Source: an uncultured Gemmatimonadota bacterium (GTDB lineage Bacteria; GCA-2686955). From it: 64,000 nt of DNA. The translations under genes were made by a program, and so were the position numbers. This document shows, piece by piece, positions 1 through 64,000 of the stretch (positions are counted from its first letter, which is position 1; every line of letters begins with the position of its first letter). The notes under the pieces are model-generated. The model had not been told where the DNA came from. It worked only from the letters and a program-made list of their open reading frames with translations, and did no database searches. The stretch spans positions 1 through 64,000 of the forward strand of contig CAZBBK010000010.1 in NCBI GenBank assembly GCA_964490075.1. The letters are read 5' to 3'.

Positions 1-173
1 GCTCCTGGGATGGGGTTCGGGCGGCTCGGAGCGGGATGGTGGGGGGCGGTGGGGCCGGGGCTGCCGTCTGGGTAGGGTATCGTGGGAGGGGTGGGGGCGG
101 CGGAGGGGATTGCGGGGCACCGCGCGCCTGCGTTCGCGCTATCGTGGAGGCAGTCCACCACCGGGAGCGAGCC

Positions 174-1781
174 ATGCTTCGCCAGTTCTTCTTCCTCTCT
201 TTCGCCCTCGCTTCGGCCGCCGGCGCCGCCACCATCCACGTGCCGGGCGATCAGCCGACGATTCAGGCCGGGATCGATGCCGCGGGCGAGGGTGATACGG
301 TGTTGGTGGCGGCCGGGACCTACTCCGGCGCCGGCAATCACGATCTGGACTTCGGCGGGGTCGATCGGGTGCTGGTGTCGGAGGATGGGGCGGCGGCGAC
401 GGTGATCGACTGCCAGGGGGCGGGGCGGGGACTCCACTTCACTTCAGGGGAGAGTGCGGCATCGATCGTGGAGGGTTTCACGATCACCGGCGGCTCGGTC
501 ACCGGCACCGAGCTGGGCGGCGGCGTGCGCTGCGCGGGGTCTTCGGCGCCGACCTTCGTCGGTTGCGTGATCTCGGGCAACACTACGGAACAGGAGCGCG
601 GCGGAGGGCTGGCCTGTCTCGCCAGCTCACCGACGCTGATCGATTGCACGATCTCGGGCAACACGGCCGGCTCGGACGGAGGGGGAGTACACTGCTTCCA
701 GAGCGCGCCGCTGCTGAGCGGGTGCGTCATCTCGGGCAACTCGGCGAGCGCCAGCGGAGGCGGACTGTACTGCTATCAGAGCTCGCCTACGCTGACGCAG
801 TGCACGTTCTCCGACAACGTGGCGGCGGAATGGGGTGGCGGGCTGCGTTGCGCCGGGGCATCCTCGCCGGCGCTGGAGGGGTGCACGATTTCGAACAACG
901 CGGCCGACGGCGGTGCGGGGCTCTCGTGCTGGAGCGCCTGCGCGCCGACCCTGACCGCTTGCACGATCCAGCACAACTCGGCCGTGGCGAGCGGCGGCGG
1001 GATCCACAGCCACAGCTCATCGCCCACCGCCAGCAACTGCATCATCAGCGGCAACGTTGCCGCGATCGGTGCCGGTGCGGCCTGCTCGGACGCCTCCTCG
1101 ACGACCCTGATCAACTGCTCGATCGCCGACAATCCGGCCAGCGACCAGGGCGGCGGGATCGACTGTCGCGATTCCGCGATCGCGGTGACCAACACGATTC
1201 TCTGGAACAACACACCGAGCCAGATCGAGGTGAGTCAGAGCACCTTCGACGTGCTCTATTGCGACGTCGAGGGCGGCTGGGTGGGTGCCACCAACATCGA
1301 CGAGGATCCGCTCTTCGTCGATGCCGTGGGCGGCGACTATCACCTGGGCGATGGCTCGCCTTGCATCGATGCCGGCACCTCGGCCGGCGCTCCTGGGGTC
1401 GACTTCGAGGGCGACTCCCGGCCGATGGGGGCCGGCCACGACATCGGCGCGGACGAGTATCGGAGCGTGGCGGTGGGCGGCTCGGAGCCGGCGGCGGCAC
1501 CGGCTCGGAGGCTGCTGGGATCGCCCTACCCCAATCCCTTCAATCCGCGGGTCACCATCCCCTTCGAGCTGGGCGCGCCGGGTCCGGTGCGGCTGGCGAT
1601 CCACGACCTGCGCGGCGGATTGGTGCGGATCCTGCTGAGCGAAGAGCGGCCCGCGGGCAAGCACGCGCGGCGCTGGGACGGGCGCGACCGCACCGGGGAC
1701 GAGGTCGCTACGGGAATCTACCTGGTGCGCCTGGAGGCGGAGGGGCTGCGGGAGATCCGCACGCTGGTGCTGACAAGATAG
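174..1781 (+). CDS. Secreted right-handed parallel beta-helix (Pmp-like GGG repeat) protein with C-terminal FlgD-Ig/T9SS-type sorting domain
   Basis: ATG174 opens signal peptide MLRQFFFLSFALASAAGA; 'TIHVPGDQPTIQAGIDAA' N-module; repeated 'CxISGN..GGGxxC' units; 'SPCIDAG'; C-terminal 'YPNPFNP...WDGRD..G..VATGIYLVRL'. Confidence 0.85.
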   Translation: MLRQFFFLSFALASAAGAATIHVPGDQPTIQAGIDAAGEGDTVLVAAGTYSGAGNHDLDFGGVDRVLVSEDGAAATVIDCQGAGRGLHFTSGESAASIVEGFTITGGSVTGTELGGGVRCAGSSAPTFVGCVISGNTTEQERGGGLACLASSPTLIDCTISGNTAGSDGGGVHCFQSAPLLSGCVISGNSASASGGGLYCYQSSPTLTQCTFSDNVAAEWGGGLRCAGASSPALEGCTISNNAADGGAGLSCWSACAPTLTACTIQHNSAVASGGGIHSHSSSPTASNCIISGNVAAIGAGAACSDASSTTLINCSIADNPASDQGGGIDCRDSAIAVTNTILWNNTPSQIEVSQSTFDVLYCDVEGGWVGATNIDEDPLFVDAVGGDYHLGDGSPCIDAGTSAGAPGVDFEGDSRPMGAGHDIGADEYRSVAVGGSEPAAAPARRLLGSPYPNPFNPRVTIPFELGAPGPVRLAIHDLRGGLVRILLSEERPAGKHARRWDGRDRTGDEVATGIYLVRLEAEGLREIRTLVLTR

Positions 1782-1797
1782 GGAGTTGGAACTGTCG

Positions 1798-3167
<1,370 letters not shown>

Positions 3168-3171
<4 letters not shown>

Positions 3172-3959
3172 GGTTGGGGCCCTTCGGTTTCCGGTGCCTG
3201 GCTGTGGAGGACGAGCTCGACGCGGGTGCCCCCGCGCGCTGCCGGGGCGATGCGCAGCTCGCCCTCGTGCAGGGCCGCGATCTTCTCGACGCGGCCGAGG
3301 CCGATGCCGTCGGCACCGGGTCGGGTGGTGTAGAAGAGGCGCCGAACGCGCTCCAGGCGGCCGGGGTCGATCCCCTCGCCGTCGTCCTCGAGCGCGATCT
3401 CGATGGCATCGGGGGCGGGAGCGCGGCAGCTCAGGTCGAGCCGGGTCGCGCCGGCCTCGACGCCGTTGCGCAGGAGGTGCAGCAGCGCCTCCTTGGCCAG
3501 GGTGGTATCGACCGAGACCACGATTCCTGGATCGCCGCCGCGGCGCAGGGTCCAGCCGAGCTCGTCGGGGGGGTATTCGGCGCGCAGCACGGCGAGGGCG
3601 GCGTCGGCGATCTCGGCCCCCGTCACCGGCTCGGGGTCGAGGGACTCGGGCCGGCTCAGGTCGACCACCGTGGCGAGCACGCGGTTGGCGCCGCTGACTC
3701 CCTCGACGATGCGCCGCACCCAGTGCTCGACTTTTGGGTCGTCGGCGTGGCGGCGCTGCAAGAGCTCGGCGAAGCCCTCGATGCTGAAGAGCGGGTTGCG
3801 CAGCTGGTGGGCGATGTCGCCGGCGGCGCCGCCGATTTGCGCGGCGGCTTGCAGCGCCCGGCAGCGCTTCTCGAGGCGACGGCGGGCGGCGCGCTCCTGG
3901 TCGAGGGCGCGCTGGAGCTCGCGCACCCGGGCGGCGCTGGAGCGGGTGGAAGGGCTCAT
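3168..3959 (-). CDS. Cytoplasmic histidine kinase (HisKA+HATPase) without sensor or TM domain
   Basis: Start MSPSTRSS at 3959 overlaps upstream stop by 4 nt; H-box 'IAHQLRNPL', N-box 'LLRNGVEA', 'EDDGEG', 'FYTT', 'GIGL'. Confidence 0.88.
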
Positions 3960-5344
3960 GGTCCTTCGCTCGCGACCAGTTGCGGTGGGCTGCCGGTCAG
4001 GCGTTCGATCTCGACGCTGCGCTCCCGCATCCAACGGGCCAGCGCCAGGCGCCACAGCGCACGCTCGCGCCAGGGCTCGGCGGGCTGGTCGGAGGCGCAG
4101 GCGGCGTAGGCGGCTTCGGCCTCGCGCAGGCGCCCGCTGCGCAGCAGGGTGTTGGCGACCTGGTAGCGGGCCCAGTCGCGGTCGGCGCCGCTCAGGTTTT
4201 GCTCCAGGGCCTTCAGGTAGTCGTCGTGGGCCTGCGCCATGCGGCGGGCCTGGAAGCCGGTGTCGGCGCGCTCCAGGAAGAGCTCGGCGCGCGGTGCGGC
4301 GGGCAGCGTGAGGGCGCTGTCGAGCTGCGCCAGGGCGGCGTCGGGGCGTCGGGCCTGGCGCTCGATCTCGGCGCCGAGGCGGCGCAGGCGCAGGGCGCGG
4401 GCGGGATCGGGGCATTGCGCCAGACCGGCGGCGACGGCGGCGCGGGCGTCGGTGTGGTGGCGCAGCGCGGCGGCGGCCCGGGCCATGGCGAGGTGCGCCT
4501 GGTGCTCGCACCCGTGCGCGCCGTGGTGGCGGATGAGGGTCTCGGCGCGGCGGTAGGCCTCGGTGTGGCGGCCGGCGTCGGCCTGGGCGCGGGCGGCGCG
4601 CACCATTAGATCGGCACGCGGCAGGGAGTCGGAAGTGGTGAGCGCGGCGCGGGTCAGCGCCCGCTCCACGGCCAGGGCCTCCTTCGAGTAGTCGCGCAGC
4701 GACCGGAAGATCGAGGCGATCTGCAGCATCGAGGGGATCGCGTGCGGCGAGGCGCGATGGTGCTCCAGGAGGCGCGAGAACCACAGGTTGGCGCCGTCGT
4801 AGGAGAGGGTGCGGTGCAGGCGCAGGCCTTCTTCGAAGAGCAGGCTGTCGGGCCGGGCGGGCGGCTCTGGCTCGGCGACGATTTCCAGGGCCGGGACCGG
4901 CGGAGGAACCGGATCGGGCGCCTGCCGGGCGACGATCTCCTGCATCGCCAGGGGCGCCGGGAAGACGTCGATCCACAGCCGGTCGTCGAGCACGATCGCC
5001 TCGCAGCGCGCGGCGGCGGCGACCAGACTCAGGCTCACCCGGGTCCGCTCGGTGCCGGCGGGCTCGATCGTGAGAAGAGCCGCGCGATCGAAGGCGGTGG
5101 GCGCGGCCATCCGGCGCCGCACTGCGCCGCTCGGGGCGTCGATCAGGATGCGCAGCGAGCCGTCATCGGCGATTCGCTGCGACACCGGCGCGCGGAAGGG
5201 GACGCGCAGCACCACGCGCAGCGATCCGTCGCCGCGCGGGCCGGCCGGCCAGGCGTCGGGAGTGGCGGCGGCTGCCGCCGGCAGCAGGAGCGCGAGCAGG
5301 CTGGGCCACGCGACGCGCCGGTAGCTGGCAAACGAAATGCCCAT
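3956..5344 (-). CDS. Exported tetratricopeptide-repeat protein with N-terminal beta-rich (AMIN-like) domain
   Basis: Signal-peptide-like N-terminus (RRVAWPSLLALLLPAAAAA); Pro-rich linker; multiple TPR-like helical pairs; start could be 5368. Confidence 0.65.
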   Translation of the reverse strand: MGISFASYRRVAWPSLLALLLPAAAAATPDAWPAGPRGDGSLRVVLRVPFRAPVSQRIADDGSLRILIDAPSGAVRRRMAAPTAFDRAALLTIEPAGTERTRVSLSLVAAAARCEAIVLDDRLWIDVFPAPLAMQEIVARQAPDPVPPPVPALEIVAEPEPPARPDSLLFEEGLRLHRTLSYDGANLWFSRLLEHHRASPHAIPSMLQIASIFRSLRDYSKEALAVERALTRAALTTSDSLPRADLMVRAARAQADAGRHTEAYRRAETLIRHHGAHGCEHQAHLAMARAAAALRHHTDARAAVAAGLAQCPDPARALRLRRLGAEIERQARRPDAALAQLDSALTLPAAPRAELFLERADTGFQARRMAQAHDDYLKALEQNLSGADRDWARYQVANTLLRSGRLREAEAAYAACASDQPAEPWRERALWRLALARWMRERSVEIERLTGSPPQLVASEGP

Positions 5345-5487
5345 GTTCGACGTATCGGACGGAATCACACCGGCTTGATTGGGTGCGGCGGGACTTGGGG
5401 GGGCGCGGGAGGCGCGTTGGGAGGCGTTCCGGACGCCCTCCGCGCAGAGCAGCGCTATGTCGAAAGGTCAGGATCGCCACCACGCGG

Positions 5488-5515
5488 TTGACATCCGTCC
5501 CCAGGCACCAATACT
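5488..5515 (+). promoter_or_regulatory. Candidate sigma-70 promoter for the topA operon
   Basis: TTGACA (5488-5493), 16-nt spacer, AATACT (5510-5515), about 60 nt before topA ATG. Confidence 0.45.
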
Positions 5516-5576
5516 CCTGCTATGCGAATCGGACCGGGCGATCCGTAGATCCCCTCGGTTCGGTCGGAAGGACGTC

Positions 5577-7856
5577 ATGCCGCAGCAGAAGAGCTCAGAC
5601 CCCATCCCCGCGGGCCCCAAGCTGGTAATCGTCGAGTCGCCGGCCAAGGCCCGGACCATCGGCAAGTACCTGGGCGGAGAGTTTCGCGTTCAGGCCTCGA
5701 TGGGCCACATCATCGATCTGCCCGAGAGTGCGCTCGGGGTCGATCCCGACAACGATTTCGAGCCGGTCTACAAGACCATCAAGGGCAAGGGCAAGATCGT
5801 GAAGGAGCTGCGGGCGGCTGCCAAGGAGGCGACGGCGGTCTACCTGGCCCCCGACCCCGACCGCGAAGGCGAGGCGATCGCCTGGCATATCGCCAACGCG
5901 ATCGGCGAGCGAGACGGTGTCTACCGAGTGCTCTTCAACGAGATCACCGCGCGCGGCGTGCGCGACGCGATGCGCGAGCCGGGGCGGATCGACATGAACC
6001 TGGTCGACGCCTACCAGGCGCGCCGCGTCCTCGATCGGGTGGTGGGCTACAAGGTCAGTCCCTTCCTCTGGCGCACGGTGACCCGCGGGCTCTCGGCGGG
6101 GCGTGTGCAGAGCGTGGCGTTGCGCCTGGTGTGCGCGCGGGAGGACGAGATCGAGGCCTTCGAGCCGCAGGAGTACTGGAGCGTCGATGCCCGCTTCGCC
6201 CGGGCCAGCGGCGAGATCTACGAGGCCCAGCTCGAGCGGATCGAGGGCAAGAAGCCGAAGCAGATTTCGGCGGCCGAGGCGGCCGACTACGCGCAGCGGG
6301 CGCGGGCCGCCGAGTTCGCGGTGCGCGAGGTACAGCGCAAAGAGAAGCGTCGCCAGCCCTATCCGCCCTTCATGACCAGCACTCTGCAGCAAGAGGCATC
6401 GCGCCGCTTCGGCTTCACAGCCAAGCGCACCATGCGCCTGGCGCAGCAGCTCTACGAAGGCATGGAGCTGCCGGGCGAAGAGGCGGCGGGTCTGATCACC
6501 TACATGCGGACCGACTCGCTGCGCATCAGCCAGGACGCGCTCGACGAATCGCGCGCCTGGTTGACCGAGCACGAGCCGGAGCTGGTGCCGGAGAAAGCGC
6601 GCGTGTTCCGCTCGCGCAAGGGGGCGCAGGATGCCCACGAGGCGATCCGTCCCACCTCCGTGACGCGTCACCCCGAGCGCCTGAAGGGGGTGCTGAACCG
6701 CGACCTGTGGCGTCTCTACGACTTGATCTGGCGGCGCTTCGTGGCCTCACAGTGCCGGGTCGCCCTCTACGACACCACCACTGTCACCGTGGCCGGCGGC
6801 GGCCTCGACTTCAAGGCGGTCGGCTCGGTGCTGCGGGTGCCGGGCTTCACCAAGGTCTACCCCTTGGCCGGCCGCAAGAAGGCCGAACGCTCGGAGTCGG
6901 ACGACGCCGAGAAGGAGAAAGAGGTGCTGCTGCCGGCCATCGAAGAGGGCGAGCCGGCGCGCCTCGACGAGCTGAAACCGGTCCAGCACTTCACCAAGCC
7001 GCCGCCGCGCTACACCGAGGCCTCGCTGGTCAAGGAGATGGAGGCCCGGGGCATCGGCCGGCCTTCGACCTACGCCGCCACCCTGGCCACACTGACCGAT
7101 CGCAAGTACGTGGAGAAGGAGCAGAAACGCCTGGTTCCCACCGACCTTGGGCGCGACGTCACGCGCATCCTCACCGCGGCCTTCTCGCGGGTCTTCGAGG
7201 TCGGCTTCACCGCCGACATGGAGGGCCAGCTCGACCAGGTCGAGTCCGGCACCAAGGAGTGGAAGCGGCTGGTGCGGGAGTTCTGGGCGCCTTTCTCCGA
7301 CGAGCTGGCGGCGGCGATGGGCAAGCGCAAGGAGTGGAAGGCGCTGATCGAGGAGAAGGTCGGCGACCCCTGTCCCGAATGCGGCCGGGCGCTGGTCAAG
7401 AAGTGGGGGCGCCACGGGCGCTTCCTGGCCTGCGAGGGCTTTCCGGAGTGCAACCACTCGCGCCCCCTTGAGGTGCCGGACGAGGCGGCGCCGAGCGAGC
7501 AGCCCTGCTCCGCCTGCGGGGCGGAGATGGTGCTGCGCGAGGGGCGCTTCGGACGCTTCTGGAGCTGCTCGGCCTATCCGAAGTGCAAGGAGACGCGCCC
7601 CTACCTGATCGGCGTGGGCTGCCCGAAAGAGGGCTGCAAGGGCCAGGTGACCGAGAAGAAGAGCCGTCGCGGGCGTCTGTTCTTCGGCTGCAACGGCTAC
7701 CCCGAGTGCAAGTTCACCTCGTGGGACCGTCCCGTCGACCGGGCCTGCGGGGAGTGCGATTCGACCTACCTGGTCGAGAAGAAGGATGCGCTGGTCTGTC
7801 CTTCGTGCAAGCGCCGGGTGGCGGCGCTCGAGGTCCATTCCGAGGAGCCTGCTTGA
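5577..7856 (+). CDS. topA: DNA topoisomerase I
   Basis: 'KLVIVESPAKA', 'DPDREGEAIAWH', 'SAGRVQS', catalytic 'ITYMRTDS', 'GIGRPSTY', C-terminal Zn ribbons. Confidence 0.98.
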   Translation: MPQQKSSDPIPAGPKLVIVESPAKARTIGKYLGGEFRVQASMGHIIDLPESALGVDPDNDFEPVYKTIKGKGKIVKELRAAAKEATAVYLAPDPDREGEAIAWHIANAIGERDGVYRVLFNEITARGVRDAMREPGRIDMNLVDAYQARRVLDRVVGYKVSPFLWRTVTRGLSAGRVQSVALRLVCAREDEIEAFEPQEYWSVDARFARASGEIYEAQLERIEGKKPKQISAAEAADYAQRARAAEFAVREVQRKEKRRQPYPPFMTSTLQQEASRRFGFTAKRTMRLAQQLYEGMELPGEEAAGLITYMRTDSLRISQDALDESRAWLTEHEPELVPEKARVFRSRKGAQDAHEAIRPTSVTRHPERLKGVLNRDLWRLYDLIWRRFVASQCRVALYDTTTVTVAGGGLDFKAVGSVLRVPGFTKVYPLAGRKKAERSESDDAEKEKEVLLPAIEEGEPARLDELKPVQHFTKPPPRYTEASLVKEMEARGIGRPSTYAATLATLTDRKYVEKEQKRLVPTDLGRDVTRILTAAFSRVFEVGFTADMEGQLDQVESGTKEWKRLVREFWAPFSDELAAAMGKRKEWKALIEEKVGDPCPECGRALVKKWGRHGRFLACEGFPECNHSRPLEVPDEAAPSEQPCSACGAEMVLREGRFGRFWSCSAYPKCKETRPYLIGVGCPKEGCKGQVTEKKSRRGRLFFGCNGYPECKFTSWDRPVDRACGECDSTYLVEKKDALVCPSCKRRVAALEVHSEEPA

Positions 7857-8797
7857 GCACTGCGGTGATTGGGCGTTTCCTCGACCATCTGCGCGGGGAG
7901 CGGCGCTGCTCCGAGCACACGCTGCGCGCCTACGCCGCCGACCTGGACGACCTGACCCGCTTCCTCGTCGAGCGGGAGGGCCCCGCGCCGGAGCTGGCGA
8001 CGCGCGCCGACCTGCGCTCCTACCTGGCGGCGCTGCACCGTCGCGGCCTGGCCCGCGCCACGATCGGCCGGCGGCTGGCGGCGCTGCGCTCCTTCTACCG
8101 TTTCCTGGAGAGCGGGAGCGAGATCGAGGGCGATCCGGCGGCCCATCTCTACGGGCCGAAGAGCCAACGCAAGCTGCCCCTCTTCTTGCCGGAGAGCGAC
8201 GCGGCGCGCCTGATGGAGGCGCCCGAGGCGTCGACCGCCCCGGGACGTCGCGACCGGGCGATGCTCGAGGTGCTCTACGGGGCGGGACTGCGGGTCTCGG
8301 AGCTGGTCGGGATCAGCAACGGCGATCTCGATCTCGACGCGGGAGCTGTGCGGGTGACCGGCAAGGGGGCGCGCGAGCGGCTGGCGCCTTTGGGGCGCTC
8401 GGCGGTGCGTGCGCTCCGGGCCTACCTCGGCTGCCGCGCCGACCTGCTTTATCCGGCGTGGTCGAGCATGGCGGCCGACCTGGGGGGGAGCGGGGCGCCG
8501 CTCTTCATCAACCGCCGCGGCGGCCGCATCGGCGTGCGCTCGGTGCGGCGCCTGGTCGACCGCTACAGCGCGCGCGCATTGCTGGGGGCGCGCGGGCATC
8601 CGCACCGGCTGCGTCACAGCTTCGCCACCCACATGCTGGCGCGCGGTGCCGAGCTGCACGCGGTGCGCGAGCTGCTCGGCCACGCCAGCCTGGCGACCAC
8701 TCAGATCTATACCCACGTCACGCCCGAGCGGCTGCGCGAGACGCTGGAGCGAGCGCATCCGCGGGGCGGGGCCGAGGAGGGAGAGGGAGCGCGTTGA
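7853..8797 (+). CDS. xerC: Tyrosine recombinase XerC
   Basis: TTG start overlaps topA stop; R-K-HxxR-H-Y catalytic set ('GLRVSE', 'GKG', 'HRLRHSFATH', 'LLGH', 'TQIYTH'); topA-xerC-hslVU synteny. Confidence 0.9.
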   Translation: MSTAVIGRFLDHLRGERRCSEHTLRAYAADLDDLTRFLVEREGPAPELATRADLRSYLAALHRRGLARATIGRRLAALRSFYRFLESGSEIEGDPAAHLYGPKSQRKLPLFLPESDAARLMEAPEASTAPGRRDRAMLEVLYGAGLRVSELVGISNGDLDLDAGAVRVTGKGARERLAPLGRSAVRALRAYLGCRADLLYPAWSSMAADLGGSGAPLFINRRGGRIGVRSVRRLVDRYSARALLGARGHPHRLRHSFATHMLARGAELHAVRELLGHASLATTQIYTHVTPERLRETLERAHPRGGAEEGEGAR

Positions 8798-9352
8798 GCG
8801 ACCACCGGTCTTCTCATCGAGGCGGCTGGCGCAGCACCACGATCGTCGGCCTGATCCACAAAGGGCGAACCGCGATCGCCGGCGACGGCCAGGTCAGCTA
8901 CTACGACGTGATCGCCAAGCAGGGGGCGGTGAAGATCCGCGCCCTCCACGAGGGCCGGGTGCTGGCGGGCTTCGCGGGCGCCTCGGCCGACGCTCTGACC
9001 CTCTACGAGCGCTTCGAGCAGCAGCTCGAGGCGGCCGCCGGTTCGCTGCCGCGAGCCACCGCGGAGTTCGCGCGCGAGTGGCGCTCCGACCGGGTGCTGC
9101 GGCGCCTCGACGCGGTGCTGGGCGTGCTCGACTCCGAGCACGCGCTGATCGTCAGCGGCAGCGGCGATATCGTCGAGCCGGACGACCGCATCATTACCCT
9201 GGGCACCGGAGCTCCCTACGCCCTGGCGGCGGCGCGCGCCTTTCAGCAGAGCTCGCGCCTCTCGGCCCCGGTGATCGCCCGCCGGGCGATCGAGATCGCG
9301 GCCGATATCTGCGTGTTCACCAATCAGCGCATCAGCGTGCTGGAGCTCAAGG

Positions 9353-9360
<8 letters not shown>
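8794..9360 (+). CDS. hslV: ATP-dependent protease peptidase subunit HslV
   Basis: TTG start overlaps xerC stop; short leader then 'STTIVG..AGDGQVS', 'AGFAG..ADA', 'IAADICVFTN'. Confidence 0.93.
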
Positions 9361-10663
<1,303 letters not shown>

Positions 10664-10705
10664 TCCCAGGTCGTTCACAAGACTACGAAGCAAGGACCAC
10701 CGCAG

Positions 10706-11620
10706 ATGACCAAGGACTTCCTCTCGATCCGCGACCTCAGCCCCGGCGACTGCTCCGCCCTGCTCGAGCGCGCCTGTGAGCTCAAGGCCGACACCCGCGC
10801 CAGGCGCCCCCACCACCTGCTCGCCGGGCGCACGCTGGGCATGATCTTCACCAAGCGCTCGACGCGCACCCGGGTCTCGTTCGAGGTCGGCATGAACCAG
10901 CTCGGCGGCCACGCCCTCTTCCTCTCGGCGCAGGATCTGCAGATGGGCCAGTCGGAGTCGATCGCCGACACCGCTCGGGTGCTCTCGCGCTTTCTCGACG
11001 TCATCATGATCCGCACCTTCGAACACGCCGACGTCGAGGAGCTGGCACGCCACGCCGAGATTCCGATCATAAACGGGCTCACCGATCTGCTTCATCCCTG
11101 CCAGGTGATGAGCGATCTGCTCACCTGGTACGAGGTCCATCGCGCGATCGACGGACTGCGGGTGACCTACATCGGCGACGGCAACAATATGGCGCATTCG
11201 TGGATCAACGCCGCCGCGGTGCTGCCCCTCGAGCTCACCCTGGCCTGCCCCGAGGGCTATGGGCCCGACGCCGCGGTGTTGGACTCGGCGCGCGAGGCGG
11301 CCACCGGCGAGATCCGCGTCATGAGCGACGTGCACCAGGCGGCGCGCGGTGCCGACATCCTCTACACCGACGTCTGGGCCAGCATCGGCCAGGAGGAGGA
11401 GGCGGCCGAGCGCCGCGAGCGCATGCTGAGCTACCGCATCGACCAAGAGGTGGTCGAGCTGGCCTCGCCCGAGTGCATGGTGATGCACTGCCTGCCCGCC
11501 CACCGCGGCGACGAGATCACCGACGAGGTGATGGACGGCCCGCGCTCGGTGGTCTTCGAGGAGGCGGAGAACCGGCTGCACATGCAGAAGGCGATCCTCT
11601 GCGCGCTGCTGGGGGTGTAG
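10706..11620 (+). CDS. argF: Ornithine carbamoyltransferase
   Basis: 'STRTRVSFE', 'HPCQ', 'GDGNN', 'TDVWASIG', 'HCLP', 'AENRLH'. Confidence 0.97.
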   Translation: MTKDFLSIRDLSPGDCSALLERACELKADTRARRPHHLLAGRTLGMIFTKRSTRTRVSFEVGMNQLGGHALFLSAQDLQMGQSESIADTARVLSRFLDVIMIRTFEHADVEELARHAEIPIINGLTDLLHPCQVMSDLLTWYEVHRAIDGLRVTYIGDGNNMAHSWINAAAVLPLELTLACPEGYGPDAAVLDSAREAATGEIRVMSDVHQAARGADILYTDVWASIGQEEEAAERRERMLSYRIDQEVVELASPECMVMHCLPAHRGDEITDEVMDGPRSVVFEEAENRLHMQKAILCALLGV

Positions 11621-11635
11621 CGGCGCGGCTCAGGG

Positions 11636-13042
11636 TCAGGGCTGGCCGACCACCAGCTTGTCGCCGGGGTGGATCACCGTCCGGGAGTCGAGCCCGTTCC
11701 AGAGCGTGAGATCGGCCAGCGAGACGCCGCTGCGCCGGGCGATGGCCGACAGGCTGTCGCCCGCCTGGACCACGTAGGTGCCGTCGGGAGCTGTGCGACG
11801 GCGCCCCGCGGGCAGACGCGCGAAGCGCTCGCCGAAGCGCTCCTTGGAGCTGGCCGGGATGCGCACCCGGGTGGTGCGGCCGGGGGGGGTGAGGTCGCGC
11901 AGCAGTTGTGGGTTCAGCGCCTGGATGGTGGCCTCGGTGGTGAGCGCGCACTCGGCGATGGTGCCCGCGCTCACGCGGCCGGGAAGGAAGACCTGGTCGA
12001 CTCGCTCGGGCGGCAGCGTGCGCGGCGTCACCCCCCAGGCCTCGGGGCGGCGCGCGATGATCGCCGTGGCGAAGTACTGCGGCACGTAGTTGCGGGTTTC
12101 GCGCGGCAGCGAGAGCGCCCAGTAGTTGCGGGTGCCGGCGCGCTCGATCGCATGCTGCACGCGTCCGGCGCCGCAGTTGTAGGCGGCCAGAGCCAGCGGC
12201 CAGGACTGGAAGCGGTCGTGCAGATCGCGCAGGTGACGCGCGGCGGCGCGCGTGGAGAGCTCGGGATCGCGGCGCTGGTCGACGTAGTGGTCGATCTGCA
12301 GGTGGTAGAGCTGGGCGGTCGACTTGATGAACTGCCAGAGGCCGACCGCGCCGGCGCGGCTCACCGCATGCGGTCGCATGCCGCTCTCGATCACCGGCAG
12401 CCAGGCGAGCTGAGCCGGCACCCCTTCCTCGCCGAGAATGCGCGTCATCATCGGCAGGTAGCGCCCGCTGCGCGCCAGCATGCGCTCGAAAGAGCGGCGT
12501 TGGGGTCCGCTGAAGAGCGCCAGGTAGTGGTCCACTCTGCTGTTGCGCCCCAGGACCAGCTCCGGTCCCTCGCTGATCGACGGAATCCCCTGGAACGCGC
12601 CGGCGGGGATCGGCTCCGGCGGCTTGGGGGCGAGCCGGGCCACCAAGTCGGGCGTCGCGTGGGGCTCGACCGCCAGCATCAAGAGCTCGACCTCCTCGGC
12701 GAGCATCTGGTAGCCGCGCATGATCAGCGAGTCCGGCTCGTTCGCGAGGGCGGTGTAGCGCAAGAGTCGGGCGGTATCGTCGAGGCGCCGATAGGCCAGG
12801 TCCCACGACTCCGACTCGATCTTCGCCAGGCTCTCGTCGTAGGCCTTCATGGCCAGCTCCAGCACCCGCACCGAGGTGCGCCCCTGGAGCGCCTTGGACT
12901 CGCGTCGCACCGGCTCGGGCGTAGCCGGGAAGAGGATTTCACTCGGTGTCCGGTGCGCCTCGAGCGCCGCGCAAGACGCCATCGAGAGCGCCGCCGCCAG
13001 GGGCGGAAGGAGCTGCGCGCAGAGAGTAGAGAGGGACCTCAT
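11636..13042 (-). CDS. mltD: Membrane-bound lytic murein transglycosylase with LysM (MltD-like)
   Basis: SLT motifs 'IESG', 'GLWQFI', 'AAYNCG', 'ETRNYV'; LysM '[15 protein letters not shown]'; start 13042 or 13048. Confidence 0.88.
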
Positions 13043-13418
13043 CCCCATCCTTCGGCCGGGGGCGGAGCAAGGACGCCAAAACAGGCTCCGCGACCTGTGT
13101 CGCGGCGGGCGGCGGCGCGGGGCCTGGGGCACTCGTCCTGTGTAACATGAGGCCGGTGGCGGAGCAAGATGGGGGGATCCCGGACTCCGAGCCCTGGCGA
13201 TGCGATGGTGCGTCACCGAGTAGGTCGGGTGATTGCGCCCCGCGTCGGCTTCGTCGAGTAGCGGGTCTCCATTCACCGCGGCCGCGGCGAGTGCCGCGGT
13301 GGTTGGAGGGCGCTCGACGTCTCGGCCATGGAGATCTTGCTGGAGTCGGCGATTGCCCGCTGTCTCTGGCGGGGTTAGGCTCGCTTCGATGAGACCAAAA
13401 GGGCGGCGGAGCGAAGGA

Positions 13419-14696
13419 ATGCGCAGCTTCTCCGACTCTGGGTGCCGTCCTCGTATATTCGCAACCCTCGTCCTGCTGACGGCGGGAATCGGCAACGCCC
13501 TCACGGACAGCATTCAAGATGCGATCGACGACGCGGCGGACGGGGACACCGTCTGGGTCGACCCGGGCACCTACGCCGAATCGATAACCTTCAAGGGGAA
13601 GGGGATCGTTGTCTCGGGGAGGGAGCCGACTGATCCTGAAGTAGTGTCTGCCACGGTCATCGATGCGAGCGACTTGCAGCGTAGCGTCGTTCGCTTCTCC
13701 GCTGGAGAGGGTTCTGGATCGGTGCTACGGGGCCTGACCATCACCGGTGGCGCGGGCACGCCGCATGCATGGGGTGAGCTCGGGGTGCCCTCGACCGCTG
13801 GTGGGGGGATTCTGTGCCGCGGCAGCGCGCCCAGAATCGAGTACTGTGTCATTCGTGACAACGTGGTCAGCGGAACCGAGTCCTACGGTGGCGGCGCGCT
13901 CTGTATCGATGGTGCGGCGCCGGTCTTTCGCGCTTGCGCGGTGCGGAGCAACTCGGGCGTTCGCGGATCAGCGTTCTATCTCAGCGGCCGAGGTACGCAT
14001 GTGACTTTTGAGGACGGGGTCATCGCGGACGAGTGCTCCCGTAACAGAAATGCCAACATCGCCTACATTGTCGACGGCGCAGTATTGGAGATCAGTGACA
14101 CGATCCTTGAACGCAATCCCTGCCTCGGCGGCCTGATCGCCAACCGTGGAACGATTCGCGCTGACCGGTGCATTGTGCGGGAAGGGTGCCCCTCCTTCTT
14201 CTTGCTCTTCTCGAGCTTCGAGGAACCCGCAAGTGTAGCGCGGAACTGCCTGATCCATGACAACGAACGTTCCCGCTCCGTGTTCTTCGTGGACTACTCT
14301 CGGCTTCGCATCGAGAATTGCACTGTGGTCAGAAACGACGCATACAGCTATTACGCCCCAGTTGACGTCCATGGCGGGGAGGTGGAGATCTCGCATTCCA
14401 TATTCTGGGGGAACATCCCAGAAGTACCCGTGGTAAGAGTCACTTCTGGCGGCAGCGCGGTGGCCGATCACAGCGACATCTGGGGATTCTGGGGTGATGG
14501 GAACTTCTATGAGGATCCACTGCTCACGCCGTGGGGTCCCTGGAGCGACGCCCTGTTGCCAGATTCTCCCTGCATCGATGCCGGTGCGCTTGGAGTTGAG
14601 GACGGAATCGACTGGCCGCCGCGATACGGCAACGGCAACAGGGCGGACTTGGGCGCCTATGGCGGCCCTGGCTCCGCAGGATGGAAGCGACAATGA
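13419..14696 (+). CDS. Secreted parallel beta-helix protein (type A, copy 1)
   Basis: GAAGGA RBS; signal peptide; '[22 protein letters not shown]', 'GLTITGG', 'GGGILC', 'SPCIDAG', '[10 protein letters not shown]'; paralogue of 26752-28212. Confidence 0.8.
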
Positions 14697-16267
14697 ACTG
14701 GGCTTCAACGCTGGTCGTCCTGGTCGCGGCCGGCCTGGGCACAGCAGGCACCATCCGGGTACCGGACGACTATCAAACGATCCAAGGGGCTATCGATGCC
14801 GCGAACGACCGAGACATTATTCGTGTCGATATCGGCGTCTACGGCGAAACGATCGATTTTCTGGGTAAGGAGATCACCGTCTGCAGCATCAATCCGCGCG
14901 ACAGCGTCATCGTGGCAAACACCATCATCGACGCGTCATCGGGCGACGGTTCCGTCGCGACTTTCAGGAGCGGTGAGAGCAGAAGAAGTGTGCTGTCTGG
15001 ATTCACCCTGACCGGTGGAAGCGGAGAGGAGGTGGAGGGCTGGGGCTACGGAGGCGGCGTCTACATTACGTCCGGTGCAACACTCGAGAGTTGCGTGATC
15101 AAGAACAACACGCTTGCGCGGTTCTACAGTGCAGTCGGGGGAGGTGTGTACGTGAGCGGCGGGGGTTCCGCCTCTTTGAGGAATTGTCGGCTGGAAGACA
15201 ACGGGCCTGCGAGAATGGGCGGCGGGGCGATCTACTGTGGAGAAGAAAGCCGCATCTTGGTGACGGACTCGGTGATCAGATCCAACACTGAGGATGACTT
15301 GACGATCTGGGTGAACGGTGCAGAGGCCACGATTCGCAACACCGCGATGATCGACAACGGACAGTACTTGGGCGGTGCGGTCCTCTCGGTGCAAGAAGGC
15401 CGGCTGGATCTCGTTGAATGTAGGGTGGCTCACAGTCGATGGAGTGGGGTCACGACCTCCGCGTCTGAAGCTAGCAATCAGGATTGCGTCTTCGAAAGAA
15501 ACGGTGGATCTGGCTTGGGCATGATGGACCGCAGTGTCGCGACCATAGAGAGAACGGAGTTCAAAGCGAACACGAGCGGCGCGGTCTGGGCGCGGGGTGT
15601 AAAGAGGCTGTCCATGGAGTTCTGCACGATCAGAGGTCATCGAAGCTCATCGGCCTTACTCATGGAACACCGGGAATGGTCATTGGGAGATGAATACAAA
15701 CCCTCTGCCCTGCTTCGCAACTGCCTGATCTATGACAACGCGGCGATCTCTCTTCCCGTCATGGAGGTGGATTCGTATGAGCTCGAAGTCATCCAGTGCT
15801 CGATATTTGGGAATTGGTCAGCGAGCGGGGACGCAGCACTGAGCCTCTTGGGTTCGGGTAGCAAGAGGGTTCAGAACAGCATCATCTGGGGAAACGAACC
15901 GAGCAATGTCTCCTCGGAGTTTCCCGAAAGCCTGAGTGTGTCGTTCAGCAATATCGGCGGTGGTTGGCCCGGGATCGGCAACATCGAGGGCGACCCGCTC
16001 CTGCTCGGGAGCTCGAAGCGGGCAGGTCTCCTGCGCCCGGATTCCCCGTGCATCGACGCTGGAGATCCTCTGACTACCGACGATCTCTGGGACTGGCACC
16101 CCCGCTGGCCCCGGCAGGCGCCCAATGGGGAACGAGCCGACATGGGCGCGCTGGGTGGGGCAGGCAACGGGATGTGGGCAAGCCACTGGGATCAGGCGTC
16201 GCGTACCAGCGCCGATCCGCGCGCTACTACTTCGTGTACAGGCGACTTTGAATCAGAGCCGTGGTAA
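14693..16267 (+). CDS. Secreted parallel beta-helix protein (type B, copy 1)
   Basis: ATGA overlap; 'TIRVPDDYQTIQGAIDAA', 'NSIIWGN', 'SPCIDAGDP..WHPRWP..PNGERADMGALGG'; paralogue of 28020-29519. Confidence 0.8.
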   Translation: MNWASTLVVLVAAGLGTAGTIRVPDDYQTIQGAIDAANDRDIIRVDIGVYGETIDFLGKEITVCSINPRDSVIVANTIIDASSGDGSVATFRSGESRRSVLSGFTLTGGSGEEVEGWGYGGGVYITSGATLESCVIKNNTLARFYSAVGGGVYVSGGGSASLRNCRLEDNGPARMGGGAIYCGEESRILVTDSVIRSNTEDDLTIWVNGAEATIRNTAMIDNGQYLGGAVLSVQEGRLDLVECRVAHSRWSGVTTSASEASNQDCVFERNGGSGLGMMDRSVATIERTEFKANTSGAVWARGVKRLSMEFCTIRGHRSSSALLMEHREWSLGDEYKPSALLRNCLIYDNAAISLPVMEVDSYELEVIQCSIFGNWSASGDAALSLLGSGSKRVQNSIIWGNEPSNVSSEFPESLSVSFSNIGGGWPGIGNIEGDPLLLGSSKRAGLLRPDSPCIDAGDPLTTDDLWDWHPRWPRQAPNGERADMGALGGAGNGMWASHWDQASRTSADPRATTSCTGDFESEPW

Positions 16268-16283
16268 CGCTTTCGATATGCTT

Positions 16284-16308
16284 GGCGCTCCCCTGCGCAG
16301 GGAGCGCC
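16284..16308. terminator. GC-rich hairpin after the beta-helix pair (possible terminator or REP-like element)
   Basis: GGCGCTCCC-CTGCGCA-GGGAGCGCC inverted repeat; no U-tract; degenerate copy at 16478-16502. Confidence 0.35.
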
Positions 16309-16533
16309 CGGAAGGCGTCCACTCGTGTCCATGTCCTGGCCGGTGCCACGAGGCTGACCGCTGGTTTCTCGGCCCCGAGACCGCGCCCGTGCCCGAATCA
16401 GACCCCTCGGCCCGGGCCCGGTCCGGCGGCGGGAATCGGGCATGGGCAGGGGCGGGGGCTCGGTTCGTCGTCTTCCGGGCATCCCCTGCGCGGAGAGCCG
16501 CCAAGTCGAAACCCCAGCCGAACCGGCCCGCGA

Positions 16534-16563
16534 TTGACACCCCTCAAACCCTTTTCCTATCGT
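16534..16563 (+). promoter_or_regulatory. Candidate sigma-70 promoter for the envelope operon
   Basis: TTGACA (16534-16539), 18-nt spacer, TATCGT (16558-16563), 52 nt before ATG16616. Confidence 0.6.
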
Positions 16564-16615
16564 CGCCCCTTCCGTGCCCTCGTCCTTCCTCCTCCAGCGT
16601 CGCTCCCCTACTCGG

Positions 16616-17263
16616 ATGGCAGTGAGACCCTTGCATCCTCTCGCTTCGTGCGTCGTGGCCGCCCTGGTGGCGTCGGTGCTGGCGGGCTGCGCGTCGCGGC
16701 CGCCGACCGCCGCCGCGCCGGCGACCAATCTGGAGCTGATGGACCGCGCGGTCGAGGGTGCGGTGGGCGGGCTGACCGCTGCCCTGGCGGCGGACTCCAC
16801 GCGCTCCCTCAGGATCTGCGTCGACGAGGGGCATCGCCAGGCCGGCTTCTTGCAGGATGCGCTGCTGCGCGCCTGTCTCGATCGCGGCTGGCGCGCCGCG
16901 GTCTGCGAGGAGCAGAGCGCCGCTCCGCCGGCCGCCGCCTGGTCTCTGGGGGTCGAGGTGCTGGAGCTGGAGCTGCGCTATTCCGCGCTCGGCGGGCTCT
17001 TTGGCGGCGGCAGGACTCGGCGCCAGGCCGAGGCAGCCTTCTCGGCCACGCTCGCCGACTCGACCGGCGCCGTGCACCTGCTGGAGCGCTACTCCGCCCT
17101 GGCCGAAGATGAGGTCTCCGATCGCTCCCTGGAGGCTCTCGAGAGCGGCCCCTTTCAACCGCAACGCGTCGGCGACCGGCCACCGGGGCTGCTGGAACCG
17201 GCCATCGCGGCCGCGGTCGCGCTCGGCATGACCTACCTCCTGATCGGCACTCACATCGAATGA
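16616..17263 (+). CDS. Hypothetical lipoprotein with hydrophobic C-terminal segment
   Basis: Lipobox 'VLAGC'; C-terminal 'LEPAIAAAVALGMTYLLIG'; stop overlaps bamD ATG. Confidence 0.65.
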   Translation: MAVRPLHPLASCVVAALVASVLAGCASRPPTAAAPATNLELMDRAVEGAVGGLTAALAADSTRSLRICVDEGHRQAGFLQDALLRACLDRGWRAAVCEEQSAAPPAAAWSLGVEVLELELRYSALGGLFGGGRTRRQAEAAFSATLADSTGAVHLLERYSALAEDEVSDRSLEALESGPFQPQRVGDRPPGLLEPAIAAAVALGMTYLLIGTHIE

Positions 17264-18105
17264 ACCGCACCAAGCTCCACGCCGCGCTCGCATCGATCGC
17301 CCTGCTCCTGGCCGGCTGCGGCGGCCGCTCGCCGCGTTTGCGGGGATCCGACGAGCAGTTCTACCACGCCCAGCTACTGCTAGAAGAGGGCCACACCCTC
17401 GAGGCGCTCGAGGAGTTCGAGCAGCTGCGCAACGCCTACCCCGGGTCGCGTTACCTCGACGCCGCGATCTTCGGCACCGGGCGAGCCCACTTCGAGCGCG
17501 GTGACCACCTGGTCGCCGCCACCCATTTCCAGCGCCTGGTCGACGACTTCCCCAACTCGGAGCATCGGCCGGCGGCGCGCTTTCGGCTGGCCCGCTGCTA
17601 CGACCAGATGGCGCTCCCGGCGCGCCTGGATCAGAACTACACGATTCTCGCCGTCGAGCAGTACTCGCTTTGCCTGATCGAGTTCCCCGATGCCGAGCAG
17701 CGCGTCGTGACGCTGGAGCGACTGGCATCCTTGCGCGCGCGTTTGGCGGAAAAAGAGCTGCTCACCGGCGAGTTCTACAACCGCCGCGAGCGCTACGACG
17801 CCGCGCTGCTCTTTCTCGACCAGGTCCTGGAGCGCTACGGAGACACCCCGCTCGCCGACCGTGCCCGCCTGGCCCGGGCCGAGGCGCTGGTGGGGCTGGA
17901 GCGCCAGGGCGAGGCGCGGCCGCTCTTCGAGGCGCTCGGCGCGACCGCCGCCGACTCGCGGCTGCGCGAGACGGCGCTCGATCGACTGCGCGAGCTGGAC
18001 TCGATCGCCGCGCTGGCCGACACCAGTGCCGCCATCCCCGGCGTCGGCGCCGTCCCGGACGCCGGCGCCGTCGAAGACCCTGGAGACGGGAACGACGCCG
18101 GATGA
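17260..18105 (+). CDS. bamD: Outer membrane protein assembly factor BamD
   Basis: Lipobox 'LLAGC'; TPRs 'YPGSRY', 'FPNSE'; 'LDQNYT..A', 'LAEKELLTGEFY..R..Y.AA'. Confidence 0.88.
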   Translation: MNRTKLHAALASIALLLAGCGGRSPRLRGSDEQFYHAQLLLEEGHTLEALEEFEQLRNAYPGSRYLDAAIFGTGRAHFERGDHLVAATHFQRLVDDFPNSEHRPAARFRLARCYDQMALPARLDQNYTILAVEQYSLCLIEFPDAEQRVVTLERLASLRARLAEKELLTGEFYNRRERYDAALLFLDQVLERYGDTPLADRARLARAEALVGLERQGEARPLFEALGATAADSRLRETALDRLRELDSIAALADTSAAIPGVGAVPDAGAVEDPGDGNDAG

Positions 18106-18695
18106 GCTCCCCGGCCTGGGTCGCGTTGCTCGGCGGGACCTTCGATCCCGTGCACCGGGGCCATCTCGGCCTGGTGCGCGCCGCACTGGCCCACCCGCGG
18201 GTCGACGAGGTGCGGCTGGTCCCCTCGCCCGCTCCGCCGCACAAGCCGCAGGGCGCTTCCGCCAGCTTCGAGCAGCGCGTCGCGATGTGTCGCATCGCCT
18301 GTCGCGAATTGCGCGGCGCATCGGTGTGGGAGATCGAGAAGGATCGCCCCGGTCCTTCCTACACCATCGACACCCTGGCCCACGCCGCGCCGCTGGTGGC
18401 GCCAAAGCTCCCGGTCTTCCTGATGGGGGCCGACAGCCTGATCGACCTGCCGAGCTGGCACCAGCCCGAGCGCCTGCTCGAATGCTGGACCGTGCTGGTG
18501 GTGCCGCGGCCGGGCTACGATCTGGCCCGAGTGCCGGCGACCTTGCTCGAGCGCGTCCAACTGCTCACCATGGAACCCAGCGACGCCTCCTCGACCCGCG
18601 CCCGGGCGCTGGCCGGCGGCGCGCGGAACGCCCTGGTCACACCCGGCGTAGATCGCTACATCCGCAGCCACGGGATCTACGGAGCCACACCCTGA
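18102..18695 (+). CDS. nadD: Nicotinate-nucleotide adenylyltransferase
   Basis: 'GGTFDPVHRGH', 'PPHK', 'SYTIDTL', 'LMGADS', 'SST', 'V..YI..HGIY'. Confidence 0.93.
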   Translation: MSSPAWVALLGGTFDPVHRGHLGLVRAALAHPRVDEVRLVPSPAPPHKPQGASASFEQRVAMCRIACRELRGASVWEIEKDRPGPSYTIDTLAHAAPLVAPKLPVFLMGADSLIDLPSWHQPERLLECWTVLVVPRPGYDLARVPATLLERVQLLTMEPSDASSTRARALAGGARNALVTPGVDRYIRSHGIYGATP

Positions 18696-20425
18696 AACCC
18701 CGGGCCCGCCCCAGGAACCCCATCATCCGAAGCCTGATCCGCCCCTTCCTCGCTCTCTCCCTGCTGCCTGCGCTGCTGGCCGCCTGCGCCTCGACGCGCC
18801 CGCCCGAGCCCCCGTCCCCACCGGCGCCGCCCCCTCTCGGCCCCTCCTTCGCCGACGCCGAGACCTACGGCATGTACGCATCCGCTCTGCTCCTGGAGCG
18901 CGAGGGCAAGACCGTCGAAGCGATCGACCTGCTGGAGACCCTCACCGCCTTCGGCGACCCGCGCTCGGTCGAGGCCCATATCCTGCTCTCCCGCCTCTAC
19001 GGCCGTGCCGGTCGCGGCGAGCGCGCCCTGGAGCGGGTGCGCATCGCCCTCGCCCTCGATCCCGAGAATGCCGAGGCGCTGCGCCTGCAGGGCAACCTGC
19101 TGCTCAGCATGAGCCGCGCTGCCCCGGCCGCCCATGCCTACCGCAAGGTGCTGGCGATCGAGCCGGGCGACGCGACCACCCGCATCCGCTTGGCCGATCT
19201 CGAGGTCGGACTCGGTCACCCCGACCGTGCCCTGGACCTGCTCCGCGAGGCCGAGGCCCGCCACGGCTTCTCCCCCGAGATCGCCCGCCGCCGCGCCGAG
19301 CTGCTCGCCGATCTGCGCGGCCCCGACGCCGCCCTGGCCTATCTCGACGGCCTCGACTTGCGCGCCCGCCCCGCTCTGACCCTGCAGCGCGCCACCCATC
19401 TCGCCGCCCTCTCGCGCTACGCCGAGGCGATCGCCGCCCTCCAGCGGATCGCGGCCGATTCCACCGCCGGCTACCGCGTGCACGACGAGCTGGCCCAGCT
19501 CCTGATGGCGACCGGCGACCCCGACGCCGCGCTGGTCCACTTCGAGCGCGCGGCCGAGCTGGCTCCCGAGCGCCCCACGATCCGCCTGCGCCTGGCCATG
19601 GCGCTGGCCGACGCCGGGCGCCTCGACGAGGCCCACGTGCTGCTCACCGAGCTCCACCACCAGCACCCCGCCCACCCCCGCTACCGCGCCGCGCTGGGCG
19701 CCCTGGCCGCCGAGATGGAGCTCTTCGACGAGGCCCGCCACCATTTCCGCGAGGTCGCACGGCGCCATCCCACCCACACCGACGCCTGGATCGGTCTGGC
19801 GGCGATCGAGGGCACCGAGAGCGCGGCGGGTCGAGCCATCCTGGAGCGCGCGATCGCGCTCAATCCACAGGCTCCGATCCTGAGCTTCCTGCTCGGCGCC
19901 GCGGTGCGCCACCACCAGCAGCTCGAGCGCGGCGAGGCCCTGGTCAGTCGCGCCATCGAGCTCGGACTCGACGACGCCGAGGCCTGGTTCGAGCTGGGCG
20001 CGATCCGCGAGCTGCGCGGCGATGTCGACGGCGCCCGCGACGCCTTCCTGCGCGTGCTCGAGCACGAGCCCGACAACGCCTCGGCCATGAACTACATCGG
20101 CTACATGTACGCCGACCGCGGCATCCGCCTGACCGAATCGCGGCGCCTGATCGAGCGCGCCTGCGCCCTCGAGCCCGACAACGGCTACTTCGTCGACAGC
20201 CTCGGCTGGGTCTACTTCCGTCTCGGCGAGACCGAGCGCGCCCGGGTCGAATTGGAGCGCGCATCCGACCTCTCGCGGGACGATCCGGTGATCTTCGAGC
20301 ATCTCGGCGACGTTCTGCGCCAGCTCGGAGAGAGCGAGGCCGCCGCCGCCGCCTACCGCCGCTCGCTCGACCTCGACCCCGACAACCGCGCCCTGATCGA
20401 GCGTCTGAACGAGCTCGCCTGGTGA
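18692..20425 (+). CDS. TPR-repeat lipoprotein
   Basis: Lipobox 'LLAAC'; many TPRs; 'NYIGYMYAD', 'DSLGWVYF', 'FEHLGD'; start uncertain (CTG18692 overlaps nadD stop). Confidence 0.8.
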   Translation: MKPRARPRNPIIRSLIRPFLALSLLPALLAACASTRPPEPPSPPAPPPLGPSFADAETYGMYASALLLEREGKTVEAIDLLETLTAFGDPRSVEAHILLSRLYGRAGRGERALERVRIALALDPENAEALRLQGNLLLSMSRAAPAAHAYRKVLAIEPGDATTRIRLADLEVGLGHPDRALDLLREAEARHGFSPEIARRRAELLADLRGPDAALAYLDGLDLRARPALTLQRATHLAALSRYAEAIAALQRIAADSTAGYRVHDELAQLLMATGDPDAALVHFERAAELAPERPTIRLRLAMALADAGRLDEAHVLLTELHHQHPAHPRYRAALGALAAEMELFDEARHHFREVARRHPTHTDAWIGLAAIEGTESAAGRAILERAIALNPQAPILSFLLGAAVRHHQQLERGEALVSRAIELGLDDAEAWFELGAIRELRGDVDGARDAFLRVLEHEPDNASAMNYIGYMYADRGIRLTESRRLIERACALEPDNGYFVDSLGWVYFRLGETERARVELERASDLSRDDPVIFEHLGDVLRQLGESEAAAAAYRRSLDLDPDNRALIERLNELAW

Positions 20426-21183
20426 TCGCCACGCGCGCGCTGGCGGCGGCCCTGGCGCTCCTTCTGAGCGCCGGCTGCGCCGGGCGGCGCGTCCCGCAAC
20501 TCCCCGTCCCCGAGCGGATCGACCAGGTGCGCGACAACTACGCGCGGGTCGACGACGTCGTCGGGCTGATCAACGTGGTGGTCGCCGAGGGCGGCGAGCA
20601 GGAGCGGCTCGGCGGCAGCGTCGTCTTCCAGCGTCCCGATCGGCTGCGCCTCGAGGTGCTCACCCCCCTGGGCCAGGCGGTCGCGACCATCGTCCACCGC
20701 GAGGGGCGGGTGGTGGTACACGACCACCGCGAGGACGCCTGGTGGGTCGGGCGGGTCGGCGGCGAGCGGGCGCTGCGCGTCTACGGCGTGCCGCTCGAGG
20801 TGGCGGCCTGGATCGAAACCCTGCGCGACGGAGGCCTCCCCGCGGCGGGGCCCTTCGAGCCTGGCGCTCCGCACGAGCTGCGGGTCCGGCGGGGCGGACG
20901 CGAGCTGATCCTCGAGCTCGACGAGGATCGCCCGGTGCTGCGCCGGCGCCGTTCGCTGCTCCACGCTTCCCTGGTCGAGGAGACCCGTTACGACGACTTC
21001 GCGCGCCTCTCCGGCGTCCACCATCCGGGCAAGGTGCGCATCTCCTGGCCCGAGCGCCGGCGCTCGATCGAGATCCGCTTCCGCAAGAAGGCGATCAACC
21101 GCGGCGTCGACGCGACCCATTTCCGGCTCGAGCCGCCGGCCGGTGCGCGGGTCGGGCGCCTGGAAGAGGGGGTGGATGGATGA
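20422..21183 (+). CDS. LolB/DUF4292-like lipoprotein
   Basis: Lipobox 'LSAGC'; 'RPDRLRLEVLTPLG', 'F.LEPP.GA'; follows a TPR gene as lolB-like genes often do. Confidence 0.6.
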   Translation: MIATRALAAALALLLSAGCAGRRVPQLPVPERIDQVRDNYARVDDVVGLINVVVAEGGEQERLGGSVVFQRPDRLRLEVLTPLGQAVATIVHREGRVVVHDHREDAWWVGRVGGERALRVYGVPLEVAAWIETLRDGGLPAAGPFEPGAPHELRVRRGGRELILELDEDRPVLRRRRSLLHASLVEETRYDDFARLSGVHHPGKVRISWPERRRSIEIRFRKKAINRGVDATHFRLEPPAGARVGRLEEGVDG

Positions 21184-22130
21184 ATGGGCACGGGATCGCG
21201 CTCGGGGCCCTGTGGGTGCTGCTCTTGACCCCGCCGCCTGCCTCGGGCTCCACGGCAGCCCCCGCCGACTCCGGCCGGGGCGCCGAGATGCGCCGCATGC
21301 CGCCGATCCCCGGCGAGCGGCTGGAGTACACCCTGGAGTACGGCCTGGTGCGCGCCGGCAGCGCCTCCATGGAGGTCGGGCCGCTGGAGCAGGTGCTGGG
21401 TCGCCCCTGCGTGACCCTGACCACCCGCGCCCGTTCCGCCGATGCCTTCGACCTGGTCTTCAAGGTGGACGACTGGGTGCGCTCGCTCTTCGACTTCGAG
21501 CGCCTCTTCACGTGGCGTTTCGAGCGCCACATCCGCGAGGGCAGCTACAGCCGCGACGAGACGGTGCACTACGATCCGGTGAATCGCGTGGCGCGCTACG
21601 ATGACGGGCGCGCCTACCGCACCCCGGCGCAGGCACAAGACGTGCTCTCGGCGCTCTATTTCGTCCGCTCCGGTCCCCTCGAGCCCGGCAGCTCGGTCTT
21701 CGTGCCGACCCACGCCGACCGCAAGAACTACGCGCTCGAGGTGAAAGTAGGGCAAGAAGAAACCGTGACAACTCCAGCAGGCACATTCGATTGTGTAGTC
21801 GTAGAGCCAGTGCTGCAGTCCGAGGGGATCTTCCGCCAGCAGGGCCGGTTGCAGATCTGGCTGACCCGCGACCCGGCCCACGTCCCGGTGCTGATGAAGA
21901 GCAAGGTGGTGATCGGCCACGTGGCGGCCCTGCTCACCCGCCGGGTGGTTGCCGGTGCCGATTCGACCCTCGCGGCCGTCGATTCGACCCTTGCCGCCGC
22001 CGACTCGGCCTTCACCGCGAACGCTGCCGGAAGCGCGGGGAGCGGCGCCGACTCGGACGCGGGGGCCGCGCATCCGGCGCCGTCCGACTCGAGCGTTGCC
22101 GAGCAACCCGTGCGAGAGGAGTCGCGATGA
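21180..22130 (+). CDS. DUF3108-family exported protein with low-complexity Ala/Asp/Ser tail
   Basis: Signal peptide; 'GERLEY..EYG...AG', 'QDVLSALYFVR', 'ETVTTPAGTFDC', 'IWLT.D..HVPV'. Confidence 0.75.
   Translation: MNGHGIALGALWVLLLTPPPASGSTAAPADSGRGAEMRRMPPIPGERLEYTLEYGLVRAGSASMEVGPLEQVLGRPCVTLTTRARSADAFDLVFKVDDWVRSLFDFERLFTWRFERHIREGSYSRDETVHYDPVNRVARYDDGRAYRTPAQAQDVLSALYFVRSGPLEPGSSVFVPTHADRKNYALEVKVGQEETVTTPAGTFDCVVVEPVLQSEGIFRQQGRLQIWLTRDPAHVPVLMKSKVVIGHVAALLTRRVVAGADSTLAAVDSTLAAADSAFTANAAGSAGSGADSDAGAAHPAPSDSSVAEQPVREESR
21957..22019 (+). repeat. Three imperfect 21-bp tandem repeats encoding ADSTLAA-VDSTLAA-ADSAFTA
   Basis: gccgattcgaccctcgcggcc / gtcgattcgacccttgccgcc / gccgactcggccttcaccgcg. 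Confidence 0.8.
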
Positions 22131-23104
22131 GCGCCACCCACCCCGAAGCCGACCTGTCGCGGGTCCGCACCCACGGAATCGCCTCCCGGCCCTCCAAGGT
22201 GTCGGTCGACGACCTGGGCCAGCTCTTCGATCCCGGCGAGCCCTTCGCCCGTTTCCTCGCCAGTCTGCCGAAGCAGCTCGCCGCGCCCGAGCTGCTCGAC
22301 CTGGCCCGGGCCATCGCCGCGGCCCACCGCGCGGGCCGGCCGGTGATCTTCATGTTCGGCGGCCACGTGGTGAAATGCGGACTGTCGCGCCTGGTCGTCG
22401 ACCTGGTCGAGCGCGGAGTGGTCACCCACCTGGTGACCAACGGCTCGGGCGCCATCCACGACCTGGAGCTGGCCTTCTTCGGCGCCACCTCGGAGGACGT
22501 CGCCAGCCGGCTCGACGACGGCAGCTTCGGCTTCGCGCGCGAGACGGCGGAGATCTTCGCGCGCGCTCTGGAGCAGGCGGCGCGCGCCGGGAGCGGGCTC
22601 GGCGAGGCGATCGGTCGGGTGGCCGCGGCGGCTCCGCGGCGCGAGATCTCGCTCTTTCACCGCGCTTTGGAAGCGGGCATCCCCTGCACCGTGCACGTGG
22701 CGCTGGGGGCGGAGATCGTGCACCAGCATCCGGGGATCGACGCGGCGGCGCTGGGCGAGGCCAGCATGCGCGACTTCCGCATCCTCGCCGCCGCCCTGGC
22801 CGGCCTGGACGCCCAGAGCGTGGTGCTCAACGTCGGCTCCAGCGTGATCCTGCCCGAGGTCTTCCTCAAGGCGCTCACCGTGGCCCGCAACCTGGGCGCG
22901 CCGGCCCACGGCTTCACCGCCGCCGGGCTCGACATGCTGCGCCCCTACCGCGCAACCGAGAACGTGGTGCGTCGTCCCACCCGCACCGGCGGCCGAGGCA
23001 TCCAGCTCACCGGCCACCACGAGATCATGATCCCCTTGCTCTACGGCGCCGTGCTCGCGGCGCTCGAGGGCGAGCTGGAGGAGGTCCGATGCTCTACGCC
23101 GTGA
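22127..23104 (+). CDS. Conserved protein of unknown function, deoxyhypusine-synthase-like NAD/FAD-binding fold
   Basis: 'GGHVVKCGL', 'NGSGAIHDLE...G.TSEDV', 'TVHVA.G.EI.H', 'GS.VILPEVFLKA', 'GHHEIMIPL'. Confidence 0.65.
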   Translation: MSATHPEADLSRVRTHGIASRPSKVSVDDLGQLFDPGEPFARFLASLPKQLAAPELLDLARAIAAAHRAGRPVIFMFGGHVVKCGLSRLVVDLVERGVVTHLVTNGSGAIHDLELAFFGATSEDVASRLDDGSFGFARETAEIFARALEQAARAGSGLGEAIGRVAAAAPRREISLFHRALEAGIPCTVHVALGAEIVHQHPGIDAAALGEASMRDFRILAAALAGLDAQSVVLNVGSSVILPEVFLKALTVARNLGAPAHGFTAAGLDMLRPYRATENVVRRPTRTGGRGIQLTGHHEIMIPLLYGAVLAALEGELEEVRCSTP

Positions 23105-24165
23105 TCCTGGCCGGTGGCCGGGGCGAACGCTTCTGGCCCTGGAGCCGCGCCCAGCGTCCCAAACAGCTCCTGGCGATCACCGGCGCGCGCAGCATGCTGG
23201 AGGAGACAGTGCGGCGCGTCGATCCGCTGATCCCTCCCGAGCGGGCGCGAGTGGTGACCGGGCCCGGGCTGGTCGAGCCGATTCTGGAGGCGCTGCCGGA
23301 GCTGCCGCGCGAGCAGATCTACGTCGAGCCGCGCGGCAAGAACACCGCGCCGGCGATCGGCTTCGCCGCCGCGCTCCTGGCCGCCGCCGATCCCGACGCC
23401 AGCATGGTGCTGCTGCCGGCCGACCACCACATCCCCGACGGCGGCGCCTTTCGCGACGCGCTCGCCTACGCCGAGGGGGTGGCGCGCAGCGAGCGCTGCC
23501 TGGTGACCTTCGGCATCCCGCCCGCGCGCCCCGAGACCGGCTATGGCTACATCGAGGTGGGCGCGGAGCGGGGGCGCCAGGGTGAGATGCGCCACCATGC
23601 CGCGGCGCGCTTCGTCGAGAAGCCCGATGCGGCCACCGCCGAGCGCTACCTGGCCGGCGGCGGCCATCTGTGGAACTCCGGCATCTTCGTCTGGCGGGCG
23701 GACGACATCCTCGCCGCCCTGGCGACCCACGTGCCGGAGATGGCCGCGCCCCTCGAGGGCCTGCGCGAGGCGGCCGGCACGTCGCGCCAGCAGGCGGCGC
23801 TCGAGGCACTCTTCGACGCGGCGCCGGCCACCTCGATCGACTACGCGGTCATGGAGAAGGCCCCGAGCATCGCCGTGGTGCGGGCGCCGATCGGCTGGGA
23901 CGACGTCGGCGCCTGGAGCGCCCTCGACCGGGTCCACGAGGCCGACGCGGCCGGCAACGTGCTGCGCGGCGACGTGATCTCGGTCGATTCCGGCGCCAAC
24001 ATCGTCTTCTCCGACGGCGGCGTGGTGGGACTGGTCGGAGTGCGCGACCTGGTGGTGGTGCGCACCGGCGACGCGCTCCTGGTCTGCGCGCGGGAGCGCG
24101 CCCAGGAGGTGAAGGCGGTGGTGCAGGCGCTCAAGGAGCGTCCGGAGGGAGGGCGGTACCTGTGA
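23089..24165 (+). CDS. manC: Mannose-1-phosphate guanylyltransferase
   Basis: 'ILAGGRGERFWPWSR..RPKQ', 'EPRGKNTAPA', 'PADH', 'ETGYGYI', 'FVEKP', 'WNSGIF', 'SIDYAVME', 'WDDVG'. Confidence 0.93.
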   Translation: MLYAVILAGGRGERFWPWSRAQRPKQLLAITGARSMLEETVRRVDPLIPPERARVVTGPGLVEPILEALPELPREQIYVEPRGKNTAPAIGFAAALLAAADPDASMVLLPADHHIPDGGAFRDALAYAEGVARSERCLVTFGIPPARPETGYGYIEVGAERGRQGEMRHHAAARFVEKPDAATAERYLAGGGHLWNSGIFVWRADDILAALATHVPEMAAPLEGLREAAGTSRQQAALEALFDAAPATSIDYAVMEKAPSIAVVRAPIGWDDVGAWSALDRVHEADAAGNVLRGDVISVDSGANIVFSDGGVVGLVGVRDLVVVRTGDALLVCARERAQEVKAVVQALKERPEGGRYL

Positions 24166-24554
24166 GGTGCTCGACGCGATCGATCGTCGCGCTGGCCGCA
24201 GCCCTGTCGGCGGCGGGCGCGGGACGGGCCCAGGAGGAGACGCCGGCGCCGGTGCGCCCCTACCAGCCCGGCTTCCGGGTGCAGGTCGCGGCCACCCCTT
24301 CGCCCCTTTCCGGGCAGCGGGCGTTGCGCCGCGCGCGGCGCCTGAGCGAGCTGCCGGCCGCGATCGAGTGGGAGGGGGGGCTCTATAAGGTGCGCGTCGG
24401 AGCCTTCCTGGACCGCAGCCTGGCCGAGCTCGGCCGCGGCGCGCTGCTCGACTCGATCCCCGACGCCTGGGTGGTGCCGAGCGTGGTGCGCCCGGCCGAG
24501 GTGGAGGCGTCGAGCGCGGTGCTCGGCCCGGCGCTGGTGGAGGAGACGCAATGA
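24162..24554 (+). CDS. Exported SPOR-domain protein
   Basis: GTG overlaps manC stop; signal peptide; 'GFRVQVAA...YKVRVGAF..R..A....DAWVV'. Confidence 0.75.
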   Translation: MRCSTRSIVALAAALSAAGAGRAQEETPAPVRPYQPGFRVQVAATPSPLSGQRALRRARRLSELPAAIEWEGGLYKVRVGAFLDRSLAELGRGALLDSIPDAWVVPSVVRPAEVEASSAVLGPALVEETQ

Positions 24555-25825
24555 GCCGCGCGGCGTGGCGCCCGGTGCTCTTCGAAGGCCCCTGGTGGCG
24601 CGACCTACGACCGCTCAGCTGGACCCGTCCGGTCTGGTCGTTGCGCTGCGGCGCCAACACCATCCTGGAGCGCGCGGAGCGCCTTCTGGGGCGCGAGGCG
24701 GCGCTGATCGGCCGCCCCGGGATCCAGGCCTGCGAGCCGGAGCCGGCGCCGCGCCCTGACTGGAGCCCGGGCCCCTCGCTCTTTCTCGACGCCCGTTGGC
24801 TGCTGGCGCCGGGACTCTGGTTGGACGACCTGAACCGGGACGCCGACCTGTTGCTGACCGACACCGCGGGACGGGTGGTGGGTGCGCTGATCGGCGACCC
24901 GCCGGACGACGCGCCGCGGCGGCTGCGGGAGGGCGAGGAGCTCGTCGCCTTGGCGCACTCGGGCGCCGGGTCGGTCGAGGTCGCGGGCCGCCTGCTGGAC
25001 GCGCCCTGGCGGCCGATGCTGGCGGCGGCCGAGGAGATTCGCCGCGACTTCGATCTCTGGAGCGCCGCGCGAGCGAGCAGCGAGCCGGAGCTCGGCCCGG
25101 GCACCCACCTGGCCGGCGACGCGTTTTGGTGGGGGGCGGGCGCGAGCTGCGAGGGCGGCGCTTTTCTCGATGCGCGCTCGGGGCCGATCATGGTCGCCGA
25201 GGGGGCGCGGATCGGCGCCGGCTCGGTGGTGAAGGGGCCGGCCTTCATCGGACGCTGCAGCCAGCTCTTCGCGGCGCGCCTCGACGGCGGCGTGTCGCTC
25301 GGGCCGGTGTGCCGCTTCGGCGGCGAGGTGCAGTGCACCGTGGTCCAGGGCTACAGCAACAAGTACCACGACGGCTTCCTCGGCCACGCCCATCTCGGCG
25401 CCTGGGTCAACCTCGGCGCCATGACCACCAACTCCGATCTCAAGAACACCTACGGCGAGATTCAGGTCGATCTCGGCGAGGGGCGCCTGGCGACCGGCTC
25501 GAACAAGATCGGCTGCCTGCTCGGAGACCACGTCAAGACCGCCATCGGCACCCTGCTCTACACCGGCACGGTGGTCGATCCGGCGTCGACCCTCTTCGCC
25601 GGGGCGCCGGTCTCCGGCTTCGTACCGGCCTTCGTCTGGGCCACCGAGCGGCCGGTGGCGGTGCGCCTGGAGCGTTTCCTGGACGTGGCGCGCACCGTGG
25701 TGATGCGCCGCGACCGCCGCCTCGACCAGGCCGCCGTGGCGGCGTTGCGCCACCTGTACGACGAGACCGCGCCGGCCCGGAAGCGCTATCTGAGCGCTCG
25801 GCGGGGGAAGGGCGGTGACCGATGA
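24551..25825 (+). CDS. Putative sugar-nucleotidyl/acyltransferase, GlmU-related (left-handed beta-helix C-terminus)
   Basis: 'LRPLSWTRPVWSLRCG', 'GGEV', 'SNKYHDGFLGHA.LG.WVNLGA.TTNSDLKN.YG', 'GDHVKTAIGT'. Confidence 0.8.
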   Translation: MSRAAWRPVLFEGPWWRDLRPLSWTRPVWSLRCGANTILERAERLLGREAALIGRPGIQACEPEPAPRPDWSPGPSLFLDARWLLAPGLWLDDLNRDADLLLTDTAGRVVGALIGDPPDDAPRRLREGEELVALAHSGAGSVEVAGRLLDAPWRPMLAAAEEIRRDFDLWSAARASSEPELGPGTHLAGDAFWWGAGASCEGGAFLDARSGPIMVAEGARIGAGSVVKGPAFIGRCSQLFAARLDGGVSLGPVCRFGGEVQCTVVQGYSNKYHDGFLGHAHLGAWVNLGAMTTNSDLKNTYGEIQVDLGEGRLATGSNKIGCLLGDHVKTAIGTLLYTGTVVDPASTLFAGAPVSGFVPAFVWATERPVAVRLERFLDVARTVVMRRDRRLDQAAVAALRHLYDETAPARKRYLSARRGKGGDR

Positions 25826-26724
25826 GCCACACCTTCAGCGCCAAGGTCGACGCCGCCAAGAACGAGGCGATCCGCGACTTTTTGGAGCGCCTCGGCTTCG
25901 AGCTCGGAGAGGCGGCCCACGCCCATTTTTCGGCCCGGGGCGACGACACCCATGTGACCCTCTACCGCTCGGGCAAGATCGTGGTCCAGGGCAAGGGCGC
26001 GCCGGGCACCTGGGAGTACCTGGGCGCGATGGGACTGGTAGCGGGCGATGGGGGCGCACCGGCGGGGGCCGCGGCGGGTCCCTATCGGAAACGTCCGCCG
26101 CGCCTCGGCGGCGACGAATGCGGCAAGGGGGACTATTTCGGCCCCCTGGTGGTGGCCTGCTGCCGGGTCGACGAGAAGACCGAGGCGGCGCTGGTGGCGA
26201 AGGGGGTGCAGGACTCCAAGCGCATCGGCGACAAGCGCATCCTCGAGCTGGCGCGGATCATCCGCCGCACCACCGACGTGAAGGTGCTGAGCCTGAGCCC
26301 GCCGACCTACAACCGCCTGCAGGGCAAGATGGCCAACCTGAACCGGATGCTGGCCTGGGCCCACGCCCGCATCATCGAGGATATGCTGGAGTCGGGCGCC
26401 GCGGTCGAGATGGCGATCGTCGACCAGTTCGCCCGCGGCGACGTGCTGAAAAGGGCGCTGATGGAGCGCACCCGCGAGATCCGCGTGGTGCAGGAGGTGC
26501 GGGCCGAGAGCGACCCGGCGGTGGCCGCGGCATCGATCGTGGCCCGCGAGCGTTTCCTGCAAGACCTGGCGCGGCTCTCGAAGCGCGTCGGCTTCGACCT
26601 GCCCAAAGGGGCCACCACGGTGATTCCCGCCGCCAAGAGGGCGGTTCGCGAGCACGGATCGGAGATTCTGGGAGAGATCGCCAAGCTGCACTTCCGCACT
26701 ACGCAGAAGGTGTTGGGCGGCTGA
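25822..26724 (+). CDS. rnhC: Ribonuclease HIII
   Basis: N-terminal TBP-like domain ('TLYRSGKIVVQGK'); 'GGDECGKGDYFGPLVV', 'DSK', 'VDQF', 'VAAASIVAR', 'LPKGA', 'KLHF'. Confidence 0.93.
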   Translation: MSHTFSAKVDAAKNEAIRDFLERLGFELGEAAHAHFSARGDDTHVTLYRSGKIVVQGKGAPGTWEYLGAMGLVAGDGGAPAGAAAGPYRKRPPRLGGDECGKGDYFGPLVVACCRVDEKTEAALVAKGVQDSKRIGDKRILELARIIRRTTDVKVLSLSPPTYNRLQGKMANLNRMLAWAHARIIEDMLESGAAVEMAIVDQFARGDVLKRALMERTREIRVVQEVRAESDPAVAAASIVARERFLQDLARLSKRVGFDLPKGATTVIPAAKRAVREHGSEILGEIAKLHFRTTQKVLGG

Positions 26725-26751
26725 CGAGACAATCGAGAGGAGGGTGTGGCG

Positions 26752-28212
26752 ATGATGCGTCAGGTTTGGATGTGGATTTCGATTCTGGTCTCCGCGGCGC
26801 CGGCGGCTCGGGTCCCACCGGAGCCGCCGCCAAGCCTGCAGGAGCGGATCGACGCCGCCGCCGAGGGCGACACCATCTGGGTGGAGCGCGGAACCTACAT
26901 GGAGTCGCTCGACTTTCGTGGCAAGGCGCTGCTGCTCAGCGGAGTCGATCCTCTGGACCGGGCGGTGGTCCAAACGACGGTGATCGACGCTTCGGAGCAA
27001 CACACGTCGACGCTGCATTTCCTGTCCGGCGAGGGCCCCGACACCAGGGTGCGCGGGCTGACGATCACCGGGGGCAAGGGGACTCCCTACCTGTGGGGGC
27101 CGAACGATGGAGAGTCGACCGCCGGAGGCGGCATGATCTGCGTCGGCTCCTCACCGACGATCGAGAGCTGCGTCATTCGCGATAATCGGACCTTGGGGGT
27201 AGACTCGGTCGGCGGCGGAGGATATTGCGTAGCGGTCGCCTCGCCCACCTTTCGGGACTGCGAATTCGGTGCCAACTCGGCGCGCTGGGGCGCGACCCTC
27301 TATGTGACCGATCCGGGAACCTCGGTCGCAATCGCCGACTCCAGGTTCGTCGGGGAATGCGTGCGCAGGGACGTGCACACCGACGCGCTCTACCTGCGCC
27401 GCAACACCGCATTACGGATGGAGGACTGCGTTTTCGAGGACAGCGACTGCTATTTCTGTATCTACAGTGCCGGCGCCACGGTAACAGTGGAGCGCTGTGT
27501 GCTGCGAGACAGTCGCTCCTCTTTCGTGGGTCTGTCCTACGAAAGCGAAGGCGCGACGAGCTCGATTCGAAACTGTATCATCCACGACAACATCTCCTTT
27601 GAACCGCAGTTTCGGCTGATCGGTGTGAATCCCGAAATCGAGCACTGCACGGTTTTCGCGAACGAATCGACGTACCAGGCCAGTTCGATGATCTCTGTCT
27701 ACGGAGGCACGCCCGCTCTCTCCCACAGCATCTTCTGGGGCAACCTCCCGGAGGCCCCGACGATCGAGGTAGAGGGCGCGGGGGTGGTCGATGTCGACCA
27801 CTGCGACATCTGGGGCTACTGGGGGAGAGGCAACTTCTACCAGGATCCTCTGCTTCGCTCCTGGGGCGACCACAGGGGAGTGCTGGCGCCGGGATCGCCG
27901 TGCATCGACGCCGGCAGTCGGGAACGAGAGGACGGTCTGGCGTGGCCGCCGCGCTACCCGAACGGGGTTCGAGCCGATCTGGGAGCTTACGGCGGGCCGG
28001 AAGCCGCGGGATGGGCGCCATGGGGTGGCGCGGCAGCGCGCTCGGGGTCGGCCTCGCCGGCGTGGTCGCGAGCGCCGGACCGCTGCGCGTGCCGGACGAC
28101 TACCCAACGATTCAGGAGGCGATCGACGCCGCGGGCGATCGAGACATCGTGCTGGTCGCGCCCGGGACCTACGCCGAGGCGATCGACCTGCTCGGCAAGA
28201 GGATCGTGGTAA
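26752..28212 (+). CDS. Secreted parallel beta-helix protein (type A, copy 2); C-terminus extended by apparent stop loss
   Basis: GAGGAGG RBS; 'SLQERIDAAAEGDTIWVERGTY', 'GGGMIC', 'SPCIDAG', '[10 protein letters not shown]'; homology to copy 1 ends near 28023. Confidence 0.78.
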   Translation: MMRQVWMWISILVSAAPAARVPPEPPPSLQERIDAAAEGDTIWVERGTYMESLDFRGKALLLSGVDPLDRAVVQTTVIDASEQHTSTLHFLSGEGPDTRVRGLTITGGKGTPYLWGPNDGESTAGGGMICVGSSPTIESCVIRDNRTLGVDSVGGGGYCVAVASPTFRDCEFGANSARWGATLYVTDPGTSVAIADSRFVGECVRRDVHTDALYLRRNTALRMEDCVFEDSDCYFCIYSAGATVTVERCVLRDSRSSFVGLSYESEGATSSIRNCIIHDNISFEPQFRLIGVNPEIEHCTVFANESTYQASSMISVYGGTPALSHSIFWGNLPEAPTIEVEGAGVVDVDHCDIWGYWGRGNFYQDPLLRSWGDHRGVLAPGSPCIDAGSREREDGLAWPPRYPNGVRADLGAYGGPEAAGWAPWGGAAARSGSASPAWSRAPDRCACRTTTQRFRRRSTPRAIETSCWSRPGPTPRRSTCSARGSW

Positions 28213-29519
28213 GTTCGCACGATCCCGGCGACAGCGTTGTGGTCGCGACCACGGTCATCGATCCGAATGGCCTGGACGCCCCGGTGGTCACCTGCGATTC
28301 CGGTGAGCGTGCCGAGACCGAGCTTCGCGGCTTGACCATCACCGGCGGTCGCGGGCGCAAGGTCGGTGGCTGGCACTATGGAGCGGGCGTCTACCTCGAA
28401 GCGTCGCCGACCATCGATCGCTGTGTGATTCGCCGCAACGGACGCGAGTCCGGCAGCCTGGCCGGGGGCGGCATCTATGTGCGGGGAACCAACGCCAGGC
28501 CGCGACTGGGCGGGTGTCGTCTGGAAGCCAACGGGAGCGGCAGCACGGTGGGAGGGGCGATCCGAGCCACGGCGGGCGCGCGGTTGATCGGAAGGGAGTT
28601 GACCGTGATCCGGAACCACGGAGTCGACGGCGCCGTCGCCATCGGCAAGTCGGCGCTCTTTCTGAGAGAATGTCGCCTTCTCAACAACTCCGATACCGCG
28701 CTCGAGGCGGACAGTTCGTGGGTCTTGCTCGATAACTGCGCCTTGGCGCTGAACTTCGGGATCGGAATCCGCCTGGAGCAGACGATCGCGACGATCAACC
28801 GCTGCGAGCTGGAGCGGCAACATTACGACGGCATCTACAGCGTCGGCGGTGAGCTCACCCTGACGGATACGGTCTTCTTCGCCAACGGTCGTTGGGGGTG
28901 CTATGTGGTGGACGCGAGGCATCTGACGATGGTTCGCTGCTCGATACTCGGACACAGCTCAAGCCGGCCCTTGCATATAGTCTACTATGCATGGGGAGAT
29001 CCGGTCCCTCCAGTGCCGCAGGTGGAGCTTCGAAACTGTCGCGTGTTCGACAACGCGACGGGAGACGCAGCCGTCACGGTCAGCGGCTGCCGGCTCACAT
29101 TGGACCAGTGCTCCATCTTCGGCAACTGGAGCCACTACGAGAAGGCAGCCTTGACGCTCGATGGCTCCGCGGAATATCCGACCGTCGCCACCATCCGGAA
29201 CTCCATCATCTGGGGCAACTACCCCGCCGACCTCTCCTCCGACGCCCCCGACTCCCTCAGCGTGCGCTACTCCGACATCGGCGGTGGCGGATGGCCGGGC
29301 CCGGGCAACATCGATGCCGATCCGCTCTTTTTCCAGAGCCACGAGCGCGCCGGCCTGTTGCGGCCCGCCTCGCCCGCCATCGACGCCGGCGATCCCAGGG
29401 TCTGCGACGGCATCTCCGATTGGCATCCGCGCTGGCCCGAGGGCTATCCCAACGGCGAGCGCTCCGACATGGGCGCTCTGGGAGGGCCGCAGAACTGGGA
29501 GTGGGTGGGGCGGCGCTGA
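28020..29519 (+). CDS. Secreted parallel beta-helix protein (type B, copy 2)
   Basis: 'LRVPDDYPTIQEAIDAA', 'NSIIWGN', 'IDAGDP..WHPRWP..PNGERSDMGALGG'; start 28020 (or 28011). Confidence 0.8.
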   Translation: MGWRGSALGVGLAGVVASAGPLRVPDDYPTIQEAIDAAGDRDIVLVAPGTYAEAIDLLGKRIVVSSHDPGDSVVVATTVIDPNGLDAPVVTCDSGERAETELRGLTITGGRGRKVGGWHYGAGVYLEASPTIDRCVIRRNGRESGSLAGGGIYVRGTNARPRLGGCRLEANGSGSTVGGAIRATAGARLIGRELTVIRNHGVDGAVAIGKSALFLRECRLLNNSDTALEADSSWVLLDNCALALNFGIGIRLEQTIATINRCELERQHYDGIYSVGGELTLTDTVFFANGRWGCYVVDARHLTMVRCSILGHSSSRPLHIVYYAWGDPVPPVPQVELRNCRVFDNATGDAAVTVSGCRLTLDQCSIFGNWSHYEKAALTLDGSAEYPTVATIRNSIIWGNYPADLSSDAPDSLSVRYSDIGGGGWPGPGNIDADPLFFQSHERAGLLRPASPAIDAGDPRVCDGISDWHPRWPEGYPNGERSDMGALGGPQNWEWVGRR

Positions 29520-29528
29520 GCGAGCGCG

Positions 29529-30644
29529 TCAGTCGCCGTAGTTGACGTAGATCGGATTGGTCATCGACTTCATGGTGTTGGTCAGGGTGCCGCGCAGCTC
29601 GATGCGCAGGAAATCCCGAGTGGTGGCGTCGACGCGTGCCGCGAGGCGCAGCTCCCAGCTCTTGTGGTCGACCTTGGTCGAGTGCACGAGGCCCTCGCGG
29701 GTGTAGAGGAAGAGCTGGTCGCCCTTGCCCTTCTTGACCGCGATCCGGATCCCGATCCAGGTGGGGGAGGCGACCTCCAGATCGGTCCCCATCGGGGTCT
29801 CGTACTCCCCGTCCCCGTCGGCGTCGGCCCAGAGGAAGGCCCGCGGCCCCTTCTCGTCCTCCGAGATCCCCAGCCGGCCGGCTTCCACCGCCCGCTGGAT
29901 CGCCTCCGGCTCGGGGCCTTCGGCCAGCACGTAGTTGCAGGGACGCAGGGGATTCAGACCGACGTAGTGCACGTCCGAGCCGCCGATCGCGAAGATCCTG
30001 CGCCCTTCTTCCAGGTGGTCCTGCCACCAGCGCGTGGCCTGCTGATTCGGGAGGGTGGCCGCCAGCATCCACCACCAAGGGCCGTTCCAGACCTCGATCC
30101 CTTCGATCCCTTCCGAGACGCGCTCCTCGGGCCAGGGATCGCCCTCATAGAAGGGGTGGTTGGCCACGATGGTGGCGCCCTGGGCGGTGGCCTCGAGCAC
30201 CATGTCGGGGATCGTCCAGCCATCCATCGGATCGCCGTCCGGTGGCATATTGAGCAGACCCGCGTGTCCATCCGATCCCCACTCCTCCCCACACATCGGA
30301 TAGACGCCCAGGAAGGGGTGAAAATCGTCGTCGGAGCATTGCGTCAAGGTGCGGTGGTCGGTCACGTTGATCGCCGATGCGCCGTGCAGCGCGGCCTGCG
30401 AGAGCAGCACCGCGACCGGCGTGGCGCTGTCGTGGCTGTGCTCGGAGTGGCAGTGGTTGGCGAACAGAAACCACTGCAGGTCGTTGGCGGGCGGCGGCCC
30501 CGACTCGGGATCGGGGGCGGCTTCGCCGCGCAGCACGGCGCCGAAACGCAGATCCGGGGCGAGCGCCCCGGGGGCGCCGGCGGTGGCCGACCAGGCGCTC
30601 GACAGCATCAGGGCGGTGGCCAAGGGGAGGAGGGTTCGGCACAT
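29529..30644 (-). CDS. Secreted PHP-like (CehA/McbA-family) metallohydrolase
   Basis: Signal peptide; 'HCHSEHSHD', 'TDH', 'GEEW', 'GHA', 'NHP', 'EVWN', 'GGSDVH', C-terminal 'TNPIYV'. Confidence 0.82.
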   Translation of the reverse strand: MCRTLLPLATALMLSSAWSATAGAPGALAPDLRFGAVLRGEAAPDPESGPPPANDLQWFLFANHCHSEHSHDSATPVAVLLSQAALHGASAINVTDHRTLTQCSDDDFHPFLGVYPMCGEEWGSDGHAGLLNMPPDGDPMDGWTIPDMVLEATAQGATIVANHPFYEGDPWPEERVSEGIEGIEVWNGPWWWMLAATLPNQQATRWWQDHLEEGRRIFAIGGSDVHYVGLNPLRPCNYVLAEGPEPEAIQRAVEAGRLGISEDEKGPRAFLWADADGDGEYETPMGTDLEVASPTWIGIRIAVKKGKGDQLFLYTREGLVHSTKVDHKSWELRLAARVDATTRDFLRIELRGTLTNTMKSMTNPIYVNYGD

Positions 30645-30696
30645 GAGGTCACTCCGGATGGGGGGTGCCCCCAGAGTATCGCATCGATCGGAGCCG

Positions 30697-32598
30697 CTAG
30701 CGGATGTAGCCCAAGGCCCGCAGCCGGTCCAGCACCTCTTCGTCCATGTGCGAGGAGGGCTCGACGACGCGCGCGGAACTGTCGTGCTCGTAAGAGGGCA
30801 CGTTGCGCACCGGGTGCTCGGCCCAGAGCTCGCCCGGCAGCATCTCGACGGCGACCCGGCCGTCCATGTCGTCGGGCACCGGCACCCCGAGCAGAGCCAG
30901 GACGGTCGGAGCGATGTCGTAGATCGAGATCCGCCCGCGCTCTCGTCGCCGCTCCACCGGTCCGCCGGCCATGATGAAGAAGCCCTCTGGGCCGCGCTCG
31001 TGGTCGTAGGTGTTCTCGAAGCCGTGATCGGAGAGCACCATGATCACCGTGGAATCGTCGGCGTGGCGGGCGACCCGCTCCACGATGCGGTCGCAGAACT
31101 CGTAGTAGCGCTCGATGGCGTCGTGGAAACGGCGTTCGGGGTGGGCGGCGAAGTCCTCCGCCGGCAGGTCCTTGCGCTTCCAGGTGTAGTGGTGCAGGCC
31201 GTCCATGGCGCGGAAGTAGGTGGCGGCGAAGCGCCAGTCGGGCAGGGTGGGGAACACCGCCTCGGCCAGCTGCACCGTCGACAGGTCGCGCGCCATGTTC
31301 TTGCGCACCATGTCGAACCAGGCGCGATTCTGATCGACGAAGGCGTCGACTGCCGGCCCTTCCAGACCCTCGAGGTCGATCAGGGAGAGCAGCCTCTGAT
31401 CATCGATCTCCTCCGGGGCCACCACCGACGCCTCGAGCTCGGGCGCCAGGGAGTCGGGGTAGACGATGTTGGGGATCTCGGCCGCCACTCCCTTCATCAG
31501 GTGAAAGCGCTCCGAGACCTGGATGCCGCGCATCGGCCGCGCCGGGTGGCTGATGTACCACTCCAGCACCATGCTCTGCATGCCGAACTCACCCAGCAGG
31601 TCCCACAGCGGGCGCGCGCGCACGTCGTTGGAGCCGTAGATCTCCACCGGAGGCGCGACGGCCGGCCACAGCCCCCCGCCCATCTCGAGCGCGCGGATCC
31701 CCAGCTTGAGCACCTTGGTCAGGGCGGCCATGCGCTTGGTCTCGAGCCGGAGCTGCGGCAGGCCGAGCGGCAGGCGGGTGCGGATGAAGCCGTGGATGCC
31801 GTGGCGCGTGGGGTACTTGCCGGTGGCCACGCTGGTCCAGATGATCGGCGAGTAGGTCGGGATGTCGGTCTCGAGCGTGGCGTGCACGCCGCGATCGATC
31901 AGCGCCGCGATATTCGGCAGGCGACCGGCCTCGAGAAGGGGATCGAAGACCGACCAGGCGCCGCCGTCGAGGGGGATCATCAGCACCTTGAGCCCGGTGT
32001 CGTCCGCGCCGCCGACCATCTCGGCGCTGACACTCTCGGCCGGCCAGTCGAGGGTGGCGCCGGCCTCGAGCTCGGCCCGCAGCCGCTCGCTCGAATCCCT
32101 GCGCGGGTCGGGGCCGAGGGTCGCCAGCCACAGCGTCCCGCCGAGCAGCAGCGCCGCGCCGCCGGCCAGGGTCGCCCGCCGCGCCGCCCGCGGGCGGGAC
32201 TCGGCCAGGCGCCGCAGGACCAGGAAGGCGAGCGCGAAGAAGGCCACGATCCCCAGCGTGATCAGGGTCCCTTCGAGGCTGCGCGGGCGGGTGTTCAGAC
32301 GGTCGCGGTAGTGGGAGAGGGCGAGCAGGAAGGCCAGCGCCGCCGGCGCGGCCACCAGCCGGGCGGCCGCGCGGTCGATTCCGCCGGGCACGACGCGCGC
32401 CGCGATGCCGGCGGCCCAGGCCAGCGCGGCGTGGGCCAGGCCCAGCAGCAGGGCGAGCGCCAGGTGGCCGAATCCGAGCGGAAATGCCTGGTTGGCTCGG
32501 GTGAAATAGGCCGCCTCGAGCACCCCGAAGGAGAGCCCCCAGAGCGCTACGACGACCAGGAGCGATGGCGATGCGGTGGGTCGGGCTGCGCTGCGCAT
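30697..32598 (-). CDS. Membrane-anchored alkaline-phosphatase-superfamily (nucleotide pyrophosphatase/phosphodiesterase-like) protein
   Basis: Several N-terminal TM segments; 'IPLDGG', 'YSPIIWTSVATG', 'DGLHH', 'LSDHGF', 'DIAPTVL', C-terminal 'RLRALGYIR'. Confidence 0.85.
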   Translation of the reverse strand: MRSAARPTASPSLLVVVALWGLSFGVLEAAYFTRANQAFPLGFGHLALALLLGLAHAALAWAAGIAARVVPGGIDRAAARLVAAPAALAFLLALSHYRDRLNTRPRSLEGTLITLGIVAFFALAFLVLRRLAESRPRAARRATLAGGAALLLGGTLWLATLGPDPRRDSSERLRAELEAGATLDWPAESVSAEMVGGADDTGLKVLMIPLDGGAWSVFDPLLEAGRLPNIAALIDRGVHATLETDIPTYSPIIWTSVATGKYPTRHGIHGFIRTRLPLGLPQLRLETKRMAALTKVLKLGIRALEMGGGLWPAVAPPVEIYGSNDVRARPLWDLLGEFGMQSMVLEWYISHPARPMRGIQVSERFHLMKGVAAEIPNIVYPDSLAPELEASVVAPEEIDDQRLLSLIDLEGLEGPAVDAFVDQNRAWFDMVRKNMARDLSTVQLAEAVFPTLPDWRFAATYFRAMDGLHHYTWKRKDLPAEDFAAHPERRFHDAIERYYEFCDRIVERVARHADDSTVIMVLSDHGFENTYDHERGPEGFFIMAGGPVERRRERGRISIYDIAPTVLALLGVPVPDDMDGRVAVEMLPGELWAEHPVRNVPSYEHDSSARVVEPSSHMDEEVLDRLRALGYIR

Positions 32599-32599
32599 G

Positions 32600-34732
32600 T
32601 CAGTCGATGTATCCCAGCGCCTTCAGGTCGCGTTGCATTCGTTCGTCGTAGGCGGAGCCGGCCGCGTTTCGACCGCGCGGCACCTCGCCCTCGTAGGTCG
32701 GCATCGAGCGCGGCGGTACGGCCGCGCGCTCCGGGCGCAGCATCGCCGCCAGGACCCGGCCGTCCATGTCGTCGGCCACCGGCAGGCCGAGGATCTGCAG
32801 CGCGGTCGGTACGATGTCGGCCGTGCGCGCCCCCTCGATCCGCGCCGCGTCCCGGAACGCCGGTCCCAGGCCGGCCACGATGCCGTCGCGGCGGTGGTTG
32901 CCCTCCCAGCCGCGGTCCTCCAGGAGCTCCAGCAGGGGCCAGCGCCCGCCGCGGCCGTCGACCACGAAGCGGCGCTCTAGCGCCTCCGAGAAGGGCACGA
33001 TCTCGAAGCCGGCGCCGAGCAGCAGATCGTAGTCGTCGTAGTTCGGGAAGAAGACCGGCTCGCCTCCGCGCTGGTTCATCTGCAGCCAGGTCTCACGCAT
33101 GTCGCGGCCGTTCCAGCGGCTTGTGTAGGGGCCCGGGAAGAGCGGCCTGTCCTCGTCTTCGAAACGCAACGAGCGAAAGTGCTCGGCCAACGCCTCGATG
33201 TCGGTGCGGCCACGTTCCAGGAGCTCCTCGGGTCCGACCCCGAGCGCCTCGCAGCGCTCATCTGTGGTGTTGACGCAAAACTGTTGGTGCAGCACCTTGT
33301 CGCTGCAGTTGTAGATCCGGCTGGCGCCGAAGTCGACCTCGCCCTCCTCGTCGAAGACCGAGTAGCCCCAGTCCTCCAGGAGCGGCGCGGGATCGAAGCG
33401 ATAGGCGAAGTTGAAGTGCACCGCGCGGTCGCCGGGGATCCCCTGGGCGCCGTGATCGGAGAACACCAGCACGTTGGTGGTGGGGTCGGCGAGGAAGCCG
33501 GCCAGGATCCGGTCGGCGATGCGGTAGATGGCCGGGATGTGGTCGGCGCGCTCGCGGGCGCCGCGCTCGTCGAGTCCGAAGCGTTCGGGGTCGAGCGCGT
33601 GGAAATAGTAGTGCTGGGCCGAGTCGGTGCTCTTGATCACCAGCCCGAAGACGCGCGCCGCGGTGTAGTTCCAGAAGAAATGGGAGAGCACCACGAGCCC
33701 GGTCTCGTTCTCCTTGTAGGTGAGGTGGATACGTTTCCGTCGGTCGGCGCGCAGGTGCAGAGCCTGGCGCAGCACCCAGGGCAGACGGTCGCCGAAGCCG
33801 GTCACCAGTACCGCGATGCGGTTGATCGGCGAGTCCAGGCCGGCCGACTCGCGGCCCACGATCGGCCACTCGAAGACCGCGCCCCCCAGACCCTTCGCCT
33901 CGGCGATGTCGAAGATCGTCGCGGCCTGGATGGCGGAGCGCGAGTGGTTGACGCGCTTGCCGGTGCCGCGGTTATTGCGCCCCCAGTTGTCGACGCCGTG
34001 CTTGGCGGGCAGCTTGCCGGTCGCCAGGGTCGACCAGGAGGGCGGGGAGTAGGGCGGTTCGGGCAGCAAGGGGCCGCAGGGGCTCTCGTCGAGCACCCGC
34101 TCGAAGCTGGGCAGATCGGTCTTCTCGGTCATCTTGCGCAGGAGCTCGGGCCCCACGCCGTCGACTCCGAAGAGCACCACGCGCTCGGCGCCGCCGCGCG
34201 GTCCGCCCAGCGCGCCGCCGCCCGCCGCGACGCCCCCGAGCACCAGCCCCGCGGCCAACAGGCCCCAAAGCACCCCGGGACGGCGCTCGAAGAGCCGCGG
34301 CGCCGCCAGCCGCCACAGTCCCCCGGCCCCGATCGCACCACCGAGGATCATCGCCAGCCCCGGCAGCCGCGCCGCCCACGGAAGAGGACCGGTCTGGAAG
34401 ACCACGCCGCGCGCCTGCCCGTCCCAGCCGGTCCAGGCGTAAGCCGCCATCAACGCCGCCCCGACCAGGGCGCAGGCGCCGCTGCTCGCCGCCCAGCGAC
34501 CGCGCGGCCGCGCGCAGGCGCCGGCGGACCCTCCCAACAGTCCCAGCACGGCGACCACCGCGACGCTTCCGCAGAGCGCGGCGCGCAGCACCGCCGAGGT
34601 CACCAGGAAGGGCCGCAACACGACCAGCCCCAGGGCCAGCCAGGCCGTCAGGCCGCCAGTGGTCAGCGCCCCCAGCGCCGCGCCGCGCGCCGCCGCGAGG
34701 GCGCGGGAGTCGAGTCGGGATGGGTGGTTCAT
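32600..34732 (-). CDS. Membrane-anchored alkaline-phosphatase-superfamily protein
   Basis: Start MNHPSR at 34732; TM segments; 'FGVDG', 'YSPPSWSTLATG', 'DSAQH', 'FSDHG', 'GNH', 'DIVPT', C-terminal 'LKALGYID'. Confidence 0.83.
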   Translation of the reverse strand: MNHPSRLDSRALAAARGAALGALTTGGLTAWLALGLVVLRPFLVTSAVLRAALCGSVAVVAVLGLLGGSAGACARPRGRWAASSGACALVGAALMAAYAWTGWDGQARGVVFQTGPLPWAARLPGLAMILGGAIGAGGLWRLAAPRLFERRPGVLWGLLAAGLVLGGVAAGGGALGGPRGGAERVVLFGVDGVGPELLRKMTEKTDLPSFERVLDESPCGPLLPEPPYSPPSWSTLATGKLPAKHGVDNWGRNNRGTGKRVNHSRSAIQAATIFDIAEAKGLGGAVFEWPIVGRESAGLDSPINRIAVLVTGFGDRLPWVLRQALHLRADRRKRIHLTYKENETGLVVLSHFFWNYTAARVFGLVIKSTDSAQHYYFHALDPERFGLDERGARERADHIPAIYRIADRILAGFLADPTTNVLVFSDHGAQGIPGDRAVHFNFAYRFDPAPLLEDWGYSVFDEEGEVDFGASRIYNCSDKVLHQQFCVNTTDERCEALGVGPEELLERGRTDIEALAEHFRSLRFEDEDRPLFPGPYTSRWNGRDMRETWLQMNQRGGEPVFFPNYDDYDLLLGAGFEIVPFSEALERRFVVDGRGGRWPLLELLEDRGWEGNHRRDGIVAGLGPAFRDAARIEGARTADIVPTALQILGLPVADDMDGRVLAAMLRPERAAVPPRSMPTYEGEVPRGRNAAGSAYDERMQRDLKALGYID

Positions 34733-34806
34733 GGAGGGCCTCGCGCGAGGTCGCGGAACGATACCGGACCGTCCTCCACAGATGTCGGCAGAGATTGTGC
34801 GCGGCC

Positions 34807-37800
34807 TTATCGGGTCGGCGCCATATCCCGTCGCCCGCGCCCGACCCCGCGCAGCAGCGCACGCCCCACCCCGAGCAGGGGCTCGATCGAGGCGTACATC
34901 ACCGGCACGATCACCAGCGTCAGAAAGGTCGCCACCGCGAGTCCCCAGATCACCGCCACGCCCATCGGACCCCACCACTGGCTCGACTCGCCGCCCACGA
35001 TCAAGGCGTCGGCGAAGCGCCCTTCGAAGAGCAGTCCGAAGTCGAGCGACACCCCGGTGGTCAGTGGGATCAGGCCCAGGATGGTGGTCACCGCGGTCAG
35101 AATCACCGGACGGAATCGGGTCTTGCCGGCCTCGACGATGGCGTCGAAGGGATCGAGCCCTCCGGCGCGCAGCTTGAGCACGTAGTCGAGCAGCACGATC
35201 GCGTTGTTGACCACGATTCCGGCCAGCGAGATGACGCCCACGCCGGTCATGATGATGCCGAAGGGAGTGCGCATCACCATCAACCCGATGAACACCCCGA
35301 TCAGCGACAGAATTACGCATGAGAGGATGACGAAGGGCACCGTCACCGACGTGAACTGAGTGATCAGCACGATCAGAATCAGCATCAGAGCGATGCCGAA
35401 AGCGTCGCTGAGAAACGCCTTCGCCTCTTCCTCGTCCTCGCTCTCGCCGGCGAAGCTCAAGGAGTTGCCGGGCGGCAGACGCAAATCGGCGACTCGGCGC
35501 CGGGCCCGCTCGCGCACCGCGTTGGCGTTGAACCCCGCCGCCACGTCGGCGGTGACGCTGACCACGCGCCGGCCGTCGATGCGGTGGATCGCGCCGAGCC
35601 CGGTATCGAACGAGATCTCGGCGAAGGCGGTCAGGGGGATGGTCGCGCCCTCGTGGAAAACCGTGATCTCCCGCAGATCCTCGATGCTCTCGCGGGCGTG
35701 CGTGCCGTAGCGCACCACGATATCGTACTCGTCTTCTCCGATCCGGAACTTGGAGACATCACTTCCCTGCAGCGCGGTGCGCAGCGTGTTGGCCACGTCC
35801 CAGGTGCGCAGCCCGTAGCGCCCCGCTTTGTCGCCATCGACTCGCACTCGAATCTGCGGTCGGCCACGGTCGTAGTCGTCCTGCAAATCGACCAGGCCGG
35901 GGACTCCGCGAATCCGTCGCTTGATCTGGTCGGCCAGGTCGCCCAGCACGGCGAAATCGTCGCCGGTGATCTCGATCGTCACCGGCTTGCCGGTCGGCGG
36001 ACCGTCCTCCTGCTTGTCGATCACCAGTCTGGCGCCGGTGAAGTCGGCCAGCCGCTTGCGCAGCTCCGCCAGCGAGGCGCGCGACGATTCCTGGCGCTGC
36101 TCCATCGCCAGAAACTCCATGCTGACCAGGGCGATATGGGCCGGGCCGCCGCTCGGACCGGTCGCCAGCCCGCCGCCCCCGCCCCCGCCGCTGCCGACCT
36201 CGGTCACGAAGGCCACCAGCTCGGGGACCCGCGCCACCTCTTGCTCCACCCGCCGAGAGTAGTCGTCGGTGACCTCCAGGCGCGTTCCCGAAGGCGCTTC
36301 GACTCGGACGTAGGCGTAGGTCGGGTCGGTATCGGGAAAGAACTCGATGCCGGCGTTGAAGAAGCCGAAGAGCACCAATACCCCGACCAGCGCCGCCGCC
36401 GAGGCACCCAGCGTGAGCGCGCGATGGCGCAGCGCCCAGCGGATCACCGGCTCGTAGCTGGTGAGGCCGATGCGCATCAGCCGGTCACCGAGGTGCATCC
36501 GTTGCTGTCGCCGACCCTCGGCCGGTGCGCGCATGAAGGTCGCGCAGAGCACCGGGTTGAATACCAGCGCCACCAGCAGCGAGGCCGAGAGCGTGATGAT
36601 CACCGTGATCGGCAGGTACTTCATGAACTCGCCCATGATGCCCGGCCAGAACGCCAGCGGCAGAAAGGCGCATACCGTGGTCAAGGTGGAGGCCGCGACC
36701 GCTCCCGAAACCTGCGCGGTTCCGGCCAGCGCCGCCTCGATCCGGCCGTAGCCCCCGGCGCGGTGCCGGTAGATGTTCTCCACGATCACCACCGCGTTGT
36801 CGACCAGCATGCCCAGCGCCAGGATCAGCGAGAAGAGCACCACCATGTTGAGCGTGTAGCCGATGAAGCGCAGCACCACGAAGGTGATCAACATCGAAAA
36901 TGGGATCGCGACTCCGACGAAGATCGAGTTGGTGAAACCGAGGAAGAGGAAGAGCACCGCCACCACCAGGATCATCCCGCTCAGGATGTTGTTCTGGAGC
37001 TCCGATACCATGTTGCGTACATAGACCGAGCTGTCGGCGATGATCTGGAATCGCGTCCCTTCCGGAACCGAGACCGACATCTCGTCGAGCACCTCCCGCA
37101 CCCGGTCGGCGATTCCCAGGATGTTCTCTCCCGAGCGTTTCTTGATCGACAGAATGACCGCTTCGACGCCGTTCAGGCGGGCAAATGTGTCGCGATCCTG
37201 GAGCCCGAAGGAGATGCTCGCCAGGTCGCGAACATAGACTGGAACCGGGGCGCCGGTGTTGACCACGATGGCTCCGATCTCATCGATCGATTCGAGCTCG
37301 CCCGGCAGGCGCACCTGGTAGTCGTAGGTGCCCAGGGCCAGCTCGCCGCTCGGCAGCGCCACGTTCTCCAGCGCGATCGCGTCCTGCACGTCGACCAGTC
37401 CCAGGTCGTGAAAGCGCAGCGCGTCGGGATCGATGTCGACCCGCACCTCGCGCTCCACCCCACCCGTGAGATCGACCTCCAGCACGCCCGCGATCTCTTC
37501 CAGGCGCTCCTGCACCTCCTCCCCGACCTTCTTCAGGCGCACCGGATCGTAGTCACCCGAGATCACCAGCTTCATGATCGGCCAATCGTCGGAGCTGATC
37601 TCCAGCACGATCGTGTCGTCGCGAACGTCGCTCGGCAGCTCCGGCTTGGCCATCTCGACCGCGTCGCGGGTGCGCTGCATCGCGTCGATCATCTCGACGT
37701 CGGGGCTGAACTCCAGCACCACGGTCGAGACACCTTCGGCCGAGGTGCTGGTCATCTCCACCAGGTCGGCGAGCCCCTTCAGCTCGCGCTCCAGCTTGCG

Positions 37801-37992
37801 CGTGACCAGGTTTTCCATGTCCTGGGGACTGGTGCCGTAGTAGGGCGCGTAGATCATCACGAAGGGGATCTTGATGTCTGGATTCGCCTCGCGCGGCAGC
37901 CGCCCGTACGAGACCACCCCCATCAGCGTCACCATCACCATCGCCGCGAAGATCGTCACCGCGCGCCGGACCGAGATCTCGGTGATTCTCAA
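34807..37992 (-). CDS. RND efflux transporter permease (AcrB/AcrD/AcrF family)
   Basis: 1061 aa; 'LGMLVDNAVVIVENIYR', 'GIMGEF', 'GIVVNNAIVL', 'RFRPVILT'. Confidence 0.95.
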   Translation of the reverse strand: MRITEISVRRAVTIFAAMVMVTLMGVVSYGRLPREANPDIKIPFVMIYAPYYGTSPQDMENLVTRKLERELKGLADLVEMTSTSAEGVSTVVLEFSPDVEMIDAMQRTRDAVEMAKPELPSDVRDDTIVLEISSDDWPIMKLVISGDYDPVRLKKVGEEVQERLEEIAGVLEVDLTGGVEREVRVDIDPDALRFHDLGLVDVQDAIALENVALPSGELALGTYDYQVRLPGELESIDEIGAIVVNTGAPVPVYVRDLASISFGLQDRDTFARLNGVEAVILSIKKRSGENILGIADRVREVLDEMSVSVPEGTRFQIIADSSVYVRNMVSELQNNILSGMILVVAVLFLFLGFTNSIFVGVAIPFSMLITFVVLRFIGYTLNMVVLFSLILALGMLVDNAVVIVENIYRHRAGGYGRIEAALAGTAQVSGAVAASTLTTVCAFLPLAFWPGIMGEFMKYLPITVIITLSASLLVALVFNPVLCATFMRAPAEGRRQQRMHLGDRLMRIGLTSYEPVIRWALRHRALTLGASAAALVGVLVLFGFFNAGIEFFPDTDPTYAYVRVEAPSGTRLEVTDDYSRRVEQEVARVPELVAFVTEVGSGGGGGGGLATGPSGGPAHIALVSMEFLAMEQRQESSRASLAELRKRLADFTGARLVIDKQEDGPPTGKPVTIEITGDDFAVLGDLADQIKRRIRGVPGLVDLQDDYDRGRPQIRVRVDGDKAGRYGLRTWDVANTLRTALQGSDVSKFRIGEDEYDIVVRYGTHARESIEDLREITVFHEGATIPLTAFAEISFDTGLGAIHRIDGRRVVSVTADVAAGFNANAVRERARRRVADLRLPPGNSLSFAGESEDEEEAKAFLSDAFGIALMLILIVLITQFTSVTVPFVILSCVILSLIGVFIGLMVMRTPFGIIMTGVGVISLAGIVVNNAIVLLDYVLKLRAGGLDPFDAIVEAGKTRFRPVILTAVTTILGLIPLTTGVSLDFGLLFEGRFADALIVGGESSQWWGPMGVAVIWGLAVATFLTLVIVPVMYASIEPLLGVGRALLRGVGRGRRDMAPTR

Positions 37993-39044
37993 AGCGGCGC
38001 CTCCCGGCCGCCGGAATCGGTCCCACGCACCTCGACCGCGTCGCCGTCGCTGATCTCGCGCTGCCCGCGCACCACCAGGCGATCGCCCGCCCGCAGCCCT
38101 TCGGCCACGATGACCTTCTCACCCTGGCCGGCCCCCAGCACCAGGGGCCGCCTGCGAGCGGTCTCCTGCTCGACCACGAACACCGCGCCGCCCTGCACCA
38201 GCGCGTCGCGCGGAATGGCGATCACCTCGCGGTGGGCCCGGGTGGGGATCGAGGCCCGCCCGACCACCCCGGGACGTAGCGCCAGATCGGCGTTATCGAC
38301 CACCAGCTCGACCGCAAACTTGCCGGTCGCCGCGTCGGCCTCCAGCCCCACCCAGTCGACCGCGGCGGCGAAGCTGCGCCCGCCCACCCTGAGCTCGGCA
38401 TCGCTGCCGACCTCGATCCGGTCGACCTCCGCGCCGCTGACCGCCCCCTCCAGCACCAGCATGAAGGGATCGACGATCCGCGCCACCCGCGTGCCCGGCG
38501 CCACCAGCTCGCCCCGCTCCACGAAGCGCTCGGCCAGCGCCCCGTCGAAGGGCGCCGTGATGGCGGCCCGCTGGTAGCGGTGGCGGGCGATGTCGACCGC
38601 CGCGCGCGCGCTCCGCAGCGCCGCCTCCCGGCGCACCATCTCCTGGCCCGACACGGCGTCGCTCTGAAAGAGCCCGCGCGTGTGCTCCTCGTCGAAGGCC
38701 GCGGACTCGAGCCGCGCCTCGGCCGCGCTCAGCTCGGCGGCCAGCAAGGTCCGGTCGAGCAGCACCAGCGTCTGGCCTTCGCTCACCGCCGCGCCATGGG
38801 CCACGGGCGTGGCCGCCACCACCCCGCTCTCCAGGCTCGACAGATCGGCCGCGCGCCGCGGGCGGATCGGTCCGGACACCTCGAGCATCTCGGTCAGCGT
38901 CGAGGTTCCGATCTCGACCACGCGCACGTTGCGCGGCGGCTCGGCGGGTGCCTCGGCCGACGACTCGGCGCCACCGCAGCCCGCGGCTCCGATCGCCAAT
39001 GCCAGCAGCGCCGGCCACGCGGCGCGGAATCGAATAGGCTTCAT
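37989..39044 (-). CDS. RND periplasmic adaptor (membrane fusion protein), lipoprotein
   Basis: Start MKPIRF; lipobox 'AAGC'; 'ITAPFDG', 'LRPG', 'GLRAGDRLVVRGQ'. Confidence 0.9.
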   Translation of the reverse strand: MKPIRFRAAWPALLALAIGAAGCGGAESSAEAPAEPPRNVRVVEIGTSTLTEMLEVSGPIRPRRAADLSSLESGVVAATPVAHGAAVSEGQTLVLLDRTLLAAELSAAEARLESAAFDEEHTRGLFQSDAVSGQEMVRREAALRSARAAVDIARHRYQRAAITAPFDGALAERFVERGELVAPGTRVARIVDPFMLVLEGAVSGAEVDRIEVGSDAELRVGGRSFAAAVDWVGLEADAATGKFAVELVVDNADLALRPGVVGRASIPTRAHREVIAIPRDALVQGGAVFVVEQETARRRPLVLGAGQGEKVIVAEGLRAGDRLVVRGQREISDGDAVEVRGTDSGGREAPL

Positions 39045-40480
39045 CGCGTTCTCCCGGATGCGGGCCCTCGCTCCTCGGGTTCGAGCGCCGCCAGCGGCAG
39101 GCTGGGACGAATCCCCAGAGCGCGTTTCAGTGCGGCGCTCAGGGTCAGCACCTCGTGCCGGGCTTGGATCAGGTGGCTGCGGGCGCGGAGCCGCTCCGAC
39201 TGCGCGTTGAGCACCTGCAGATAGTCGGTCTGGTTCTCTCGATAGCGCAACGTCGTCTCGCGCAGCGCGCGCTCGGCGCCGGTCTGGTTCAGCTCCGCCG
39301 CCCGCAGGATGCCGCGCGCCGTGCGCAGATCGCCCAGCAAGCTCACCATCTCCAGCCGCGCCTCCTGGCGCGCCGCGTCGAGCTGCGCCCGGCTGCGCTC
39401 GACCCCCGCCCGCGCCTCGTCGATGCGGCCCCCCGCCAGAAAGCCGTCGAAGATCGGCCAGGTCATCGAGGCGCCCAGGTTCCACGCCTGGGTGCCGGCG
39501 TCGCCCACCTGGCTGAAGGAGCTGCCGACGTAGCCGTAGGAAGCGAAGAGGTTCAGGGATGGATGCCGGTCGGCCCCGCGCGCCGCCGCGCCGCGCTCCA
39601 GCACCTCGGTCGCCAGCTCCAGCGCGCGCAGCGAAGGCCGCCGCAGCGCCATCTCCAGCGCCCGCTCCTCGGCGATCGTCCCGGTCTCGATCTCGACCCG
39701 CGACGCGATCGTCAGCGGCCGCGACGCCGCCCGCCCCATCACGATATTGAGGCGCGACCCGGCGCGGCGCAGGCTCTGCGCCGCCCGGCTCGAGTCGGGA
39801 CGCGCGTTGGCATGCGAGATCGCCGCCCGCAGGGTATCCAGCGGGGTCGCCAGGTCGTGCTCCAGGCGCCGCCGGCTGATCTCCAGGAACTGCGCGCGGG
39901 CCCGCACCTCCGCCGCCACCGCCGCCAGCGCCTCGGCCGCCCGCACCACGTCGTAGTAGGCGCCGAGCGTCGCCTCCTCGGTCGCCAGCTCGGCCTCGCG
40001 GACCAGGTTCGACTGGCGCTCGAGGGCGGCGTGGGCGCCGCCGATGGCGTGCACCGAGCGCGTCGGGTGCACCGTCCACGAAGCGTCGAGGCTGGTCCGC
40101 CAGAACGATTGCGCCGGGATCTCCTCTGGCGCCGGCAGGAAGGAGAAGTCGCCGAAGAGCGAATCCAGCGGGCTGCCGCCACCGCCGCCGAAGGTCGCGT
40201 CCAGGGCGAAGCTGGGATCGCGCGAGCGGATCCACGAGCCGCTCGCCTCCAGGGTGGGCAGCGCGCTCGCCAGCGCCTGGCGCCCCAGCGCGCGGGTCAG
40301 ATCCAGGCCCTTGCGCTGCGCCCGCAAGCCCGCGTTGGCGGCCAGCGCCTCGGCGACGCAAGCCTCGAGATCGAGCACCTCGCTCGCCCCGGGCAGCGCC
40401 TCGATCGGCGCCTCCTGGGCGCGAGTGGGCGGCCCCGGCGCGAGCAGGAGTGCCAGGGTCAGGAGCAGGGGGAAGCGCAT
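39041..40480 (-). CDS. TolC-family outer membrane efflux protein
   Basis: Start MRFPLLL signal peptide; 'LDL..CV..ALA.N', 'LP.L', 'WPIFDGF', 'Y..G/N....L.VL.AQ'. Confidence 0.9.
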   Translation of the reverse strand: MRFPLLLTLALLLAPGPPTRAQEAPIEALPGASEVLDLEACVAEALAANAGLRAQRKGLDLTRALGRQALASALPTLEASGSWIRSRDPSFALDATFGGGGGSPLDSLFGDFSFLPAPEEIPAQSFWRTSLDASWTVHPTRSVHAIGGAHAALERQSNLVREAELATEEATLGAYYDVVRAAEALAAVAAEVRARAQFLEISRRRLEHDLATPLDTLRAAISHANARPDSSRAAQSLRRAGSRLNIVMGRAASRPLTIASRVEIETGTIAEERALEMALRRPSLRALELATEVLERGAAARGADRHPSLNLFASYGYVGSSFSQVGDAGTQAWNLGASMTWPIFDGFLAGGRIDEARAGVERSRAQLDAARQEARLEMVSLLGDLRTARGILRAAELNQTGAERALRETTLRYRENQTDYLQVLNAQSERLRARSHLIQARHEVLTLSAALKRALGIRPSLPLAALEPEERGPASGRTR

Positions 40481-40765
40481 CGCGTCGAGCTCTCGTATTG
40501 CAGAAGGTGGACCGAGCGTCGCACCCCCCGTGGCGACTCCCGAAGATCGAAGGCGTGGAGCATAGCGATCGGAGGAGGCCGCTGGCGGTGGGATCGCGGG
40601 GGGGCTGCTCGAGATACAACGATCCCGACTCCGGATCCGCAATGCCCGCGCAGCGCCGATCCGCGTCGACCGAGATGGGGGCGCGGGGTCTGGTCGTGAT
40701 CGGGTCGATGGAAATTGGGGGACGAGCGCGGGGCACGCTGGCCGCGCATGAAATAGGAGCAGCCG

Positions 40766-41055
40766 ATGGGTATCGCCAAGGTCCTCGTTGCAACCCTGGC
40801 CATCGCGAGCACGCTCGTCGCGCGGGCCGAGACGATCCGCGTGCCATCCGATTCCCCCCGCATCGAGGGATCCCTGTGGCTGGCGGCCGACGACCTGGTC
40901 TTCGTGCCCAACGTCACCGCCGCAGTCAACGCCGTGATCCGCTCACTGCCCCTGGCCCCCGGCGACGAGCTGCTGACCACGAGTCCGCCGAGTTTCTGAG
41001 ACTGGCCGAGCTGCTGCCGGAGCTGCTGCGCGACGAGGGCGCTGCGCCGGTTTGA
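40766..41055 (+). pseudogene. Chimeric relic: beta-helix-family N-terminus plus fragments of a class-V aminotransferase
   Basis: Signal peptide + 'AETIRVPSD' (matches beta-helix starts in this window), then 'DDLVFVPNVTAAVNAVIRSLPLAPGDELLTT', frameshift, then 'EFLRLAELLPELLRDE'. Confidence 0.55.
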
Positions 41056-41172
41056 CGCTGCGCCGGCGAGGGGCAATACTCGGTCGATCGCCGCGCCGCC
41101 CCCTCGCTCGTCCTCCGCCCGAGGCGTGTCCACCAGCGGTCGTGGGGGAGGGGCCGAGGGCAGGAGTCCCCC

Positions 41173-42672
41173 ATGCGTCTTTTCTTCCTCGCCTTGCCGC
41201 TCGCGCTCTCCCTGGGAATCGCCGCACCGGCCGCCGCCGGAAACGCCTTCGACCTGGTCCTGGCCGCCGACCCCTGGGGGGTAGAGATCGTCGCCGCGCG
41301 TGCGCGTGAGGGCGCGCGGCGGCCGCTCGAGCAGGCACCGCGAGCATTGCCGGGAACCTGGCTGGAGATCGTCGATCGCGAGGGAGTGACGCTCGACGCG
41401 ATCCACCTCGGCGATCCTCTGCTGGCACCCTACGACGACTGGAGCGGCCCCGAGCCGCGCGTGGGGCTGGCCCGGCTCGAGGAGCGGCTGCTCTTCGTCC
41501 CGCTGGCGCTGCCGGCCGGCGCCTCGCAGGTGCGGGTGGTCGGCGCCGACCGCGAGGTGCTGGACCGCGTCGACCGCGCCGAGATCGGCCGACTGGCGGC
41601 CCGCCCCGGCGCCGCCGCCGGCGCGGTGGTCGAGGCGGTGCGCATCACCGGCGACCCGGGCAATCGCCTCGATCTGCTCTTCATGGGCGACGGCTACCGG
41701 GTCGAGGAGTGGCCGCGTTTTCGCGACGACGTCGATGCCTGCGCCGACGCGCTGCTCGCATCCGAGCCCTTCCTCAGCTACCCCACCGGTATCAACCTCT
41801 GGCGTCTGCCCCTGCGCTCCGCCGAGTCGGGCGCCGATCACCCTTGCGAGGGGATCCGCAAGCAGACCCGCCTCGACGCCAGCTACGACTGGCCGGCCTG
41901 CCGGACCCGGATGATGTCCTACGACTACCTGGGCACCTGGCTCACCGCGGGCGCCGCGCTGCCGGAGTGGGACCACCTGATCGTGCTGGTCAACGACCCC
42001 GAGCGCGCCGGCGCCATGCCGCCTTTCGCACCGGGACCGGTCTACAGCAACCGCGACTTCGACTATCTCACGGTGCACGAGTGGATCGGCCACGACCTGG
42101 CGCGGCTGATGGACGAGTACGACGCCACCGAGGACGTCGGTCCGATCGGCGTCCCCTACAATCCGAACTGCTCGCTGACCCGCCTCTTGCCGCCCTGGCG
42201 CCACTGGATCCGGGAGGGCGAACCGGGCATCGGCGCTTTTCCCAACTGCGCCTTCGACAACCTCTACCGGCCGACCGACGCGGCCTGCGTGATGCGCGTG
42301 CTGTGGCCGCTCGGCTTCGACGCCTTCTGTCGCGAGCGGGCGATCAAGGGGCTTTTCCTGGTGGTCTCGCCGATCGACGGGACCGAACCGCCCGCCGGTT
42401 CCGAGCTGAACATCGGCGCCCGCGAGGAGATCGATGTCGAGGTACGGCCGCTGCAGCCGGTGAACCACCTCCTGCACTATTCCTGGCTGCTCGACGGGAC
42501 CGAGGTGCAGGCCGGGGAGCGACATTGGTACACCCTCGAGGGGGACGATCTCGGCGTCGGGTCGCACACCTTGCGGGTCGAGGTGGAGGATCCCAATCCG
42601 ATGGTGCTGAAGGATCGTCGCGCGCTGCTCAGCGATGCCGCCGGGTGGCATGTGATCCGGCGCCAGGACTAG
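41173..42672 (+). CDS. Secreted M64-family (IgA peptidase-like) metallopeptidase
   Basis: AGGAG RBS; signal peptide; 'NRLDLLFMGDGY', 'EPF..Y', 'SAESG', 'HEWIGHDLARLMDEY', 'YRPT..CVMR..F..FC.E'; C-terminal Ig-like domain. Confidence 0.82.
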   Translation: MRLFFLALPLALSLGIAAPAAAGNAFDLVLAADPWGVEIVAARAREGARRPLEQAPRALPGTWLEIVDREGVTLDAIHLGDPLLAPYDDWSGPEPRVGLARLEERLLFVPLALPAGASQVRVVGADREVLDRVDRAEIGRLAARPGAAAGAVVEAVRITGDPGNRLDLLFMGDGYRVEEWPRFRDDVDACADALLASEPFLSYPTGINLWRLPLRSAESGADHPCEGIRKQTRLDASYDWPACRTRMMSYDYLGTWLTAGAALPEWDHLIVLVNDPERAGAMPPFAPGPVYSNRDFDYLTVHEWIGHDLARLMDEYDATEDVGPIGVPYNPNCSLTRLLPPWRHWIREGEPGIGAFPNCAFDNLYRPTDAACVMRVLWPLGFDAFCRERAIKGLFLVVSPIDGTEPPAGSELNIGAREEIDVEVRPLQPVNHLLHYSWLLDGTEVQAGERHWYTLEGDDLGVGSHTLRVEVEDPNPMVLKDRRALLSDAAGWHVIRRQD

Positions 42673-42678
42673 GAGCCG

Positions 42679-45600
42679 ATGACCGATCTGATCGGGGGTC
42701 GATACCGTCTCGCCGGGCCGATCGGCCGGGGGGGGATGGGCGAGGTGTTTCGCGCCGAGGATCTGCTGGCGCGGGCACCGGTCTGTCTGAAACGAGCGCG
42801 CGCCCACGACACTCCTTCGGCGGTGCTGGCGCGGGTGCGGCGCGAGTTCCGGGTGGGACAGATGGTGACCCATCCCCATCTCTTGCCGATTCTCGATCTG
42901 ATCGAAGAGGGCGACGAGCCCTGGCTGGTGATGGAGCTGATCGACGGGCCCTCGCTGGAGGCGCTGCTGGAGCGTTGCGGCGGCGAAGCGTTGCCGGCGG
43001 CGGGGGTGGTCGCGCTGGGCCTGCAGCTGGCCCTCGGCCTCGACTGGTTCCACCGCTGGGTCGGCGAGAAGCATCGCGACATCAAGCCCGGCAACGTCTT
43101 GATCGAGCCCGCGTCTCCCGCTGAGAGAGGGGCGCTGGCGCTCGCAGACCTGGTGCCGGCGCATGGCGCCGCGGCCCCCTTCCGCGCCATGATCGCCGAC
43201 TTCGGTCTGGCCACCGGAGAGACCCGCATCTCGCGCACCGAAGCGGTTCCCGGCACCCTGCTCTTCACCGCGCCCGAGGTGCTGCGGCTGGGGAAGAAGG
43301 CGACGATTCAGTCCGATCTCTACTCCCTTGGCCGCACCCTCGAATGCGCGGCGCTCGGCTGCCCGCAGCCGCCCGCGGTCGAGCCGACCTCGACCGACAC
43401 CTTGCGCGAGCTGGTCGGCGACCGCCTGGGACGCGCCCTGGGGCGGCTTCTGGCCCCCGATCCGGCCGAGCGCTTTCCTTCTGCCGCCGAGCTCGGGCGG
43501 GCCCTGACGGAGATCGAGCAGCGCGGATCCAGGCCCCTGGCGGCGCCGAGCGGCCGCCCGCACTCGCTGGTCCGCCGCGATCAGCTCGACGAGCTGCTGC
43601 GGATCTGCGATGCGCCGCTGGGCCGAGAGGGGCGGATGGTGCTGCTGCGGGGGGCGGTGCTGAGCGGGCGCGCGACCTTGCTGCATCGGCTCGGCGAGGC
43701 GCTCGACGCGCCGGCGATCACGGTGCGCCGTGGCGACGAGGCGGCTCTTGCGCCGATCGCCCGGCTGGCGCAGGATCTGATCGCGGCGGCGGCCGCCAGC
43801 GAGGCGGCACGCCGCGAGCGGGTGCTCGGCGACGACGAGGGGGCGCTGCGCCTTCTGATCAAGAAAGCCGAGGCGCCGCGCGGCGAGCGTGCGAGCGCCG
43901 GCGACGCCTTGATGCAGGCGCTGGGTCGGGTGCTGCGGCGCTTCCTCGACGACGGCGGTTCTCATCTCCTGATCCATGATCTCGATCTGGCGCCTCCCGA
44001 AACCCTCGCGGCGCTGCAGAGAGTGATCGAGGCGTGCGGGCGCATGACGCTGGTGGCGAGCGCGGGCCTCGACCGGCGGTCGCGAGGGCTCGAGGGCTTC
44101 CTGGCGGCGGCGCGGCGGCGCTGGGTCGAGATCCACGAGATCGAGTGCGCGGAGCTCTCTCCGCGCGAGGCGGCGCTCTGGCTACGGCGGGTCTGCCCCG
44201 ATGCGAAGCCGGCCGCGGTGCGGGAGCTGGCGGAGCGCGCGCTCGACTGGTTCGGGCGCGGCGCGCGGGCGTTCTCGATGGGCGCGGCGCTGCTGCAGGC
44301 CGAGCGACTGCTGGAGCTAGACGACTCCGGCTCGCCGCGGGCGTTGGCGGCCGAGGACTGGCCGGTGGCGGGGCGTCTCGGGGCCGCCTACGCGCGTATG
44401 AGCGAGGAGCTGGGAGAGGCGGCGCGGAGGGTGTTGGCGGCGCTCGGTGCCGGATCGGAGCACGGTCTGGCCGCGGCGGAGCTGGCGGCCGGCCTGGGGA
44501 GCGACCAGGAGGCGGCCTCCGAGGCGCTGGAGCGGCTCCACCTGCGTGGTCTGGCGCGCATCGCCGCGGGTGCCGGCGATCGGCCGAGCTATGCGCCTGC
44601 GGCGCGGATGCTGGTCGATCCCGCCGTCGCCGAAGCGGTGGCCGAGGGGGACTTTCACCTGCGTGTCGCGGGTGCGCTCGACACCGGTGACGAGCCGATC
44701 ACGCTGCACAAGTGCGCCTTCCACCTGGAGCGCGCGGGCCGCCTCCAGGATGCGATCGAGAAGCTCGGCGCGCTGGCCCGACGCCTCGATCCGGTGGCCC
44801 CCCCGGCCGCCGCGGCGCAGCGCCTGCACGCGCTCTCCCTCGGGCCGGCGCCGGAGATGCGTCCGGCGCTGCTGCTGGAAGCGGCGCACGCGGCGGTCGA
44901 GCACCAGCCGCCCGAGGCGCGCCGGCTCTACGCGGAGGTGTTGGAGCGGCTCGAGCTGGCGCCGCCCGAGCTGCGTCCGCGGATCGAGTGCGAAGCACGC
45001 TGGGGCATGGTGGTGGTTGCACGTTTGATGGGCTGCCCCGCCGAGATGACGTGCGAGCTGAAGACGCTCGATGCCATGGGAGCGCTCGACCGCCCGCTGG
45101 AGGAGCTGCGGCTCCTGGCCCACGCGGCACCGAACCTGGAGACTCACCCCGACGAGGCCCTGGCGCTGCTGGAACGCTGTGCGCCCGAATCTGCGGACGG
45201 GCTCGGCCGAGTTGCGACCCGTTGGGCCGACTACCGCTTCTACGCCCTTTACTTCTCGGGTCGATTCGACGATGCGCAGGAGCACGCGGGGTACTGGCGC
45301 GATGCCGCCCTTGCTGCGGGAGACGACGTCGCCATGTCGATCTTCCTCCAACACCTGGCCAATGCGCGCGCGGTGCGCCGCCGCTCGGAAGAGGCGGAAG
45401 CCACCTTTCGGGACGCCCTGGAGCTGGCCGAGCAGACCGGCGCCGCATTGCGGATCGTGCAAACGGCGCTCAACTTCGGCCGCTTTCTGACGCGCGACGA
45501 CAAGGTCGCGGAGGCCCGCGCGGTGTTTTCTCGTGCGGAGCCTCGAGTGGAAAGCTGCGGGCCCTATCACCAGGCTCGGTTCCGCTACGACCTCGGCACG

Positions 45601-46392
45601 CTATACGCGCGGGTCGAGCTCTGGGACTCCGCGGTGGAACATTACAGTCGATCGTTGGCTGGCCTCGAGAAGCTCGGCCACCGCCACCGCTTCCTGGTGG
45701 CAGCGAATCTCGCTGAAGCCCATCTCAGCACCGGAGATACCGCGGCGGCCCGTGCCGCCTTCGAGCTCCTGGTCACCCAGGTTCGCGAGAAGAGCGATCT
45801 CGCCCCATCGACCCGAGACTCGCTGCTGGCCTGGGCGCGGATCCTCGAAGGGATGTTGCTCCGAGCGGAGGGGCGAGCGGGGCAATCGCTGGAGGTGCTG
45901 CGCAGCGAGCCGAGCGGCGGTCGGCAGGGTGCTGCCCAGGCCGACCTGGTGGAGCACCAGGCACGGGCGCTCTGCGAGGCCTTGCGCAGCCTGGGCAGGG
46001 CAGCCGAGGCCGAACCCATCGCCCGCGAGCGCGTCCAGAGGATCGACACCGACCGGCAGGTCGCCCGCGCTCCCGCCGCGCGCCGCCAACTGGCGGAGAT
46101 CCAGGCCGAGCTCGGCAAGTCGGAGGACGCACTGGGCGAGCTCAAGATCGCCCGTGGCGTCGCGGTGGCGCTGCGCCAGCGCAGGGAGGAATCGAGGATT
46201 TTCGTCTCCGCCGCGCGGGTACACGAGAAATCGGATGATATGAAACTGAGTCTGCGATGTCGTGCGACGGCACGCGCGCTGCGAGAGTGGCTGCGGGCAG
46301 GGCTCGTGAATGAGCCCCCCCCGATAACGCGATCCGGTGAAGCTTCATCTATGGAGACAGGGCGCACTGGGCGTCGCCAGATTCACCCCTGA
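42679..46392 (+). CDS. Hanks-type Ser/Thr kinase fused to a degenerate STAND/AAA_16-like NTPase and TPR array
   Basis: 'IGRGGMGEV', 'VCLK', 'HRDIKPGN', 'DFG', 'APE', 'SDLYSLG'; Walker-A-like 'GAVLSGRAT'; Walker-B-like 'LLIHDLD'; C-terminal TPR helices. Confidence 0.85.
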   Translation: MTDLIGGRYRLAGPIGRGGMGEVFRAEDLLARAPVCLKRARAHDTPSAVLARVRREFRVGQMVTHPHLLPILDLIEEGDEPWLVMELIDGPSLEALLERCGGEALPAAGVVALGLQLALGLDWFHRWVGEKHRDIKPGNVLIEPASPAERGALALADLVPAHGAAAPFRAMIADFGLATGETRISRTEAVPGTLLFTAPEVLRLGKKATIQSDLYSLGRTLECAALGCPQPPAVEPTSTDTLRELVGDRLGRALGRLLAPDPAERFPSAAELGRALTEIEQRGSRPLAAPSGRPHSLVRRDQLDELLRICDAPLGREGRMVLLRGAVLSGRATLLHRLGEALDAPAITVRRGDEAALAPIARLAQDLIAAAAASEAARRERVLGDDEGALRLLIKKAEAPRGERASAGDALMQALGRVLRRFLDDGGSHLLIHDLDLAPPETLAALQRVIEACGRMTLVASAGLDRRSRGLEGFLAAARRRWVEIHEIECAELSPREAALWLRRVCPDAKPAAVRELAERALDWFGRGARAFSMGAALLQAERLLELDDSGSPRALAAEDWPVAGRLGAAYARMSEELGEAARRVLAALGAGSEHGLAAAELAAGLGSDQEAASEALERLHLRGLARIAAGAGDRPSYAPAARMLVDPAVAEAVAEGDFHLRVAGALDTGDEPITLHKCAFHLERAGRLQDAIEKLGALARRLDPVAPPAAAAQRLHALSLGPAPEMRPALLLEAAHAAVEHQPPEARRLYAEVLERLELAPPELRPRIECEARWGMVVVARLMGCPAEMTCELKTLDAMGALDRPLEELRLLAHAAPNLETHPDEALALLERCAPESADGLGRVATRWADYRFYALYFSGRFDDAQEHAGYWRDAALAAGDDVAMSIFLQHLANARAVRRRSEEAEATFRDALELAEQTGAALRIVQTALNFGRFLTRDDKVAEARAVFSRAEPRVESCGPYHQARFRYDLGTLYARVELWDSAVEHYSRSLAGLEKLGHRHRFLVAANLAEAHLSTGDTAAARAAFELLVTQVREKSDLAPSTRDSLLAWARILEGMLLRAEGRAGQSLEVLRSEPSGGRQGAAQADLVEHQARALCEALRSLGRAAEAEPIARERVQRIDTDRQVARAPAARRQLAEIQAELGKSEDALGELKIARGVAVALRQRREESRIFVSAARVHEKSDDMKLSLRCRATARALREWLRAGLVNEPPPITRSGEASSMETGRTGRRQIHP

Positions 46393-46584
46393 TCCGCCAC
46401 ACAATTCGCGACCGGACCCTCCGAATCTCGTTCTTGGGCAAGGCGCCGCGCCGATTCGAACGCAGGCGTAGCAGAGCTGCGTCGGGCAGCGTATCGGTGC
46501 CAGCAACGCAGACCCGAGTGCAAGAGGCGCATGGCCAGTCGCGAACTGGGTGGAAGATTGGGCTCACCAACACCGGAGAGTACG

Positions 46585-47805
46585 ATGGCACGTGCGCTCG
46601 TGGCCGGCGCGGCGCTGGCATTTCTGATCATCGAGGCGGCGGGGGGAGTGATCTCGTCGCCTCGAAGCAGCGCCCCGGCTCCCAACGCCTGCGACACCCA
46701 CACGTCGATCCCCCGACCGGCGCGCCCGCCCGCGCAGCTCACGGACTGCGATCCGCCGCGGATCGTCACCGTCTTCGACCTGGTCGGCCCCGAGCAGATC
46801 GGCGACACCTGGCAGCAGATCGCCGACGACTCTCTGGGCTACGAGCTGATCGAGGTCAGCGCCCAGGAAGCACCGCCCACCGACTCCCTGGAGCTGGGCG
46901 ACGTGGTGGTGTGGACCACCGGCCTCGACACCCTGGAGTCCCCGGGAGACGTCTCCTGCCTGACGGCGGCCGAAGAAGAGACTTTGCTGGCCTATCTGCT
47001 CGACCCGTCGCCCGGCGTGACGCCCGCGCTCTACCTGGAGTCGCCGGACTATCTCGACGAGCAGCTCGGCGACGAGGCGGTGTCGCCCTTGGCCACGGCG
47101 CTCGGGATCGACGATGTCGACACCACCGACTACTCGCGCGACGAGCTGCTGCTGAATACCTGTGGCGAGCGCTGGCACTTCAAGGTCGGCTTCCACCGGC
47201 CTGCCCTGCGGCAGTACAACCAGGCCGACGACTACCGCGTGCTCGGCAGCGTCGGCACCCCTTTCCGGGCGGTCGACCCCGACACCGAGCGCATACCGGG
47301 CCACCTCTGGAACCAGGGCAGCTACAGCGTTCTCTTCACCACCTTCCTGCTGGCGAGCAACTCCGAACCGGGCGATCCGGGCGACTACCCGCAGGATTCG
47401 GTCACCTGGGTGCGCCTGGCGCTGACCGAGCTGGGGCATCCGCCGCGCTTTCACCTGGGGCCGACCTGGGCCGACACCACGCTCAGCGCTCCGCAGGGGG
47501 GAATCGTCTCCTTCGACGCTGTGATCTCGAACTGCATGAACGCCGCATATCGTGACAGAACTCCCGGCCTCGACACCGGGTTCGGGCTGCACGCCGCGAT
47601 CACCGACACCCTGGGTGTGGTGCTGCATCAGTTCAAGAAGATGTCGCTGGCGATGCCGGCCGACGACGACACCGTCGTCGCGCGGGCCCTGGAGATTCCC
47701 TCGTTCCTGGAGCCGGGCAGCTACGTGCTGGTGGAGGAGCTGGGCTACCTGCCGGGCCGCGACCATCTGAAGCGCCGCCGGGGCAGGCTCGAGATCGTGC
47801 CGTGA
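46585..47805 (+). CDS. Secreted hypothetical protein (alpha/beta domain plus C-terminal Ig-like domain)
   Basis: GGAGAG RBS; signal peptide MARALVAGAALAFL; 'DVVVWTTG...LT..EE..L..YL' motif; C-terminal 'LEIP....PGSY...LG..P'. Confidence 0.65.
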   Translation: MARALVAGAALAFLIIEAAGGVISSPRSSAPAPNACDTHTSIPRPARPPAQLTDCDPPRIVTVFDLVGPEQIGDTWQQIADDSLGYELIEVSAQEAPPTDSLELGDVVVWTTGLDTLESPGDVSCLTAAEEETLLAYLLDPSPGVTPALYLESPDYLDEQLGDEAVSPLATALGIDDVDTTDYSRDELLLNTCGERWHFKVGFHRPALRQYNQADDYRVLGSVGTPFRAVDPDTERIPGHLWNQGSYSVLFTTFLLASNSEPGDPGDYPQDSVTWVRLALTELGHPPRFHLGPTWADTTLSAPQGGIVSFDAVISNCMNAAYRDRTPGLDTGFGLHAAITDTLGVVLHQFKKMSLAMPADDDTVVARALEIPSFLEPGSYVLVEELGYLPGRDHLKRRRGRLEIVP

Positions 47806-49583
47806 GCCGGTCGCGCGATTCGAAAGGGAGCGCCGCCGCCGGCAGCTTCGACGAGGTGATTTCGCGCGCCGGCGACGTGCTCGGAGTGATCGAGCGCAGC
47901 GCGGCCGAGATCGACCCCGAGGGGCCGCATGTCGAGCAGACCGCGGAGGCGCTGCTCGCGTCCTGCGAGCGGCTGCGCAAGCTGCTGGGCGAGGCGCGCG
48001 CGGCGTCGCGGATGAGCGTGGCGGTACCGAGCCGCGAGTCGGCAATGCCGCGCGAGGCGGAGGCGGCGTCGGCGCGGCCCGGGATCGGGGTGCCGCGCGG
48101 GGACCACCCGGCCCAGGTCTCCCAGGACGCCGCGCTCCAGCTCGCCCGCGGCATCGACGCCGACCTGGTGCTGGTGGTAAAGACCCGAGGCGAGGGCGAT
48201 CCCTTCGAGCAGCTCGGTCGCGCCGGCTCCCATCCGCGTCACGACCAGCCCGAGCGGGCCCAGGAGACGCTCGACGCCAGCCGCGCGATCATCGAGAACG
48301 CGCGCAGCCGCAAGCAGCCCGAGCTGGTGGTCGACGCCTGGAACGATCCGCGCTACCAGCGCCGTCGCAGCGTCACCAGCCAGAACATCCGCTCGGTGAT
48401 GGCGGCACCGATGCTGAACCGCCAGGGAGTGGTCTTCGGCGTGGTCTACGCCGATCGCCGCGGCATCGCCTGCCGGCCATTCAGCGGCCGCGAGCAGCGC
48501 AGTTTCGAGGAGTTCGTCGCCGATACCACCGAGCTGCTGCTGGCGGCCCGCGATCTGGCGCGCAGCCTTCCCGACACCAGCGCCGACGCCGAGACCCGAC
48601 TGCGCGCCACGCGCAAGATCCTCGGCGATGCCGAGCCGATCGAGAAGGCGCGCCAGCTGGCGTCCGCCTACGCCACCACCCACGCCCCGGTGCTGATCAC
48701 CGGGGAGCGCGGCACCGGCAAGGAGCTCTTCGCGCGCGCGATCCACGACATGAGCCCCTGGCACGCCGGGCGCCTGGTGCGATTGCAGGGGCCCTTTCTG
48801 GTGGGCGACACCGGCAACGCCGAGATCCGCGGCTGGCGCAAGGGCGCCTTCACCGGTGCCATCGAGTCGCAGCCCGGCGCCTTCGAGCAGGCCGCCGACG
48901 GCACCCTCTTCATCGACGAGGTCGCCGATCTCGACCCCAAGGCCCAGGCGGCGCTGCTGGTCGCGCTCGACCCGGGAGTGGTGCGGCGCATGGGCGAGAC
49001 CGAGCCGCGGCGGGTCACGGCGCGGGTGATCGCGGCCACCAACCGCGACCTGCACGGCCTCGCCGCGGAAGGTCTGTTCCGGCGCGATCTTCTCGATCGC
49101 CTGTCGGCCCTGGAGCTGAGACTGCCGCCGCTGCGCGAGCGGCGCGCCGATCTGCTGCTGCTCTTCCGCCAGTTCATGGCGTCCACCGATCTGCCCCTGC
49201 AGAGTCGCCCCGGCGCGCTCTCGGAGGAGGCCGAGCGCTGGCTCATGTCTCATCCCCTGGAAGGGAATGTGCGCGAGCTGAAGAACCTGGCGACCCGCTC
49301 CTGTGTGCTGGCCGCGTTTCGCGACTCGCCGGTCATCGAGCCAGTCGACTTGATCGATCCCGCGAAGCCCTCGCCCTTGCTGCCCTGGCCCCAGTTCCGC
49401 CGCACCATGCTCGACCCGCTCTCGGGCGCGGAACGCGAGCGGGAGCTCGCCGCTTGGCTCGACGCCTGGCATCGCGAGACCCAGGGATCACGCAAAGCGA
49501 CCTGTGAGCAGGGCTGCCTGAGCGACACGCGGCTCAGGACTCTGATCAAAGAGGCGGGAAAGGGCACCGGCTGGGTGGGCTGA
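47802..49583 (+). CDS. GAF-domain sigma-54 enhancer-binding protein
   Basis: GAF 'DAWNDPRY..RSV....IRSVMAAPM....GVVYAD'; Walker A GERGTGKE; intact GAFTGA; 'LFIDEV'; 'AATNRDL', 'FRRDLLDRL', 'GNVREL'; divergent Fis-like HTH. Confidence 0.9.
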   Translation: MSRSRDSKGSAAAGSFDEVISRAGDVLGVIERSAAEIDPEGPHVEQTAEALLASCERLRKLLGEARAASRMSVAVPSRESAMPREAEAASARPGIGVPRGDHPAQVSQDAALQLARGIDADLVLVVKTRGEGDPFEQLGRAGSHPRHDQPERAQETLDASRAIIENARSRKQPELVVDAWNDPRYQRRRSVTSQNIRSVMAAPMLNRQGVVFGVVYADRRGIACRPFSGREQRSFEEFVADTTELLLAARDLARSLPDTSADAETRLRATRKILGDAEPIEKARQLASAYATTHAPVLITGERGTGKELFARAIHDMSPWHAGRLVRLQGPFLVGDTGNAEIRGWRKGAFTGAIESQPGAFEQAADGTLFIDEVADLDPKAQAALLVALDPGVVRRMGETEPRRVTARVIAATNRDLHGLAAEGLFRRDLLDRLSALELRLPPLRERRADLLLLFRQFMASTDLPLQSRPGALSEEAERWLMSHPLEGNVRELKNLATRSCVLAAFRDSPVIEPVDLIDPAKPSPLLPWPQFRRTMLDPLSGAERERELAAWLDAWHRETQGSRKATCEQGCLSDTRLRTLIKEAGKGTGWVG

Positions 49584-49679
49584 GCGCCACCGCCGCCCCG
49601 CAAAACTGCTGTCTCGTCTGCGCGATACCCGCAGAAGTGTGCCCTGTCCGTGCGGAGGCTGTTCATGTAAAACGTTGCA

Positions 49680-49692
49680 CATCAAGTAATTA
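49680..49692 (+). promoter_or_regulatory. IHF-like binding site
   Basis: cATCAAgtaaTTA matches WATCAANNNNTTR except at the first base; lies just upstream of a -24/-12 promoter. Confidence 0.55.
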
Positions 49693-49708
49693 GCTCGTTT
49701 CGCCCAGG

Positions 49709-49723
49709 TGGCGAGGCGCTTGC
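49709..49723 (+). promoter_or_regulatory. Sigma-54 (-24/-12) promoter upstream of the ECF sigma gene
   Basis: TGGC-GAGGCGC-TTGC with exact GG-N10-GC spacing, 60 nt before ATG49784, immediately downstream of an EBP gene. Confidence 0.65.
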
Positions 49724-49783
49724 CTTGGGAGTCCCCCGGAGGCCGGCCACGGTGGCCCGGCCCGAACGCCCGGGAAGGCTCCC

Positions 49784-50500
49784 ATGCAGACCCAAGATCT
49801 CCAGACCGCGACCGACCAACTCCACCAGCTCTTCTCCGAGATGTCCCGGCAGGGAGGCGAGGGATGCTCGCCCACATCTCCCCAGATGGCCCGACTCCAC
49901 GAGCTGCTCTTCGACGGCCCCCGCTCGCCGGTGGCGGCGATGGTGCGCAAGTACTTGAGCCGCTGCGAGGGCTATCGCCGCCTGCTGCAGTCGACGACCG
50001 ACGAGACCGACCTGCTGAACGATGTCTTCATCGCCCTGGTGCGGACTCTGGAGGCGGGCCAGTACCGCGGCGCCGAGGCTCGGCCCTTCGCCTTCGTCAA
50101 GACCATCGCGACCCGACTGATCCGCCAGCAGGCGCTGCGCGGCCGGACACGCGCGATCCACACCGCACGCGGCTCCGCGGACGACGAATGCGACCCGATT
50201 CAGCGGGTCGCCGACGACACCACCGAGAACCCGGAGCAGGCCTTCGACCGGGACCAGATCGCGGCATGGGTAGCCCGTCTCGGCGCCCGCCTGAGCGAAG
50301 CCGAGCGCTGGATGCTCCGGGCCCGCTACGCGGAGCGTTGCAGCCACGAGCAGATCGCGGCGCGGCTCGGCAAGCCCTCCGCTGGTGCCTCGAGGATCGG
50401 CCTGCTGCGGGTCCACCGGCGCATCGAGCGGATGATCCAGGAGATGCCGGGTTGCGAAGGGACCCTGCGCGGTGCCATGGCCCGCCTGGCCGCGGCCTGA
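49784..50500 (+). CDS. ECF-type sigma-70 factor (divergent)
   Basis: Region 2 'DETDLLNDVFIAL...PFAFVKTIATRLIRQ'; region 4 'LSEAERWMLRARY..CSHEQIAARLG...R..L.R'. Confidence 0.75.
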   Translation: MQTQDLQTATDQLHQLFSEMSRQGGEGCSPTSPQMARLHELLFDGPRSPVAAMVRKYLSRCEGYRRLLQSTTDETDLLNDVFIALVRTLEAGQYRGAEARPFAFVKTIATRLIRQQALRGRTRAIHTARGSADDECDPIQRVADDTTENPEQAFDRDQIAAWVARLGARLSEAERWMLRARYAERCSHEQIAARLGKPSAGASRIGLLRVHRRIERMIQEMPGCEGTLRGAMARLAAA

Positions 50501-50596
50501 TCAGGGCGGTGGCTTCATGCGCGCCGGGAAGATGACGATCTCCGGGTATACTGGCCGGCCGATCCACCGGCCGCCCCTTTCCCCGCAGGTTCGCGC

Positions 50597-52552
50597 ATGC
50601 CCGCCAAACAACGCATCTCCCTGGCCGCCGCCCCCGGCCTGGCCTTCTTCGCCGGCGCGCTCCTGGGCGGTGCCGAGGCGTTGCTCTACCTGATCCGCTA
50701 CCCGGGTCTCAGGCCGATGGCGGGGGCCCAGCTCGCGGTCTCGGCCGCCGCCGTCGGGTTGGCGTTCATGCTCGGCTCGCTGCTGCCGCTGCTGCTGGCT
50801 CGTCTGGCCGCCGCGAAGGGGCGCGAGCGACGCGATCCGCGCTGGCAGCTCGGCGCCGCGCTTGCGCTGCTGGTCGCGGGCGGCGCGGGCGTGATGCTGC
50901 TGGCCACCTTCCGCGGCACCCTGGTGTTCCGCCATCTGCCCGGCGGCGACGCGGGGCGGCTGCTGGCGCAGCTCGTGATCGTTGCCCTTTCGCTCTTGGT
51001 GGCCGCCTGGCTCACGCCGCGGCTTCAGCGGCGCCTGGCCCGCGAGCGCGGCATGCTGGCGCGCCTGGCGGGTCGCGGCCGGATGCTGCTGGGCGGCGCC
51101 GCGGCGCTGCCGCTGGTGGCAGCCGCCATCGTCGCCCTCTTCGGTCGTGCCGAGCGCGCGGCGCCGGCGCCCAGCGCCGATGCTCCCAACCTGATCCTGA
51201 TCTCGATCGACACCCTGCGCGCCGACCACCTGGGCTGCTACGGCTACCAGCGTCCCACCAGTCCCAACATCGACCGCTTGGCCGCCGCGGGCGTGCTCTT
51301 CGATTGCGCGACCACCACCTGGCCCTCCTCCGCCCCCGGGCACGCGTCGATGCTCACCGGACTCTACCCCCCGACCCACGGCGTGATGGGCAACGGTTAC
51401 CGCCTCTCTCCGGTGGTGCCGACCCTCACCGGCGCGGCCCGCGCGGCCGGCCTGCGCACCGCCGGCTTCATCAACAATCCCTGGCTCTCCTACACCCTCG
51501 GATTCTCCCGCGACTTCGAGACATATTTCGATGCGGAGCGGCTGGAGGTCGCCGCCGAGGCCTGGGTCGAGCTGCTGCTCCAAAATGTGTCGCTTTATCG
51601 ATTGGTGCTGGGCATCGGTCCCGGCGAGCGCCAGCCGGCGACCCGCCTCGCCACGCGCTGGATGGAGCGCCACCGCGACGAACGTTTCTTCCTCTTTTTG
51701 CACCTGCTCGATCCGCACCAGCCCTATCGGCCGGATCCCGCCTTCAAGGACCGTTTCCTCGCCGAAGCCGGGCTCCCCGACCCCGGCGACACCCGCACCT
51801 ACATGGGTACCGCACGCAAGTCCGGGCGCGGCGGCATGGGGCGCAACACCGGCGAGACCGTGCCGATGAGCGCTGAGCTCGAGGATGCGGTGGTGGCCCG
51901 TTACGACGAGTGCGTGCTCAACGCCGATGCCCGGATCGGCGAGTTCTTGGCGGCGCTCGAGCGTCTCGGCCTGAGCGAGCGCAGCGTGGTGCTGCTGACC
52001 TCCGACCACGGCGAGAACATGGCCGCCAACGCCCCGCGCTTCCACCACGAGGGACTCTACGAGTCGTCGTTGCACGTCCCCTTCATCTTGCGCGGTCCCG
52101 GCGTCGAGGCGGCCGCCGCGCGGCGTGGCGACGCGGTCAGCCTGGTCGACATCGTGCCGACTCTGGCCGACCTGGGCGGGCTGATCACGCCGCCGCTGCA
52201 GGCCGGGGTGTCGCTGGTCGCCGCCGACCTCGATCTCTCCGGTCGCGGGGTGCTGGCGATCGAAGGGGTGGAGGGACCAGAGCAGCACCGCGCGCTCTCG
52301 ACCGCCGAGTGGAAGCTGGTGCAGGGGGACGAGATCGGTCGCCGCCTGGTGGCGATCGAGCGCGGCGCCGGCAGGCACCGGAGCGAAGGCGATCTCGCGG
52401 ACGCCTGGCCGCAGCTCACGGACAGCCTCGAAGCATGGCTGGCGCGCGACTACGCCTCTTCACTCGAAGACGCCTACCCCTCCGAGGAGGGCACCGGCGA
52501 GCTCGACGCCGAGCGCATCGAGCAGCTCAAAGCGCTCGGCTACCTGAACTAG
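50597..52552 (+). CDS. Membrane-anchored sulfatase-like hydrolase/transferase
   Basis: Several TM segments; 'PNLILISIDTLRADH', 'SSAPGHASMLTG', 'DPH.PY', 'TSDHGE', 'HVP', 'DIVPT', C-terminal 'LKALGYLN'. Confidence 0.9.
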   Translation: MPAKQRISLAAAPGLAFFAGALLGGAEALLYLIRYPGLRPMAGAQLAVSAAAVGLAFMLGSLLPLLLARLAAAKGRERRDPRWQLGAALALLVAGGAGVMLLATFRGTLVFRHLPGGDAGRLLAQLVIVALSLLVAAWLTPRLQRRLARERGMLARLAGRGRMLLGGAAALPLVAAAIVALFGRAERAAPAPSADAPNLILISIDTLRADHLGCYGYQRPTSPNIDRLAAAGVLFDCATTTWPSSAPGHASMLTGLYPPTHGVMGNGYRLSPVVPTLTGAARAAGLRTAGFINNPWLSYTLGFSRDFETYFDAERLEVAAEAWVELLLQNVSLYRLVLGIGPGERQPATRLATRWMERHRDERFFLFLHLLDPHQPYRPDPAFKDRFLAEAGLPDPGDTRTYMGTARKSGRGGMGRNTGETVPMSAELEDAVVARYDECVLNADARIGEFLAALERLGLSERSVVLLTSDHGENMAANAPRFHHEGLYESSLHVPFILRGPGVEAAAARRGDAVSLVDIVPTLADLGGLITPPLQAGVSLVAADLDLSGRGVLAIEGVEGPEQHRALSTAEWKLVQGDEIGRRLVAIERGAGRHRSEGDLADAWPQLTDSLEAWLARDYASSLEDAYPSEEGTGELDAERIEQLKALGYLN

Positions 52553-52762
52553 CTCTGCTTCGGTGGCTTCGTCGACATCCCGCCCTCCGAGCGCAGCCCG
52601 TCGACCGTGCGCGCGAAGCTCTCGATCAAGGCGTCTAGCTTGCTAGGCATTCGGCCAGATCTCCTCGACGCCGCGAAGTGCGACGCGACGAAACTCGGGG
52701 CTGACGCGGGCGAAGTCGACCAGATCGGCCGCCAGCGCGGGCCACGCGACCCGAAAGCGCAT
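52549..52762 (-). pseudogene. Probable relic of an MNT (nucleotidyltransferase)-HEPN toxin-antitoxin pair
   Basis: Minus-strand mini-ORFs 52762-52643 (..DLVDFARVSPEFRRVALRGVEEIWPNA) and overlapping 52650-52549 (MPSKLDALIESFARTVDGL..) resemble an MNT C-terminus and a HEPN N-terminal helix. Confidence 0.35.
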
Positions 52763-52853
52763 TGGCGTCGTAGCTCGCCGCTCTCGATCGAGATCGAGGA
52801 GTTGTGAGGGGAATGACGCTGGCGAGTGAGCCCGTCTCGCCCCCAGCCTCGCC

Positions 52854-54995
52854 CTACTTCACATACCCCAGGCTGCGCAGCTGATCTCTGATCGCATCGT
52901 CGATCTCCCCGCCGGAGGAGCGCTCGGCGGCGTCCGCTTGGTACGACTCCACCGGCTCGGGCAGCGGAATCGCGACACCCTCGGCGCCGGTCGGCAAGAG
53001 CGCATCGGGCACCACGCCAGGCAGATCGTAGGCTCCCGGCAGTCCGAGATGGGCGAGCACCAGGGGCACGACGTCGACCTGCTCCAGGGGTGGGCCGAGG
53101 GGGGGGTCGGCGGTGCCGCGCGGCGGCACGGTGGGCCCGGCGAGCAGGTAGATGCCGTCCTCGTGGTGGATCCCGGCGGTGGGCGAGAGCAGATGCGGGC
53201 CCGCCTGCCCGCCGTGGTCGGAGACCACCACGATCAGCGTGGAGTCGGCGGCGTGGGCCACCAGCCGTCCCAGCCAGCGATCGACGCTCTGGTAGGCGCG
53301 GTCGATCGCTCCGCCGAACTCGCGCACCTCGGCCGCCGAGGGGGCGTGGACCCGGTACGGCTCCGGCTGGGCGTACTGCGGGTAGAGCTCAGGGATGCGC
53401 GCGAAGAGCTCCGGCTCGCGGAACTTCCAGAAGGGGTGCTGGGTGCGGTCGGTGAGCGTGAAGATGTGGACGAAGGCATCCCAGGGCGCGCGCGCGAGCA
53501 GCGACTCGGCGATCGCGCTGCGGTCGGCGCCGAGCTGCTCCTGGTGCTCCTCGAGGGAGCGCAGGGCGGAGGGCTCGTAGAAGACGCGCCAGCCGGTCCC
53601 TTCCGCCACGTAGGGCCGGCCCGTGGTCTGCAGCGCGCCGGCCAGCCCAGGCGGCCAGGAGAGGCCCGGGGCGTCGTCGCGGAAGAGCGCGGTGAAGAAG
53701 ACCGAAAGCTCGCCCCCGCCGATTCGCGCCGCGTGGGCGCGCAACAGGCAACGCTGGCCCTCGGCGTCGACCGCGAGCCAGGGGCTCCACTCCCCCGCGG
53801 CGAGGCGGCAGAGGGTCGATCCGGCCGAACGGAGCTCCAGTCCCGGGGCGCCCTCGGTCTCGACCGTGCGCAGCTCCAGGTCGCCGTAGCTGCGTCCGCA
53901 CGAGCGCCGCGCCAGCTCCAGCGCCAGCGGCTCGTTGAAGCGCCGCAGCAGCAGGTAGGGGGTGGTCTTCTCGAGCGCGAAGGGGCTCGGCAGGTCGACC
54001 AGCGAGCAACGATGGGCGCCCTCCCCGCTCTCTTCGAGCTCGACCGCCACCGGTCCCAGAGGGTCGATAGGCCCGGTGGTGGTGGCCAGCCAACCGCGAT
54101 TGGAGCGCGATCCCTGGGGCATCGGGAAGCCGGCCAGCATGCCCGCGGCCAGGCGGTCGGCCGGGAACGATCCCGGCACGTTCTCCACGAAGCAGGCGAC
54201 GCCCTGGGCGCTCAGGATTCCCCACAGCGGCAGCACCCGGCGGTTGGTCGAGATCGCCACCTCCCAGTCGCTGATCCCGTGCACCTCGGGCGGCTGGCCG
54301 GTCATGATGGTGGTCCAGACCACCGGCGACGCCGACTGTACGGAGGAAGCGAGCACCCCGCGCCGCCCGCGCGCCACCAGGGCCGCGAGGTGGGGCATGC
54401 GTCCCGCTGCGAGCAGGGGATCGATGGTCTCCCAGCGGCCGCCGTCGATGCCGATCAGCATGAGCCTTCGCCCGCCCGCTCCGCCCGCGTCTTCGATCGG
54501 CAGGGGCTGAGCCCGCGCCGACCAGATTTCCACCGCCGCCGGAGGCCGGCGGCTGGTGCTGACCACCGCCACCGCCACCAGCGCGGCGGCCGCCAGCCAG
54601 GCCGCCGCCCGCCCCAGGGAGTCACGGATGAGGCGCGACACGGCTCTGCCGAGCGCCTCTCCCACCACCCGGGCCAGCGCCGCCATCGCCACCACGATCA
54701 ACGCCGTCACCAGCAGGCTGCGCGGCTCCAGGGCGTCGGGTAGCCAGCGGTGGTTGACCTGGATCAGGGCGATTGCGGCGAGGGCGAGCAGGACCAGGCG
54801 CGGTGTCATGCGCCGCGCTCCGCCGCGCCCCAGGATCAGCGCGCCGAGCCCCCCGGCGGCGGCGCCGAGCGCCCACGCCAGCACCGGCGCCGTCGACAGA
54901 CTCGACCAGGTCCCGTCGACCAGCGCCACGAGGAGCGAATCCACGACCAGGAGCCAGGCGCCGATGGCCGCGCCCATGACCAGACAGAGGAGCAT
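52854..54995 (-). CDS. Membrane-anchored alkaline-phosphatase-superfamily protein
   Basis: TM segments; 'IGIDGG', 'ASPVVWTTIMTG', 'TDRTQH.FW', 'VSDHG', 'GIH..DGI', 'DVVP', C-terminal 'LRSLGYVK'. Confidence 0.83.
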   Translation of the reverse strand: MLLCLVMGAAIGAWLLVVDSLLVALVDGTWSSLSTAPVLAWALGAAAGGLGALILGRGGARRMTPRLVLLALAAIALIQVNHRWLPDALEPRSLLVTALIVVAMAALARVVGEALGRAVSRLIRDSLGRAAAWLAAAALVAVAVVSTSRRPPAAVEIWSARAQPLPIEDAGGAGGRRLMLIGIDGGRWETIDPLLAAGRMPHLAALVARGRRGVLASSVQSASPVVWTTIMTGQPPEVHGISDWEVAISTNRRVLPLWGILSAQGVACFVENVPGSFPADRLAAGMLAGFPMPQGSRSNRGWLATTTGPIDPLGPVAVELEESGEGAHRCSLVDLPSPFALEKTTPYLLLRRFNEPLALELARRSCGRSYGDLELRTVETEGAPGLELRSAGSTLCRLAAGEWSPWLAVDAEGQRCLLRAHAARIGGGELSVFFTALFRDDAPGLSWPPGLAGALQTTGRPYVAEGTGWRVFYEPSALRSLEEHQEQLGADRSAIAESLLARAPWDAFVHIFTLTDRTQHPFWKFREPELFARIPELYPQYAQPEPYRVHAPSAAEVREFGGAIDRAYQSVDRWLGRLVAHAADSTLIVVVSDHGGQAGPHLLSPTAGIHHEDGIYLLAGPTVPPRGTADPPLGPPLEQVDVVPLVLAHLGLPGAYDLPGVVPDALLPTGAEGVAIPLPEPVESYQADAAERSSGGEIDDAIRDQLRSLGYVK

Positions 54996-55088
54996 TTTCG
55001 GGTTCTCCGGCGGAGTTTCGTTCTCTACATCGGCAGCTCGACAGGGCGCAGCATATCCGCATCCTCCGCGCCGGCGCGCACGCCGTCC

Positions 55089-55094
55089 TACAAT
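55089..55094 (+). promoter_or_regulatory. -10 hexamer positioned for a leaderless transcript
   Basis: TACAAT ends 7 nt before ATG55102; no Shine-Dalgarno in between. Confidence 0.45.
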
Positions 55095-55101
55095 CGCCCC
55101 C

Positions 55102-55803
55102 ATGCTGATCTCGGCCGTCATCCCGGTGCTCGACGAAGCGGATCGAATCGCGGCGTCCCTGGCCGAATTGAGCGAGCAGAACGGGGCGTGGGAGACGATC
55201 GTGGTCGACGGCGGCAGCGACGATGCCACCTTCGAGCTGGCCGAAGGGGCCGGCGCCGACCGGGTGCTGCGGGCCCCCAGGGGGCGCGGGCCGCAGATGA
55301 ACGCGGGAGCGCGGGCCGCGCGCGGCGAGCTGCTGCTCTTCCTGCACGCCGACGTGAGCCTGCCGGCGGATGCCCACCGCATCATCCGCGACACCCTGGC
55401 TCCCGGCCGCGACGGGGCCGAGCCGATCGCCGGCTGCTTCCGCACCCGGACGGTCGCCGAGCGCCCCTGGCCGGCCCCGGCGCGGGCGCTGCTGCGCCTG
55501 GCCGATCTGCGCTCGCGCAGCACCGCGCTGCCCTATGGAGACCAGGCGCTCTTCCTGCGCTCGCGCACCTTCCGGAGCGCCGGTGGCTTCGCCGATCTGC
55601 CGCTGATGGAAGATCTGGAGCTGGCGCGCAGGCTGAGCCGCATGGGCGAGATCCGCTGCGCGCGCGCGAGCGTACGGGTCTCGGCGCGCCGCTTCCAGGC
55701 AGCCCCGGTGCGCGCGGTGCTGGCGATGCGCACCTTCCCCCTGGCCTTCCGCCTGGGGGTCTCCCCCTGGTTCCTGCAGCGCCTCTACGGGCAGTGCCGG
55801 TAG
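55102..55803 (+). CDS. GT2 glycosyltransferase, TIGR04283-like
   Basis: 'ISAVIPVLDE', 'VVDGGS.D', 'GR..QMN.GA', 'LFLHAD', 'PYGDQ.LF', 'PLMED', 'SARR'. Confidence 0.88.
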   Translation: MLISAVIPVLDEADRIAASLAELSEQNGAWETIVVDGGSDDATFELAEGAGADRVLRAPRGRGPQMNAGARAARGELLLFLHADVSLPADAHRIIRDTLAPGRDGAEPIAGCFRTRTVAERPWPAPARALLRLADLRSRSTALPYGDQALFLRSRTFRSAGGFADLPLMEDLELARRLSRMGEIRCARASVRVSARRFQAAPVRAVLAMRTFPLAFRLGVSPWFLQRLYGQCR

Positions 55804-55810
55804 CGGCTCC

Positions 55811-56053
55811 TCAGCAGGTGACGTCGCTGAGCTTGAGGTTCAGCTCGCGCAGATAGGGGAGCAGGCCCTTGCGGGTGACCGTGCGCAGGGCGCGGGCCGA
55901 GAGACGGATGCGGACGAAGCGCCCCAGCTCGGGCACGTAGATGCGCTTGCGCTGGAGATTGGGAAGCTGGCGGCGGCGCGTCTTGTTGTGCGCGTGGGAG
56001 ACGTTGTTGCCCGCCAGGGGGCGCTTTCCGGTGAGCTTGCAGACGCGAGCCAT
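55811..56053 (-). CDS. rpmB: 50S ribosomal protein L28
   Basis: 'MARVCKLTGKRPLAGNNVSHAHNKTRRRQLPNLQ'. Confidence 0.97.
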   Translation of the reverse strand: MARVCKLTGKRPLAGNNVSHAHNKTRRRQLPNLQRKRIYVPELGRFVRIRLSARALRTVTRKGLLPYLRELNLKLSDVTC

Positions 56054-56110
56054 CGGTCTCTCCTGACTCGAGCGCCTCCGACCCGTCGAAAGAGGGCCGA
56101 AGGACCGATT

Positions 56111-56143
56111 GAAAAGGGCCCGGAAAAGGTCCGAGCCCTCTTC
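56111..56143 (-). terminator. Hairpin with short U-tract 3' of the tRNA
   Basis: Minus strand GAAGAGGGCTCGGA-cctt-TTCCGGGCCCTTTTC; imperfect stem; between tRNA and rpmB. Confidence 0.5.
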
Positions 56144-56149
56144 GGCAGT

Positions 56150-56226
<77 letters not shown>

Positions 56227-56239
56227 GTGAAGTTCGGTG

Positions 56240-56268
56240 ACTATGCCCGAGGGGGGGTGCGCTGTCAA
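56240..56268 (-). promoter_or_regulatory. Sigma-70 promoter of the tRNA-fMet gene
   Basis: Minus strand TTGACA (56268-56263), 17-nt spacer, CATAGT (56245-56240), 13 nt before the tRNA. Confidence 0.7.
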
Positions 56269-56344
56269 CCGATATTCGGGCGGCAATCGGGGTCGCGGTC
56301 GAGTCGCCGGGATCATGGGCTAGAGAGCGTCTTCGCGCAGAGGG

Positions 56345-56590
56345 ATGATCGTGCTTCAACTCCGATGGTGACCCCCTGATCGACTCAACACGGTGCTCAT
56401 TCTCGACGAGGAGGCAGCCCACAGAGCCGCGGAGATTCGTGTGGAGCTGGAATCGAGAGGGGAAGGCATCGGCATGGCCGACTATCTGATAGCGGCGATC
56501 TGCCTGCAGCACTCCGCCCCTCTCATGACGCGCAACGTCAGACGCTTCGGCCGCGTGGCCGAGCTCCGCCTCGACACGCCGGGCGACTGA
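56345..56590 (+). pseudogene. Truncated and frameshifted VapC-type PIN toxin
   Basis: PIN C-terminal half 'AAEIR..L...G..IG.ADYLIAAICL.....MTRN.R.F.RV..L'; broken N-terminus 'MIVL..SD..LID' from ATG56345. Confidence 0.7.
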
Positions 56591-56623
56591 CGCGAGGCGA
56601 TTCGCCGCCCCCTTCCGCGCCCC

Positions 56624-57004
56624 TCAAGGCCCGCGCAGCCCGTCCTCCGTCGCCGCCCCGGGCACATCCTCGAAACGAAACACGATCGCCCCCGGCGTGG
56701 TGAACTGGTGCTTCTCGCGCGCCACTTGCTCCTGCGCCAATGCGTCGTTGCGCACCTGCTCGATCCAGTCGTCCAGTCGCTCCACCCGGGCCTGCGCCAG
56801 GTGCACCTGCTCGCTGCGCTGCTCCACCTGCTCGTCGAGGTGCATCAACCGCAAGAGCCCGTTGCGCCCGCCGACCAGCTGCACCGCCAGGTAGCCCCAG
56901 ACCAGCATCAGTCCCAGCACCGCCAGACGCCGCCGGCTGCGGAACACCGGGGGGGTTTCGGGGCGACTGTAGCGCTGACCGTCGACGATCACCGGTCGCG
57001 GCAT
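56624..57004 (-). CDS. ftsB: Septum formation initiator FtsB/DivIC family
   Basis: Single TM, 'G..G', coiled coil, 'E.VARE......PG'; classic position downstream of eno. Confidence 0.75.
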   Translation of the reverse strand: MPRPVIVDGQRYSRPETPPVFRSRRRLAVLGLMLVWGYLAVQLVGGRNGLLRLMHLDEQVEQRSEQVHLAQARVERLDDWIEQVRNDALAQEQVAREKHQFTTPGAIVFRFEDVPGAATEDGLRGP

Positions 57005-57027
57005 TTCGCGTTCCTTTGCCTCTGGGC

Positions 57028-58889
<1,862 letters not shown>

Positions 58890-58978
58890 ACTGCCCGCCG
58901 CAGCCGTCATTGCCGCTCGGGCTGCTTCCTTGAGAAGGTCGGGGAATCCAAACTCGCCTTCGAAGGAGCCCAGCAAGC

Positions 58979-61138
58979 ATGCAGCCCAAAGCGACTCAGA
59001 TCCGAACCTCGATATCGTCCTTCGCTCTGCTTCTCATGGCCCTCGGCACGCCGGCCCGGGCCCAGGGAAACGTGCCGGAGAGCACAAGTAATGAGCCGGC
59101 CGTCGAGCAGGGAGAGGAGGCACCGACCGAGCTCGAGACGATGGTGATCATGGGAGGACCGCAGCGGCTCGGCAGCACCCGCCTCGACGCGCCGCGGCTG
59201 ACCGACGAGCTGGAGGTCAACCTGGGCGAGATCCTGGTCGACCTGGCCGGGGTCTGGGCGGTGCGGCGCGGGGCCAACGCCACCGACTTGGTGGTTCGCG
59301 GTTTCGGCGGCGAGCGGGTGCGCACCCAGGTCGGCGTGGTGCCGGTGCTGGGCGGCTCGCCGGCGTCGATGGACCCGCCGCTCACCTACCTGACTCCCCA
59401 CGCGGTCAACACCGTGACCATCGAGACCGGCCTGCCCTCGGTCGCCGGCGGCCCCGGGGCGATCGGTGGGCGGGTGACCGTCTCTCCCGACTTCGTGCGG
59501 CCGCGCGGGGCCGCAGACGAGATCCACGGATTCGTCTCCGGCGGCTACGATTCCGCCCGCTCCGGCTATCGCAGCGAATGCGGCCTCTTCGGCGGCACGG
59601 AGCGCGTCGACGCCCGCGCCACCGCCGGCATGCTGCGCTTCCACGACTACGAATCCCCCGATGGCCGGGAGGTTCCGGCCGATCTGATCGAGCGCAACGC
59701 GTCGCTCTCGATGGGATTCAAGCCCCTCGACGGCCACCGTTTCTGGAACGCCTTCAGCTACGTGCGCCAGGAGGACGCCGAGTTTCCGGGCATGCCGATG
59801 AACAAGCGCGGCTCCGATACCTACCTCTTCAACACCGGCTACCGGATCGACACGCCGGGGAAGCGCGTCGAGCAGATCGACCTGCAAGGCGGCATGTCGC
59901 GCGTCGAGCACCAGATGACCAACCTCTGGAAGCCGACCCGGCAGCAGATGGAGGCCGAGGCCAATTCGACCGCCGCGGTCTACGCGGGCGCGCTGCGCCT
60001 CGGTTTGCGTCCCGGTGACCGGCTGCGCGTCGCCACCGGCGTCGGCTTCGAGAAGGTGGACAAGGACGCCGCCCGCGACCGCTACATCATCGCCCAGGAT
60101 CAGACCGCCACCGACCACGTCTGGCCCGACGCCCACCAGAGCGACGTGGGCGCCTTCGCCGAGCTAACCTTCGAGCTGGAGCACGATCTGCGTCTCAGCG
60201 CCGGCGGGCGCGCCGACCTGGTCACCAGCGATGCCGCCGCGGTCGAAGAGCCGGGCTTCGCCAACAAGCCGATTCGCACCCACTACGACGAGACCTATGG
60301 CGCGGGGTCCGCGGACGAGATCGACCGCGACGAGAAGATGGGATCGGGCAACCTGCTCCTGGAGTGGTCGGGCGTCGACGACCTGGCCCTGCAGCTGGGC
60401 GCCGGCTACCTGATGCGGGCCGCCAGCGTCAGCGAGCGCTACTATGCCTTCGCCCCACGCCCCGGCGGCTACCTGCTGGGCAATCCCACGCTGGTCGCCG
60501 AGAAGGGGGCACAGCTCGAGGCCCGGGCGATCGCCGAGCTCTCGTGGCTCGACGCGTCGCTCTCCGGCTTCTTCATCGATGTGCGCGACTACATCATGGA
60601 GACCACGGTCGACCAACGGGACATCAACGGCGACCAGGTCGACGACAACATACGCGGCTACCGCAACGTCGACGCCGAGCTCTACGGCTTCGAGACCACG
60701 CTCGATCTGCGCCTGGCCGAGCACCTGAGGATCCCCGCGACCCTGGCCTACGTGCACGGCGACAACACCTCCGAGGGTGGCGCGCTGCCGCAGATTCCGC
60801 CGCTCAGCGGCGACGCCGCGCTGCGCCTGGAGCTCGGTGAGAGCCTCCCCTGGTGGGCGCAGATCGGCACCCGCTTCGCCGCCGAACAGCCCGCCGAGCG
60901 GGTCGATCCGAGCTTCCCGGAGAACGCGAGCGAGGGCTGGGCGACGCTGAACCTGCGCGCCGGTGCGCGCCTTTTCGACGCGCTGCACGTCGAGGCGGGG
61001 GTCGAAAACCTGCTCGACGCCGAGTACCATGAGCATCTGACCCGCGCCGCGGCCTTGAAGGTCGGCGGGCTGGAGGCGGGGGACGAGGTCCCGGCACCCG
61101 GACGCAGCCTCTTCGTGATGATCCGTGGAGAGTACTGA
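58979..61138 (+). CDS. TonB-dependent receptor, OprC/NosA (copper receptor)-like
   Basis: Signal peptide; plug 'VRRG..A.D..VRG', 'GGSPASMDPPLTY'; 'HQM.N'; 'GNPTL..E', 'LPQIPP', 'GVENL.D..Y.EHL', C-terminal 'PGRS......Y'. Confidence 0.85.
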   Translation: MQPKATQIRTSISSFALLLMALGTPARAQGNVPESTSNEPAVEQGEEAPTELETMVIMGGPQRLGSTRLDAPRLTDELEVNLGEILVDLAGVWAVRRGANATDLVVRGFGGERVRTQVGVVPVLGGSPASMDPPLTYLTPHAVNTVTIETGLPSVAGGPGAIGGRVTVSPDFVRPRGAADEIHGFVSGGYDSARSGYRSECGLFGGTERVDARATAGMLRFHDYESPDGREVPADLIERNASLSMGFKPLDGHRFWNAFSYVRQEDAEFPGMPMNKRGSDTYLFNTGYRIDTPGKRVEQIDLQGGMSRVEHQMTNLWKPTRQQMEAEANSTAAVYAGALRLGLRPGDRLRVATGVGFEKVDKDAARDRYIIAQDQTATDHVWPDAHQSDVGAFAELTFELEHDLRLSAGGRADLVTSDAAAVEEPGFANKPIRTHYDETYGAGSADEIDRDEKMGSGNLLLEWSGVDDLALQLGAGYLMRAASVSERYYAFAPRPGGYLLGNPTLVAEKGAQLEARAIAELSWLDASLSGFFIDVRDYIMETTVDQRDINGDQVDDNIRGYRNVDAELYGFETTLDLRLAEHLRIPATLAYVHGDNTSEGGALPQIPPLSGDAALRLELGESLPWWAQIGTRFAAEQPAERVDPSFPENASEGWATLNLRAGARLFDALHVEAGVENLLDAEYHEHLTRAAALKVGGLEAGDEVPAPGRSLFVMIRGEY

Positions 61139-61958
61139 GCGCACAACCCGTATCTGGGTCGTCGTCTTGGCGGCCGCCACCGCGTGCTTGCTCGGGCGAG
61201 CGGCGGCGGCGGAGCCCGAGGAGGTCGACTTCGCCGCCCGGGCACGCGAGCTGGTGGCGCTGCGCGCGCAGTGTGAGCGCCTGGAGTCCGATCTGCGCGA
61301 CGAGCGCGACGCGCAGCGCAGCCGCGACCGGGGGCTGGCGGCGCAGCAGGAGGAGCTGCGCCTCTTGATCCGGCGCGAGCAGGTGCGGCTGCGCGGCGCG
61401 GAGCAGCGCGCGGCCCAGCGCCAGGAGCTGCTGGAGGACCAGGCCGGCCGGGCGCGGCTCCTGGCGGAGCCGCTGGGTGCGGCGGTCGAGGCGCTGCGCG
61501 AGCTGGTCGAGGGCTCGTTGCCTTTCCAACGGGACGGCCGCCTGGCCGAGCTGCGGGAGATCGAGCAGACCCTGGAGAGCGGAGCGCTGGGCGCCGAGGG
61601 CGCCGCCTCGCGGCTCTGGCAGTTCGTGGAGGACGAGCTACAGCTGACGCTGGAATGCGCGCTCCACCAGGATGTGATCGGCTCCGAGGGCGAGCGCAAG
61701 CTGGTGCGGGTGGTGCGTCTGGGCATGGTCGGCCTGTTCTACCGCGAGGCCGAGGGCAGCTACGGCAGGGCACTCTCCGAGGCTTCGCTCGCGCGCTTCG
61801 AGAAGGTCGAGGGGGGCGCATCGATCCGCGCGCTCGACAAGCTCTTTCGAGCCTTCGAGCGGCACGTTCGCCAGGGGCCTTTCGAGCTGCCCTTGGAACT
61901 GCCCTTGGAGCTGCCGCCGGAGCCGGCGCCGGGGCCGTCCGAGGAGCTCACCCGATGA
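61125..61958 (+). CDS. DUF3450-family periplasmic coiled-coil protein
   Basis: Signal peptide, long coiled coil, 'LPF....RL', 'VRLG..GLFY'; typical position before an extended ExbB. Confidence 0.7.
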   Translation: MESTERTTRIWVVVLAAATACLLGRAAAAEPEEVDFAARARELVALRAQCERLESDLRDERDAQRSRDRGLAAQQEELRLLIRREQVRLRGAEQRAAQRQELLEDQAGRARLLAEPLGAAVEALRELVEGSLPFQRDGRLAELREIEQTLESGALGAEGAASRLWQFVEDELQLTLECALHQDVIGSEGERKLVRVVRLGMVGLFYREAEGSYGRALSEASLARFEKVEGGASIRALDKLFRAFERHVRQGPFELPLELPLELPPEPAPGPSEELTR

Positions 61959-63367
61959 TCCGCGCCGCGCTCGCGCTGCTGCTCTGCCTGCCGGCGTGGG
62001 CGGCGGCGTCGGAGCCGCCGGACGCGCCGCCGGCCGACTCCAGCGCGGCGCTGCACGCCCGTCACCAGCTGGAGCGCGCCTACCAGCGCGAGCGCGCGCT
62101 TCTCGAGGCCCAGCGCGGCGAGCTGGAGCGGGAGCTGACCGGGTTGCGAACACGCGGCCAAGGGCGGCGCGAGGAGGGGGAAGGGACGGTGCTGGAGCTG
62201 ACCGAGCGCTTGATGGCGGCGCGTTCGCGGGCCTCCGAGCTGGAGCGGGGTCTGGACGAGGGCGCGGAGCCCGGCGCCTCGCCCGGGGCGCGGGGGGATC
62301 TGCTCGACGCGACCCTGGAGCAGGCGCGGGTCACCTTGGCTCGGCACGGCGAGGTGCTCGATTCTGTCCAGGGTGCGCCCGCCGAGCGCCTCGGCGAGAT
62401 CTTCACGCGCGCGTCCGCTCTGCTGCGGCGCTTCGGCAGCGTGCACACCGAAGCGGGCAGCTTCTTCGATGCGCGCGGCGTCCAGGTCGAGGGCACGATC
62501 CTCCACTTCGGTCGGATCGCCGCCCTGGGCTCGGCCGCGGGCGCCGGAGGCGTGCTGGCGCCGACCGGCAGCGGCGGCCTGGAGCTGGTCGGGCCCGAGC
62601 ACCACGACACGGTGCGGCGGGTGCTGAAGGGCGAGGCGCCGGAGCTGCTGGAGCTCTTCCTCTTCGATCCGCTGACCCGCTCCTCGCCGGCCGCGCCGCG
62701 CCAGGCGTGGCGCGAGACCCTGGAGCGCGGCGGACTGCTGGTGTGGCCGATTCTCGGGCTCGGCGCCCTGGCGTGCCTGCTCTTCGTCGAGCGGGTGGTG
62801 GCGTTGCTACTGTTGGGCGGCGGCGGCGCCGGGCTGGTACGCGAGGTCGCGGAGGCCGCGCGGACTCGCCGCTGGCAGGTCGCCGAGCGCCTGGTCGCGC
62901 ACCGCACCAGCTCGATCGCCCGGGTGCTGCATGCCGCGCTCCGGCATCGTGACTCGCCGCGCACTCTCTTCGAGGACGCCGTCGGGCAGTCGCTCTTGCA
63001 CGAGACCGGGCGCATGGAGCGGATCCTCCCCGCCCTCCAGGTCATCGCCGGAGTCGCTCCTCTGCTCGGTCTGCTGGGCACCGTCACCGGCATGATCGCC
63101 ACCTTCGACGTGATCACCGAGCACGGCACCGGCGATCCGAAGCTGCTCTCGGGTGGCATCTCCGAAGCCTTGATCACCACCGAGCTGGGCCTCATGGTGG
63201 CGGTCCCGGCGCTGCTTCTGCACGCGCTCCTGGCCGGCCGGGTAGAGCGCCTGGTGAGCACCATGGAGAGCGGCGCGCTCGACCTGAGCGTGGCGCTGGG
63301 CCGCTCGCGCCAGGCGGAGCCGGCGCCGGAACCGGCCGGCGCCGAGTGTCCGGGGCGGGGCTCGTGA
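61955..63367 (+). CDS. Extended MotA/TolQ/ExbB protein (TtpC-like)
   Basis: ATGA overlap; periplasmic coiled coil; 'GG..VWPI..LG', 'APLLGLLGTVTGMI.TF..I...G.GDPK.LSGGISEAL.TT..GL'. Confidence 0.88.
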   Translation: MIRAALALLLCLPAWAAASEPPDAPPADSSAALHARHQLERAYQRERALLEAQRGELERELTGLRTRGQGRREEGEGTVLELTERLMAARSRASELERGLDEGAEPGASPGARGDLLDATLEQARVTLARHGEVLDSVQGAPAERLGEIFTRASALLRRFGSVHTEAGSFFDARGVQVEGTILHFGRIAALGSAAGAGGVLAPTGSGGLELVGPEHHDTVRRVLKGEAPELLELFLFDPLTRSSPAAPRQAWRETLERGGLLVWPILGLGALACLLFVERVVALLLLGGGGAGLVREVAEAARTRRWQVAERLVAHRTSSIARVLHAALRHRDSPRTLFEDAVGQSLLHETGRMERILPALQVIAGVAPLLGLLGTVTGMIATFDVITEHGTGDPKLLSGGISEALITTELGLMVAVPALLLHALLAGRVERLVSTMESGALDLSVALGRSRQAEPAPEPAGAECPGRGS

Positions 63368-63978
63368 GCGCCCGGCTGGCGGACTACCTGGTCTCCGGCG
63401 GGCTGGTCGCGATCTTCATCCTCGCGCTTTCGACGCTGCTCTGGGCCCTGATCTGGCTGCGCAGCTGCAACTTGCGCCGCGGGCTACGCGCCTCGCCGGC
63501 GCGCTGGCGGCGCATTCTGGAGGGCGACGAAGGACTGAATCGCGGCGCCGCCGCCGGCGTTCTGGTCCGTGCCTTCGGGCGTGGCCGCGCGCTCCTGGAG
63601 CAGGCCCCGGGCGCAGCGTCGGAGGGCAGCCTGGAGGCGATTTTCTTCGACGAGGAGCAGCGGCTGGGCCGCTACGGGCGCGGGGTGCGGGCGATCGTCA
63701 TGGCGGCGCCCCTCTTGGGTCTGCTGGGGACCGTCGACGGCATGATGGAGACTTTCGGATCGCTGGCCCGGACCACCGACATCGACCGTGGCGGCGGGGT
63801 CGCGGCCGGGATCTCCACCGCCCTCGTCACCACCCAGCTCGGGCTCTTCGTCGCCATCCCCGGTCTCTTGGTCGGGCGGCTCCTCGATCGCCGCGAGGCG
63901 GCGCTGCGCATCGAGCTCACGCAGCTTCACAAGGTGCTGGGGGCGTGGGTCCGTCGATCGAAGGCCGGCGGGCGATGA
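63364..63978 (+). CDS. exbB: MotA/TolQ/ExbB proton channel protein
   Basis: GTG overlaps previous stop; 'APLLGLLGTVDGMM.TF', 'AGIS.AL.TTQ.GL.VAIP'. Confidence 0.85.
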   Translation: MSARLADYLVSGGLVAIFILALSTLLWALIWLRSCNLRRGLRASPARWRRILEGDEGLNRGAAAGVLVRAFGRGRALLEQAPGAASEGSLEAIFFDEEQRLGRYGRGVRAIVMAAPLLGLLGTVDGMMETFGSLARTTDIDRGGGVAAGISTALVTTQLGLFVAIPGLLVGRLLDRREAALRIELTQLHKVLGAWVRRSKAGGR

Positions 63979-64000
63979 TCCCCACGCGGCGCAAGGGCGC
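63975..64000 (+). CDS. Start of next coupled gene, probably exbD (truncated by window end)
   Basis: ATGA overlap giving MIPTRRKG; identity inferred from operon order only. Confidence 0.4.

Follow-up and report, generated by a model that had tools for sequence, protein, structure and literature searches.

A conserved Gemmatimonadota gene cluster with a putative kinase-linked enhancer-binding protein, a candidate sigma-54 promoter and an orphan ECF sigma factor

The window analyzed here is a 64,000-nucleotide stretch (positions 1 to 64,000) of contig CAZBBK010000010.1 from an uncultured Gemmatimonadota bacterium (GCA-2686955), whose genome is 5.7 Mb in size and is labelled G000 here. The host lineage is marine and rarely sampled, and its phylum is represented by five species genomes. 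Five ORFs, located at 41173–42672, 42679–46392, 46531–47805, 47802–49583 and 49784–50500, encode an M64-like exported protein, a kinase-STAND-TPR protein, an orphan exported protein, a GAF-type bacterial enhancer-binding protein (EBP) and an ECF-type sigma factor, respectively. A preliminary description of this DNA gave the layout correctly: all five genes lie on the + strand, the M64-like and kinase genes are separated by 6 nt (42673–42678), and the exported-protein gene overlaps the EBP gene by 4 nt (46531–47805 versus 47802–49583). A sigma-70-like promoter (TTGACG-17-AATACT; 41052–41080, + strand), recognized by consensus match only, is located approximately 90 nt 5′ of the M64-like gene. 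Two sites of this type were found in 40800–52800, compared to 0.3 expected from shuffles, and the one at 41052–41080 is a candidate promoter for an operon running from the M64-like gene through the kinase and exported-protein genes to the EBP gene. An aminotransferase-like remnant read by eye at 40450–41055 matched no Pfam family and was dropped. An Rfam search of 46300–50700 returned no match at E ≤ 1.

The first gene (41173–42672, + strand) encodes a 499-aa exported protein with a match to Peptidase_M64 (77.1 bits) and an N-terminal signal-like segment identified by eye. It had been described as a secreted M64 peptidase, but the HExxH motif of peptidase M64 is disrupted: the zinc motif reads HEWIGH (HExxxH), with a one-residue insertion relative to the HEF-GH of the solved structures 4df9 and 3p1v. 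HEWIGH is kept in the orthologue from the related genome G002, which shares 65% amino acid identity.

The gene at 46531–47805 (+ strand) encodes a 424-aa orphan protein that is exported or anchored in the membrane; its hydrophobic N-terminus starts from Met19 (nt 46585). No family was assigned to it in Pfam or NCBIfam, and it has 2 matches among 5.8 billion clusters. Its orthologues in G002 and in another related genome, G001, share 58 and 44% identity, respectively. The AlphaFold2 model built from three orthologues is unusable (pLDDT 32). Structural leads from the Atlas for a G002-type homologue are ThuA/DUF4350-like and weak (TM < 0.5, feature score 0.88).

The second gene (42679–46392, + strand) encodes a 1237-aa protein that combines a Hanks-type kinase (Pkinase, 93 bits), an AAA_16-like NTPase region, a winged-helix-like stretch and TPR repeats (TPR_12, 45–55 bits). 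No membrane segment was seen, and the protein is predicted to be cytoplasmic. The kinase domain (PF00069) has the HRDIKPGN, DFG and APE motifs of Hanks-type Ser/Thr kinases, and these are kept in G002. AAA_16 was scored at 21 bits, under the cut-off of 32.6. Homology to this family is nevertheless likely, because hhalign aligned the NTPase region to the AAA_16 regions of paralogues with a probability of 77% (E = 2e-5). The aligned Walker A reads G-A-V-L-S-G-R-A-T, in which Lys is replaced by Arg; the form G-x4-G-R-A-T occurs in three genera, in place of GxxxxGK[ST]. The earlier term STAND thus holds as far as homology is concerned, but the Pfam score is below the cut-off and the P-loop is degenerate.

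The EBP (593 aa; 47802–49583, + strand) was identified by Sigma54_activat (153.7 bits), GAF (36.5 bits) and AAA_lid_14 (49.6 bits). Its sigma-54 AAA+ domain (PF00158) contains intact Walker A and B motifs, GERGTGKE and FIDEV, and the GAFTGA loop. All three are kept in three orthologues. The EBP orthologues share 70 and 47% identity with the protein, and an extra N-terminal stretch of approximately 100 aa and the C-terminal 80 aa are conserved. HTH_8 was not found in the full protein, and no HTH family was detected in the C-terminal 84–86 aa of three orthologues at E values up to 10.

The fifth gene (49784–50500, + strand) encodes a 238-aa protein that matches the ECF (group 4) profile TIGR02937 with 42.9 bits, equal to the cut-off, and is a borderline, very divergent member of this class. 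The Pfam scores are 25.5 for Sigma70_r4_2 (cut-off 25.7) and 15.2 for r2 (cut-off 24). It has a conserved N-terminal extension of approximately 45 aa. A search of 1.84 billion representatives found three proteins at E < 1e-20, including the protein itself, and about five sequences of this family are known. A wider-context look-up for the ECF and the exported protein recovered two loci only, both from the same lineage, and metagenome scans gave nothing. No anti-sigma-like gene is found between the end of the ECF gene (50500) and the next gene (50597), whose product begins directly with membrane helices. The lack of a neighboring anti-sigma gene noted previously was therefore confirmed, the next gene encoding a sulfatase-fold membrane protein. 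Because no anti-sigma gene is adjacent, transcriptional control is the best reading for this sigma factor.

The intergenic region upstream of the ECF gene contains a sigma-54 −24/−12 element, TGGCGAGGCGCTTGC (49709–49723, + strand; GG-N10-GC), 74–75 nt 5′ of the ECF ATG. TGGCGAG-N4-TTGCCTTG-GAG does not vary among the three genomes, from two genera, that were compared. IHF sites are AT-rich, WATCAANNNNTTR-like sequences lying between the upstream activator site (UAS) and the −24 element. An AT-rich IHF-like bend site, ATCAAGTAATTAG (49681–49693, + strand), precedes TGGC by 25–26 bp in the three genomes. Further upstream are two candidate UASs, site 1 CGCAAAACTG (49599–49608, + strand) and site 2 CGCAGAAGTG (49630–49639, + strand). 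In 3/3 genomes the two sites are 31 bp apart and site 2 lies 76–78 bp upstream of TGGC; in G002, site 1 is a perfect 16-bp palindrome, CCCGCAAAAGTGCGGG. The overall architecture, composed of two UAS half-palindromes at a distance of 31 bp, then CAA-N4-TTAG and TGGCGAG-N4-TTGC, has its spacings kept within 2 bp in the three genomes. These represent two independent genera, since G002 and a further related genome, G003, belong to one genus. The preliminary description placed an IHF site and a −24/−12 promoter before the ECF gene. The promoter is present at 49709–49723 and conserved, and the IHF-like site is present with only its CAA-N4-TTAG core invariant across the three genomes. A NifA-type TGT-N10-ACA read by eye at 49666–49681 is not conserved in G002 and G003 and was dropped, and so was a hairpin in the 5′ leader of the ECF transcript, whose stability does not exceed that of shuffles (z 0.45).

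The motif TGGC-N7-TTGC is not rarer than chance, with two occurrences in the window (1.67 expected) and 353 in the genome; the ECF promoter stands above chance because of its place and conservation. Of the 353 matches, it alone has a UAS half-site in the 400 bp before it. A pair of UAS half-sites within 80 bp occurs once in the 5.7-Mb genome, a uniqueness that is partly circular because the pattern was derived from the ECF promoter site itself. The genome encodes RpoN (432.5 bits) and one IHF/HU-family protein, which scores 102.7 bits for IHF-beta (cut-off 115) and lies below the IHF cut-offs. Collectively, the sequence evidence supports the element before the ECF gene being a conserved sigma-54 promoter of the enhancer type.

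The genes had been proposed to form one module, and their co-occurrence in related genomes agrees with this. All six genes, namely the five above and the sulfatase-fold gene, are syntenic in G002, a second genus, with 57–70% amino acid identity. The 4-nt overlap between the exported-protein gene and the EBP start in G000 recurs in G002, where the exported-protein and kinase genes overlap as well, by 20 nt. G003, represented by a short contig, has the EBP, ECF and sulfatase genes together. G001, a third genus, also has the kinase, exported-protein and EBP genes, and their order is common to the three genera. No ECF was found at E ≤ 0.01 in the G001 assembly, which is 83% complete; there, a convergent sulfatase-like gene comes after the EBP gene. 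Three sigma-54-like cores were found near the stop of the G001 EBP gene compared to 1.01 expected, a number equalled in 13 of 200 shuffles and not significant. The EBP-ECF link is not universal, because an EBP gene without an ECF was found in the G001 assembly. These comparisons support the cluster as a real unit conserved across genera.

We consider it probable that the cluster encodes a three-tier transcription cascade, in which a kinase-linked EBP activates a sigma-54 promoter and thereby an orphan ECF sigma factor. Within this cascade, the step from the EBP through sigma-54 to the ECF is the well-supported part. The sigma-70-type promoter would drive the operon of M64-like, kinase-STAND-TPR, orphan exported protein and EBP genes. 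The kinase-STAND-TPR protein and the GAF-EBP would be two halves of a chain that is single in many bacteria, with the kinase protein most likely serving as the input module. The active EBP would act at the two sites 31 bp apart, which lie some 100 and 130 bp ahead of the start, and with a bend at the IHF-like site it would open the promoter TGGCGAG-N4-TTGC. The orphan ECF, having no anti-sigma factor, would then be controlled by its amount in an HrpL-like manner. More speculatively, it may direct RNA polymerase to promoters that probably serve genes for hydrolases, exported or of the envelope; the neighboring genes of the alkaline-phosphatase superfamily would be examples.

The kinase-EBP link is suggested by related proteins in this genome and elsewhere. 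Three single-chain Pkinase-TPR-GAF-Sigma54_activat-HTH proteins are encoded in the genome. Among its 18 kinase ORFs, 8 are connected to an EBP, 3 by fusion and 5 by lying directly before one; further kinase ORFs are fused to a GAF-histidine kinase (3) or lie directly before one (1). The EBP aligns with residues 1294–1652 of a fused form with 34% identity. In a quick AAA+ tree of 44 EBPs, which carries a long-branch warning, it groups only tentatively with three kinase-adjacent EBPs (SH-aLRT 82–83). Fused forms comprise 324 clusters at E ≤ 1e-20, and PF00069 and PF00158 occur together in 117 of the 120 matches listed, from Sorangium, Planctomycetota, Bacteroidota and others. This single-chain family, Pkinase-AAA_16-TPR-GAF-Sigma54_activat-HTH_8, has the domain order obtained by placing the 1237-aa kinase protein before the 593-aa EBP, and its members often adjoin a sigma-54 promoter of their own. 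In contrast to it, the chain here is interrupted at the TPR/GAF junction by the exported-protein gene, its P-loop is degenerate, HTH_8 is unrecognised and the putative target is a sigma-factor gene. The fused family is unnamed; its members are annotated as 'sigma 54-interacting transcriptional regulator' and some as PknK (JGI). By its domain order, the kinase-STAND-TPR protein resembles a front half that has become separate from the GAF-EBP, and the domain fusion and repeated adjacency make signal input to the EBP its most likely role.

The principal alternative is that the EBP is a self-contained NifA/NorR-type regulator whose GAF domain senses a small ligand, the kinase protein being merely co-transcribed and acting on other substrates or in the pathway of the exported proteins. 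Kinase-free GAF-EBPs are common and well studied, and the EBP resembles NifA/NorR/FhlA-type proteins in having a GAF domain ahead of a GAFTGA-bearing sigma-54 AAA+ domain. In NCBIfam it scores highest against NifA (209 bits) and NorR (205 bits). These scores, however, fall far under the equivalog cut-offs of 529 and 476, and the EBP differs from these proteins in its extra conserved N-terminus of about 100 aa and in its undetected HTH_8. It is consistent with this alternative that an unrelated gene intervenes between kinase and EBP at this locus only, the other adjacent pairs abutting or overlapping, and that in BLAST comparisons the kinase domain alone aligns with the fused forms (29%), the non-kinase part showing no similarity. 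Against it, the kinase–exported protein–EBP order is held in three genera, the fused forms have the identical domain order, and the split into a kinase protein of approximately 1250 aa followed immediately by a GAF-output protein recurs in three more cases in the genome (C10b, C9 and C4). Overall, we regard a self-contained EBP as rather unlikely.

The reading of the kinase protein as an input module can be extended, tentatively, to a mechanism. The locus may be a split version of giant kinase-STAND-TPR-GAF activators, in which the free kinase protein would act in trans on the GAF-EBP, either docking onto it or phosphorylating Ser/Thr in its conserved N-terminal 100 residues. Through a single genomic promoter, the EBP would switch on the orphan ECF for a regulon of exo- or envelope hydrolases, and the exported protein at the split point would have co-evolved. 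If true, the locus would represent a Hanks-kinase-controlled bEBP.

A different EBP could instead use the sites before the ECF gene, the adjacent EBP acting elsewhere or from solution. The undetected HTH_8 in 3/3 orthologues and the G001 EBP gene without an adjoining ECF gene are in line with this, and the genome has 52 Sigma54_activat matches, so that any of approximately 45 other EBPs could use the sites. The EBP and ECF genes are, however, adjacent in 3/3 genomes that have the ECF. EBP genes of this genome commonly precede their likely target promoter: other kinase-linked EBP genes have a sigma-54-like promoter directly after them, and in two other cases the order is EBP gene, sigma-54-like promoter, sigma-factor gene. 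The conserved C-terminus of the EBP also aligns in hhalign with the HTH regions of paralogues in the expected register, though weakly (probability 10%). We infer binding of the adjacent EBP at the candidate sites from this adjacency; the sites themselves are conserved sequence. Use of the sites by another EBP accordingly appears improbable.

It is likewise improbable that, as was initially suggested, the ECF is gated twice, by sigma-54/EBP-dependent transcription and by kinase phosphorylation; the latter would resemble ECF43, in which a Hanks kinase acts directly on the sigma factor. The transcriptional arm of that suggestion is consistent with the conserved promoter beside the EBP gene. For the kinase arm, an active-looking kinase lies within the same conserved cluster, no anti-sigma gene adjoins the ECF, and kinase-associated ECF groups exist, those given in PMC7826278 being ECF43, 59–62, 217, 267 and 283. 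The ECF linker has Ser/Thr, and EcfK is described as being phosphorylated also in its sigma2-sigma4 linker (PMC13147305). The ECF43 pairs EcfP/PknT of Vibrio parahaemolyticus and EcfK/PknS of Xanthomonas citri likewise comprise an anti-sigma-less ECF near a Hanks-type kinase gene, and according to the same paper, the sigma-2.2 motif of ECF43 sigmas is not DxxD but an uncharged QTTA whose phospho-acceptor Thr is conserved (PMC13147305). Here, by contrast, the sigma-2.2 motif is acidic (D73-E-T-D76-L-L-N-D80) and lacks the QTTA. Its only Thr, Thr75, is replaced by Ala or Arg in two distant relatives (E-E-A-D in P0011 and D-E-R-D in P0012). Moreover, the kinases of ECF43 commonly have a transmembrane region (PMC13147305), whereas none was seen here. 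The kinase gene is located three genes before the ECF gene, and fusions and adjacency elsewhere connect it with the EBP. G002 has retained it, and so has G001, where no ECF was found.

The most similar described cascade is HrpR/HrpS-HrpL of Pseudomonas syringae (ECF32). According to PMC5263251, hrpL is an ECF gene with no known anti-sigma factor, and it has a sigma-54 promoter, a UAS, an IHF site and the EBPs HrpR/HrpS. The locus shares with it an ECF without a known anti-sigma factor, a sigma-54 promoter with candidate UASs and an IHF-like site, and putative activation by an EBP lacking a receiver domain (PMC5263251; PMC7826278). It differs in having a single GAF-EBP, whose gene immediately precedes that of the ECF, in lacking type III secretion genes, and in its orphan ECF family and attached kinase-STAND-TPR protein. 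The likeness is one of architecture; none of the 16 NCBIfam matches is to an HrpL model. The preliminary description did not recognise the combination as a named system, which is fair, its parts being of known kinds, namely an HrpRS/HrpL-type cascade and a kinase-fused EBP family present in databases. The locus is a variant of a known cascade type and not a novel kind of system.

Cascades from sigma-54 to an ECF are known from plant pathogens (HrpL), and for ECF43 the known switch is a Hanks kinase. Databases contain many kinase-STAND-TPR-GAF sigma-54 activators, and a search of the searchable literature found no paper on kinase-fused EBPs and no described function. The locus is convenient for asking how a kinase/STAND protein affects an EBP, because the two are separate polypeptides, the putative target promoter is single, conserved and clearly bounded, and the ECF output is simple to score. 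Its ECF sigma factor adds a highly divergent family from a sparsely sampled phylum.

The gene downstream of the ECF gene (50597–52552, + strand) encodes a 651-aa membrane-anchored enzyme of the sulfatase fold (alkaline-phosphatase superfamily), with a Sulfatase match of 150.5 bits over residues 197–528 and a hydrophobic N-terminal region of approximately 190 aa. Its G002 orthologue shares 70% identity. In the spacer alignment, a TATACT is conserved upstream of this gene.

Six genes were predicted on the forward strand, with domains assigned from Pfam and NCBIfam. The M64-like gene (41173-42672; 499 aa; Peptidase_M64, 77.1 bits), preceded by a sigma-70-like promoter (41052-41080), is followed by a kinase protein gene (42679-46392; 1237 aa) with Pkinase (93 bits) and TPR_12 matches and with HRD, DFG and APE motifs; no membrane segment was seen in the kinase protein. 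The next two genes encode a 424-aa orphan protein (46531-47805) with no family match in Pfam or NCBIfam, and a bacterial enhancer-binding protein (EBP; 47802-49583; 593 aa) with GAF (36.5 bits), Sigma54_activat (153.7 bits) and AAA_lid_14 matches, GAFTGA and Walker A/B. Family search and comparison recognised no HTH at the EBP C-terminus. The ECF sigma factor gene (49784-50500; 238 aa; sigma70-ECF TIGR02937, 42.9 bits, exactly the cut-off) and a sulfatase-fold gene (50597-52552; 651 aa; Sulfatase, 150.5 bits) complete the cluster. Signal-like hydrophobic N-terminal segments were read by eye in the M64-like and orphan proteins. ORF coordinates confirm the co-orientation, the 6-nt gap between the peptidase and kinase genes and the 4-nt overlap between the orphan protein and EBP genes reported in the preliminary description.

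The assembly (5.7 Mb, 136 contigs, 95% complete) belongs to a phylum for which the collection has just 5 species genomes. In G002, from another genus, all six genes occur in unchanged order with 57-70% identity, and a 2.5-kb contig of G003, from the same genus as G002, carries the EBP, the ECF and the sulfatase start. In G001, from a third genus, the kinase is spread over three contigs, the orphan protein and the EBP are present as well, and a convergent sulfatase-like gene follows the EBP; the ECF was not found in this assembly (83% complete). The conserved core therefore consists of the kinase, orphan protein and EBP. The proposed co-occurrence extends to three genera for this core and to two for the M64-like gene, the sulfatase gene downstream and the ECF (this genome, G002 and G003; 3/5 genomes of the phylum). 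The orphan protein was found in 3 of the 41 genomes searched. No such context was found outside the lineage, with two loci from the contig search (Gemmatimonadota MAGs) and none from two metagenome scans. Judged from sequence, the regulatory unit is real and conserved.

Ahead of the ECF gene, the 200-nt spacer contains two candidate upstream sites, CGCAAAACTG (49599-49608) and CGCAGAAGTG (49630-49639), an IHF-like site, ATCAAGTAATTAG (49681-49693), and a sigma-54 -24/-12 element, TGGCGAGGCGCTTGC (49709-49723). The bare TGGC-N7-TTGC pattern occurs at chance frequency (window, 2 observed vs 1.67 expected; genome, 353), and the case for the promoter rests on conservation. Both upstream sites, CAA-N4-TTAG and TGGCGAG-N4-TTGCCTTG-GAG are invariant in the alignment with G002 and G003. 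The distances are 31 bp between the upstream sites in all three genomes, 76-78 bp from the second site to TGGC, 25-26 bp from CAA-N4-TTAG to TGGC and 74-75 nt from TGGC to the ECF ATG; because G002 and G003 share a genus, this conservation represents two independent lineages. In G002, the first site is a perfect 16-bp palindrome. Genome-wide, only the ECF promoter has two half-sites within 80 bp, or a core promoter with a half-site ≤400 bp upstream, a uniqueness that is partly circular because the pattern was derived from this site. The genome contains rpoN (432.5 bits) and a single IHF/HU-family gene, which matches IHF best, yet under the cut-offs. No terminator-like site was found between the EBP and ECF genes. 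The suggested sigma-54/EBP control of the ECF gene is supported by the conserved promoter blocks and spacings, rpoN and the conservation of the cluster. The predicted path from EBP through sigma-54 to ECF would follow the working principle of HrpR/HrpS, sigma-54 and HrpL; hrpL is described as an ECF gene that has no known anti-sigma and is transcribed from a sigma-54 promoter with upstream activator sites, IHF and HrpR/HrpS (PMC5263251). Further downstream, TATACT with flanking G residues (50545-50553), in the spacer before the sulfatase-fold gene, is kept in this genome and G002 and may be that gene's own -10 element.

Searched exhaustively with a profile of the ECF, 1.84 billion representatives gave 133 matches at E≤1e-3, and only the ECF itself and two distant relatives, P0011 (42% identity) and P0012 (33%), have E below 1e-20. 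By this search the ECF is an orphan and very divergent; its N-terminus carries a conserved extension of ~45 residues. The preliminary description proposed that the kinase could also gate ECF output by phosphorylation. Kinase-linked groups and groups under transcription-level control both appear in the ECF classification (PMC7826278), and Hanks kinases switch on ECF43 sigmas, whose hallmark is a sigma-2.2 motif that has lost its acidic residues (consensus QTTA) and has a conserved Thr (PMC13147305). The window ECF, in contrast, retains acidic residues (D-E-T-D-L-L-N-D; E-E-A-D and D-E-R-D in P0011 and P0012) and lacks this hallmark. By analogy with EcfK, it may be phosphorylated in the linker.

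Kinase action on the ECF is not supported, and pairing of the kinase with the EBP replaces it as the reading. Genome-wide, profile matches number 52 for Sigma54_activat, 22 for the ECF profile and 19 for Pkinase, the last spread over 18 ORFs. Three ORFs outside the window (L026-L028; C30:38308-43491, C84:8479-13755 and C18:53752-58839; 1727, 1758 and 1695 aa) combine Pkinase, TPR, GAF, Sigma54_activat and HTH_8, in this order, in a single chain. The window EBP and residues 1294-1652 of the C30 chain align with 34% identity, and the window kinase protein aligns with the fused chains in the kinase domain only (29%). An EBP gene comes next after five kinase ORFs (C22, C10b, C9, C94 and the window cluster); at C10b and C9, kinase proteins of ~1260 aa precede GAF-EBPs. 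On the contig of the window, a paralogous pair lies ~26 kb outside it (C10:75791-81149, reverse strand) and consists of a 1258-aa kinase protein gene overlapping a 617-aa GAF-EBP gene with HTH_8, with no intervening gene; its 600 nt downstream lack a sigma-54-like core. Other kinases are joined to histidine kinases, as Pkinase-AAA_16-TPR chains with a GAF-HisKA-HATPase rear half (C79, C15 and C31) or, for the ~1250-aa kinase at C4, as a following GAF-PAS-histidine kinase. The fused kinase-EBP form is widespread, with 324 clusters at E≤1e-20; among the 120 listed, 117 have PF00069 and PF00158 together, with sources including Sorangium, Planctomycetota, Bacteroidota and Myxococcota. No paper on kinase-fused EBPs was found in a literature search of limited reach. 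These fusions are Rosetta-stone evidence that the kinase-STAND-TPR protein would work with the GAF-EBP.

Sigma-54-like promoters directly follow EBP genes at C9, C94, C22 and C30, a local precedent for an EBP gene with its promoter next to it. At two further loci outside the window (C9:62143-66773 and C16:2484-4467), an EBP gene (C9:66267 and C16:3970) precedes a sigma-54-like promoter, TGGCACGCCGGTTGC or TGGTCCGCTTGTTGC, and then a sigma-70-family sigma gene. Alternative sigma genes under sigma-54 control seem to recur in this genome. About 45 EBPs in 5.7 Mb make an unusually large sigma-54 network; an NtrC-type response-regulator EBP (Response_reg, Sigma54_activat, HTH_8) lies at 1798-3171 on the reverse strand.

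Two assignments in the preliminary description stood in part. The M64 family match holds, but the zinc-binding motif is HEWIGH (HExxxH; 42073-42090), one residue longer than the HEF-GH of the solved relatives 4df9 and 3p1v. HEWIGH is kept in the G002 orthologue; therefore the protein is possibly not a working peptidase and may be a pseudo-peptidase or have an altered metal site. Homology of the STAND module is backed by profile comparison (77%, E 2e-5), but its AAA_16 score is 21 vs a cut-off of 32.6, and in three genera arginine replaces the Walker A lysine. The sulfatase-fold protein has ~190 hydrophobic N-terminal residues, and no CxPxR motif was seen in it by eye.

An RND efflux operon (34807-40847, reverse strand) lies directly upstream of the cluster, with an outer membrane factor (39041-40642), an HlyD-type adaptor match within ORF 37989-40847 and an AcrB-type pump (34807-37992). 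Its synteny with the cluster is not kept in G002, which has another gene upstream. Flanking the cluster are four genes of the alkaline-phosphatase superfamily (Phosphodiest or Sulfatase), at 30697-32598 (-), 32600-35320 (-), 50597-52552 (+) and 52854-55523 (-), which are possible regulon members. Two sulfatase-like genes also lie downstream of the EBP in G001.
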